Both the position numbers and the translations under genes were made by a program. The notes beneath the pieces were generated by a model that made no database searches, had not been told where the DNA came from, and saw nothing but the letters and a program-made list of their open reading frames with translations. A DNA stretch of 64,000 nucleotides, from contig NC_043019.1 in assembly GCF_006345805.1 (NCBI RefSeq), positions 19,963,360 to 20,027,359 on the forward strand, in the 5' to 3' direction. This DNA comes from Octopus sinensis. Lineage: Eukaryota. This document shows, piece after piece, positions 1-64,000 of the stretch (position 1 is its first letter; each line of letters begins with the position of its first letter).

Positions 1-207
1 TTGGTGGTGGTGCTGTTGGAATGTTCTCGTGTTGGTCAAAGATGCCTCTGGAAGATGGTGAGGTAAAAGAAGGATTCACAGATGACTTTTTGGGGCCAAC
101 TGTAGTTTTGGCTCGAAACTATTTCCTGTTGTTTTGGACTCTGCGAGTACGGTTCAGCAACCTTTGGTTCCTCCTTTCATGTCTAATTTCATTCTCTCCA
201 AGACTCA
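1..207 (-). other. Candidate host exon (runs off the window edge) with one in-frame TAG
   Basis: Minus strand has acceptor ctcttattttccAG (AG at 209-208). The frame then reads SLGENEIRHERRNQRLLNRTRRVQNNRK*FRAKTTVGPKKSSVNPSFTSPSSRGIFDQHENIPTAPPP, with TAG at 121-119. No homology recognised. Confidence 0.35.
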
Positions 208-529
208 CTGGAAAATAAGAGATATAATAAAGTTATGTGTGTGTAAGCACAGGTATGTGTGTGTCTGTGTGTGTTTGTGCATGTGTGTGTGTGTGCTTGT
301 ATAAGTATGTGTGTATATGTGTAAGAATGGGTGCATACATGTGTATGTATATATATAAGCATGGCTGTTTGGTAAGAAGTTTGTTTTCCGGCTTTACAGT
401 TTGTTTGTGGGCTAAATATACAGACAGTACAGTACTTATCTAAAAGGATAGGTTCTACCAATTATAGATTTGATAGGGTTGCCTGGCTTTTCACCAACCT
501 TAATCCTTAGCTTAAGTTTGTCTATTGCA

Positions 530-1290
530 AATGTGTACTTGAAAAACAACAAAGAATTTTGTGATCTGTTGGGTAATTATAAGTTAACTGATAAGCTTAT
601 ATTTATCCGAGAGATCACTAAAGTCTCAAAAGGTTTAAGGATAGCAATTGTGTTCACTTTAATGCTTATTTGCAATATTTCGACACATTTTGTTTTCTGA
701 AAACTACTGTTATTTGTGTGATCTCTTAACTTAACTGAATGATAATAAGATTATATTTAACCAAGAGATCACTAAAGTCTCAAAGTTTTCAGGATACAAA
801 ATGTGTCAAAATATTGCAAAAAAGTGTTAAAAAACAACAAATTTTAATTAGCAATTGTGTTCACTTTTTTATGTTTATTTGCAATATATTGACACATTTT
901 ATTTTCTGAACACTTTATTGACTTGATTGATATCTTGGGTAAATTTATGTTAATTGATTGTTAGCTTATATTTATCCAAGAGGTCACAAAAATCTCAAAA
1001 GTTTTCCGGTTAGAAAATGTCAAAATATTAAAAATGTGTACTTGAAAAACAACAAAAAATTTAGTGATCTGTTAGGTAAATATAAGTAAACTGATTGATA
1101 ATAAGATTATATTTATCCAAGAGATCACTAAAGTCTCAAAAGTTTTAAGGATAGAAAGTGTGTCAAAATATTGCAAATACGTACTGAAAAACAAATTTGA
1201 ATTAGCAATTGTGTTCACTTTTATATGCTTATTTGCAATATTTCAACACACTTTTTATCCTTAAACCTATCAATCAGTTAACTTATATAT
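530..1290. repeat. Degenerate direct and inverted (fold-back) repeat mosaic
   Basis: About 4 diverged copies of tatatttatccaagagatcactaaagtctcaaaag (~598, ~752, ~968, ~1108). Inverted pairs at 1060-1085/1107-1132, 1144-1179/1230-1265 and 1081-1100/1268-1287. Confidence 0.75.
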
Positions 1291-4200
1291 AGATAATTAC
1301 TATTCTTCTATAAATGAAATTGTGTTTAATTAGGCCCTTTTTTTGCAATGATTACAATGGGAATGACATTTGAAGAAGTTAATGTAATTAAAATGGCAAG
1401 GACATCATAAAAGTCGTTATAAATTTATTCAAATAGATATTGATAATTACTATTCCTCTATTAATGAAATTGTGTTTAATAAGGCACTTATTTTTGCAAT
1501 GAATAAAATGTGAATGACATTTGAAGAAGTTAATGTACTTAAAATGGCTAGGACATCATAAAAGTCGTTATAAATTTATTCAAATAGATATTGATAATTA
1601 CTATTCCTCTATTAATGAAATTGTGATTAATAAGACCCTTATTTTTGCAATGAATAAAGTGGGAATGACATTTGAAGAAGTTAATGTAATTAAAATGGCT
1701 AGGACATCATAAAAATCGTTTTAAATTTATTCAAATAGATATTGATAATTACTATTCTTCTATTAATGAAATTGTGTTTAATAAGGCCCTTATTTTTGAA
1801 ATGAATGAAGTGGGAATGACATTTGAAGAAGTTAATGTAATTAAAATGGCTAGGACATCATAAAAAATCGTTATAAATTTATTCAAATAGATATTGATAT
1901 TTACTATTCTTCTATTAATGAAATTGTGTTTAATAAGGCCCATATTTTTACAATGAATGAAGTGGGAATGACATTTGAAGAAGTTAATGTAATTAAAATG
2001 GCTAGGCCATCATAAAAATCGTTTTAAATTTATTCAAATAGATATTGATAATTACTATTCTTCTATTAATGAAATTGTGTTTAATTAGGCCCTTTTTTTG
2101 CAATGATTACAATGGGAATGACATTTGAAGAAGTTAATGTAATTAAAATGGCAAGGACATCATAAAAGTCGTTATAAATTTATTCAAATAGATATTGATA
2201 ATTACTATTCCTCTATTAATGAAATTGTGTTTAATAAGGCACTTATTTTTGCAATGAATAAAATGTGAATGACATTTGAAGAAGTTAATGTACTTAAAAT
2301 GGCTAGGACATCATAAAAGTCGTTATAAATTTATTCAAATAGATATTGATAATTACTATTCCTCTATTAATGAAATTGTGATTAATAAGACCCTTATTTT
2401 TGCAATGAATAAAGTGGGAATGACATTTGAAGAAGTTAATGTAATTAAAATGGCTAGGACATCATAAAAATCGTTTTAAATTTATTCAAATAGATATTGA
2501 TAATTACTATTCTTCTATTAATGAAATTGTGTTTAATAAGGCCCTTATTTTTGAAATGAATGAAGTGGGAATGACATTTGAAGAAGTTAATGTAATTAAA
2601 ATGGCTAGGACATCATAAAAAAATCGTTTTAAATTTATTCAAATAGATATTGATATTTACTATTCTTCTATTAATGAAATTGTGTTTAATAAGGCCCATA
2701 TTTTTACAATGAATGAAGTGGGAATGACATTTGAAGAAGTTAATGTAATTAAAATGGCTAGGCCATCATAAAAATCGTTTTAAATTTATTCAAATAGATA
2801 TTGATAATTACTATTCTTCTATTAATGAAATTGTGTTTAATTAGGCCCTTATTTTTGCAATGAATAAAATGGGAATGACATTTGAAGAAGTTAATGCAAT
2901 TAAAATGGCTAGGACATCATAAAAATCGTTATAAATTTACTCAGATAGATATTAATATTTACTATTATTCTATTAATGAAATTGTGTTTAATAAGGCCCT
3001 TTTTTTTACAATGAATAAAGTGGGAATGACATTTGAAGAAGTTAATGTAATTAAAATGGCTAGGACATCATAAAAATCGTAATAAATTTATTCAAATAGA
3101 TATTGATAATTACTATTCTTCTATTAATGAAATTGTGTTTAATAAGGCCCTTATTTTTACAATGAATGAAGTGGGAATGACATTTGAAGAAGTTAATGCA
3201 ATTAAAATGGCTAGGACATCATAAAAATCGTAATAAATTTATTCAAATAGATATTGATAATTACTATTCTTCTATTAATGAAATTGTGTTTAATTAGGAA
3301 CTTCTTTTTGCAATGAATAAAGTGGGAATGATATTTGAAGAAGTTAATGTAATTAAAATGGCTAGGACATCATAAAAATCGTTTTACATTTATTCAAATA
3401 GATATTGATATTTACTATTCTTCTATTAATGAAATTGTGTTTAATAAGGCCCTTATTTTTACAATGAATAAAGTGGGAATGACATTTGAAGAAGTTAATG
3501 TAATTAAAATGACTAGGACATCATAAAAAACGTTATAAATTTATTCAAATAGATATTGATATTTACTATTCTTCTATTAATGAAATTGAGTTTAATAAGG
3601 CCCTTATTTTTACAATGAATAAAGTGGGAATGACATTTGAAGAAGTTAATGTAATTAAAATGACTAGGACATCATAAAAATCGTTTTAAATTTATTCAAA
3701 TAGATATTGATGTTTACTATTCTTCTATTAATGAAATTGTGTTTAATAAGGCCCTTATTTTTACAATGAATAAAGTGGGAATGACATTTGAAGAAGTTAA
3801 TGTAATTAAAATGGCTAGGACATCATAAAAATCGTTTTAAATTTATTCAAATAGATATTGATAATTACTATTCTTCTATTAATGAAATTGTGTTTAATAA
3901 GGCCCTTATTTTTACAATGAATGAAGTGGGAATGACATTTGAAGAAGTTAATGTAATTAAAATGGCTAGGACATCATAAAAATCGTTTTAAATTTATTCC
4001 AAAAGACATTGATAATTACTATTCTTCTATTAATGAAATTGTGTTTAATAAGGCCCTTATTTTTGCAATGAATGAAGTGGGAATGACATTTGAAGAAGTT
4101 AATGTAATCAAAATTGCTAGGACATCATAAAAATCGTTATAAATTTATTCACATAGATATTGCTGTTTACTATTCTTCTATTAATGAAATTGTGTTTAAT

Positions 4201-7200
4201 AAGGCCCTTATTTTTACAATGAATGAAGTGGGAATGACATTTGAAGAAGTTAATGTAATTAAAATGGCTAGGACATCATAAAAATCGTTTTAAATTGATT
4301 CAAATAGATATTGATAATTACTATTCTTCTATTAATGAAATTGTGTTTAATAAGGCCCTTATTTTTACAATGAATCAAGTGGGAATGACATTTGAAGAAG
4401 TTAATGTAATTAAAATGGCTAGGACATCATAAAAATCGTTTTAAATTAATTCAAATAGATATTGATAATTACTATTCTTCTATTAATGAAATTGTGTTTA
4501 ATAAGGCCCTTATTTTTACAACGAATGAAGTGGGAATGACATTTGAAGAAGTTAATGTAATTAAAATGGCTAGGACATCATAAAAATCGTTTTAAATTTA
4601 TTCAAAGAGATATTGATAATTACTATTCTTCTATTAATGAAATCGTGTTTAATAAGGCCCATTTTTTTACGATGAATAAAGTTGGAATGACATTTGAAGA
4701 AGTTAATGTTATTAAAATGGCTAGGACATCATAAAAGTCGTTTTAAATTTATTCAAATAGATATTGATAATTACTATTCTTCTATAAATGAAATTGTGTT
4801 TAATAAGGCCCTTATTTTAGCAATGAATAAAGTGGGAATGACATTTGAAGAAGTTAATGTAATTAAAATGGCTAGGAAATCATACAAATCGTTATAGATT
4901 TATTCAAATAGATATTGATAATTACTATTCTTCTTTTAATGAACTTGTGTTTAATAAGGCCCTCATTTTTGCAATGAATAAAGTTGGAATGTCATTTGAA
5001 GAAGTTAATGTAATTAAAATGGCTAGAAAATCATAAAAATCGTTATAAATTTATTCAAATAGATATTGATAATTACTATTCTTCTATTAATGAAATTGTG
5101 TTTAATAAGGCCCTTATTTTAGCAATGAATAAAGTGGGAATGACATTTGAAGAAGTTAATGTAATTAAAATGGCTAGGAAATCATAAAAATCGTTATAAA
5201 TTTATTCAAATAGATATTGATAATTACTATTATTCTTTTAATGAAGTTGTGTTTAATAAGGCCCTCATTTTTGCAATGAATAAAGTGGGAATGACATTTG
5301 AAGAAGTTAATGTAATTAAAATGGCTAGGAAATCATAAAAATCGTTATAAATTTATTCAAATAGATATTGATAATTACTATACTTCTATTAATGAAATTG
5401 TGTTTAATAAGGCTCTTATTTTTTCAATGAATAAAGTGGGAATGACATATGAAGAAGTTAATGTAATTAAAATGGCTAGGACATCATAAAAATCGTTATA
5501 AATTTATTCAAATAGATATTGATAATTACTATTCTTCTATAAATGAAATTGTGTTTAATAAGGCCCTTATTTTTACAATGAATGAAGTGGGAATGACATT
5601 TGAAGAAGTTAATGTAATTAAAATGGCTAGGACATCATAAAAATCGTTTTAAATTTATTCAAAGAGATATTGATAATTACTATTCTTCTATTAATGAAAT
5701 CGTGTTTAATAAGGCCCATTTTTTTACAATGAATAAAGTGGGAATGACATTTGAAGAAGTTAATGTAATTAAAATGGCTAGGACATCATAAAAGTCGTTT
5801 TAAATTTATTCAAATAGATATTGATAATTACTATTCTTCTATAAATGAAATTGTGTTTAATAAGGCCCTTATTTTAGCAATGAATAAAGTGGGAATGACA
5901 TTTGAAGAAGTTAATGTAATTAAAATGGCTAGGACATCATAAAAATCGTTATAAATTTATTCAAATAGATATTGATAATTACTATTCTTCTATAAATGAA
6001 ATTGTGTTTAATAAGGCCCTTTTTTTTACAATGAATAAAGTGGGAATGACATTTGAATAAGTTAATGTTATTAAAATGGCTAGGACATCATAAAAGTCGT
6101 TTTAAATTTTTTCAAATAGATATTGATAATTACTATTCTTCTATTAATGTAATTGTGTTTAATAAGGCCCTTATTTTTACAATGAATGAAGTGGGAATGA
6201 CATTTGAAGAGGTTAATGTAATTAAAATGGCTAGGAAATCATAAAAATCGTTATAAATTTATTCAAAGAGATATTGATATTTACTATTCTTCTATTAATG
6301 AAATTCTGTTTAATAAGGCCCTTATTTTTACAAGGAATGAAGTGGGAATGATATTTGAAGAATTTAATGTAATTAAAATAGCTAGGACATCATAAAAATC
6401 GTTATAAATTTATTCAAATAGATATTGATAATTACTATTCTTCTATTAATGAAATTGTGTTTAATAAGGCTCTTATTTTTTCAATGAATAAAGTGGGAAT
6501 GACATTTGAAGAAGTTAATGTAATTAAAATGGCTAGGACATCATAAAATCGTTTTAAATTTATTGAAATAAATATTGATAATTACTATTCTTCTATTAAT
6601 GAAATTGTGTTTAATAAGGCCCTTATTTTTACAATGAATGAAGTGGGAATGACATTTGAAGAAGTTAATGTAATTAAAATGGCTAGGACATCATAAAAAC
6701 CGTTATAAATTTATTCAAATAGATATTGATAATTACTATTCTTCTATTAATGAAATTGTGTTTAATAAGGCCCTTATTTTTACAATGAACAGAGTGGGAA
6801 TGACATTTGAAGAAGTTAATGTAATTAAAACGGCTAGGACATCATAAAAATCGTTATAAATTTATTCAAATAGAAATTGATTGTTACTATTCTTCTATCA
6901 ATGAAATTGTGTTTAATAAGGCCCTTTTTTTTACAATGAATAAAGTGAGAATGACATTTGAAGAAGTTAATGTTATTAAAATGGCTAGGACATCATAAAA
7001 GTCGTTTTAAATTTATTCAAATAGATATTGATAATTACTATTCTTCTATTAATGAAATTGTGTTTAATAAGGCCCTTTTTTTACAATGAATAAAGTGGGA
7101 ATGACATTTGAAGAAGTTAATGTAATTAAAATGGCTAGGACATCATAAAAATCGTTATAAATTTATTCAATAGATATTGATTGTTACTATTCTTCTATTA

Positions 7201-10200
7201 ATGAAATTGTGTTTAATAAGGCCCTTTGTTTTACAATGAATAAAGTGAGAATGACATTTTAAGAAGTTAATGTTATTAAAATGGCTAGAACATCATAAAA
7301 GTCGTTTTAAATTTATTCAAATAGATATTGATAATTACTATTCTTTTATTAATGAAATTGTGTTTAATAAGGCCCTTTTTTTTACAATGAATAAAGTGGG
7401 AATAATATTTGAAGAAGTTAATGCAATTAAAATGGCTAGGACATCATAAAAGTCGTTTTAAATTTATTCAAATAGATATTGATAATTATTATTCTTCTAT
7501 TAATGAAATTGTGTTTAATAAGGCCCTCATTTTTGCAATGAATAAAGTGGGAATGATATTTGAAGAAGATAATGTAATTAAAATGGCTAGGACATCATAA
7601 AAATCGTTATAAATTTCTTCAAATACATATTGATAATTACTATTCTTCTACTAATGAAATTGTGTTTAATAAGGCCCTTATTTTTACAATGAATGAAGTG
7701 GGAATGACATTTGAAGAAGTTAATATAATTAAAATGGCTAGGACATCATAAAAATCGTTATAAATTTATTCAAATAGATATTGATTGTTACTATTCTTCT
7801 ATTAATGAAATTGTGTTTAATAAGGCCCTTTTTTTTACAATGAATAAAGTGGGAATGACATTTGAAGAAGTTAATGTAATTAAAACGGCTAGGACATCAT
7901 AAAAATCGTTATAAATTTATTCAAATAGATATTGATTGTTACTATTCTTCTATCAATGAAATTGTGTTTAATAAGGCCCTTTTTTTTACAATGAATAAAG
8001 TGAGAATGACATTTGAAGAAGTTAATGTAATTAAAATGGCTAGGACATCATAAAAATCGTTATAATTCAAAAAGATATTGATTGTTACTATTCTTCTATT
8101 AATGAAATTGTGTTTAATAAGGCCCTTTGTTTTACAATGAATAAAGTGAGAATGACATTTTAAGAAGTTAATGTTATTAAAATGGCTAGGACATCATAAA
8201 AGTCGTTTTAAATTTATTCAAATAGATATTGATAATTATTATTCTTCTATTAATGAAATTGTGTTTAATAAGGCCCTCATTTTTGCAATGAATAAAGTGG
8301 GAATAATATTTGAAGAAGTTAATGCAATTAAAATGGCTAGGACATCATAAAAATCGTTATAAATTTATTCAAATAGATATTGATAATTACTATTCTTCTA
8401 TTAATGAAATTGTGTTTAATAAGGCATTTATTTTTTCAATGAATAAAGTGGGAATGACATTTGAAGAAGTTAATGTAATTGAAATGGCTAGGACATCATA
8501 AAAATCGTTTTAAATTTATTGAAATAAATATTGATAATTACTATTCTTCTATTAATGAAATTGTGTTTAATAAGGCCCTTTTTTTTACAATGAATGAAGT
8601 GGGAATGACATTTGAAGAAGTTAATGTAATTAAAATGGCTAGGACATCATAAAAATCGTTATAATTCAAATAGATATTGATTGTTACTATTCTTCTATTA
8701 ATGAAATTGTGTTTAATAAGGCCCTTTGTTTTACAATGAATAAAGTGAGAATGACATTTTAAGAAGTTAATGTTATTAAAATGGCTAGGACATCATAAAA
8801 GTCGTTTTAAATTTATTCAAATAGATATTGATAATTATTATTCTTCTATTAATGAAATTGTGTTTAATAAGGCCCTCATTTTTGCAATGAATAAAGTGGG
8901 AATAATATTTGAAGAAGTTAATGGAATTAAAATGGCTAGGACATCATAAAAATCGTTATAAATTTCTTCAAATAGATATTGATAATTACTATTCTTCTAT
9001 TAATGAAATTGTGTTTAATAAGGCTCTTATTTTTGCAATGAATTAAGTGGGAATGATATTTGAAGAAGTTAATGTAATTAAAATAGCTAGGACATCATAA
9101 AAATCGTTATAAATTTATTCAAATAGATATTGATAATTACTATTCTTCTATTAATGAAATTGTGTTTAATAAGGCATTTATTTTTTCAATGAATAAAGTG
9201 GGAATGACATTTGAAGAAGTTAATGTAATTGAAATGGCTAGGACATCATAAAAATCGTTTTAAATTTATTGAAATAAATATTGATAATTACTATTCTTCT
9301 ATTAATGAAATTGTGTTTAATAAGGCCCTTTTTTTTACAATGAATAAAGTGGGAATGACATTTGAAGAAGTTAATGTAATTAAAATGGCTAGGACATCAT
9401 AAAAATCGTTATAATTCAAATAGATATTGATTGTTACTATTCTTCTATTAATGAAATTGTGTTTAATAAGGCCCTTTTTTTTACAATGAATAAAGTGGGA
9501 ATGACATTTGAAGAAGTTAACGTTTTTAAAATGGCTAGGAGATCATAAAAGTCGTTTTAAATTTATTCAAATATATATTGATAATTACTATTCTTCTATT
9601 AATGAAATTGTGTTTAATAAGGCCCTTTTTTTTACAATGAATGAAGTGGGAATGACATTTGAAGAAGTTAATGTAATTAAAATGGCTAGGACATCATAAA
9701 AGTCGTTTTAAATTTATTCAAATAGATATTGATAATTATTATTCTTCTATTAATGAAATTGTGTTTAATAAGGCCCTCATTTTTGCAATGAATAAAGTGG
9801 GAATAATATTTGAAGAAGTTAATGCAATTAAAATGGCTAGGACATCATAAAAATCGTTATAAATTTCTTCAAATAGATATTGATAATTACTATTCTTCTA
9901 TAAATGAAATTGTGTTTAATAAGGCCCTTTTTTTTACAATGAATAAAGTGGGAATGACATTTGAAGAAGTTAATGTTATTAAAATGGCTAGGACATCATA
10001 AAAGTCGTTTTAAATTTTTTCAAATAGATATTGATAATTACTATTCTTCTATTAATGTAATTGTGTTTAATAAGGCCCTTATTTTTACAATGAATGAAGT
10101 GGGAATGACATTTGAAGAGGTTAATGTAATTAAAATGGCTAGGAAATCATAAAAATCGTTATAAATTTATTCAAAGAGATATTGATATTTACTATTCTTC

Positions 10201-13200
10201 TATTAATGAAATTGTGTTTAATAAGGCTCTTATTTTTTCAATGAATAAAGTGGGAATGACATTTGAAGAAGTTAATGTAATTAAAATGGCTAGGACATCA
10301 TAAAAATCGTTTTAAATTTATTCAAATAGATATTGATAATTACTATTCTTCTATTAATGAAATTGTGTTTAATAAGGCCCTTATTTTTACAATGAATAAG
10401 TGGGAATGACATTTGAAGAAGTTAATGTAATTAAAATGGCTAGGACATCATAAAAATCGTTATAAATTTATTCAAATAGATATTGATAATTACTATTCTT
10501 CTATTAATGAAATTGTGTTTAATAAGGCCCTTATTTTTACAATGAATAGAGTGGGAATGACATTTGAAGAAGTTAATGTAATTAAAACGGCTAGGACATC
10601 ATAAAAATCGTTATAAATTTATTCAAATAGATATTGATTGTTACTATTCTTCTATCAATGAAATTGTGTTTAATAAGGCCCTTTTTTTTACAATGAATAA
10701 AGTGAGAATGACATTTGAAGAAGTTAATGTTATTAAAATGGCTAGGACATCATAAAAGTCGTTTTAAATTTATTCAAATAGATATTGATAATTACTATTC
10801 TTCTATTAATGAAATTGTGTTTAATAAGGCCCTTTTTTTACAATGAATAAAGTGTGAATGACATTTGAAGAAGTTAATGTAATTAAAATGGCTAGGACAT
10901 CATAAAAATCGTTATAATTCAAATAGATATTGATTGTAACTATTCTTCTATTAATGAAATTGTGTTTAATAAGGCCCTTTGTTTTACAATGAATAAAGTG
11001 AGAATGACATTTAAGAAGTTAATGTTATTAAAATGGCTAGAACATCATAAAATCGTTTTAAATTTATTCAAATAGATATTGATAATTACTATTCTTTTAT
11101 TAATGAAATTGTGTTTAATAAGGCCCTTTTTTTTACAATGAATAAAGTGGGAATGACATTTGAAGAAGTTAATGTTATTAAAATGGCTAGGACATCATAA
11201 AAGTCGTTTAATTTATTCAAATAGATATTGATAATTACTATTCTTCTATTAATGAAATTGTGTTTAATAAGGCCCTAATTTTTGCAATGAATAAAGTGGG
11301 AATGATATTTGAAGAAGTTAATGTAATTAAAATGGCTAGGACATCATAAAAATCGTTATAAATTTCTTCAATAGATATTGATAATTACTATTCTTCTACT
11401 AAGGAAATTGTGTTTAATAAGGCCCTTATTTTTACAATGAATGAAGTGGGAATGACATTTGAAGAAGTTAATGTTATTAAAATGGCTAGGACATCATAAA
11501 AGTCGTTTTAAATTTATTCAATAGATATTGATAATTATAATATTTTACTATTCTTCTATTAATGAAATGTGTTTAATAAGGCCCTTATTTTTACAATGAA
11601 TGAAGTGGGAATGATATTTGAAGAAGTTAATGTAATTAAAATGGCTAGGACATCATAAAAATCGTTATAAATTTCTTCAAATAGATATTGATAATTACTA
11701 TTCTTCTACTAAGGAAATTGTGTTTAATAAGGCCCTTATTTTTACAATGAATGAAGTGGGAATGACATTTGAAGAAGTTAATGTTATTAAAATGGCTAGG
11801 ACATCATAAAAGTCGTTTTAAATTTATTCAAATAGATATTGATAATTACTATTCTTCTATTAATGAAATTGTGTTTAATAAGGCCCTTATTTTTACAATG
11901 AATGAAGTGGGAATGACATTTGAAGAAGTTAATGTAATTAAAATGGCTAGGACATCATAAAAATCGTTATAAATTTCTTCAAATAGATATTGATAATTAC
12001 TATTCTTCTACTAATGAAATTGTGTTTAATAAGGCCTTATTTTTTCAATGAATGAAGTGGAATGACATTTGAAGAAGTTAATGTATTAAAATGGCTAGGA
12101 CATCATAAAAATCGTTTTAAATTTATTCAAGAGATATTGATAATTACTATTCTTCTATTAATGAAATCGTGTTTAATAAGGCCTTTTTTTACAATGAATA
12201 AAGTGGGAATGACATTTGAAGAAGTTAATGTAATTAAAATGGCTAGGACATCATAAAAGTCGTTTTTAAATAATTCAAATAGATATTGATAGTTACTATT
12301 CTCTATAAATGAAATTGTGTTTAATAAGGCCCTTATTTTAGCAATGAATAAAGTGGGAATGACATTTTAAGAAGTTAATGTTAATTAAAATGGCTAGGAA
12401 ATCATACAAATCGTTATAGATTTATTCAAATAGATATTGATAATTACTATTCTTATTTAATGAAATTGTGTTTAATAAGGCCCTTTTTTGCAATGAATAA
12501 GTTTGGAATGTCATTTGAAGAAGTTAATGTAATTAAAATGGCTAAAATCATAAAAATCGTTATAAATTTATTCAAATAGATATTGATAATTACTATTTTT
12601 CTATTAATGAAATTGTGTTTAATAAGGCCCTTATTTTAGCAATGAATAAAGTGGGAATGACATTTGAAGAAGTTAATGTAATTAAAATGGCTAGGAAATC
12701 ATAAAAATCGTTATAAATTTATTCAAATAGATATTGATAATTACTATACTTCTATTAATGAAATTGTGTTTAATAAGGCTCTTATTTTTTCAATGAATAA
12801 AGTGGGAATGACATTTGAAGAAGTTAATGTATTAAAATGGCTAGGACATCATAAAAGTCGTTATAAATTTATTCAAATAGATATTGATAATTACTATTCT
12901 TCTATTAATGTAATTGTGTTTAATAAGGCCCTTATTTTTACAATGAATGAAGTGGGAATGACATTTGAAGAGGTTAATGTAATTAAAATGCTAGGAAATC
13001 ATAAAAATCGTTATAAATTTATTCAAAGAGATATTGATATTTACTATTCTTCTATTAATGAAATTCTGTTTAATAAGGCCCTTATTTTTACAAGGAATGA
13101 AGTGGGAATGATATTTGAAGAAGTTAATGTAATTAAAATAGCTAGGACATCATAAAAATCGTTATAAATTTATTCAAATAGATATTGATAATTACTATTC

Positions 13201-16200
13201 TTCTATTAATGAAATTGTGTTTAATAAGGCTCTTTTTTCAATGAATAAAGTGGGAATGACATTTGAAGAAGTTAATGTAATTAAAATGGCTAGGACATCA
13301 AAAAATCGTTATAAATTATTCAAATAAATATTGATAATTACTCTACTTCTATTAATGAAATTGTGTTCAATAAGGCCCTTCTTTTTATAATGAATAAAGT
13401 GGAATGACATTTGAAGAAGTTAATGTTATTAAAATGGCTAGGACATCATAAAAGTCGTTATAAATTTATTCAAATAGATATTGATAATTACTCTACTTCT
13501 ATTAATGAAATTGTGTTTAATAAGGCTCTTATTTTTACAATGAATAAAGTGGGAATGACATTTGAAGAAGTTAATGTAATAAAATGGCTAGGAATCATAA
13601 AAATCGTTATAAATTTATTCAAATAGATATTGATAATTACTATTATTCTTTTAATGAAATTGTGTTTAATAAGGCCCTCATTTTTGCAATGAATAAGTGG
13701 GAATGACATTTGAAGAAGTTAATGTAATTAAAATGACTAGGAATCATAAAAATCGTTATAAATTTATTCAATAGATATTGATAATTACTATACTTCTATT
13801 AATGAAATTGTGTTTAATAAGGCTCTTATTTTTTCAATGAATAAAGTGGGAATGACATTTGAATAAGTTAATGTAATTAAAATGGCTAGGACATCATAAA
13901 AATCGTTATAAATTTATTCAAATAGATATTGATAATTACTATTCTTCTATTAATGTAATTGTGTTTAATAAGGCCCTTATTTTTACAATGAATGAAGTGG
14001 GAATGACATGTGAAGAGGTTAATGTAATTAAAATGGCTAGGAAATCATAAAAACCGTTATAAATTTATTCAAAGAGATATTGATATTTACTATTCTTCTA
14101 TTAATGAAATTCTGTTTAATAAGGCCCTTATTTTTACAAGGAATGAAGTGGGAATGATATTTGAAGAAGTTAATGTAATTAAAATAGCTAGGACATCATA
14201 AAAATCGTTATAAATTTATTCAAATAGATATTGATAATTACTATTCTTCTATTAATGAAATGTGTGTTAATAAGGCTCTTATTTTTTCAATGAATAAAGT
14301 GGGAATGACATTTGAAGAAGTTAATGTAATTAAAATGCTAGGACATCATAAAATCGTTTTAAATTTATTGAAATAAATATTGATAATTACTATTCTTCTA
14401 TTAATGAAATTGTGTTTAATAAGGCCCTTATTTTTACAATGAATAGAGTGGGAATGACATTTGAAGAAGTTAATGTAATTAAAACGGCTAGGACATCATA
14501 AAAATCGTTATAAATTTATTCAAATAGATATTGATTGTTACTATTCTTCTATCAATGAAATTGTGTTTAATAAGGCCCTTTTTTTTACAATGAATAAAGT
14601 GAGAATGACATTTGAAGAAGTTAATGTTATTAAAATGGCTAGGACATCATAAAAGTCGTTTTAAATTTATTCAAATAGATATTGATAATTACTATTCTTC
14701 TATTAATGAAATTGTGTTTAATAAGGCCCTTTTTTTTACAATGAATAAAGTGGGAATGACATTTGAAGAAGTTAATGTAATTAAAACGGCTAGGACATCA
14801 TAAAAATCGTTATAATTCAAATAGATATTGATTGTTACTATTCTTCTATTAATGAAATTGTGTTTAATAAGGCCCTTTGTTTTACAATGAATAAAGTGAG
14901 AATGACATTTTAAGAAGTTAATGTTATTAAAATGGCTAGAACATCATAAAAGTCGTTTTAAATTTATTCAAATAGATATTGATAATTACTATCCTTTTAT
15001 TAATGAAATTGTGTTTAATAAGGCCCTTTTTTTTACAATGAATAAAGTGGGAATGACATTTGAAGAAGTTAATGTTATTAAAATGGCTAGGACATCATAA
15101 AAGTCGTTTTAAATTTATTCAAATAGATATTGATAATTATTATTCTTCTATTAATGAAATTGTGTTTAATAAGGCCCTCATTTTTGCAATGAATAAAGTG
15201 GGAATGATATTTGAAGAAGTTAATGTAATTAAAATGGCTAGGACATCATAAAAATCGTTATAAATTTCTTCAAATAGATATTGATAATTACTATTCTTCT
15301 ACTATTGAAATTGTGTTTAATAAGGCCCTTATTTTTACAATGAATGAAGTGGGAATGACATTTGAAGAAGTTAATGTTATTAAAATGGCTAGGACATCAT
15401 AAAAGTCGTTTTAAATTTATTCAAATAGATATTGATAATTACTATTCTTCTATTAATGAAATTGTGTTTAATAAGGCCCTTATTTTTACAATGAATGAAG
15501 TGGGAATGACATTTGAAGAAGTTAATGTAATTAAAATGGCTAGGACATCATAAAAATCGTTATAAATTTCTTCAAATAGATATTGATAATTACTATTCTT
15601 CTACTAATGAAATTGTGTTTAATAAGGCCCTTATTTTTACAATGAATGAAGTGGGAATGACATTTGAAGAAGTTAATGTTATTAAAATGGCTAGGACATC
15701 ATAAAAATCGTTTTAAATTTATTCAAAGAGATATTGATAATTACTATTCTTCTATTAATGAAATCGTGTTTAATAAGGCCCATTTTTTTACAATGAATAA
15801 AGTGGGAATGACATTTGAAGAAGTTAATGTTATTAAAATGGCTAGGACATTATAAAAGTCGTTTTAAATTTATTCAAATAGATATTGATAATTACTATTC
15901 TTCCATAAATGAAATTGTGTTTAATAAGGCCCTTATTTTAGCAATGAATAAAGTGGGAATGACATTTGAAGAAGTTAATGTAATTAAAATGGCTAGGAAA
16001 TCATACAAATCGTTATAGATTTATTCAAATAGATATTGATAATTACTATTCTTCTTTTAATGAACTTGTGTTTAATAAGGCCCTCATTTTTGCAATGAAT
16101 AAAGTTGGAATGTCATTTGAAGAAGTTAATGTAATTAAAATGGCTAGAAAATCATAAAAATCGTTATAAATTTATTCAAATAGATATTGATAATTACTAT

Positions 16201-19200
16201 TCTTCTATTAATGAAATTGTGTTTAATAAGGCCCTTATTTTAGCAATGAATAAAGTGGGAATGACATTTGAAGAAGTTAATGTAATTAAAATGGCTAGGA
16301 AATCATAAAAATCGTTATAAATTTATTCAAATAGATATTAATAATTACTATTATTCTTTTAATGAAGTTGTGTTTAATAAGGCCCTCATTTTTGCAATGA
16401 ATAAAGTGGGAATGACATTTGAAGAAGTTAATGTAATTAAAATGGCTAGGAAATCATAAAAATCGTTATAAATTTATTCAAATAGATATTGATAATTACT
16501 ATACTTCTATTAATGAAATTGTGTTTAATAAGGCTCTTATTTTTTCAATGAATAAAGTGGGAATGACATTTGAAGAAGTTAATGTAATTAAAATAGCTAG
16601 GACATCATAAAAATCGTTATAAATTTATTCAAATAGATATTGATAATTACTATTCTTCTATTAATGTAATTGTGTTTAATAAGGCCCTTATTTTTACAAT
16701 CAATGAAGTGGGAATGACATTTGAAGAGGTTAATGTAATTAAAATGGCTAGGAAATCATAAAAATCGTTATAAATTTATTCAAAGAGATATTGATAATTA
16801 CTATTCTTCTATTAATGAAATTCTGTTTAATAAGGCCCTTATTTTTACAAGGAATGAAGTGGGAATGATATTTGAAGAAGTTAATGTAATTAAAATAGCT
16901 AGGACATCAAAAAAATCGTTATAAATTTATTCAAATAGATATTGATAATTACTATTCTTCTATTAATGAAATTGTGTTTAATAAGGCCCTTATTTTTACA
17001 ATGAATGAAGTGGGAATGACATTTGAAGAAGTTAATGTAATTAAAATGGCTAGGACATCATAAAAACCGTTACAAATTTATTCAAATAGATATTGATAAT
17101 TACTCTACTTCTATTAATGAAATTGTGTTTAATAAGGCTCTTATTTTTTCAATGAATAAAGTGGGAATGACATTTGAAGAAGTTAATGTAATTAAAATGG
17201 CTAGGAAATCATAAAAATCGTTATAAATTTATTCAAATAGATATTGATAATTACTATTATTCTTTTAATGAAGTTGTGTTTAATAAGGCCCTCATTTTTG
17301 CAATGAATAAAGTGGGAATGACATTTGAAGAAGTTAATGTAATTAAAATGGCTAGGAAATCATAAAAATCGTTATAAATTTATTCAAATAGATATTGATA
17401 ATTACTATACTTCTATTAATGAAATTGTGTTTAATAAGGCTCTTATTTTTTCAATGAATAAAGTGGGAATGACATTTGAAGAAGTTAATGTAATTAAAAT
17501 GGCTAGGACATCATAAAAATCGTTATAAATTTATTCAAATAGATATTGATAATTACTATTCTTCTATTAATGTAATTGTGTTTAATAAGGCCCTTATTTT
17601 TACAATGAATGAAGTGGGAATGACATTTGAAGAGGTTAATGTAATTAAAATGGCTAGGAAATCATAAAAATCGTTATAAATTTATTCAAAGAGATATTGA
17701 TATTTACTATTCTTCTATTAATGAAATTCTGTTTAATAAGGCCCTTATTTTTACAAGGAATGAAGTGGGAATGATATTTGAAGAAGTTAATGTAATTAAA
17801 ATAGCTAGGACATCATAAAAATCGTTATAAATTTATTCAAATAGATATTGATAATTACTATTCTTCTATTAATGAAATTGTGTTTAATAAGGCTCTTATT
17901 TTTTCAATGAATAAAGTGGGAATGACATTTGAAGAAGTTAATGTAATTAAAATGGCTAGGACATCATAAAAATCGTTTTAAATGTATTGAAATAAATATT
18001 GATAATTACTATTCTTCTATTAATGAAATTGTGTTTAATAAGGCCCTTATTTTTACAATGAATGAAGTGGGAATGACATTTGAAGAAGTTAATGTAATTA
18101 AAATGGCTAGGACATCATAAAAACCGTTATAAATTTATTGAAATAGATATTGATAATTACTATTCTTCTATTAATGAAATTGTGTTTAATAAGGCCCTTA
18201 TTTTTACAATGAATAGAGTGGGAATGACATTTGAAGAAGTTAATGTAATTAAAACGGCTAGGACATCATAAAAATCGTTATAAATTTATTCAAATAGATA
18301 TTGATTGTTACTATTCTTCTATCAATGAAATTGTGTTTAATAAGGCCCTTTTTTTTACAATGAATAAAGTGAGAATGACATTTGAAGAAGTTAATGTAAT
18401 TAAAATGGCTAGGACATCATAAAAATCGTTATAATTCAAATAGATATTGATTGTTACTATTCTTCTATTAATGAAATTGTGTTTAATAAGGCCCTTTGTT
18501 TTACAATGAATAAAGTGAGAATGACATTTGAAGAAGTTAATGTTATTAAAATGGCTAGAACATCATAAAAGTCGTTTTAAATTTATTCAAATAGATATTG
18601 ATAATTACTATTCTTTTATTAATGAAATTGTGTTTAATAAGGCCCTTTTTTTTACAATGAATAAAGTGGGAATGACATTTGAAGAAGTTAATGTTATTAA
18701 AATGGCTAGGACATCATAAAAGTCGTTTTAAATTTATTCAAATAGATATTGATAATTACTATTCTTTTATTAATGAAATTGTGTTTAATAAGGCCCTCAT
18801 TTTTGCAATGAATAAAGTGGGAATGACATTTGAAGAAGTTAATGTAATTAAAATGGCTAGGACATCATAAAAATCGTTATAAATTTATTCAAATAGACAT
18901 TGATTGTTACTATTCTTCTATTAATGAAATTGTGTTTAATAAGGCCCTTTGTTACAATGAATAAAGTGGGAATGACATTTGAAGAAGTTAATGTTATTAA
19001 AATGGCTAGGACATCATAAAAATCGTTATAAATTTATTCAAATAGATATTGATAATTACTATTCTTCTATTAATGAAATTGTGTTCAATAAGGCCCTTCT
19101 TTTTATAATGAATAAAGTGGGAATGACATTTGAAGAAGTGAATGTTATTAAAATGGCTAGGACATTATAAAAGTCGTTTTAAATTTATTCAAATAGATAT

Positions 19201-19617
19201 TGATAATTACTATTCTTCTATTAATGAAATTGTGTTTAATAAGGCCCTTATTTCTACAATGAATGAAGTGGGAATTACATTTGAAGAAGTTAATGTTATT
19301 AAAATGGCTAGGACATCATAAAAGTCGTTTTAAATTTATTCAAATAGATATTGATAATTACTATTCTTCTATTAATGAAATTGTGTTTAATAAGGCCCTC
19401 ATTTTTGCAATGAATATAGTGGGAATGACATTTGAAGAAGTTAATGTAATTAAAATGGCTAGGGAATCATAAAAATCGTTATAAATGTATCCGAATAGAT
19501 ATAGATAATTACTATTCTTCTTTTAATGAAATTATGTTTAATAAGGCCCTTATTTTTGCAATGAATAAAATGAGAAAGACATTTGAATAAGTTAATGTAA
19601 TTAAAATGGCTAGGAAA
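1290..19617 (+). repeat. 151-bp tandem satellite (~121 copies) derived from PLE reverse transcriptase coding sequence
   Basis: Unit recurs every 151 bp; identical ORFs at 1521 and 2276 are 755 = 5x151 bp apart. One frame reads KNRYKFIQIDIDNYYSSINEIVFNKALIFAMNKVGMTFEEVNVIKMAR, and the last unit continues into KSLIKYKNKLWARK of the RT at 19606. Confidence 0.97.
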
Positions 19618-20277
19618 TCGCTCATTAAATATAAAAATAAACTATGGGCTAGGAAAGATACTAGGGATTTTTTTGATATACCTTTTGGAGCAACTGATTC
19701 TGCACAAGCTACGGATTTTGTAGGTATTTATCTTTTATCTGAACTCCAATTAGAAAATTTAAAAATAGGGGGTGGTTTATATTGGGATGACTTTCTACTA
19801 ATTACTAAGAATCGCACTAATAGCAACCTAGAAGTATATAAGAAAAAACTTTATAGTTTCTTTAAAAGATATGGTTTAAGTATCACTATATATAATGAGA
19901 ATTTCAATATTAATTATTTAGATGTTAATTTTAATCTAATTACATGTAAAACACAACCATATCATAAACTTAATGAGAACCTTAGATATATAAATGTTAA
20001 TAGTAATCACCCACCATCAATTAAAATATCGTTGATTAATAATATTAGTAAACGTATATCATTACTTTCTTATGATTTAGAGATTTTTAATATACATGCT
20101 CCTTATTATAATGAGGCCATTAGAGAGGTAGGTTACAATAGTAATATTAAATTTTTTACTAAAAATAAAGATAAAGCTAGAACTAATAAAATTAGAGATA
20201 AAAATATTAATAATAATTATAATTTTGTTAGAAATATGGTAAAAATATTAGAAATTATAAAAATAAAAATAATATAA
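19606..20277 (+). pseudogene. PLE reverse transcriptase segment (motif B through thumb)
   Basis: 223-aa open frame; catalytic YWDD at 19780-19791 where YRDD is typical. Confidence 0.9.
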
Positions 20278-20479
20278 ATAAAAATAAGAATTAAAATAAA
20301 AATAAAAATAATAATAATAATAATAAAAATAAAAATAAAATTAATAACTTTAATAATTCTTTAAATGTTGATTATAAATATAAATCTGATAATAATAATA
20401 ATATTAATATGATAAAGAAATATAATTACAACAATAATAATGACAGTTTTAATAATAATAAGAAGGAAAATAAGAATTA

Positions 20480-21180
20480 AATTTGGTTAATAGTCCCTTA
20501 TGGTGCTCAAGTTAAAACGAATATTATTAAAGAGATTTTAGATATTATTGAACTATTTATTCGAGATAATCGTAAATATAAAAACATTTTCTGTAGTAAT
20601 AATTTTGGAGTAGGTAATTCCACCACTAATAGTGTAGGTAACATTATTTCTTCTTTTAACGAATTTAAACTGAATAATTTTTATAAAAATAAATTATTTA
20701 ATAATACCAATAATAAAGACAAGACACTAATTAACTGTACATGTAGAGATAAATCTAAATGTAAATTAAATAATAAATGTGATACTAATGATGTAGTGTA
20801 TAAATGTATAGTTACATAAGAATATTAAGAATAATAATAACTCAAACGCGATATATATAGGGTCCACTTCCTCTAAAATAAAATTAAGAATCGCACAACA
20901 TTTGAATTCATTTAAAAATAAAAACTTAATTAACTCCACTGGACTTAGCAAGTACATTTGGAGACTTAAATCCCAAAATATTAATTATAATTTATCTTGG
21001 GAAATAATTAGTAAAACTAAATCATATACTATAGGAGCGAATTTTTGTTATTTGTGCTCTAATGGGTTTAAGGAAATTTTATTTTATAAGCATGATAATT
21101 TACTGAATATCTGTGATGAGCGCAAAATAAAATGCAGACACAAGTTACTTTACTTTTATAATACATTTCTTGATAAATAA
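20480..21180 (+). pseudogene. PLE linker and GIY-YIG endonuclease segment
   Basis: Manual translation across a frameshift near 20817; track ORF 20902-21180 is its C-terminal part. Confidence 0.88.
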
Positions 21181-21619
21181 TAATTATTTATTAGCCTTAA
21201 TTAGCTCCCTATTTATTGTTTTATGTAATAGTATTATAAATATACCAGGTGATTTGTAGTACATATTATAATAGTTTATTTCAGTTATTTAGGTTCTGTT
21301 TTTAATTATAGTTAGATTATAGATGGTTTTCCATTTTATTACTAAATAATAAATATTTAATGGTTTATTGAATATTGAGTCTGGTAAGTTACAATTTTAT
21401 TTATTTTATATATTTTGTTATATTTCTATTATTACTTCGTTAAATTATAATTTTGTTATATTAATCTATTTGTATGTAATCTCTTTATATTTGAAATATA
21501 GTTGTTTATTTAATCCATTTTATTTAATATAGAAGTATAGATTAGTAGATTAATTTTTTAGATTTAACTTAATATTTACCTCTATTTTGTATTGTAGTAT
21601 GATTATAGACATTTATATA

Positions 21620-21990
21620 TCTATTTATTTATAATATATGTGGATGTGTGTGTTTGTATATATGTGTAATTGATGATGTGTGTATATATATATATATATA
21701 TGTATATACATTTATTTATTTGTATGTGTGTGGGTGTGTATATATTGGTGTAAGTGTATATATTGAGTATTGTATGTATGTACATGTATGTATGAGTGTG
21801 CATATGTGTATGGGTGTAAGTGTGTGTATATATGTGTGTATATATGTATATGAATGTATGTGTGTATGTATGTGTATATGTGTATGTATATGTATATGTA
21901 TGTATATGTGTATATGTGTATATATATGTATATATATATGTATATGTATGGATATTTTCTTATATATTTATGTATACGTATGTATAGTTT
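21620..21990. repeat. Compound TG/TA/TATG microsatellite
   Basis: Direct inspection. Confidence 0.95.
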
Positions 21991-23123
21991 TTTAGCTTAT
22001 AATTATAAGGGTATGGGATAGAATTTATAATATGTAGTGGGGTTACTATATAAATTAATTTTTATGTATTTATTAATCTTATTAGATTTTTAGAATATAT
22101 TTAATAATAAGTGGTTTTTAATCATTTAATTTATTTTGTATTAAGTTTCATTTATCATAGTTATTTTATTAATAAATATTATAGTATAGAGAGATTTTAT
22201 TCTTTATTTGTGAATTCATTATTACAATAATAAACATATAATTTTCCATTCATAATCTTTAATAAACGTAGGTTCCTCACGCGTAATGAATTCTTCAACA
22301 ATTTATTCTTTTTTTTGCTAATAACGTAATTCCATGAGTATTCTTATAAACGCTGTATAAGACGTTTTTTGATTCAAAAATTTAGTTCATTGTTTAAACC
22401 TCGCCAAGATAAGTATGTATCTTTTTAAGATCTTCAAATTGTAAATTTTAATATTGTATAAGCCTTTGGAGTAATAATATTCTCCTTATGTAAATATCGT
22501 TGTTTATGTAATGATCTAATTATCGTAATTTTCTATGTTATTAGATATTAAATAAATTAGATAAACTTTGATAAAATTAGATATGTTTCGACTAAAGATT
22601 GGTCTAGGCCATGTCTAATTTAATAGCATAATTTATATTAGATAATTATTCCCATTCATAATTATATTTATAGTACTTGTAGTATTTATTTGATACTATA
22701 TTACTAAGAATTGAATATTTCTATAAGTATTTTACATAAGTTTTTGAAAGTCCGTTTAAGTTAGTTTATTTGTATTTTGAAATTAGCTATTTCAGCTTTA
22801 AATATGAAAAATTAAATTTATTAGGTTTTCATTATATACAATTATTTATAGAGATTATTTTAGATCATGATTATAATATTTATATATATTTTCATTGATA
22901 ATTTATATATATTAGTCATTTTAAATATTTATGTATTTAGATATAGACTAATATTGATATTAGATTATGGGTTTTCTACCTTATAAATTAAAGTTAATAT
23001 TTAACATTATAGTCGATTTCGATATAATCATATTTAATAATAGAGTTTATTATAAGTAAAATTATTATATTATATATATTATTTATATCTTAAAAATATT
23101 GATTATATTTTAGATATTTAAAC

Positions 23124-23171
23124 CACCTGATGAATGACTGCGACTCAAAAATTTGAGAAACGATCGTAGTG
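23124..23171 (+). ncRNA. Minimal type I hammerhead ribozyme-like motif, stem II imperfect
   Basis: cac-CTGATGA-atgactgcgactcaaaaatttga-GAAAC-gatc-GTA-gtg: intact core, 3-bp stem I, palindromic stem III loop, GUA site. Confidence 0.55.
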
Positions 23172-23384
23172 TGATATTAATTATATTTTTTTAATAATTT
23201 TGTTATATATTTAAATAATATAAATTAAATAATCTTATGTATTGGCTTAAGTTTTTCATTGTTTGATTTGCCTAATAGTGGTTTTGTCTCTAATTTAATA
23301 TAATATAATATTTTACTATAAAATTGGATTCAATCCTAAATCTGATTTTTCCCTGTAAGTTTGGATTTATTCCCTAATATTTAT

Positions 23385-23509
<125 letters not shown>

Positions 23510-23863
23510 GGGGAGGGGCAGCTTAATGTTAATATTTTGTTGAGCATAAAAGATTAATAAAAGTCAGTAAATAATAGTGATGTCTGATTAGCAGCATCCA
23601 ACTCCTTCGAAGAGATTTATTGATGTAGGAAAAATTATTGGTTGATGTGGAGAATGAAATTGGTGGAGATCCTTCTCCATGGACCAAATGACAGAGGCTT
23701 TAATGAAGTCTATTGTTCTTCAATATACAGTTTTAAAATTATATTATCCTCGTCTTTTCTTACGTGTAACAATGAGTGTTTTCTTCCCTGTTGCTTCGAA
23801 GTGAAATATTGTTTATTTGCGGGAGTGAAATATCAAAAACATATGTATTACAAAGAGAAAAGA

Positions 23864-25850
23864 GATCGTCGTCGTCGTTTAACGTCTGCTTTCCATGCTA
23901 GCATGGGTTGGACAATTTGGCTGAGGATTGGCAAACCAGATGGCTGCACCAGGCTCCAATCTGATCTGGCAGAGTTTCTACAGCTGGACGCCCTTCCCAA
24001 TGCCAACCACACCTAGAGTGTAGTGGGTGCTTTTATGTGCCACCGACACGAGGGCCAGTCAGGCAGTACTGGCAACGGCCACGCTGAAATGGTGTTTGTT
24101 ACGTACCACTTGCACAGGAGCCAGTCCAGTGGCACTGCCAACGACCTCGCTCGAATATTTTTTTACGTGCCAGTATGGTGACGCTGCTAACGATCACACT
24201 CGAATGGTGCTTTTTACATAATACTGGCATGGAAGCCAGTCAGCTGCTCTGGCAACGATCACGCTCGGATGGTTGTCTTAGCACACCACTAGCACGGATG
24301 CCAGACATCGAATTTAATTTTGATTTCGATTTCACTTGCCTCAAAAGGTCTTCACAAGCAGAGTTTAGTGTTCAATTAAGGAAAAGTACGCAAAACTGGG
24401 CTGGTTACACCCCTGACATAGGTCACGAGGTTATGGTCTCACTTAGCTTGCCGGTGCATATTTCCATTTCCAAAGGCCTCGGTCACTAGTCATTTCCTAA
24501 TGTTCGAAGGTCGTGCTTTACCATCTCATCCCAGGTCTTCCTGGGTCTACATCTTTCACAGGTTCCCTTAACCGCTAGGGTGTGGCACTTTTTCACACAG
24601 CTATCTTCATCCATTCTCACGACATGACCATACCAGCACAGTCGTCTCTCTTGCACACCACATCTGATGCTTCTTAGGTACAACAATTCTCTCAAGGTAC
24701 TTACACTCTGTTGGGTTATGCACACTGACATTACACATCCACCTGAGCATACTGGCTTCATTCCTTGTGAGCTTACACATGTCCTCAGCAGTCACGGCCC
24801 ATGTTTCACTGCCATGTAGCATGGCTGTTCGTACACATGCGTCATACAGTCTACCTTTTACTCTGAGCGAGAGACCCTTTGTCACTGGCAGAGGTAAGAG
24901 CTCTCTGAACTTTGTCTACGCTATTCTTATTCTAGCAGCTACACTTTCAGTGCACCCTTCCCGCTACTGACTTGGTTACCTAGGTAACAGAAGCTATCAA
25001 CTACTTCTAGTTTTTCTCCCTGGAATGTGGCAGAGGTTGTTCTCTGCACATTTTCAGTGCTTATTGCTCCTGAGCATCTGCCACATACAAAAATATCTTC
25101 CCAGTTAACCTTTTGATATTGCTGCACCTCTTATGTGTCCATAGCTTACAGTGGGTACATCTTATAGAATTTCTACCTACGCCTTTTCTACAGATTGAGC
25201 AGGGCCATCTACCTGAAGGGATTTGTGGTTTGCCCGCCTTCCTACTTATTAGGACTTTGGTTTTAGTTAGGTTGACTCTAAGGCCCTTCGATTCTAATCC
25301 TTGTTTCCACACTTGAAACTTCTCCTCTAGTTTTGATCGTGACTCAGCAATTAGAGCATAGAGGAGCTCCCAGGGGCATCCTGTCTTGAATTCCTCTGTT
25401 ATTGCTTGGAGGACTATGATAAATAGGAGGGGGCTAAGGACTGAACCTTGGTGGACCCCTACCTCTACCCGGAATTCTTCGCTGTACTCGTTGCCAACTC
25501 TCACCTTACTGACAGCGTCCCTATACATGGTTTTCACAGCTCCCACTAACCATTCATCTATCCCTAGTTTCCCCATTGACCACCAGATGAGGGATCGGGG
25601 GATCCTGTCAAAGGCTTTCTCCGTGTCAACAAAATCCAGGTACAGAGGTTTATCTTTGGCTAGGTATTTCTCCTGCAGCAGTCTAACCAGAAATATGGCA
25701 TCAGTGGTGCTTTTCCCTGGCACGAAACCAAACTGCATCTCATCTAATCTGACTCTCTCCCTAATCAGTTGGGCTATGACCCTCTCCGCGACTTTCGTTA
25801 CCTGATCCAACAACTTAATACCTCTGTAATTATTTGTATCTAAAGCATCA
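23864..25850 (-). mobile_element. 5'-truncated RTE-clade LINE: RT, Cys-rich insert, 3' UTR and (ACG)n tail
   Basis: NYRGIKLLDQV...MQFGFVPGKSTTDAIF...KAFDRIPR...GVHQGSVLSP, then WPCSICRKG...CTHCKLWTHKRC...FVCGRC, then YLG and RRLCWYGHVVRM. 3' end is (ACG)n at 23864-23878. Confidence 0.9.
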
Positions 25851-26544
25851 TATTCGTATAGAGCAAGTTGTTTTTACACCCATTACACTATTTTTGTTTT
25901 GTTTTTGTGCCCGGGTCAAACGCTTTAGTTTAACCATTTTTTTTTACAATGATTATCTCCCCTGCAGTGTTTTTAAAGTTTAGCTGTAAAGGGGGACAAC
26001 TCTACTTCTCAATGGAAATTCGTTTTCAATGTAAAGTTTTGGTATTTTGGTTGCCTAGGAAACTAAAATTAAAGCTGGTGTTTGTGTGTGTGTGCGCGCG
26101 CGCTGCATATGCTAAAAACATTTGAAAATTAATTTCGTATCCTGAGTTTCCCGCTCTGTGAATTTCGCTTCCGAAATATAAACTCCAAAATGTTTTCAGT
26201 GACATTGATTTGTAAGAAAAAAGAAAAGAAAACAAAATAACAAAACGTATATATGGTGGGTTGGCACACGGTTCCATACTCCTAATTCTACTGGGGCCGC
26301 ACAACGGGATCGAAACTCGAATCACGTATTTGTAAAGAGATATTTATAGCCACATGTGCCACATGTGCCGCTATGTCTCTAATAACGGCTCAATTAGTAA
26401 TTTCTTGTGTTGATCGCACTGTTGGAATATTCAGCGCCGATACAAATCGATTTCACGGCAATGTTTTTTGATTAGCATTGTGGAATTTGGGGGTGAAACT
26501 TAAGAGCAAACAATTACAAGATTCTTTCGGTTCTGGACCACAAA

Positions 26545-26563
26545 ATGAAACTGGAAGATTATG
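26545..26563 (+). other. Candidate first coding exon (ATG AAA CTG GAA GAT TAT G|GTAAGT)
   Basis: ATG in caaaATG context followed by a perfect G|GTAAGT donor at 26564; no homology. Confidence 0.3.
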
Positions 26564-27082
26564 GTAAGTATTCAGTGCTAAAATATTGGAATTATGACAA
26601 AAATACTATATTTTCAGGACTGCAATATCCGTATTTTTAAACTTAAAAAAAAAAAAACGAAAAAAAAAAACACAAAAAGGAAACCCCAGCTAAAAACAAA
26701 ATATTTGAAGGACGGAAGAGATTTAACAATTTCAAAAGTTGTTCTATTTTTTTTTTAAATACCAAAATATTTAAAACAGGAATCCAAAGACATTTTTGGA
26801 AAAAAAAAAATTACAAAAAAGTGTCGTGCTTATTCGACAACATTGCCGGAGGGTGTCGATATTTCTTCTCCTTCCCTTTATTAATTCTAAAACGAAAGAA
26901 CTTTGTCTTGTACGTTCTTTCGGACCATTTGGCTACAATTCAAAGGGAAACAATTTGGGAAAACTATTGACATATTATCTAGTTATCTCCCTTGAATTTA
27001 CGATATTTGCAAATTGTTCCATTCCTGGTTGAAAGATTCATAGCATTTCCAAGTTAGGTTACTAAGTGATTCATTGATTCAG

Positions 27083-27196
27083 GTAGAAGCGTTTATTCAT
27101 CGGAAGAGCTGACCGGTAAATCTTGCAAGTCGATCGACCACGCTGCTGGTATCTTTGTTGCGTCGAACTTATCAAAGTCGTTGTTCATTTGGGAGG
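27083..27196 (+). other. Candidate 114-bp phase-1/phase-1 exon
   Basis: AG at 27081-82; open frame (G)RSVYSSEELTGKSCKSIDHAAGIFVASNLSKSLFIWE(G); donor G|GTAAAT. Polypyrimidine tract is weak. Confidence 0.25.
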
Positions 27197-27238
27197 GTAA
27201 ATTCTGTGTTTAAACGCACAGATCTGTCTCCATGTACG

Positions 27239-27275
<37 letters not shown>

Positions 27276-27374
27276 TATACATGTATATTACATACACATA
27301 TATACATACACACACATACATTTGCATGCATGCCTGTGTACATATGTACTTACGTGCATACATACAAACAAATA

Positions 27375-27477
27375 TACCCTGTTGTTGGTGTTGAAATTCC
27401 AATGAAGGAACCTTGGATCTAGGTTAGAAACCGGTTCTCTCTCTATTGGCAAGAAATCTTGAAATAAACTGAATAAT

Positions 27478-27480
<3 letters not shown>
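27375..27480 (-). repeat. Dispersed monomer related to the 124-bp satellite
   Basis: Reverse complement matches atttcaagatttcttgccaatagaga...ccggtttctaacctagatccaagg..cattggaatttcaac. Confidence 0.85.
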
Positions 27481-27518
<38 letters not shown>

Positions 27519-27519
27519 T

Positions 27520-29352
27520 CAGACATGTTCAAAAGGACTATGGAAAGTCAGACTGCTACAACAAGGGGAAATGTTGTTGCCAAAACTGAAATCCCCAAGA
27601 TGGCAAGAAACTGCAGGCCCATTGCTTGGCTAAACATTATGTACAAACTGTACTCAAGTTGCCTCAACGAATTCCTCCAGAACCATTGTGAGTCAAGCAA
27701 CACTGGGCTCTGATGAAGAGGCTGGTGGAAAGAAGGGAGTGTGGGGATGACCTGAACAATTTTTAATAAACAAAGCTGTGCTGTCTGAAGTAAGATAACA
27801 ACGTAGAAGACACGTGGCCGAATGGCATTCAACTCTATCCCTCATTCATGGCTATTGAAGTGCCTACATCTGGCAAAGGTATCCTACTATCTTAATTGCT
27901 GCTATAGAGAAAGACTCACAAAAACATGGACAACAATTCTTACAACTGAGAACAGAATATTTGCTTCTGATAGTATAGGAATTTCAAAAGGAATATTCCA
28001 GGGAGATAGTCTTTCTGTATTTCTTTCCATTTTGGCACTGAATCCAACAAATGGTTACATGCTAGGATATTCAACTGCCAGAAATATCAATGTAACTCAT
28101 AATTTCTTCGTAGATGACCTCAAGATTTATGCTAAAAGTGTTAACAATGCCAAAAAAAAAAAAAAAAACATCTGGAATTAATAACAACATTTTCAGCTGA
28201 TATAGGCATGGAATTTGGCCAAAAGAATTGTTTATATTTGGTTATAGAACGAAGAAAGTCAGTCCCCCAAACCCAAAATCTGTGCATCAATGGTCTCTCT
28301 ATCTCCCCCATTCCACACAAAGAATGTTACAAGTACCTAGGCATAGACGAAAATGTATCGTATGAAGTCACTGTGAATAAGGATAGAGTGACCCGAAGAT
28401 ATTACACCAGACTTAGGAAAGTATGGCAGTTGGAACTCTCCTCTTACAACAAAACAATACCCCACAATGCATTTGCATTACCGGTGCTGATCCCAACATT
28501 TGGGAGACTTGATTGGTCTGTAGAGGAAATCCACTCCATAGATATCAAAACCCGCAAAATGCTGACAACAACTGGGAACTTTCACAGAAACAGTGATGTT
28601 GACAGGCTCTGCCGAAGAAGAAATGAAGGTGGTAGAGTGTAGACGGCCTTCGAATACCGTATCACTCAGGCAGCACTTGCTGAACAACAGCAGCAAAAAT
28701 AAATACATAAATGCAGTCCTGAAAAGTGAAGTGAGCAACATTGTACCTGATGATCTCCTATACAGCCCCAAAACAGCTGGGCTCTTTCTTACCTCAGAGA
28801 AGACCTGGATGGAAAGCACACATCATACAGAATAAAGACTATGCATGGGTATGTTGCCCGGAAGCTTGAAGATAGTAGAATTGACATGAAGCACAGCCTC
28901 TTTTGGACACAAGACCACTATATAACATCACACTTTGTAGGCTATGCGTTTGCAATCCATGAACAGGAGATGGCCACAAAGTACCTGGTGAACAAGAGAG
29001 GCAGTGATGCTTTTGTAATCCCAAGGTGCAACCCCATGTGTAGGCTATGTCATGCTTCTGTGGAAGTCATTATGCATGTGATTAGCAACTGTCCTAAAAT
29101 GTTGTCACGGTACAACCTCCCAATGCGGAACGATGTTGTTGCTTAAACAATTTACAATGCCCTCCGCAAAAAAGACTCTCCTGAAATAAACTTAGAAAAT
29201 CCCTCTGTTATGGAATACATTCATAAACACCAACTCAAGGAATACTGGTGGAATATTCCCATCAAAACTTCTGATAAATATAAACATAACAGGCCGGGTA
29301 TTGTTGTTTCGGATAGAGGGGCAAAAATATGTACCATCATAGAGGTCAGCTG
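27520..29352 (+). mobile_element. Degenerate non-LTR retrotransposon with restriction-like endonuclease (R4/Dong/NeSL-like)
   Basis: Motifs RPIAWLNIMYKL, AFNSIPHSWL, GIFQGDSLS, FFVDDLKIY, MEFGQKNC and YKYLG; zinc knuckle CRLC...HVISNC; NRPGIVV...IIEVS. Many stops and frameshifts. Confidence 0.85.
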
Positions 29353-29354
29353 GG

Positions 29355-29580
29355 ACAAGAATGCAAAACATCTGGAGAGTTAGATGATACAAAAATGAGA
29401 CAACAAAACATCCCTGATATACTCAAGTATACTCAGCCGAAATTGCGAAGATAATGTGGTACTTGACTGAGGAAAGAAAACTCTGAATGACCTGTCCTTG
29501 TTTCCTTTGTATCGTCTATCTGGATGTTTTGGTGTTTCATTTTTGTATTACCTAACTGTCCAGATGTTTTGCGTTCTTGT
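29355..29580. repeat. Short element with ~58-bp inverted arms (possible PLE terminal relic)
   Basis: 29355-29413 is the imperfect reverse complement of 29522-29580. Confidence 0.7.
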
Positions 29581-29583
29581 ATA

Positions 29584-29638
<55 letters not shown>

Positions 29639-29674
29639 ATATTATATATATATATATATGCGTGTGTGTGTGTG

Positions 29675-29720
<46 letters not shown>

Positions 29721-30277
29721 TGTATGAGTTAGAGGTTAAACAATCATCTAAGGGATAATAGATATGCAATATACTACTGGGGGTATACCTATGTATTTAT
29801 TGTTGCAAGGCAATAGCACAACTGGATAATAGCTATGAGGGGGGGGGTAAAGGAAATATTTACCCAGGATTTATAAAGCAAATAAGAAACTAGAGAAGAT
29901 AATTAACCAATAAACATTCATTTGGATTTATTTCTGAATTAATTACAATCAAATGTATAAGTCAATAAAAATAAACAAGTCAATAAAAAATACATACACG
30001 AATGAGTGAAGAATGCTACTCTCTTGCAGCTGTTGCTACTCTGAGGGGTCGATGGGTCTCTCTTGTTTGACTCATATATATATATATATATATATATGAA
30101 TACACACACACAAATATACACTTATATACATATATACTTACACACACACACATTCATGTGCATGCTTGTTTCTATAGCAAGGGAGAAGAAATTCAGCAGC
30201 AACAAAGGAGAAAAAACCCCAGAAAAATTATATATATGTATATATATATATATATAGACATACATATATATATATTT

Positions 30278-30311
<34 letters not shown>

Positions 30312-30319
30312 CACACACA

Positions 30320-30369
<50 letters not shown>

Positions 30370-30403
30370 AATACACACACACACACACACACACATATAT
30401 ATT

Positions 30404-30789
30404 TGGATTTTTTCGGTTTGAACGGCAGTTTTTCTAGCGGTGTCATATGAAATTGTCACCCATAATTATGACCCTAGTATCGATCTATTGCATTTCAATC
30501 TGTTTTAAGTTTAGGGTTAGGAGTAAATAAACCCAATCTGTTTCTTAAACGAGGGGCATATTCATACGACACAGAATGTTTTTTTTACCTCAATGGACGT
30601 CATTGATTGGTTGAAATTGCAGAAATTAAAGAAAAAAACAACAAATATCTTACAACCTATAGAATTTTCTCAATAAAGTCAAGAGAAAAAGATGTTTTAT
30701 AAACACATTCTACCAGTATAGGAAGTTTAAAAGTGTTTAGTTACGTGGAAATTATTTGAAAAAACTGCCGTTCAAACCGAAAAGATCCA
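30404..30789. mobile_element. MITE with ~30-bp terminal inverted repeats
   Basis: tggattttttcggtttgaacggcagttttt ... aaaaaactgccgttcaaaccgaaaagatcca, set in TA-rich flanks. Confidence 0.85.
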
Positions 30790-30954
30790 TATATTTATAC
30801 ATACACATATATATATATACACATATATATATACACACATACATATATATTTATATATATATACTTGTGTGTGAGTGTATGCATATAAGAATATATATGT
30901 ATATAAGAATATATATGTATATAAGAATATATATATTAAAAATTAATAAATAAA

Positions 30955-31135
30955 TAAAGTAAATAAATAAAACATATGCATATATACATGCATATATGTA
31001 CGTACCTACCTCTACATGTATATATACACGCATATATGGGTACAGGACAACAAAAAAACGTTGAACACAATGAGAAACGAAAACATAAACACAAAACTAA
31101 GGGAATGGACATTTTTCTTAAACAATGAAAAAATA
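30955..31135 (+). repeat. Dispersed repeat family (other copies ~47880-48170 inverted and ~63365-63615)
   Basis: Shared tatgtacgtacctac...gggtacagga...gaacacaatgagaaacgaaaacataaacac. Confidence 0.8.
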
Positions 31136-31324
31136 TATATGTATGTATGAGTTGTCTCCCTTGCATAATATCTTGCTTTTTGGAATCTTCATATGGTCAC
31201 ACTGTCTGCTAGACATAACAGCCAACATCAAAAAAGCACAAAACTCACCTAAATCATGGCACACAATCATAAAAAAAGAAATCAGAGAAAGAAAAATGGG
31301 TGGGCAAATGAGGAGCGGCGAGAA

Positions 31325-32269
31325 GATCTGGCGACACGCGAGTTGTGTACCAGAGCGTTGTCCTGCAGGAGGAGGATGCCTTTGCTGATCTTGCCCCGCC
31401 TCTTGATTTTGATAGCTTCTCTTAATTTCCTCAAAAGTGAAGCATAATAAGCTCCTGTAATTGTGGCACCATTTGCCAGGAAATCTGTCATCACTACTCC
31501 GTCCTGGTCCCAGAAGACTGTGAGCATGACCTTGCCAGCGGAGGGCTGCACCCTTGCCTTTGGAGGAGGGGAGTCACGGTGCTTCCATTGCATTGACTGG
31601 GCTTTGGTCTATGGATCATAGTGATAGACCCAGGTTTCATCCTGTGTAATCAGTCTTTTGAAAAATTTTGACTCATCTTCTTGGCACATCTCCAAATTCA
31701 TCCTCGAGCAATCGACGCGTTCTTGCTTCTGGAAAGATGTGAGCAACCTGGGAATCCATCTGGCAGACACCTTTTGCATATGCAAATGGTCATGAATGAT
31801 AGTTTCCACAGACCCGGTACTAATCTTGACCTCATGGGCTATTTCGCGAATAGTTATGCGTCGATCTTCCAAAATGGCAGCCTCAACTTGACGGACAGAT
31901 GCCTCATCAATGGCAGAAGGGGGCGACCAGATCTGGGAGCGAGCTGTTTCCACAGAGTTCCAACCATGTTTGAATTCACGATGCCAGCGTTTTACAAGGT
32001 CATATGATGGGGCATTATCACAATAAGTTACTTTCATTTCATCAAAAGTCTCCCGTGGTGTGCGTCCTTTCAAATACAAAAACCGAATCACTGCTCGACA
32101 CTCAACAGGCTCCATTTCACACTTGACTCAGTTCAAATACCTGCAAATCAGAAACCACAATTAGTTTAGAGCTGTAATTTGCCACTTAATCTATAGAGAT
32201 ATAAGTAATTGCACATGCAAAATTTCAACTTCAAGTGGATCAGGGGCATTACTTATTGAACGCCCCTCG
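31325..32269 (-). mobile_element. Mariner-type transposon, 3'-truncated, with one nonsense codon
   Basis: ECRAVIRFLYLKG, VSARWIPRLL, ITQDETWVYHYDP*, PSAGKVMLTVFWD, LLQDNA. TIR cgaggggcgttcaataagtaatgcccctg with TA at 32270-71. Confidence 0.93.
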
Positions 32270-32394
32270 TATATCAGCCGAAACGTTGTGTTAGCAACAA
32301 ACAAGATGAGGACAAATATCCGTCAAATATAAATACAGTAAATAATGTTGTCACCAACTCGTTGGACATAATTTCAGGCAAACTATGTCTGTGT

Positions 32395-32632
32395 GTCTCT
32401 CTGGAGAACGACAAGGACTAAGCGCAAGTAATGGTTTATATAGGTTTCAAATTTTGACACAAGGGCTGCGATTGCAGGAGAGCAATAAGTCAATAACACC
32501 GACTCTAGTGCTCATTTGGTACTATTTTGTCGATCCCGAAAGGGTAAAAAGCAAAGGCGACCTCAGTAGAATTTGAACTCAGAACGTAAAGACGGACGAA
32601 TTACCGCTAAGCATTTTGTCCGGCGCACTAAA
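32395..32632 (-). mobile_element. tRNA-derived SINE, family B (degenerate)
   Basis: Reverse-complement similarity to the 62349 copy (gttctgagttcaaattc..gaggtcgcctttgc). Confidence 0.75.
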
Positions 32633-32888
32633 ACAATGGCTATTTAGAAAGAAATGTGTGTTATTTAGTGGAATTGGACGAAATAATAGGAAGGAGAGAG
32701 AGAAAATATTCGAGCCAAATTCCATATGTCGGATCTGCCAACAACGTTGTCCTGGTCCTTCTATAGTATCAGGAGTCATTGGTGTTTGATGCCCGGGAAA
32801 ATCAGAGCATAATCAAGAAAGTTTCTTTATTAAATTTGAAAAGAAACAAAAAAATCTTTTTCTGCTACCAAATGGTACTTGACTTGAG

Positions 32889-33008
<120 letters not shown>

Positions 33009-33059
33009 TTAAGGTCTGTTGAACAATATCTATTTCTCAAACTGCGCACATTTTCCCTT

Positions 33060-34680
33060 CCCAGACCCAAATAATCAGATCATCGTTTCTGCTCGGTTAT
33101 GTTTAGTGGCCGTCTTCACACCCTGGGTATCTTTAGATTTCTTTTATGATCGACCGATCTCCATCACAGAGAATAGTTTCGTTTCTTCCTCCCGGATCTT
33201 TGTCTGATCTGACATTTTAAATACGTTTCCACGCAAACATTCCACCAATATTGTTTCCTGATATGGCTAACTGTGCACCACGCCCCCATATTACTCTATC
33301 GTCTTTATCTTCAGGAATATCTTTTTAACTAACTTCATAACAGTCCGGACACGACATATTCTTGCGAAACTATCTCTCTGTATTTCTGCAGACAGCCGTG
33401 TCTTTTGAGTAGGGGCCACAAACCTTCCCTTTCCAAACGGTCGGAAAGTAACACCCACCGTTTAATAACTTTTCCCTGAAATTGTGACAAGGTGGAAATC
33501 CTGTCATTGGTGCGTCCAGTGACCGTTGGACATCGGCAAGGCATACCAACGATAACATTTCCAGGGTGCCAAGGATACCCAAGAAATCGTTGGAACTCTT
33601 AAATCATCATTGGTGGTTCTAGGCAAATGGAATCCACACTGACCTTCATGAAGAATCTGTGCGGATATTTTTGCTGGAATATTCCAGAGACCGAGGGAAG
33701 GAAAACGCTGATGATTTCCACAGTTTGGTCATCCTTTCACTCGTAAATGATGACTGTCTGTGAAACCTCAAACCATTTCAAGAAGTTACTGCATTGTCAA
33801 AATTCTATGACTGGGACAAGTCTATAGCTCAATCTGTCGCCATACTTATGGCAACCATTGGAATATTTTTAACACCAGGAGCTTTCTTCGGTTTTTATCT
33901 CCTTCATATTCGGCGGCAAATCCAAGCCAGTATCTTCTGGAAATTGTGAGATACATTTTAAAACCTTGCAAGTAATTGTTGAGGACCGGTTTAGTAATCC
34001 ATCAAAACTGTTCCTGAAAGTGTTTCATAATATCGCTTTCCTCGGGGTGAGGTTTCTTTCGGTGGACCTCTCTCCAGCCATTCCAGAAAGTCTTCAAATC
34101 GTGAGACTCAGCAAAAGCCTGAATGTCTTCCACCTTCTTGTCTCTCCGTAGATCTCCCAACAACTGAAGTTCTTCACACAGCAAGGTATTTGCTTCCAGG
34201 AGTCGACTGTAGTTTGTCGTGTCTTGAAAGGTTTTCTTTAAACATTTTCTCAGGCAAAATGGATTGTGTCTTTTCAGGAAAAAGAAATCCTCATGCTTGC
34301 TTTTACGAAAGACAGTAGCTTCTTTGTGGGATTATTTCATGCAATTACTTTCAACAGGCATCAACTAGATGGCAGCACTGTCGGGCAACATTTTTAATTC
34401 GTTGCTCGTATCCATTCTAAAGTGTGTGTTGCATTCCAGGATCTTTCAGTTTGCTGACGTCTCATCTTTTGGGTGCAATTTTGCCAACTTTCTGACACTT
34501 CCGTTTCCCTGACAAATTGCATGTTGTACGTTTATCAAGGAAACTGTCATCGCCCCCCCCCCAAAGCACGAATACACCATGTGTCTGCAATGTTTGTCTC
34601 TATAGGTAAAGAACATCTTCAAACAGATGCCATCTTTTCAGGAACTGAAATAAATCAATTGTATATATATCTTTAAGTAT
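33060..34680 (-). mobile_element. Highly degenerate RTE-clade LINE (EN end, linker, RT start)
   Basis: Fragments DVSKLKD, EDIQAFAESHDLKTF, KHFQEQF and REGLWPLLKRHGC; many disruptions. Confidence 0.65.
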
Positions 34681-34709
34681 ATATGTAAGTGTATGTGTTT
34701 TAGTATTTG

Positions 34710-34900
34710 CAACATGAATGACAATGGTCAGAGACTACTTGAATTTTGCACATACCATAACCTGTGCATCACTAACACATTCTTCGCCAACAAGACATCC
34801 CATATGGCATCTTGGAGACATCCAAGATCTCACCACTGGCATCAGCTGGATCTCATCATTACACAAAGATAAATTGATAGATACAACTGAGTGGGCAAAC
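34710..34900 (+). mobile_element. RTE apurinic-endonuclease fragment
   Basis: NDNGQRLLEFCTYHNLCITNTFFANKTSHMASWRHPRSHHWHQLDLIITQR. Confidence 0.85.
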
Positions 34901-34952
34901 AAAAATATGAGACACTGCATAGTGCTTTTTTTATATTTTGATAAGCCTGGTA

Positions 34953-35212
34953 CTTATTCTATCAGTTTCTTCTTGTGAAACCAGTTATGGGGATGTAAAT
35001 AAACGAACACCAGTTGTGAAGCAGTGATGAGGGAAAAACACAAAGACACACACATAGACTTACATATATACATACATATACATACACTTGATTTCTTTCA
35101 GTTTCTGTCTACAAAATCCACTGACAAGGCTTTGGTTGATCTGAGGCAGAAGACACATGCCGAGGACCATGTGTTTTGGAATCAAGTTTGTTACCACACA
35201 GCCACACCTGCA
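34953..35212 (-). mobile_element. SINE family A (degenerate)
   Basis: Reverse-complement similarity to the 38961 copy. Confidence 0.75.
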
Positions 35213-35427
35213 CCTATGTATGTGTGTGTGTGTGTGTATGTGTGTATGGGTGCATATATGTATGCATGTATATATGTGTACATATTACATGTACATCTAA
35301 TATATATATATACATTTAGACATACATGTTTACACATACATGTATATCTATAGAAATACATCTATACACATACATGTATACATATACAGCTATATATATA
35401 CATGTATATATATCTATATATATATAT

Positions 35428-35473
<46 letters not shown>

Positions 35474-35503
35474 TATATATATATACATCCATATATATAC
35501 ATA

Positions 35504-35571
<68 letters not shown>

Positions 35572-35632
35572 CTATATATATATATATATATAGATATATA
35601 TATATATATATATCTATATATATATATATATA

Positions 35633-36988
35633 TACCGGAGTAAACACATAAATGTGAAACAAGGTGGAAAAAAGAGTACTCAAATACCAGTGGTAGAGTA
35701 ATATGCTTTATTTTAAGCAGCAGAAAATTCAACAAAATCTGTTACTCTGAGTTTCTCGTTGCCGTTCATCAGACAGTTTTTGCTAGAATGGAACATATAT
35801 ATTAATTCAATCTATACTCTTACAAACGCTACACCTTTAAAAAGAAATGGACTTGTTTGATTGGCCCTTTAGAAAAAACGGTCAATCTTCGAGCGATAAA
35901 CAAAAAGGTCAAAAATATATGTATATATATATAAAAACTTATAAAAATTATAAAAATTATAAAATCCGAGGAAAAAACCGAGGAAAAAACCTATTGCCGT
36001 TAATGAAGACAGTGCAAATTAATGCATAGAAATTAAACCTGTTATAAATACTGCAATACATATTTATATTAAAATCCACATATATATATCAACATACACA
36101 AAAGGATGCGCGTAAACGCCATACATACATATACAGACGTATGAATATGAATCTAAATTATACACATAAAAGCATGTGTACATATATTCACGCAAACCGT
36201 CTCGCACGCAAGCTAAAATTCATCTATGTAGCAATTCTCATATACTGAGCAAGGAGGGGGAACGAAAGAAAGGGAAAGAGAGAAAAAGGAACGAAAGAGG
36301 GGTGGGGGGGGGAACTTGTAGCGATGTTATTGGCATCTATAGAGGCCAGTATACATACACAAGTTTGAATTGATACATATACATACCGTCGTGTGTATGC
36401 GTGCTTAAGCACAAGCATACTTTCACTTACACATACACAGATACGCATGCTTACAAATACATATGCTTTGCTATACACAAACTTATATAAACATTCTAAA
36501 TTTGACAACATTGCTTTTTTTAAAAAAACATTGCTTTTAAAAAATGGGTGCATTAATAAAAATATATACGAAAGACATATAAAATAAAATATAACATCCT
36601 ATTTTGGGTCATTTATAAATAATCAAGGTAATATAAATAATCAAGGTAATCCTATGCAATACAATAACATGAAAACAAAGTTTGTAGGTTTTTCCTAATA
36701 TATATGTAGAAACAATAAGACTTTGCTATAGATCCGTCGTAGCGCTTAAGAGTCAAAATCAAAATCAAAAATCAAAATACAAAATATATACTCTATCCAT
36801 ATGGTATATTTATATTCGACATTTTAAATTTAGCCGCGTGCCTACATAAGTTCATTAACTCACTTCTTTGATTCAAAGAATTATTGTCTTTGAATAATAT
36901 GTGCATTTTTTCTAATAAGCAAAGCTTGCACTTGAAATTATATTTGTAAATGGAGCTTACAAATTTTCTGCTGCTTAAAATAAAGTAT
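35633..36988 (-). mobile_element. 5'-truncated PLE: GIY-YIG C-terminus, 3' UTR, hammerhead and inverted terminal copy
   Basis: 36960-36793 encodes VSSIYKYNFKCKLCLLEKMHILFKDNNSLNQRSELMNLCRHAAKFKMSNINIPYG*. Hammerhead at 35776-35739. 35703-35729 is inverted at 36962-36988. Confidence 0.82.
35739..35776 (-). ncRNA. Minimal type I hammerhead ribozyme
   Basis: ctgt-CTGATGA-a-cg-gcaa-cg-a-GAAAC-tcaga-GTA-acag: core intact, 4-bp stem I, short stem II, GUA site. Confidence 0.7.
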
Positions 36989-37324
36989 ATATATATATAT
37001 ACATTGAATCATATGCATACACACACACACACATATATATATATGCTTATCCGCATACATACACACACACATTGAATCATGTGCATACACACACATACAC
37101 ATACACTAACACGCACACACGTAGACGCACAACAAAGACAGCGCCATCTACATACAGCCTGAAAACTTAAAGGATTGTTCAAAGGAATGTGTTTTCCGCT
37201 TTCTATTCTTCTTTACTTCCGCCTTTTTATCACTCGTCGAATGGCCTTTCTCTCTCTTGCTGGCAACAATGGTGTGTGTGTGTGTGTGTGTATGCATGTC
37301 TGTGTGTGTGTGTGCGCGTGTGTA

Positions 37325-37374
<50 letters not shown>

Positions 37375-37573
37375 ATATGTATGTATGCGTGTGTTTGTAT
37401 GCGTGGAACTGAAAAACACATCGTTCAAATTTAATATAAGTAACAGCTTTTCCCTCCATCATTTTACCGAACGCATCGAGTTCTCTGTTAGATAATCTAT
37501 GCACAGTTTAAAGCATACTTTTGTATGTCATATATATATATATATAGATAAATAGATAGATAGATTGTTAAAG

Positions 37574-37686
<113 letters not shown>

Positions 37687-37711
37687 TCTAGTTTGCTTCT
37701 CTTCTTGTTAG

Positions 37712-37736
37712 GTGTGCTCTTTGCGTACATGAACAC
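37712..37736 (+). other. Candidate 25-bp microexon
   Basis: ttctcttcttgttAG|gtgtgctctttgcgtacatgaacac|GTAAGT; phase-1 reading (G)VLFAYMN. Confidence 0.3.
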
Positions 37737-38205
37737 GTAAGTGGCGTTTGAGTCCCGAGAGCTGTTTGAAATTTGCCTTATGAACGGTGGAAATATGTCC
37801 CACTTTAAGTGGTGCAATGTTGTTTGTCCAGCTTGATTTGTGGATAGTTAACGGCCCCTTTAGACTAGCGCCGGTTATACATGTCTTACTACAAATGTGG
37901 CATGTGAGCGTGTCTACTGGAATGATCTTTGTGTCATTTGGGACAACTGTATAAAGATGGGTTCTGAAACGCGATGTTAAACCAGCAGCCTTATGCTTGA
38001 GAATACACAGGGTCTAATGTCAATTAATGTCAATTAATGTCAATTAATAAACGACTCAAAAAGAGAAGTTACGTAGTTACTTGAATTGGTTTACAGTTGT
38101 TTCTGCTTTAGAAGCGGTGCACTCAGAGCTTGGTAGTCAAGCGACACCTTATAGCTTCTTCAGTAACTCCCTAACCATTAGGCCACTCGCCCTCACACTC
38201 ACACA

Positions 38206-38241
<36 letters not shown>

Positions 38242-38242
38242 C

Positions 38243-38400
38243 GAAGGGCTTCTTTCAGTTTTCGTCCACCAAATCCACTCACAAAGCTTTTGTCGGGCCG
38301 ATGCTATAGTAAAAGACACTTGCTCAAGGTGCCATGCAGTGGGACTGAACCTGGAACCGTGTGGCTGGGAAGCAAGCTTCTTACCACACAGCCACGCCGA
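38243..38400 (-). mobile_element. SINE family A, 5' portion
   Basis: gggcttctttcagttttcgtccaccaaatccactcacaaag...ccacacagcca. Confidence 0.8.
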
Positions 38401-38960
38401 TGACCATAAAATGAAAGTGAAACTTTATCGTAAGGAATTGGCATTAAAAGAATTTTGGAAATTTAAAATTTTTTTTCAGAATTGCAATCATCGCCCGCTG
38501 AAACAAAGAATTTTAAAAAATCGGAAAATTCTTAAAAGCAAAATCTGGGAAGAAGAGAGGAACAAAAAACTAGGAGCAGTAGTTTTTGTTTTATTTATTT
38601 ATTGCGAAATCGAAATCTCCGTTGTTGAAAACATATTAATTCGATGGAAGGGAAAAAAACAAACAAACAAAAGAAACGGTGTCGGTGTGTGTATTCAGCA
38701 TGTTTGCCTGGTCTTTACCGAAGAGTGTCAATCTTTTCACTTTCATTTTCTGATCCTAAAACGAAAGATTACTTAAATTCCTTCTTTCGTTCCATCACTG
38801 ACTCTGATCTCTTTGATCGAAATATAGAAAAAGTTCGATTCGTTTGATCTTTTAAATCACATTGATGCGGCTTCTGCTTTGCGTAAATACATAACATACA
38901 TACATATATACATACATATATATATATACATACATACATATATACATATATACATACATA

Positions 38961-39350
38961 GGCGCAGGAGTGGCTGTGTGGTAAGTAGCTTGCTTACCAA
39001 CCACATGGTTCCGGGTTCAGTCCCACTGCGTGGCGCCTTGGGAAAGTGTCTTCTACTATAGCCTCAGGCCGACCAAAGCCTTGTGAGTGGATTTGGTAGA
39101 CGGAAACTGAAAGAAGCTCGTCATATATATGTATATATATATGAGTGTGTGTGTGTCTGTGTTTGTCCCCCTACCGTTGCTTGACAACCGATGCTGGTGT
39201 GTTTATGTCCCCGTAACTTAGCGGTTCGGCAAAAGAGACCGATAGAATAAGTACTAGGTTTACAAAGTATAAGTCCTGGGGTCGATTTGCTCGACTAAAG
39301 GCGGTGCTCCAGCATGGCCACAGTCAAATGACTGAAACAAGTAAAAGAGA
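38961..39350 (+). mobile_element. tRNA-derived SINE family A (ggcgcaggagtggctgtgtggtaag...)
   Basis: B-box-like ggttcagtccc, internal TA/TG microsatellite, 3' tgactgaaacaagtaaaagag; at least 7 copies in the window. Confidence 0.9.
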
Positions 39351-39959
39351 AAAAAAAATAAAGAGAAAATACATACATACATACATACATACATACATAC
39401 ATACATACATACATACATGCATACGCACAGACACACCCACGCATACTCACACACAAACTTACATATACACATGCGTACTTATACATGCATATAAACATAT
39501 GCGTGTGTGTGTGCGCGCATGTTTGTATACATACATTATATATGTGTATATATATATATACGTACACACATTCATATACTCACACTGTACGTTTGTTTGA
39601 CTGTTTCTCTTTCTCCCCCCCCCCCCCCAACACACTCACTCTCATCTCCATCATCCCCGATATGTATCGTAACTCGGGCAACATACCTGAATATCCTTGA
39701 ATTTTTTCGGAACTTCTATATGTCGTAACACCGCAAGCCTGGCAAGAGAGGTAGTTACTAAAGGGAGATAACACTATATGGGAGGGTCGATGGCAGTTGT
39801 GTACCAAGGGCACCAAAGATTCATTGTTGACCCCAAATGTGGGCAACAGAGGGATCAACAGGGGAAAGTAAATCACTGAAGAGTTTTTTTTTATGAAGAT
39901 CTGGAAGTAAGAAGCGTGGTGGAATTCTTGGATCTAAAAAGAATGTGCGATCTTTCAGC

Positions 39960-40620
39960 AACGGATAAAATGCATTTCTTAGATCCATTTACATGTGGCA
40001 TGTAAAATCTGTGTGATTTTCCGCTTGATTGCATGTGGTGTGAAGTTGGTCTGCAAACCCCATACGTGGCTAGTCAACTTAGAGGGTTTTACTTTTGTCA
40101 ATGTGTAGGAAAGGAGGTGGGTGGTTTGTACAACATTGTTTGAAATCGCCTTCGCATCACCTGATATCAAATTCTTTTCGGTGAGGTTATCGTGAAACGT
40201 TATCGTGACTTCTGCCTCATATACGACGGAGTTTATCATAAACGCCCGATCAAGTGGGCAAGTTTCAGGGTTTCGACATTTACAACTGGGAGTGTGAAGT
40301 TGTTGATGGTTACGAGTGATAATGTTCTTCATGTTGGGGCAGGAGCAGTTTGATATTTTAATCGATCGTCTACTAAAACTCTTCCAGTATTTGTGACTTT
40401 CTAGGAAATGCTTATCTAAAAGAGTCAGGAATTTCTTGTCTATTTTAGTTTTAACATTTAGGCAGATGGGTGGGTCGAGCCATGTTATTTTCCTAAGTCT
40501 ATTTTTAGGTTTCATATCTTTAATTGAAGGGTTGTAATATATCTCATCTTTGAATTCATTGTAAGTTAAGGCATTGTTATAGTAGGAGGCTACCTTATCA
40601 AATATTTCTTTTGAAGATGT
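39960..40620 (-). mobile_element. PLE fragment (RT thumb, linker, GIY-YIG start)
   Basis: SSKEIFDKVASYYNNAL, RKITWLDPPICLNVKTKIDKKFLTLLDKHF, CKCRNPETCPL and SVVYEAEVT. Confidence 0.85.
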
Positions 40621-41015
40621 GGTGAACTGGCAGTAGCGTTAGCACGCCGGATAAAATGCTAAGCGTTATTTCTTGTCTTTACAGTCTGAATTCAAATTCC
40701 ATCGAGGTTGACTTTGCTTCTTATTCTTTCAGAATCGATAAAATAAGTTGATGACTGGGATTGATGTATTCGACTTATCCTTTCCTCCGAATGTGCCCAA
40801 ATTTGAAATTATTATAAGGTGGCAGAGTCGTAAGCACGCCGAGCAAAATGCTTAACGGCATTTTGTCGGTTTTTACGTTGAGTTCAAATTCCGCTGTGGT
40901 CGACTTTGCACTTCATCCTTTCGGGGTCGGTAAAATAAGTACCAGTTGAGTACTAGGATCGAAGTAATCCATTTACCTCGTCTCTCATAATTGCTGGCCT
41001 TGTGCCATAATTGGA
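40620..41015 (+). mobile_element. Two adjacent SINE family B copies
   Basis: Motifs ctggcag..cgttagcacgccgg and gagttcaaattcc..gtcgactttgc each occur twice. Confidence 0.8.
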
Positions 41016-41056
41016 AATCCTTCTCCTCCTCCTCATCATCATCAATTTTGTTGTTG

Positions 41057-41126
<70 letters not shown>

Positions 41127-41127
<1 letters not shown>

Positions 41128-41615
41128 CTTCTTTCTTCAAATTTTCTTCCGTTTCTCGCCGAGTGTTTTCCGTACACCTAGGGCAGAGAAGCTCATTGTA
41201 TGCATTCCCAGATTACACACGCAAATTCACAGGTAAAATAGATATTTAAAAAATTAATGAATAAATAAATTCATGGATGGATGTTGTTTTCACCGCGATA
41301 ATGCTCTTCTCAGTACATGAGTCGTTTCAGTTAATACGATTTTTTGCACTTCCTGTAGGGATGGTAAGCCTGGTATCATTTTCAAATAGGTTTCAGTACC
41401 TTTTTTTTTAATCATTCCTAGAGATCCTACAATCACTGGTACTGTAGTCGCCTTGAGATGCCACATTTTTTCAATTTCTTTTAGCAGGTCTTTATATTTA
41501 CTAATCTTGTCAAATTCTTTCGCCGCTATATTGTGATCACATGGAATACTCATGTCAATTAATAAACACATCCTTTTTGCCTGATCTTTTATAATAATAT
41601 CCGGTTTATTAGCTT
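41127..41615 (-). mobile_element. 3' fragment of an R4/Dong-like LINE ending at a (TAA)n tract
   Basis: NKPDIIIKDQAKRMCLLIDMSIPCDHNIAAKEFDKISKYKDL...VPVIVGSLG; 3' UTR abuts (AAT)n at 41060-41126. Confidence 0.85.
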
Positions 41616-41625
41616 TTATTTATCG

Positions 41626-41657
<32 letters not shown>

Positions 41658-41689
41658 GACGTCGTCGTTGTAGTTGCTGTTGTTGTTGT

Positions 41690-41890
41690 TAAGGTAGTGA
41701 GCTGGCAGAATTGTTCGCACGTCGGGCAAGATGCTTAGCGGCGTTTCGTCTGATTTGACGTTCTGAGTTCAAACGTTTCCGCGGTCGACTTTGCCTTTTA
41801 TCCTTTTCGGGGCCGATGAAATAAAATATCTGTTGAGAACTGAAGTCGAACAGCCCCGTCGCCTACAATTGCTGGCCTTGTGCGAAAAAC
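41690..41890 (+). mobile_element. SINE family B
   Basis: gagctggcagaa...gttctgagttcaaa...gtcgactttgcc. Confidence 0.8.
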
Positions 41891-42019
41891 TAAAAAAGAA
41901 TTATTATCATCAAAACGTAATCCTGCTTGGACATTCCAGTTGTCCAGTCTGCAGTTTATCGCTGGCTGGACTTAAAATCAGGACTTGCTAATTCCCATCC
42001 GAAAAATTGTGATAAGCAA

Positions 42020-42190
42020 CCGGACACAGTAAACAGACTGATGACGTTAGCAACAACAAACTGACCACTGAATATTGCGCCACGTACGTCAAATAGGGGG
42101 ATGACGTCGAAAGTAATCTGACCAGCGGCGATTGACGAAAGCAATAGAGAGAAGAGAGACGGACACAGTAAGCGTTGACCACTGGTCATA
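42020..42190. promoter_or_regulatory. CpG-rich patch with clustered CRE/ATF-like sites
   Basis: TGACGTTA at 42042, ACGTCA at 42086, TGACGTCG at 42102 and TGACG at 42133; cggacacagtaa and tgaccactg each duplicated. Confidence 0.3.
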
Positions 42191-42896
42191 CAACTCACAG
42201 CGGAATACTTGTGTCCGACAGATTCTTCTTCAAAGATGCACTTCATGAATGATCTAACTTGCTTATCTGTTTTGTGAGACAGAGCTGACTTACAACTGAA
42301 CTAGATTCGTCAGAGTTATAGAACCAGTCAACAACAATCGAACTTGAACTGTTCTACACCAGTTCTGCTCAAAGAGCGGCCCGTGGGCCTTTCTACTGAA
42401 CGAAAGATTATCATGAATATTGTTAGCAGTGCCGCCCGCCTGTTGAAGAGTTACGTCTTATGCGGCCCTTTTTGTTTTAAAGGTGCCTATGTCTTCCCTA
42501 TACCTTAGTGACCAATGGAGATATGCATGAACACATCATACGCAGCGAATTCCCTTTTTATCCCCTACTTAAATAATTAAAACTGTCATGCAACTGGCAC
42601 TCAGGAAAAAAAAACAAAACAAAACAAAATGCATTGTTGATTAAAGTCATGAAATATTTGTGCTAATTTGTGTTAATTAATTAATCATCATTAAAAGAAA
42701 GCTAGTTTCTATGGCATCTGAAAGGGATCGTTGCTTCTCAACGTAAAGTATTTCATTTTACGGCATTTATAGAATCTGGATTTCATTGATTAAATAAAAC
42801 TTATATTTTTATTTCTTCGTATTTCTCTAATTTATACTATATGCAAATTATCAATGATAATACTGATATGTGTACACACACACACGCACACGCACG

Positions 42897-42962
<66 letters not shown>

Positions 42963-44719
42963 TATTCAGAAAATTAATGATAGTACCGCAGTACCGCTTA
43001 TGTATAGAGTTTTAATGAGTTTTGTTAGAGTTTACGGTGATTTAAAAAGTGATGGTTAATTAGCCGGAAAATTCAGTTATCCGGCAACCCTCTGGTCCCA
43101 TGATGCCGGACAACAGGAAGTTTACTGTATAAACATTTATATTTTGATGATATTTAATTTTTCTCTCTTTCTGCGTTTGCCTTTATTGCTGGCCGCCTCT
43201 ATTTCTCGCATTTGTCTCGCCATTCCATAGAAAACTTGCTCGTCGGTTTTGCTATCGTTAACATTGTCTCCAGAGAAGATGGAAGGCGCAGGTGGATTTA
43301 GCTAAAGGGCGTCAGGTGTTCCCCCTTGGCACATTTATATCTTCCGCATTCCCCCATTCCTCGCTACTCTCTATCCCGCGCTAGTGTCCATCCCACGCTA
43401 CAGTCCACCCCATATTACTCTCCATTTCACCCTTATTCCACCCGTGATTTTTCTTCATATTTTTTCCTAAGATCGTGTTCTTGTGATAGATCTGAAGTGT
43501 CTTCCATGGAAGACTTATTAACGGTGATGGAAACACGACTGATTACTTAGTGGGGACGGTGTGTCATAGATCGTAGCTTCTAGAACCAACAAACTCTGCT
43601 CCTGGTCTGCCTGTTTATGTGATCTTTTATTTTCAGGGCTTTCGTTTCATCTTGGTTTAATACATTAGATAATAATTTCTAGCATTGGTTACAGGGCTAC
43701 ATATATTTGAAAGGAGGAGGAGGAGACAGTTTGACCACATCGATCTCAAAATTCGATCAGTTCTTTATTGTATACCTATGCATGCAGTAAGTAACCATTA
43801 CATAGGAGTTTGTGAGGACCTACAAAATCCTTAAGCACATCCCCTCTTTTCGACGAAAGAAAGAAAAATATTTGTGTTAAACTGGAAGCAAAATGGCGGC
43901 CAGCAGAACGTAAAGGAACTTCAACTCAAAACGGCGAAGTAGTTTACCCGGGGATCTAACCATTTTTCTACCCACCGTTCTTATAAGTGTTTCTAATTTA
44001 GACGCAAGGCCAGCAATCTTGAAGGAAGTGGATATTTTATTATATTGATTCCCCTTCCCCCACCGTCCAGTACTAAACTGGTACCGAAAGAATGAAGGAC
44101 AAACTTGAGCCTAACGGGATTTGAACGTAGAACGAATACAAGCAATTTTTCTTTAACGATTCCGCCAAATCCATCGCTGCCAAACCTTTCGAATAATAAC
44201 AGAATAATAACTTCTTATATAAGCACAAGGTCAGTGTAATGATAATAGTAATAACCCCAAGGCCGGTGTAATGATAGTAGTAATGACTACAAGGCCAGTG
44301 TAAGGATTGTAGCAATGATCTCTCCTATACAGACACAAGACAGAAGCCCTGGCAGCTTGGTGTAAGTATGAAGGCGATTATTTTATCAACCCCTGGACAA
44401 GTAAAATAAAAAGTTGGTTTCTGTGGGATTTGAACTCAGAACAGAAAGGGATATAAACCACAAAGCAATTTGTTCGAAACTCTACCGATTCTGTCACACA
44501 GCAGTCGAGTATAATAACCAGTAATATCCTGGGGTCTGTTCCATTGACTGTAGTTCTACCGTCATGTACACACACAGACAGAAATAGAGATTTACACAAC
44601 TACACGCATACAAGCACTTTAGTCTCTCCCCACCTCTCTCTTCACACACACACACACAACCTCATTCACCATGTTGCACAGTTTTATACAGACATATTTT
44701 TATATACACATATATACAA

Positions 44720-44752
<33 letters not shown>

Positions 44753-44884
44753 CATACATATATATATACATGCATACATACACGCCTTTTTTACAGACAT
44801 AAAATCACTTTTACACACACACACAAACACATGCACACACACACTCACACTCACACTCACACGCTCACACGCTCATACACAGAG

Positions 44885-45417
44885 GCTTTCAAGTGCTCAG
44901 AATGTACTGACTACCCTCCAACGGGTCGGTAGAGAACTCCTCAAGAAACACTTCCTGATGACCTCCCATTTGAACCTAGAAGTGCAGAGCTTACACATCT
45001 CAGAAGAAGTCTTGCAAGAGAAACACTCAACAAACCCCGGAAAGGTTATTCACCGTGTGAAGCACGACAACATCAAGACGACGAGCTGTCGCCTCTTTCG
45101 GACTCGTGTCTGCTACTTCTGGAAGGTGACGCTTTTGCAATCGAAGAATATACCAGAAACAAGCCGGACAGCGAAACCTTAAGAATCCAGAGATGCAACT
45201 GCAGACGCTGATTAAGACACTTTTCTGTGGAGGATGTTACGTGTAATTAGCATGTAATTAGACGTTGCATGTAATTAGCAGCTGTCCAGAAATGTAATCG
45301 AGGTAATGCCTCACATTGCGACATGGTGTTGCTAAAATAATACATAGCCATACCTGCAGAAGAGGCTGCCCTGGGTTAAATATGGACAACATCCTTGCTA
45401 TGGAATACACAAACACA

Positions 45418-45464
<47 letters not shown>

Positions 45465-46000
45465 GTACATATATACACACATACATACATACATACATAC
45501 ACATACATACATACACATACATACATACACACATAGGAACCTTGGATCTAGGTTAAAAACCGGTTCTTTCTCTATTGGCAAGAAATCTTGAAATAAACAA
45601 AATAATGACATACATATGTACGTACGTGCATACATACATACATACATACATACATACATACATACATACATACATACATACATACATACACACACATACA
45701 TACATACATACATACATACATACATACATACATACATACATACATACACACACATACATACATATGAGCAGAAGGAATATTAATGGCACATTGCCATGAA
45801 AACTTGTAGCAAGTGCCAACATTTCACACCTGGCATGGTTATTTAGGACAGAAAATACATGTAAAGTGATGGAGGTTCGTTACTCTGAAGAGGCGAACAC
45901 TCTGTCAAAACCTGCGACAAGGAGAATATCGATGGAGAACTGATTCGAAACCTGCAGCTTTTACCCACTGATCATCAATTCCTATTTATGCCAAGGAATA
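44885..46000 (+). mobile_element. Possible highly decayed PLE linker/GIY-YIG relic interrupted by microsatellites
   Basis: Weak resemblance only: VGRELLKKHF, DNIKTTSC, RCNCRR, YLG. Confidence 0.3.
45536..45610 (-). repeat. Second dispersed monomer of the 124-bp satellite family
   Basis: aggaaccttggatctaggttaaaaaccggttctttctctattggcaagaaatcttgaaataaac. Confidence 0.85.
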
Positions 46001-46384
46001 TTGTTGCTCTCTTACTTACGTTATTAAATGTCTGAGTGGCGACCTGCAAAAGAGGTCTTTCAAGCAAAGAAAGACGCCGACTAACACGCACTTTAAAAAA
46101 CATAATCGGTAAGCGGAACAATGAAAATGCGCAAGACTTTTTTAAAGTTCGATATATAAAAATTATTACTGTTGTTATCCAGACTCTAACGATGGAGTTT
46201 CTGTTTCTTTTTGGAAGGTTATTAAGAAATAAAGGAACATCAATACCTACACACGTACAGACACACGTGCGCGCGCGCATACACACACATGTATGTATGT
46301 ATGTGTGTGTGTGTATGTGTGTATACGTACGCATATACATTCACAGATACACATGAGTAACTCGTACATGCATGAAATGCATTA

Positions 46385-46484
46385 NNNNNNNNNNNNNNNN
46401 NNNNNNNNNNNNNNNNNNNNNNNNNNNNNNNNNNNNNNNNNNNNNNNNNNNNNNNNNNNNNNNNNNNNNNNNNNNNNNNNNNNN
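46385..46484. other. Assembly gap (100 N)
   Basis: Run of n; true gap size unknown. Confidence 0.99.
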
Positions 46485-46594
46485 CGAAATCTATGAAGGA
46501 CGAACCATCGAAAACTTGAAATGAAAAAATGAATCAACGATGACGGAGTTACAGTGAGTAGGAAAATAGCCAATGGCAATAAAGTTTGTATCCT

Positions 46595-46595
46595 G

Positions 46596-46634
<39 letters not shown>

Positions 46635-47490
46635 CAGAGCGAGTGTGTGCATGTGTATACATGTATACGTATATAACGTCTATATACATATATATACACA
46701 CATATATATATATACACACACATACACACACATACACACACGAACTCGTACACGCACACATGCACACACAACTACACGCACATACACATACACATGCACA
46801 CTCACTCACATACGCACCGCATACACGCACATGTACCTCCACACACACAACACCTCGTTCACACACACATACACACGCACATGTACACACATACACTCAC
46901 ACGCGCACACATACACACACACACGCACAAGCAAATGAACCCACACATACATCACACACACACAACACACACTCGTACATACACGAACACAATTATACAT
47001 ACATGGACATAAACACACGCACATACACGCACACACACACGCACGCACGCACAGAGTAACGCACATTTGCTCCACAGACACAACCCAACACACAACCCCC
47101 ACGCATACATACATACACACACATACATACATACACACACTCTCACACAGACACAGCCACACACTGCACGCAAAACACACACAAACAACATATACATACA
47201 CGCACAAACACATACTTCAAACTACCAGCAAACACCTTTCTCCTGACCCTTCTCTTACGCACTTGTGAAGGTAGACACACAAAAGACAGCCACTCCTACA
47301 AAAAATTCATACTGTAAATTCTTCCTACGACATTAAGCGACACAAAGTCCACTCACGCACACACACACATATAAACATCCAAAACCACACACACACACAC
47401 ACACGCACATACACGTACTATTATTACACACACATACACATACACACAGACCTGCGCGCTCGCATGTACCCACACATACACACAATATCT
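46595..47490. repeat. Long degenerate TG then CA low-complexity tract
   Basis: Direct inspection. Confidence 0.95.
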
Positions 47491-47627
47491 CATCTTGCAT
47501 TCTGCTGTCTTAGGAAGAACTTTTTCTTCACCCATTCCCTTCCGGTCTTTTCAAAATGTAACTACGTGTGTATATCATTGGCGATTTTCTTCCTCCATCT
47601 TCCCTTCCTTTGAACTTTCCTCTATTT

Positions 47628-47655
47628 CTGAAAAAGAGCTTGGCTCAAAACGTTG
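47628..47655 (+). ncRNA. Decayed PLE-type minimal hammerhead relic
   Basis: CTGAAAA-a-gagc-ttg-gctc-AAAAC-gttg: stem II intact, two core G positions changed to A. Confidence 0.5.
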
Positions 47656-47750
47656 AATCCTCTTTCCTTCCTTTCCTTAGCGTCTGCTACTACAGTACTT
47701 GCACCACGTCCTCACGTTAGTGTTTTTTGTTTGTTCTTCTTTGTTTGGAT

Positions 47751-47809
<59 letters not shown>

Positions 47810-48296
47810 CCCCTCTGCAAAGGAATTTTATTTTAATTCTTTCGCAGGAAGGACTAGTTCAGCGAGACGTGTTCTGTCCATCCTTCGAAACACGCTGGAG
47901 TTTAACTAGGGACAGCTGATGAAGGGGATTTTTTCCTTGTGTAGTTGTCTTGTACTCTGTTTTTTCGTTGTTAAAAAAATGGTCCGTTCCATGCTGTTTT
48001 TACGTTTTCGTTTCTCGTTGAGTTCTGCGTCTATTTGTGGTGTCCTGTACACACGTATATATATTTATATATGCATGTATATATACATGTAGATGTAGGT
48101 ACGTACATATATGTTTGTATGTATGCATATATTTTATTTATTACACTATATATATGATATATATACATGAAGAAGCAATTACACAGGGAAAGGGAAATTC
48201 GAAGCAGTCCTGGAACTCTTGCGAAGTGATGCCTTTTACCGCCCCCCATTGTTTTTTTCTTCATCTCTTCCACATCTGCAAAACGTTTTCCTTTAA

Positions 48297-48517
48297 CTCT
48301 TTAGTATTCAGATTACTCTGTTAAATGTAATACTTTTTCACTCAAATTGTTTGGAATTAATCCTGGATCATCTTACAGCTTTGAGGTTTCAATAATGGGA
48401 TTACTTATTTTTAGAATGGCATTGTAGGTTAGGTGTGAGAGGCTAGACATCGCCAGTTTGAATATAAAACGTGTAGAATATATTGGGCCGGATTTGGCCA
48501 GTTTAAACACTAAAGGG
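48297..48517. mobile_element. piggyBac-type MITE flanked by TTAA
   Basis: TTAA|ctctttag ... ctaaaggg|TTAA (48293-96 and 48518-21). Confidence 0.75.
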
Positions 48518-48521
48518 TTAA

Positions 48522-49565
48522 GGACATTTTCCAAAACGTCACAGGAATCAAAATCGAGTGGGTAAGCGGAGTCCTGCCATTATTGGTCATAAACTGTCTC
48601 ACACTGAAGGCAGTGCGGGCAGGAACATTGTTGTGATGAAACCACCACTCTCCACTTTGTCACAGGTCGGAGTGTTTTCGTCCTACCGCGTCTCGCAAAC
48701 GCTTCAGAACTGCCAAGTAAAACGTCTGGTTAACAGTTTGACCAGGAGGAACAAATTCTGTGTGGACAATTCCTTTCGCATCGATGAAACAAATCAGAAT
48801 CGTCTTGACATTGGACTTCAGTTGATGCGCTTTTAGGGGGGGGGCGTAGTGATATTGACTGCTTCCATTAACTAGATTGTTGCATCGTTTCCGGATCGTA
48901 ACCGTAGCACCAGCTTTCGTCACCAGTGATGATATTCGAAAAGAGATCCGGATCAACTTCCAACTGTTCTTTCTGTTCACGATACACATTCAGTCGTGAC
49001 TGCTTTTGATATTCCATGATTAAGCGAGGCACAAATTTTGTTGCAACTCTTTTCCCCCACGATTCCTCGCTCAAAATTCGTTGGCAGGAGCCCCCGGGAC
49101 ACACCAGTCATATCAACAAGTTTGTCAATTGTTCGGCGACAGTCCGCCAAGATCAGTTCATGAATTTTCGTGATGTTTTTCATTAGTTCGGAATGTTGAC
49201 GGGCACCCTGAACGAGGTTGGTCTCCAAGAGGCAAGTGACCATTCATAAACTTGTGTTTTGCGTCCTTGTAAGCTATCTGAAGCATGGCAACTGTTTCGG
49301 CCGCCGTTTTTCCCCAGCAGAAAACAGAATTTCACGGAAGTGTGCTGTTCCTTCGTTTCAGACATCACTAAAATTCGACGAACAGGTGAGAAGCACTGTA
49401 AAACAACGACGGACGGACCACATGACAGTATGACTTCACTCAACGACACTTGTCGGCAGACTGATGCCAGAGAGTTGTATTCAGTGGCCTCTAGCGGCGG
49501 AGTCCTGAACTGCAACGGAGTTGTCCCACAGAGAATAATTCCGGTTACTTTTGGGTTGTCTTCGA
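48522..49565 (-). mobile_element. Degenerate mariner transposon
   Basis: EQHTSVKFCFLLGK, VATKFVPRL, IITGDESWCYGYDPET, KSNVKTILICFIDAKGIVHTEFVPPGQTVN; frameshifted. Confidence 0.9.
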
Positions 49566-49571
49566 TGAGGT

Positions 49572-49996
49572 TACTCTTTATTCTTTTACTCTTTTACTTG
49601 TTTCAGTGATATGACTGCGGCCATGCTGGAGCACCGCCTTTAGTCGAGCAAATCGACCCCGGGACTTATTCTTTGTAAGTCCAGTACTTATTCTATCGGT
49701 CTCTTTTGCCGAACCGCTAAGTGACGGGGACGTAAACACACCAGCATCGGTTGTCAAGCAATGCTAGGGGGAGAAACACAGACATACACACACACACATA
49801 CACTCACACACATATATATATATATACATATATACGACAGGCTTCTTTCAGTTTCCATCTACCAAATCCACTCACAAGGCATTGGTCGGCCCTGGGCTAT
49901 AGTAGAAGACACTTGCCCCAAGATGCCACGCAGTGGGACTGAACCCGGAACCATGTGGTTGGTTAGCAAGCTACTTACCACACAGCCACTCCTGCG
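49572..49996 (-). mobile_element. SINE family A
   Basis: Near full-length reverse complement of the 38961 copy. Confidence 0.9.
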
Positions 49997-50439
49997 AGCT
50001 TGATGCAAGTCCCACTATTAGGTCGGCCCAAATTTTAGACTGTCGGTGTGGAGTTTGTGGAGGATAATTCACTGTGGTAGCCTAGCATGGTCGGAGTTCA
50101 GTGAGGGAAACAAGTAAAAGCTACACAGCAAAATATTTGAAAAATGGTATAATTTCAAATAATGCTTGATGGTGGTAAAAACGATAGCAAGCTTTGGGAA
50201 GTGTTTATGAGTTGTGTCATTGAGACAGATGGAGGCGGTTGCATTAAAATGGTTTGAAGATGACAGTGAAGTAATTAATGACAAAATATGGCTCGAATTA
50301 TAGAGTGATTAATAAACAGATGAATATTGATGTGTATATATATATTTATTTATTTATACTTCCAGTAATAGATAAATATAAAGGTACGTGTATATTTATA
50401 TGTATATATGTGTGTGTGTGTTTTATATATACCTATATA

Positions 50440-51175
<736 letters not shown>

Positions 51176-51269
51176 ATACAAAAACTCCCGAACGCACGTA
51201 CGCATACATACACACACATTCATATACATAAATATGTTCCAGAGAAGAGAGCCAATACACACAAAAACA

Positions 51270-52122
51270 TCATTCCCCAAGATAGGAGAATGCTCATGCA
51301 GCGGAGAAGAAAGATCTCGAATCGTTTAAACATATACCTGAATAACAGTGCGAAATCCTACCTGACAGAGGAACTCTTCGAGATAGAAAATAAACTCAAA
51401 ATCTCCCATGAAAAAGGAAGAGAAGAAAGAGAAACCAGGACAGTCGAAAACATAAAAAGAAATCCTAAATCAAAGGGGTCTGCTTCAGTACGCTATAAGA
51501 TAAGGCCACTATTTGGTAAAAACGGCTCACTAACTGCAGACCCGGGGAAGATAAGTTGAAGTACTAAATAAACAATTCCGAAGTTGTTTTCACTTCCCCA
51601 CTGGAAAATATGCAAATGAACAAGCCGGGGGAGTTTTTCAATGAAACAAATCTATTCAGAAAAGAGGCAGCCATCGATTACATCAACATAACGGAAGAGG
51701 GTGTAAAATGGGCCCTTGATGAGATGAGATCAAACTCAGCAACAGGCCTAGATGGACTTCCAGTTATTCGCTTAAAGTCACTGCAAAGTCACTGCAGATA
51801 CTCTTTCAGAGTTTCCTAGCATGTGGTAAAGGGGGGATAATATGCCCTGTCCATTAAGGAGGAAGCAGAGCAGATGCTAAAAACAGACACATCTCTCTGA
51901 CCTCGTATGTTAACAAGACAGTGGAACACATTGTCAGAAAAGGGCTCATCACGTTCCTAGAAGAAAACAACATTCTCACAAACACGCAACATGTGCTTTC
52001 GTCCAGGAAGAAGCTGCCTCACACAATTGCTGCAACACTTCGACTGGGTACTGAAGCAACAACTAAACCAGTCAGATGTAGACATGATGTACCTCGACTT
52101 TGCCAAAGCCTTCGACAGGGTT
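51270..52122 (+). mobile_element. CR1-clade LINE fragment (linker and RT start)
   Basis: NIKRNPK, SATGLDGLP, FLEENNILTNTQH, FRPGRSCLTQLL and YLDFAKAFDRV. Confidence 0.85.
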
Positions 52123-52368
52123 GAGCAACAAAAATCAACTGAAGGTAAGGATTATGGCAGCATTCACCAACTTAAACAAGGAGTCCAGCCAGAAGAGTTG
52201 CAAGAAATTCCGAAGTCGCCTGGAGGCCGTTGTTGAAGCTAATAGCAATTTTATTGAAAATATTTACTCTTTGGTATTTCAAGATATTTTAATGTAATTT
52301 TGGTAAATATATCTATCAGTATTATTTTCATTTTTGCGTAATTTAGTCGATACATTTACCGCACACTG
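52123..52368 (+). mobile_element. 3' end of a Tc1/mariner element
   Basis: LKVRIMAAFTNLNKE...FRSRLEAVVEAN.NFIE; ends gcacactg|TA. Confidence 0.7.
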
Positions 52369-52371
52369 TAA

Positions 52372-52404
<33 letters not shown>

Positions 52405-52781
52405 TGTATGCATGTATGTATGTATGTATGTATGTATGTATGTATGTATGTGTGTATGTATATATGTAGGTATTATGTATGTGTGTGTATGTATGTATGT
52501 ATGTATATATGTACGTATTATGTATGTGTGTGTGTATGTATGTATGTATTTATGTATGTATGTAGGTAGGTATGTATGTATGTGTGTGTATGTATATATG
52601 TATGTATGGATGTGTGTATGTGTGTATGTATGTATGTATGTACGTATTATGTATGTACGTATTATGTATGTGTGTGTATATATGAATGTGTGAATGTATG
52701 TATGTCATGGCTACAGGCAAAATTCTGAAACCACTTTTAATAAGATTATTAATATACATATATATATATATAATATATATA

Positions 52782-52813
<32 letters not shown>

Positions 52814-52819
52814 CTATAT

Positions 52820-52864
<45 letters not shown>

Positions 52865-52881
52865 ATATATATATATATATA

Positions 52882-52920
<39 letters not shown>

Positions 52921-52925
52921 GATAT

Positions 52926-52985
<60 letters not shown>

Positions 52986-53095
52986 CATTGTGTGTGTGTG
53001 TGTTTGTGTGTTGTATGTTTTGTATCTATGTATCTATATATCTATGTTGCTATGTATGTATGTGTGCGCGCGCGTATTGTGTGTGTGTGTGCGTT
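52372..53095. repeat. TATG/TA/TG microsatellite block
   Basis: Direct inspection. Confidence 0.96.
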
Positions 53096-53146
53096 ATATA
53101 TCTAGGGGAAAGTAAAAGGTAGAACATATACCTGAATAACAATGTG

Positions 53147-53185
<39 letters not shown>

Positions 53186-53355
53186 CAAGCAGGTGAGGAA
53201 ATATCCTAATTATATTAACTGCGTCAGATATACTAAATACTACTACTACTACTACTACTACTACTACGAAATACAGCCACGGAAAGAGCCACGGCAGAAG
53301 CAGCAGCAGCAAATTATAGCGAAAATTAAGTTAATACTTGGAATAAGTTGATAAA

Positions 53356-53734
53356 TCTATATATTTATATAAAGCTGAAGTTGTCTGTGTATGGCAGGTT
53401 TGGTAGCCTTCAACTAACACTATCTCCTACGAGACCCTGCGGCGCAAGTTGACCAAAATTGAGAGTATGATAGAAGAAGGCTTGCTCTTCCTTCCGTAGA
53501 AGATAAAATTCAAATCGGACCATGTTAACACCAAAAATTATTTACATCAAATAGGTGCTTTTTTTTTCTATGAAAATCCCTACTTTTTACGATTTTTTGA
53601 CTGCTGTGTCGCCATTTTTCGGTGTATTTCAACCAGAAAAATGTTCACTTAAAGAGAATAACAAGCTACATAATGCAAAATTTCAATTCTAAAGGGTAGA
53701 AACAAACCTGAGCAACGCCGGACGATACTGCTAG
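53356..53734 (+). mobile_element. Non-autonomous Helitron-like element
   Basis: 5' A|TCTATAT; 3' cctgagcaacgccggacgatactgCTAG|T with a subterminal hairpin; AT insertion site. Confidence 0.8.
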
Positions 53735-54364
53735 TGTATAAATAAATACGTGCATTAATAAAAGATTGCATACATACATACATACATACATACATACATA
53801 CATACATACATACATGGTGGCTGCCCCCTCGTTATCGAGTATGGCCATTACACGAAGTTTAATCAATGTTGTTATCGTGCAATGCATGTGCAAGAAGATT
53901 TTTTTTAAAGTGAGGAAAGGCTGTGCACTGAGTCAATCCCACTCACTAAGCAACAGCAGCCATAATCCGAAAAGAAGAACAAGTCAACATCATTGGTAAC
54001 CACTGAGCTGCAGGTTTTATCTCGGAGTTATCCCAGTTACCCGAGTTACCTTCTCCTAGAAGGATGCCCTAACAAAGGCTAGGAGTCCTTCACTCCCAAT
54101 GGTTTAACCGCGCGATCGGGTATTTAGTCCGATTATTTCTATGTCCCGGCGCATGATACAGCCTTAAGTCATTTATTGGATGGCCGTTGACTCTCAAGAG
54201 TTCCTCCGCCCTTTGACGGGTTTTGTTTTTCATCCCTCCTCACCAAGCAAGCTTAGTGTGGTTGCCGGTTTAGTCGCCGACGACCTGACCATGCAACAGG
54301 TTGTACTGGGTTGCATGTTACCAGTAGCACTCGAAAGTAACCTAACATAACATACATACATACA

Positions 54365-54460
54365 TAGGAGCACTCCGTCGGTTACGACGACGAGGGTCCC
54401 AGCTGATACGATCAACGGAACAGCTTGCTCGTGAAATTAACGTGCAAGTAGCTGAGCAAA
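54365..54460 (+). mobile_element. Fragment of a further SINE-like repeat
   Basis: ataggagcactccgtcggttacgacgacgagggtcccagctgatacgatcaacgg, followed by GACA/GATA tracts; recognised by pattern only. Confidence 0.5.
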
Positions 54461-54543
54461 TTAACAGACAGACAGACAGACAGACAGACAGACGGACGGA
54501 CGGACGGACGGACAGACTTGACAGATAGATAGATAGATAGATT

Positions 54544-54672
<129 letters not shown>

Positions 54673-55130
54673 AGCTTGCATTTATCAATTCACCTGGAGC
54701 AAAGATACATACATAGATACACACACACATACATACACACACACACACATACATACATACATACATACATACATACATACATACATACATACATGCATAC
54801 ATACATACATACACACCAATAGAACTATACAAACATAAATAAACCTGGGTATATAAGCGAAATGTGTGGCGTAGATAAGAAGCAACACCTTGTGTAATAA
54901 CTGATAATTATATAAACAGAATGGAAGAACTCTAAAGGGAAGTGTTAATTGATCAAGATGGATATAAAACTGCTGAATTCTTAATGTCCAATAAATAGCC
55001 TCTAGAATTCTAGACATGATTAAGCAATGAACGTCGTTTCTCTTCATTTTGTGCAAGGACTTCTGGTAAAGATCGAAATATCAGTATATAGGCGTTGTAT
55101 GTCTACATTGTTGGCTGGATGTCTATCCAC

Positions 55131-55175
<45 letters not shown>

Positions 55176-55323
55176 GCACTTATGTGTGTGTTCTGTTTTA
55201 ATTGCTTAAAATCGTCCTGTGACGAATGTAGATAACAAAAGAGCAAAAAATTGACATTTTGAACTTGAGAAAATTCTTGCATATTTTTATTTTGCCACTA
55301 ACAGATTTTATTTCTAATCTGTA

Positions 55324-55743
55324 TTCTTTTACTCTTTTACTCTTTTACTTGTTTCAGTCATTTGACTGCGGCCATGCTGGAGCACCGCCTTTAATCGAGC
55401 AACTCGACCCCGGGACTTATTCTTTTGTAAGCCCAGTACTTATTCTATCGGTCTCTTTTGCCGAACCGCTAAGTAACGGGGACATAAACACACCAGCATC
55501 GGTTGTCAAGCAATGCTAGGGGGACAAACAGACACAACACAAAACACACCACACACCACATATATATATACACATATATACGACGGGCTTCTTTCAGTTT
55601 CCGTCTACCAAATCCACTCACAAGGCATTGGTCGACCCGAGGCTATAGTAGAAGACACTTGCCCAAGGTGGCACGCAGTGGGACTGAACCCGGAACTATG
55701 TGGTTGGTAAACAAGCTACTTACCACACAGCCACTCCTGCGCC
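55324..55743 (-). mobile_element. SINE family A
   Basis: Near full-length reverse complement of the 38961 copy. Confidence 0.9.
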
Positions 55744-55751
55744 TATATGAA

Positions 55752-58725
55752 TGTATATATGTATATCATTGTTCAGTTTTATTTCAAGATTTCTTGGCAA
55801 TAGAGAAAGAGCCGGTTTCTAACCTAGATCCAAGTCTCCTTCATTGGAATTTCAACATCAACAGCAAGATGTTTTTGCTTGTATGTATGTCATTATTCAA
55901 TTTTATTTCAAGATTCCTTGCTAGAGAAGAAAAAGACGGTTTCTAATCTAGATCCAAGGGTACTTCATTGGAATTTCAACATCAACAGCAAGATGTTTTT
56001 TTGCTTGTATGTATGTCATTATTCAATTTTATTTCAAGATTCCTTGCTAGAGAAGAAAAGGCGGTTTCTAATCTAGATCCAAGGGTACTTCATTGGAATT
56101 TCAACATCAACAGCAAGATGTTTTTGCTTGTATGTATGTCATTATTCAATTTTATTTCAAGATTCCTTGCTAGAGAAGAAAAAGACGTTTTCTAATCTAG
56201 ATCCAAGGGTACTTCATTGGAATTTCAACATCAACAGCAAGATGTTTTTGGCTTGTATGTATGTCATTATTCATTTTATTTCAAGATTCCTTGCTAGTGA
56301 AGAAAAAGGAGGCGGTTTCTAATCTAGATCCAAGGGTACTTCATTGGATTTCAACATCAACAGCAAGATGTTTTTGCTTGTATGTATGTCATTATTCAAT
56401 TTTATTTCAAGATTCCTTGCTAGTGAAAAAAAAGGCGGTTTCTAATCTAGATCCAAGGGTACTTCATTGGAATTTCAACACATCAACAGCAAGATGTTTT
56501 TGCTTGTATGTATGTCATTATTCAATTTTATTTCAAGATTCCTTGCTAGTGAAGAAAAAGGCGGTTTCTAATCTAGATCCAAGGGTACTTCATTGGAATT
56601 TCAACATCAACAGCAAGATGTTTTTGCTTGTATGTATGTCATTATTCAATTTTATTTCAAGATTCCTTGCTAGTGAAGAAAAAGGCGGTTTCTAATCTAG
56701 ATCCAAGGGTACTTCATTGGAATTTCAACATCAACAGCAAGATGTTTTTGCTTGTATGTATGTCATTATTCAATTTTATTTCAAGATTCCTTGCTAGTGA
56801 AGAAAAAGGCGGTTTCTAATCTAGATCCAAGGTACTTCATTGGAATTTCAACATCAACAGCAAGATGTTTTTGCTTGTATGTATGTCATTATTCAATTTT
56901 ATTTCAAGATTCCTTGCTAGTGAAGAAAAGGCGGTTTCTAATCTAGATCCAAGGGTACTTCATTGGAATTTCAACATCAACAGCAAGATGTTTTTGCTTG
57001 TATGTATGTCATTATTCAATTTTATTTCAAGATTCCTTGCTAGTGAAAAAAAAGGCGGTTTCTAATCTAGATCCAAGGTACTTCATTGGAATTTCAACAT
57101 CAACAGCAAGATGTTTTTGCTTGTATGTATGTCATTATTCAATTTTATTTCAAGATTCCTTGCTAGTGAAGAAAAAGGCGGTTTCTAATCTAGATCCAAG
57201 GGTACTTCATTGGAATTTCAACATCAACAGCAAGATGTTTTTGCTTGTATGTATGTCATTATTCAATTTTATTTCAAGATTCCTTGCTAGTGAAAAAAAA
57301 GGCGGTTTCTAATCTAGATCCAAGGGTACTTCATTGGAATTTCAACATCAACAGCAAGATGTTTTTGCTTGTATGTATGTCATTATTCAATTTTATTTCA
57401 AGATTCCTTGCTAGTGAAGAAAAAGGCGGTTCTAATCTAGATCCAAGGGTACTTCATTGGAATTTCACAACATCAACAGCAAGATGTTTTTGCTTGTATG
57501 TATGTCATTATTCAATTTTATTTCAAGATTCCTTGCTAGTGAAGAAAAAGGCGGTTTCTAATCTAGATCCAGGGTACTTCATTGGAATTTCAACATCAAC
57601 AGCAAGATGTTTTTGCTTGTATGTATGTCATTATTCAATTTTATTTCAAGATTCCTTGCTAGTGAAAAAAAAGGCGGTTTCTAATCTAGATCCAAGGTAC
57701 TTCATTGGAATTTCAACATCATCACAGCAAGATGTTTTTGCTTGTATGTATGTCATTATTCATTTTATTTCAAGATTCCTTGCTAGTGAAGAAAAAGGCG
57801 GTTTCTAATCTAGATCCAAGGGTACTTCATTGGAATTTCAACATCAACAGCAAGATGTTTTTGCTTGTATGTATGTCATTATTCAATTTTATTTCAAGAT
57901 TCCTTGCTAGTGAAGAAAAAGGCGTTTCTAATCTAGATCCAAGGGTACTTCATTGGAATTTCAACATCAACAGCAAGATGTTTTTGCTTGTATGTATGTC
58001 ATTATTCAATTTTATTTCAAGATTCCTTGCTAGTGAAAAAAAAGGCGGTTTCTAATCTAGATCCAAGGGTACTTCATTGGAATTTCAACATCAACAGCAA
58101 GATGTTTTTGCTTGTATGTATGTCATTATTCAATTTTTTTCAAGATTCCTTGCTAGTGAAGAAAAAGGCGGTTTCTAATCTAGATCCAAGGGTACTTCAT
58201 TGGAATTTCAACATCAACAGCAAGATTTTTTGCTTGTATGTATGTCATTATTCAATTTTATTTCAAGATTCCTTGCTAGAGAAGAAAAAGGCGTTTTTCT
58301 AATCTAGATCCAAGGGTACTTCATTGGAATTTCAACATCAACAGCAAGATGTTTTTGCTTGTATGTATGTCATTATTCAATTTTATTTCAAGATTCCTTG
58401 CTAGAGAAGAAAAAGGCGGTTTCTAATCTAGATCCAAGGGTACTTCATTGGAATTTCAACATCAACAGCAAGATGTTTTTGCTTGTATGTATGTCATTAT
58501 TCAATTTTATTTCAAGATTCCTTGCTAGAGAAGAAAAAGGCGGTTTCTAATCTAGATCCAAGGGTACTTCATTGGAATTTCAACATCAACAGCAAGATGT
58601 TTTTGCTTGTATGTATGTCATTATTCAATTTTATTTCAAGATTCCTTGCTAGAGAAGAAAAAGGCGGTTTCTAATCTAGATCCAAGGGTACTTCATTAGA
58701 ATTTCAGGAACATCAACAGGGTATT
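55752..58725 (+). repeat. 124-bp tandem satellite (~24 copies)
   Basis: Unit tttctaatctagatccaagggtacttcattggaatttcaacatcaacagcaagatg...gaaaaaggcgg; identical ORFs 124 bp apart (58359 and 58483). Confidence 0.97.
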
Positions 58726-59193
58726 TTTACATATCTGTGTGTATATGTGCAGTATTTGGAGTCACTGCATGTGCAAATTTGTGTTTTGTTTTGTGTATGT
58801 TTTCTCAGGCATGTCTAGAAATACACATATATATATTTAAATGCTAAACTTCTGAAAAGTTTTACAGATTTTTACAGTTACACTGATGACTTGAATCTGT
58901 AATCTTCAAATCAGCTTTCTCCTTTCTGGTTTTGAGAAGCCTAATTTCTCAAGATTTGTACTTAGGCAGTGTGTTGCATTTATCAGTGCCCCAATAATTA
59001 CAGGTATAAACCTGAATTCGTAATCTGTGTAGAGTAACTGTAGATTTCTCAATAGTTCAGCGTAGGTATCTTCTTTTTCGCTGATCTTAGTAAGTGCATT
59101 TTGGAATTTAAAGATAAAAACATTAATATATATATAATAGAAATATTAAAATTACTAAGTCTTTCTAAAGGAGATTAGGGCAGCGTTACTGGA

Positions 59194-59431
59194 AATTAAT
59201 AGTTATCGCCATACTAATATGGCAGTCTTATAAATATAAGACTAAAGCTGTCGCTGATTAGCTCCAAGAGGCCACCGCCTCAAGCTAGCTATTTGACACA
59301 CGAACCTGCGTCCATTACAAACCTTCGAACAAATAGCTAGCTTGAGGCGGTGGCCTCTTGGAGTTAATCAGCGACGGCTTTAGTCTTATATTTATAAGAC
59401 TGCCATATTAGTATGGTGATAACTATTAATT
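59194..59431. repeat. 238-bp near-perfect palindrome (102-bp arms, 34-bp loop), possible MITE
   Basis: 59194-59295 versus 59330-59431 shows 3 mismatches; the arms contain internal mini-hairpins. Confidence 0.93.
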
Positions 59432-59635
59432 AATATATATATTAATACCACAACGTTATCAAGGCTATCCAAAATAAGTAAATAAGTGAAATTCAAATTG
59501 AACATCTGAGATATTATTAGCTTATAGGCGCAAACAAGAAGAACGCCTAAATCGAACTGAACCTAAGACTTTGCCTCATTCAACTGATGGTGACTTCATT
59601 GGATAACGAATATGGTTTATAAAAATTAAAATAAA

Positions 59636-59793
59636 AGAGTGGCTGTGTGGTAAGTAGCTCGTTTACCAACCACATGGTTCCGGGTTCGGTCCCACTGCGT
59701 GCCACCTTGGCAAGTGTCTTCTACTATAGCCTCGGGCTGACCAAAGCCTTGTGAGTGGATTTGGTAGACGGAAACTGCAAGAAGCCCGTCGTA

Positions 59794-59875
<82 letters not shown>

Positions 59876-60090
59876 TGCGTGTGTGTGTTTTGTTGTCTGT
59901 GTGTTTGTCACCCTAGCATTGCTTGACACCGATGCTGGGTGTTTATGTCCCCGTTACTTAGCGGTTCGGCAAAAGAGACCGATAGAATAAGTACTGGGCT
60001 TACAAAAGAATAAGTCCCGGGGTCGAGTTGCTCGATTAAAGCGGTGCTCCAGCATGGCCTCAGTCAAATGACTGAAGCAAGTAAAAGAGT
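59636..60090 (+). mobile_element. SINE family A
   Basis: Similarity to the 38961 copy. Confidence 0.9.
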
Positions 60091-60410
60091 ATATTTAAGA
60101 AAAGTCAGTTTTCTATTCACCACTGATGGTGACGTCAGTGATTAATGAAATAATAAGAAAAAGAAAAACAAGCAAACATAAGAATTCTACATTATGACAA
60201 TTTGAAATCTACTCAGAAATATAATGTAAAAAAAAGGCTATTTTTGTATATACGACTATTGGTGACGTCACTGGATAACTTAAGAATAAAAAGTAATAAA
60301 CGAGAACTCTTATGTTTTGATTGATAGAAACTTGGATACTTTCCGTCACAACAATTAGTTATCTATTTATTCATTACACAAAACCATTTATAAGAATTAA
60401 TCTCATCATA

Positions 60411-60848
60411 TCTTTATATATAAAACTAAAGTTGTGTGTCTGTCTCCTACGTCTTCTTTATATATAAAAGTGAAGTTGTGTGTCTGTCTCCTACGATTTA
60501 GATTCCTAACTACTCCCACATTTTGCGGTGCAGTGTAACCAAAAGCGGGTATCTTATAGTCGTGATTCATATCGAGCCCTTCTGGGTATTAGTGCGCGTC
60601 TACGATGAGTCCATGATTAAAAAAAAAAATTTACCATTTTTTTTCCATTTTTTAATGCATTTTTTGCTATTATATAAGGGAAGTAACTCTCTAAAAATGT
60701 ATTATTAAATCTCAGAACGTATAAAGCTACAGTAACACCCCCCTTTGTGGTTAGCCATATTGAGATGGCTATTATACTTTACTTCTCTAAAAATGCTTAT
60801 ATAGTTATTTCCCTTACAAACCCGAGCAACGCCGGGCGATACTGCTAG
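60411..60848 (+). mobile_element. Non-autonomous Helitron-like element with duplicated 5' end
   Basis: A|TCTTTATATAT...; 3' cccgagcaacgccgggcgatactgCTAG|T. Confidence 0.8.
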
Positions 60849-60869
60849 TAATATATGAAAAATTATTAT

Positions 60870-61031
60870 AGGAGTGGCTGTATGGTAAGTAGCTTGTTTA
60901 CCAACCACATGGTTCTGGGTTCAGTACCACTGCGTAGCATCTTGGGCAAGTGTCTTCTACTATAGCCTCGGGCCGCCAAAGCCTTGTGAGTGGATTTGGT
61001 AGAGGGAAACTGAAAAAGCCCGTCGTATATA

Positions 61032-61114
<83 letters not shown>

Positions 61115-61392
61115 GTTAATCCAAACAAGAAAACACACAAAAAAACAAACAACGCATATATATATATGCGTGTGTGTGTTTTGTGCGTCTGTGTTTCTCC
61201 CCCTAGCATTGCTTGACAACCGATTCTGGTGTGTTTATGTCCCCGTTACTTAGCGGTTCGGCAAAAGAGACCGATAGAATAAGTACTGGGCTTACAAAAG
61301 AATAAGTCCCTGGGTCGAGTTGCTCGATTAAAGGAGGTGCTCCAGCATGGCCGCAGTCAAATGACTGGAACAAGTAAAAGAGTAAAAGAGAG
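60870..61392 (+). mobile_element. SINE family A
   Basis: Similarity to the 38961 copy. Confidence 0.9.
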
Positions 61393-61419
61393 AATGTAGA
61401 GTAATTAATAACTGAAATA

Positions 61420-61870
61420 TTTGAATGTCTTTCTAAATTTATGGCAACATCTTATTCTAAAGTTTCCATTAAAATTCAATAAAATTAATTTAGAAGTAAT
61501 TATATCATCCATTTCTTCAAGGCAAAGATCACATGTAGAATTATCAATATTGTACGATGGTGCATAACTAATGATGGACCACTTTAAATCATACTTAAAT
61601 GTTTTTATCTTTTAATTCTACTAAGATTTGTAGAATTACTTTGTCTTCTATATTTAAATGAGTGAGAATGATTATGAAGTCTAGATTTCCAAATTGTAGC
61701 AGATGAACCACTATAATAATACTTACGATCTTCAGTTATTATCTTACACTCATATACTATATTTTCCCTTAAACACTGATTTTCTAAAGGGCATACAATT
61801 TTGTGCTGACAGTTACACTGGCATTTATTCACTTGTATTTGGTACTCATAGTTAAAGAAATTTCCACTAG
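61420..61870 (-). mobile_element. PLE GIY-YIG fragment
   Basis: CQCNCQHKIVCPLENQCLRENIVYECKI...YYSGSS...RLHNHSHSFK...LKWSII..APSY....TCDLCLEE...CCHK. Confidence 0.85.
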
Positions 61871-63345
61871 TTCTTTTCGGCAAACTAGGTGTTTGTTGTG
61901 ATTTTAGTTCTGATTTGGGAGCACTAAAGTGCATTAAAAGTGACATTACACCGAGGTTGTTTGAAAATTTTAACTCTGGCTGTAAACCCATAGTTACGAA
62001 ATCGAGAAGACAGCCCGCCAATAATCAAAATTTTATTGCTGATACTATAAGCCGAGATCTGGCAGAAGGGGTAATTGAACCTAGTATTTCTCCCTGGCGA
62101 GCCCAGGAATTGGTAATATCAGGAGAAAACCATTGCAAGAGACTGTGTATTGATTATAGTGAGGACTATAAATAAGTTTACGCAATTAGATTGATATCCA
62201 CTGCCAAATATGCATGACATGATCACAAAAATAGCTCAATTTAATTATTTTAGCACACTAGACCTCAAAAGTGCGTATCATCAAGTTGAGATTCCAGTTG
62301 AAAATCGACCTTATACGGCTTTTGAAGCGCAGGGAAGATTATATTTAAGGCGGCGAGCTGGCAGAAACGTTAGCACGCCGGGCGAAATGCGCAGTCGTAT
62401 TTCGTTTGCCGTTACGTTCTGAGTTCAAATTCCGCCGAGGTCGACTTTGCCTTTCATCCTTTCGGGGTCGATAAATTAAGTACCAGTTACGCACTGGGGT
62501 CGATGTAATCGACTTAATCCGTTTGTCTGTCCTTGTTTGTCTCCTCTGTGTTTAGCCCCTTGTGGGTAGTAAAGAAATATATATCAAAGCAAACGTATTG
62601 CTTTCGGACTTACAGATGCAGTGCCCTGTTTCCAGAGAGTGATCGATAATATAATCGAAAGCCATAATTGTAGAGCTACTTTTGCATATATCGACAACAT
62701 AACTGTGTGTGGTAAATCGAAGGAAGAACATGGTCGAAATTTAAAACATTTTCTTCAAGTTTCTAAGGACTGTAATTTAACTTTTAATGATACCAAATGC
62801 ATTTACAGCACTACATGGATTCGATTGCTTGGCTATGAAATTCAAAATGGTAACTTGAAACCTGACCCTGACCGGGTAAAACCCTTACTAGAACTACCTG
62901 TTCCTAGTACCCACAAAGCATTGAGTCGAATTGTTGGTCTATTTGCGTATTATTCTAAATGGATTCCCAAATTCTCTGACACGATAAAACCGTTGGTTGA
63001 TACTAAATATTTCCCTTTGAGTGAACTAGCTTTATCAAGTTAAAAAACTTTACGAAATGATTTAGCAAACGCTACCTTAAAAGCGATTGATGAAAGCCTT
63101 CACTTCTCAATAGAAACAGATGCATCGGAGGTAGCTATGTCTGGCATTTTACATCAAAACGGAAAGCCAGTCGCATTCTTTTCAAGAACCCTCAACCCAA
63201 ATGAACGTCATTATTCTTGTATTGAAAAAGAGGTCACAGCGATTGTAGAATCTGTGAGAAAATGGTCTCATTTTCTTCTTGGACGTAACTTCACACTAAT
63301 AACTGATCAAAACAGTGTGGCTATTATGATTCATTGTCAAAAGCG
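61870..63345 (+). mobile_element. Ty3/Gypsy pol fragment (RT and RNase H) interrupted by a SINE
   Basis: EPSISPWRAQ, KRLCIDY, FSTLDLKSAYHQ, FGLTDAVPCFQR, AYIDNI, LLGY, IETDASEVA, VAFFSRTL and FTLITDQ. Confidence 0.92.
62349..62578 (+). mobile_element. SINE family B inserted into the Gypsy RT
   Basis: ggcggcgagctggcagaaacgttagcacgccgggcgaaatgc...; splits the GRLY|(Q)..KRIAFGL stretch; short tatat duplication at the flanks. Confidence 0.92.
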
Positions 63346-63364
63346 CAGTAACATATATATATAT

Positions 63365-63613
63365 AATAAATTAATAAATAAATAAAACATATACATATAT
63401 ACATACATATATGTACGTACCTACCACTACATGCATATATGGGTACAGGATACCAAAAAAACGTCGAACACAATGAGAAACGAAAACATAAACACAAAAC
63501 CAAGGAAATGGACATTTTTCTTAAACAACGAAAAAATTGAGTATAGGACATACAAAACAAGGAAAATTCCCCTTCTTCAGTCGCCTTTGTTTCATCTACT
63601 CCACGTTCGAAGG

Positions 63614-63615
<2 letters not shown>
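63365..63615 (+). repeat. Third copy of the dispersed 30955-family repeat; truncates the Gypsy
   Basis: Matches 30955-31135 and, inverted, 47880-48170. Confidence 0.8.
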
Positions 63616-63648
<33 letters not shown>

Positions 63649-64000
63649 GTCGCTATATTTTTCTCTCAACTTTTCACATATCCGACCTTTGACACGTAAC
63701 ATCATTTCACAAATGTAAAATCTGTTTTTGAAAAATAACAACTCACTAAACAATTTAGTTTCTAAATATCAATATAAAAAGCTTACACCCGTTCTTATGA
63801 CTTAATCCCATCTTCTCTCCGTTTTGAGCACTTCGATATAAACTATAGTTTATATTCAAAGTAACTGTATCATTAGAAAATTTAACATTTCTATACACCA
63901 TAACGGAATATATTTCCCTTTGTTCAATAACCAAAACCAATTTCAATATTGCAACTTCGTATATCGTCTTTGAGAGTGTCTCACTATTCAAATATTGTCT

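What the first reader, a model, noticed from the sequence alone, without database searches (positions are those of the whole stretch)
1290..21180. An 18-kb satellite made from the RT motif A segment of a Penelope-like element, still attached to its parent
Seen: ~121 head-to-tail 151-bp units, each encoding the RT motif A region (KNRYKFIQIDIDNYYSSINEIVFNKAL...KMAR). The last unit continues into the remaining RT and GIY-YIG. The parent's upstream part is absent, so the array sits at the 5' truncation point. The unit is 3n+1 with a TAA at each junction, so it is non-coding. The terminal unit (~19460-19605) is the most diverged, and junction variants aggAAatc match the parent AGG AAA TC better than the majority aggACatc. 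Known: PLE RTs are related to telomerase and make partial tandems by template jumping; TE-derived satellites are often described from termini or UTRs. Inference: the seed may be repeated re-copying of one 151-nt window of the element's own RNA, later amplified by recombination. The near-nucleosome-length AT-rich unit could act as heterochromatic or centromeric DNA, or as an anti-PLE small-RNA source.
Basis: partly seen in the sequence, partly recalled or inferred. Interest (0 to 1): 0.82.

Follow-up and report, generated by a model that had tools for sequence, protein, structure and literature searches.

The report
Tandem array born from dead retrotransposon
An 18-kb block of 151-bp repeats really is a piece of a retrotransposon's reverse-transcriptase gene copied about 122 times next to the broken element it came from, but it occurs at one place only in the genome and looks like an ordinary by-product of DNA recombination.

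Summary
Window 1284-19619 carries 121 full 151-bp units and one partial unit, head to tail. Each unit is the RT motif A segment of an AT-rich retroelement, and the last unit runs straight into the rest of a degenerate copy (RT remainder, GIY-YIG, 3' region, ending in a (TA)n tract at about 23392). The parent is a Penelope-like element of the Hydra clade: DKT motif, CxCx5C linker, no CC between GIY and YIG, (TA)n at 3' ends, pseudo-LTRs, and an RT fold closest to telomerase. No hammerhead ribozyme was found. The family is abundant in this 2.7-Gb genome, probably an octopus.

The unit-to-unit junction occurs 112 times in the genome and all 112 are in this array. It is therefore a single-locus array born in place, not a dispersed satellite.

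Units differ by 6.1% on average, but blocks of 3-6 units recur at 0-1.5% divergence at lags 5, about 25, about 50 and about 75. That is the mark of unequal exchange. The 120 interior units form one clade, and the terminal unit groups with dispersed copies.

Whether the seed was an RT template jump or a DNA duplication cannot be decided. The junction is blunt and the left unit is truncated. Nothing supports a function. This is a new example of a known process.

The parts
523..1283 (.). Left flank. Degenerate units, partly inverted, of an unrelated dispersed tandem-repeat family (about 141-bp unit; TRF reports a 209-bp period here). They abut the array.
   Evidence: TRF. Self-BLAST shows direct and inverted copies only within 523-1291. 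The genome search finds arrays of this family on at least 9 chromosomes. An array of at least 11 kb lies 8-19 kb upstream.
1284..1406 (+). Partial first unit (m000). It starts at about unit position 28-36, inside a TATATA stretch shared with the flank.
   Evidence: BLAST to full-length copies starts at 1284, 27 nt into the unit. Its nearest unit is m005, with 3 differences.
1407..19468 (+). 120 complete interior units of about 151 bp. Each unit starts ATAAAAATCG and ends ..GGCTAGGA(C/A)ATC.
   Evidence: Mean divergence from the array consensus is 3.6% and mean pairwise divergence is 6.1%. Block duplications are shown. The units form one clade that excludes all dispersed copies.
19469..19619 (+). 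Terminal unit (m121). This is the parent copy's own motif A segment. It has an in-frame TAA at 19588-19590.
   Evidence: It has 12 differences from the array consensus and carries the family state at all 3 sites where the array consensus differs from the family consensus. In the tree it groups with a dispersed copy (L037).
19620..21180 (+). Rest of the parent ORF, degenerate. It holds RT motifs B-E and thumb, an Asn-rich low-complexity linker, the CxCx5C linker and the GIY-YIG endonuclease. There are at least 2 frameshifts and several stops.
   Evidence: tblastn of an open copy's ORF gives three pieces: 19450-20229 (frame 1), 20238-20816 (frame 3) and 20797-21174 (frame 1). Pfam GIY-YIG scores E=7.2e-5 on 20812-21180.
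21181..23392 (+). [quoted passage not shown] The last part (about 22396-23392) is the segment that is repeated as a pseudo-LTR at both ends of full-length copies.
   Evidence: BLAST to L014 matches both pLTR copies. The conserved 3' terminus ..CCCTAATATTTATTATTA is shown.
23393..23509 (.). (TA)n microsatellite at the element's 3' end, the likely target site. Unrelated flank follows, starting GGGGAGGGGCAGC.
   Evidence: TRF reports (AT)69 at 23377-23509. The 3' termini examined in L014, L012 and L043 likewise run into TA-rich repeats.

Best explanation
A copy of an abundant, very AT-rich Hydra-clade Penelope-like retrotransposon inserted at a (TA)n tract and decayed.

Inside this dead copy, a 151-bp stretch of the RT gene became tandemly duplicated. 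This stretch holds the motif A strand with the catalytic Asp and the two helices after it. The junction is blunt: ..GGAAATC joined to ATAAAAATCG...

Once two copies lay side by side, out-of-register exchange between sister chromatids or homologues, or replication slippage, added and homogenised units. This happened first unit by unit and later in blocks of about 5 and about 25 units, giving about 122 units (18.3 kb).

The right edge unit stayed outside the homogenisation and kept the ancestral sequence.

The 5' part of the element and the first 30 or so bases of the leftmost unit were lost. Either a rearrangement with the neighbouring 141-bp satellite removed them, or they were never integrated.

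The array codes for nothing and most likely has no function. It is a locus-specific proto-satellite.

Shown: the origin, in-place birth, uniqueness, block-wise growth and non-coding state. Inferred: the DNA-level nature of the first duplication, how the 5' part was lost, and neutrality.
For: Origin from the element:
- The unit occurs once in each of many dispersed copies, 91-98% identical, with normal RT sequence on both sides.
- The last unit is continuous with the parent remainder at the exact family coordinate.

Uniqueness:
- The junction is found only in this array: 109 of 109 hits at up to 1 mismatch and 112 of 112 at up to 3 mismatches, with none on the reverse strand.

Growth by recombination:
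- Most units have a nearest neighbour at 0-1% divergence, typically lying 5, 24-26, 50-51 or 74-76 units away, against a mean pairwise divergence of 6.1%.
- Runs of 3-6 consecutive units are shared at up to 1.5% divergence.

Single origin and edge effect:
- Interior units share derived states absent from all 24 dispersed copies: C at position 148 in 97 of 121 units, and A or T at position 90 in 87 of 121.
- m001-m120 form one clade, while m121 sits with dispersed copies.
- The edge units are the most diverged.

Rearranged surroundings:
- The left flank is a rearranged, partly inverted piece of another satellite.

Seeds of this kind exist elsewhere:
- Another copy of the same family carries a simple 250-bp x2.1 internal duplication.

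Identity of the parent.
Against: - The first junction has no microhomology. Simple replication slippage would usually leave some. The 250-bp duplication in L011 does have an imperfect direct repeat of about 12 nt.
- The leftmost unit is truncated and nothing of the element lies upstream. A purely DNA-level history therefore needs one extra event, a deletion or rearrangement. An RT-made insertion with 5' truncation would explain this without it.
- No reads were available, so the copy number and the 0%-divergent blocks rest on the assembly alone.
- Clade support in the unit tree is low because there are only 151 sites.
Confidence: 0.68

Rival explanations
1. The array, or at least its first junctions, was made by the element's own RT during integration.

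In this model the RT copied the 3' part of the RNA and reached an RNA end at unit position 1. It then jumped end-to-end onto the 3' end of a 151-nt RNA fragment, or ran around a 151-nt circular RNA. It did this repeatedly, stopped mid-unit, and the cDNA was joined to the chromosome. Recombination reshaped the array afterwards.
For: - The junction is blunt with no microhomology (and direct reading of the sequence).
- The leftmost unit is truncated at an arbitrary phase, at a short TA-rich overlap with the flank, as at 5'-truncated retrotransposon junctions.
- There is no upstream element sequence within 20 kb.
- The RT fold is closest to telomerase.
- PLEs characteristically form partial tandems, and PLE-linked hammerhead repeats are thought to spread by a rolling-circle route (PMC8557442; bioRxiv 10.64898/2026.07.22.740005).
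Against: - None of the several dozen dispersed copies whose matches were scored, and no place in the genome, carries this junction even once.
- The unit has no ribozyme and no unusual RNA fold (z = +0.84), so nothing explains two precise RNA ends.
- The present structure is dominated by block duplications, so a large one-shot product is not required.
- The left flank does not resume on the right of the element, so no target-site duplication or clean insertion site can be shown.
Confidence: 0.15
2. The array is largely an assembly artefact. A short tandem duplication was inflated by the assembler to about 122 units.
For: - Some blocks are 0% diverged (m1-3 against m6-8, and others).
- The assembly has gaps nearby (100 N at window 46385-46484, and one in L057).
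- No reads could be checked.
Against: - There is no gap inside the array.
- Units differ by 6.1% on average, with many distinct substitution and indel variants (145-159 bp) arranged in a non-periodic order. Collapse or stutter does not produce this.
- Both array edges are unique junctions.
Confidence: 0.07
3. The array is a functional repeat: part of a centromere or heterochromatin block, or a source of small RNAs against the PLE family.
For: - The unit is close to nucleosome length and AT-rich (24% GC).
- The array lies 8-19 kb from an array of at least 11 kb of a 141-bp satellite, which occurs in one main cluster on each of at least 9 chromosomes.
- The unit is 91-98% identical to many dispersed copies of the family, so transcripts could in principle feed silencing.
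Against: - It is a single 18-kb locus on one chromosome.
- There is no conserved structure or coding capacity.
- No expression, small-RNA or chromatin data are available.
- The variation pattern fits neutral turnover.
Confidence: 0.07

Closest known systems
Satellite or tandem DNAs derived from coding parts of retrotransposons (LINE-1 ORF2 to PROsat in Phodopus; CR1 ORF2 to the HinfI repeat in chicken; gag to E3900 in rye), as listed in the review PMC9659126
   Same: A fragment of a TE open reading frame becomes the monomer of a non-coding tandem array and is then amplified by unequal exchange.
   Different: Here the donor is a Penelope-like element, which the review does not mention. The array is at one locus only and is still physically joined to the donor copy, so the founding junction can be read directly.
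Satellites born from tandem repeats inside LTR retrotransposons (Ogre 3' UTR to PisTR-A; Lathyrus satellites; PMC7004042)
   Same: A short tandem duplication inside an element acts as a seed that later expands into long arrays.
   Different: Those seeds lie in hypervariable non-coding regions and are spread by retrotransposition before they expand. Here the seed is in the RT catalytic core and was never spread: the junction is unique in the genome.
PLE pseudo-LTR / hammerhead tandem repeats (non-LTR retrozymes; PMC4209133, bioRxiv 10.64898/2026.07.22.740005)
   Same: Tandem arrays a few hundred bp in unit length that descend from Penelope-like elements.
   Different: Retrozymes derive from the pLTR, carry a self-cleaving hammerhead, and are dispersed and mobile. 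This unit comes from the RT gene, has no ribozyme, and sits at one locus.
Hydra clade of C-terminal EN+ Penelope-like elements (Craig et al. 2021, PMC8557442)
   Same: The parent family shows the DKT motif, RWK in its relatives (KWK in this family), the CxCx5C linker, no CC between GIY and YIG, CxxC and CxH around the catalytic E/N, (TA)n targets, pLTRs and tandem or inverted insertions.
   Different: - No canonical hammerhead was detected.
- Same-orientation copies lie 5.4-5.6 kb apart (suggesting a unit of about that size) with a 2.2-kb 3' region, against 'generally <3 kb' for the clade.
- The composition is extreme (21-32% GC in the loci examined) with an Asn-rich linker.
- The copy number is very high: 14,230 first-look candidates.

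Membership tests
Penelope-like element (PLE) | Reverse transcriptase whose closest relatives are telomerase RTs | tested here: met
   The AF2 model of the RT core has pLDDT 92.7. The top Foldseek PDB hits are TERTs: 3du5 at E=4.3e-11, then Candida TERTs, with Tetrahymena, human and yeast TERTs lower in the list. DRT, retron, group II and LINE RTs also appear. Sequence-only searches (Pfam, PDB) gave nothing.
Penelope-like element (PLE) | GIY-YIG endonuclease in the same ORF (C-terminal in canonical EN+ clades) | tested here: met
   Pfam PF01541 scores E=7.2e-5, above its cut-off, on window 20812-21180. Open copies carry RT and EN in one frame of 748-859 aa.
Penelope-like element (PLE) | Pseudo-LTRs and partial tandem or inverted arrangement of copies | tested here: met
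   In L014 the roughly 1-kb 3' segment is repeated upstream of the 5' region. L012 has inverted partial copies. Same-orientation copies lie 5.4-5.6 kb apart.
Penelope-like element (PLE) | Hammerhead ribozyme motif in the pLTR (canonical PLEs, including Hydra according to PMC8557442) | tested here: not met
   No Rfam hammerhead hit at the gathering threshold in the window, and none at E<=1 in window 19400-23700 or in the searched loci L014 and L043. A conserved CUGANGA..GAAA string lies in the pLTR at window 23127, but it has no canonical helix II. Minimal hammerheads may escape these models.
Hydra clade of PLEs | DKG motif changed to DKT; RWK motif at the N-terminus | tested here: met
   The sequence reads ..VQSDKTRNLY.. 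with D24 and K25 invariant and T26 in at least 90% of 33 aligned sequences. The relatives' consensus is RMRWKAFFF; this family has KWK.
Hydra clade of PLEs | No CCHH: no two Cys between GIY and YIG. Linker CxCx5C. CxxC and CxH flanking the catalytic E/N. | tested here: met
   VVYKCIVT..AVYIGST has a single Cys. The linker is INCTCRDKSKC. CYLC and CRH/CRN are present. These Cys columns are at least 90% conserved in the alignment. The criteria come from PMC8557442 section 11.
Hydra clade of PLEs | Insertion into (TA)n | tested here: met
   The window copy and the 3' termini examined in L014, L012 and L043 end ..CCCTAATATTTATTATTA followed by TA-rich repeats and then unrelated flank.
Hydra clade of PLEs | Placement inside the clade in an RT phylogeny with reference PLEs | not tested
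The assignment rests on motifs only.
Satellite DNA (classical sense) | Long head-to-tail array with homogenised monomers and higher-order blocks | tested here: met
   121.8 units over 18.3 kb, with block repeats at lags 5, about 25, about 50 and about 75.
Satellite DNA (classical sense) | A repeat family present in many arrays or loci, forming a sizeable genome fraction | tested here: not met
   The junction is unique to this locus. 18 kb is about 0.0007% of 2.72 Gb.
Satellite DNA (classical sense) | Heterochromatic or centromeric chromatin state | not testable with these tools
   Only context is available: the neighbouring 141-bp satellite arrays.
Non-LTR retrozyme / hammerhead tandem repeat | Self-cleaving hammerhead in each unit | tested here: not met
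   No hit in the array at the gathering threshold or at E<=5. The unit's RNA fold is not better than shuffles.

The most novel reading that the evidence does not exclude
The founding junctions were made by the Penelope-like RT itself. It would have jumped end-to-end over, or rolled around, a 151-nt fragment of its own mRNA during target-primed reverse transcription. In that case a telomerase-related retrotransposon RT directly wrote a tandem array into a chromosome, and recombination then took it over. This would be a natural case of a satellite born by reverse transcription.
Probability: 0.13. Interest if true: 0.7.

Novelty: new member of a known kind. Interest (0 to 1): 0.4.

Why it matters
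Satellites are usually seen long after their birth, when the donor sequence and the first junction are gone. Here the donor copy, the founding junction, the unhomogenised edge units and the block-wise growth are all readable at one locus. This makes a clean teaching case for the step from transposable element to satellite. To my knowledge it is also the first such case from the coding core of a Penelope-like element, and it is in a cephalopod-type genome.

It does not reveal a new mechanism. Its value would rise if comparison between populations or species showed the stages of growth, or if the RT-made origin could be demonstrated.

The parent family is also worth annotating in its own right. 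It is a very abundant, extremely AT-rich Hydra-clade PLE in which no hammerhead was detected.

Tried and rejected
- Pfam on the RT pieces and on an 859-aa open copy gave no RT family. A sequence search of PDB gave nothing. The RT identity had to be shown by fold and by motifs.
- Rfam at the gathering threshold on the whole window, and in E-value mode on the element, on two full copies and on 1 kb of the array, gave no hammerhead. The only hits were microsatellite-driven miRNA look-alikes. A hand scan for CUGANGA..GAAA found one conserved string with no proper helix II.
- BLAST-type DNA searches of the genome with the monomer or with a junction-spanning 98-mer scored only 39 candidates and did not list the window's own array. 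They could not prove uniqueness, so I used the exhaustive pattern searches instead.
- Search for a target-site duplication or empty site: the left-flank satellite does not resume on the right of the element, and the right flank is unrelated. The (TA)n at the 3' end and TATATA at the 5' end are too simple to count as a duplication.
- A search of the 5.8-billion-protein collection with a junction-spanning 64-aa frame, meant to find the array in independent assemblies, returned no candidates.
- The A at unit position 35 in the partial left unit looked like an ancestral edge state. I set it aside because it lies in the TA-rich overlap with the flank, and because that unit is only 3 differences from m005.
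Full report
**1. The observation**

Tandem Repeats Finder reports a single array at window 1287-19619 with period 151, 121.8 copies, 93% matches and no indel load. I sliced the array on a junction anchor. This gives 121 complete units starting at 1407, preceded by a partial unit at 1284-1406. Eighty-nine unit lengths are exactly 151 bp and the rest are 145-159 bp.

The region has 23-25% GC against 32-46% in the rest of the window. The only assembly gap in the window is at 46385-46484, far from the array.

In the RT frame every unit reads ..KNRYKFIQIDIDNYYSSINEIVFNKAL..EEVNVIKMAR(T/K)S. The unit length is 3n+1, and 114 of 121 junctions read TCA TAA. The longest open frame anywhere in the array is 157 aa, where 146-bp deletion variants restore the phase. 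The maxima in the other five frames are 68-85 aa.

**2. What the unit is**

The 151-bp sequence occurs once each, at 91-98% identity, in many dispersed places in the window's genome. That genome is 2.72 Gb in 13,516 contigs, and the window is C23:19,963,360-20,027,359.

In those places the sequence is embedded in normal coding sequence. Upstream lies ..ITLKDHKDNF..PKVRLICPCKSDLGKLSK.. and downstream lies ..FDIPMGAPDSAQATDLVGIY..GGLYRDDLLL... Two copies have long open frames of 859 and 748 aa, stop to stop. These run from an N-terminal region through the RT, an Asn-rich low-complexity stretch and a Cys-rich linker to a GIY-YIG domain.

A protein search of the genome gave 14,230 first-look candidates. 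All 141 that were scored matched, at 51-100% identity.

Pfam recognises only the GIY-YIG domain (E=7.2e-5). It does not recognise the RT, and neither does a sequence search of PDB.

I aligned the RT core of an open copy with 32 distant relatives (33-46% identity to this RT core) from environmental and invertebrate assemblies. The AlphaFold model built from this alignment has mean pLDDT 92.7. Its best structural matches are telomerase catalytic subunits: Tribolium 3du5 at E=4.3e-11, then Candida TERTs, with Tetrahymena, human and yeast TERTs lower in the list. DRT, retron, group II intron and LINE RTs also appear among the matches.

In the model, the unit covers residues about 150-198. This comprises:
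- the beta strand F157..D161 (F157 is invariant, and D161 is conserved in at least 90% of the aligned sequences);
- the two helices that follow it.

The invariant Y255-R256-D257-D258 lies 96 residues after D161. This is the arrangement of RT motifs A and C. The motif assignment itself is inference from that pattern.

**3. Which element**

The features that Craig et al. (PMC8557442, section 11) give for the Hydra clade of C-terminal EN+ Penelope-like elements are present:
- DKT instead of DKG (..SDKTRN..);
- RWK in the relatives, KWK in this family;
- a CxCx5C linker (INCTCRDKSKC);
- only one Cys between GIY (VVY) and YIG (VYIG), so no CCHH motif;
- CxxC (CYLC) and CxH (CRH) around the catalytic E/N.

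The window copy and the 3' termini examined in L014, L012 and L043 all end ..CCCTAATATTTATTATTA followed by TA-rich repeats and then unrelated flank. Where the same segment lies upstream of an element, it runs on into the 5' region instead. This is the pseudo-LTR / partial-tandem layout of PLEs.

Two things differ from the published description of the clade:
- No hammerhead ribozyme was found by Rfam in the window copy or in the two 10-kb loci searched, L014 and L043.
- The element is larger. Same-orientation copies lie 5.4-5.6 kb apart, which suggests a unit of about that size, and the 3' region is 2.2 kb.

I did not place the RT in a tree with reference PLEs, so the clade assignment rests on motifs.

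The host is probably an octopus. One hit is an Octopus bimaculoides protein. The assembly statistics also match, from memory, an Octopus sinensis assembly; this is untested. PLEs are known to be abundant in octopus genomes (PMC13282606).

**4. The parent copy in the window**

From 19469, homology to full-length copies runs without a break to about 23392-23465 (88-91% identity to L014), ending in the (TA)n tract at 23377-23509.

The remaining ORF is dead. tblastn splits it into 19450-20229 (frame 1), 20238-20816 (frame 3) and 20797-21174 (frame 1), with in-frame stops including TAA at 19588-19590.

Nothing homologous to the element's 5' part or to an upstream pLTR lies in the left flank, elsewhere in the window, or in the 20 kb upstream.

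**5. One locus, born in place**

An exhaustive pattern search for the head-to-tail junction gave these counts:

| Pattern | Mismatches allowed | Whole genome | Window |
|---|---|---|---|
| 29 nt | up to 1 | 109 forward, 0 reverse | 109 |
| 34 nt with four free positions | up to 3 | 112 forward, 0 reverse | 112 |

The reversed-pattern controls gave zero. No other copy of the family, and no other place in the assembly, has even one such junction.

The terminal unit continues into the parent at the exact family coordinate. Together these results show that the array arose at this copy. They also mean that 'satellite' overstates it: this is a single 18.3-kb locus.

**6. How it grew**

Units differ from the array consensus by 3.6% on average and from each other by 6.1%. 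Yet most units have a nearest neighbour at 0-1% divergence, and it typically lies 5, 24-26, 50-51 or 74-76 units away. Runs of 3-6 consecutive units are shared at up to 1.5% divergence at those lags. Examples are m34-39 with m59-64, m23-27 with m97-101, m76-79 with m107-110, and m1-4 with m6-9.

This is the pattern left by out-of-register exchange or by duplication of multi-unit blocks, with a loose period of about 25 units (3.8 kb). A single burst of unit-by-unit copying would not leave it.

The array consensus differs from a consensus of 24 dispersed copies at three sites:

| Unit position | Array consensus | Family consensus |
|---|---|---|
| 35 | T | A |
| 90 | A | G |
| 148 | C | A |

At positions 90 and 148 all 24 dispersed copies carry the family state. 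The terminal unit m121 carries the family state at all three sites. It is the most diverged unit from the array consensus, with 12 of 151 differences.

In a FastTree of all units and dispersed copies, m001-m120 form one clade that contains no dispersed copy. m121 is sister to the chromosome-4 copy, which is also the closest relative of the parent remainder at 94.7% identity. Support on 151 sites is weak, but the picture is coherent: one founder, interior homogenisation, and an edge unit left behind.

**7. The seed and the left edge**

In family coordinates the junction joins ..ATGGCTAGGAAATC to ATAAAAATCGTT... The bases flanking the two breakpoints (..TTAAAG| and |GCTTAT..) share nothing, so the junction is blunt (and direct reading).

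The leftmost unit starts about 28-36 nt into the unit, within a TATATA overlap with the flank. The flank is a rearranged, partly inverted remnant of a different satellite of about 141 bp. That satellite does not resume on the right of the element.

A copy truncated at position about 30 could not by itself supply positions 1-30 to the other units. Two histories remain possible:
- The copy once extended further 5' and a later rearrangement removed that part.
- The first junction(s) were already present when the cDNA was integrated, through RT template jumping followed by 5' truncation.

I cannot separate these with the data at hand. I favour the DNA-level route for four reasons:
- The flank is visibly rearranged.
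- No RNA feature explains two precise ends.
- The junction never appears in any other copy.
- Another copy of the family shows an ordinary 250-bp x2.1 internal duplication, bounded by an imperfect direct repeat of about 12 nt.

I give the RT-made seed about 0.13-0.15.

**8. Function**

Nothing in the sequence suggests a function. There is no coding capacity, no RNA family match, and no fold beyond shuffled controls.

The context is rich in tandem repeats:
- an array of at least 11 kb of the 141-bp satellite lies 8-19 kb upstream;
- a 124-bp array lies at 55758-58706;
- the 141-bp family forms clusters on at least nine chromosomes.

The region may therefore be heterochromatic, but this is context and not evidence for a role of the PLE-derived array.

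**9. Comparison and novelty**

Tandem arrays derived from transposable elements, including from ORF fragments, are on record: L1 ORF2 to PROsat, CR1 ORF2 to HinfI, and gag to E3900 (review PMC9659126). Seeds inside retrotransposons that later expand are well described in plants (PMC7004042).

PLE-derived tandem repeats are also known, but they come from the hammerhead-bearing pLTR (PMC4209133; bioRxiv 10.64898/2026.07.22.740005).

The present case is a new member of this known kind. The donor is the RT catalytic core of a Hydra-clade PLE, the array is at a single locus, and it is still joined to the donor. It is a neat, readable example rather than a new principle.

Noticed in passing
window 523-1283; L057 960-10000 and L058 1-1957 (C23:19,944,320-19,955,316): A 141-bp satellite (..TTATATTTATCCAAGA(T/G)ATCACTAAAGTCTCAAAAG..) forms an array of at least 11 kb, containing an assembly gap, 8-19 kb upstream, with remnants abutting the PLE array. 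The same family forms clusters on at least 9 chromosomes (C7, C11, C15, C19, C25, C26, C27, C29 and C23) and on unplaced contigs, roughly one main cluster per chromosome among the hits scored. It is a candidate pericentromeric or centromeric repeat.
   Followed up: partly
window 55758-58706: A second long tandem array: 124-bp unit, 23.8 copies, 96% matches. It has open frames that repeat ..ILFQDSLLVKKKAVSNLDPRVLHWNFN... Its origin was not examined.
   Followed up: no
window 39979-40638 (-): A fragment of a different Hydra-type PLE with ordinary GC content. It carries ..ITWLDPP..LLDKHF.. and a Cys-rich linker followed by VVYEAEV, and it matches the consensus of the relatives aligned.
   Followed up: no
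L011 9034-9550 (= C4:44,893,033-44,893,549): Another copy of the same PLE family carries a fresh 250-bp x2.1 tandem duplication (98% identity) in its 3' UTR, bounded by an imperfect direct repeat of about 12 nt (AATAGTTT(T)ATTT). It may be a seed of the same kind at an earlier stage.
   Followed up: partly
L043 3485-6064 (-), L044 3045-5291 (-), and family-wide: The parent PLE family is extremely AT-rich (21-32% GC in the loci examined, in a window that is otherwise 32-46% GC). It carries a long Asn-rich low-complexity insert between the RT thumb and the EN linker, and several copies have long open frames (748-859 aa). Its closest relatives in public data are only 32-46% identical.
   Followed up: partly
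window 23127-23160 (+); L014 7654 and 2761 (-): A conserved CUGA(U/A)GA..GAAA string lies in both pLTR copies of the family, about 250 nt from the 3' end. It is not a canonical hammerhead as far as I can see, but it is worth a specialist's look because Hydra PLEs are reported to have HHRs.
   Followed up: partly
window 25061-25873 (-), 31609-32127 (-), 62573-63043 (+): Other transposon remnants: a LINE-type RT fragment, a mariner-like transposase N-terminus and an LTR-retrotransposon RT fragment. Dense microsatellites run throughout 21.6-55 kb. These identities come from reading the translations only and were not searched.
   Followed up: no
window 8050-9545, 10902-13746, 14800, 18419: Units with a recurrent 5-bp deletion (146 bp) and other length variants (145-159 bp) cluster in the middle of the array. 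Where they follow each other, the RT frame stays open across 2-3 units, giving the 157-aa frame.
   Followed up: partly
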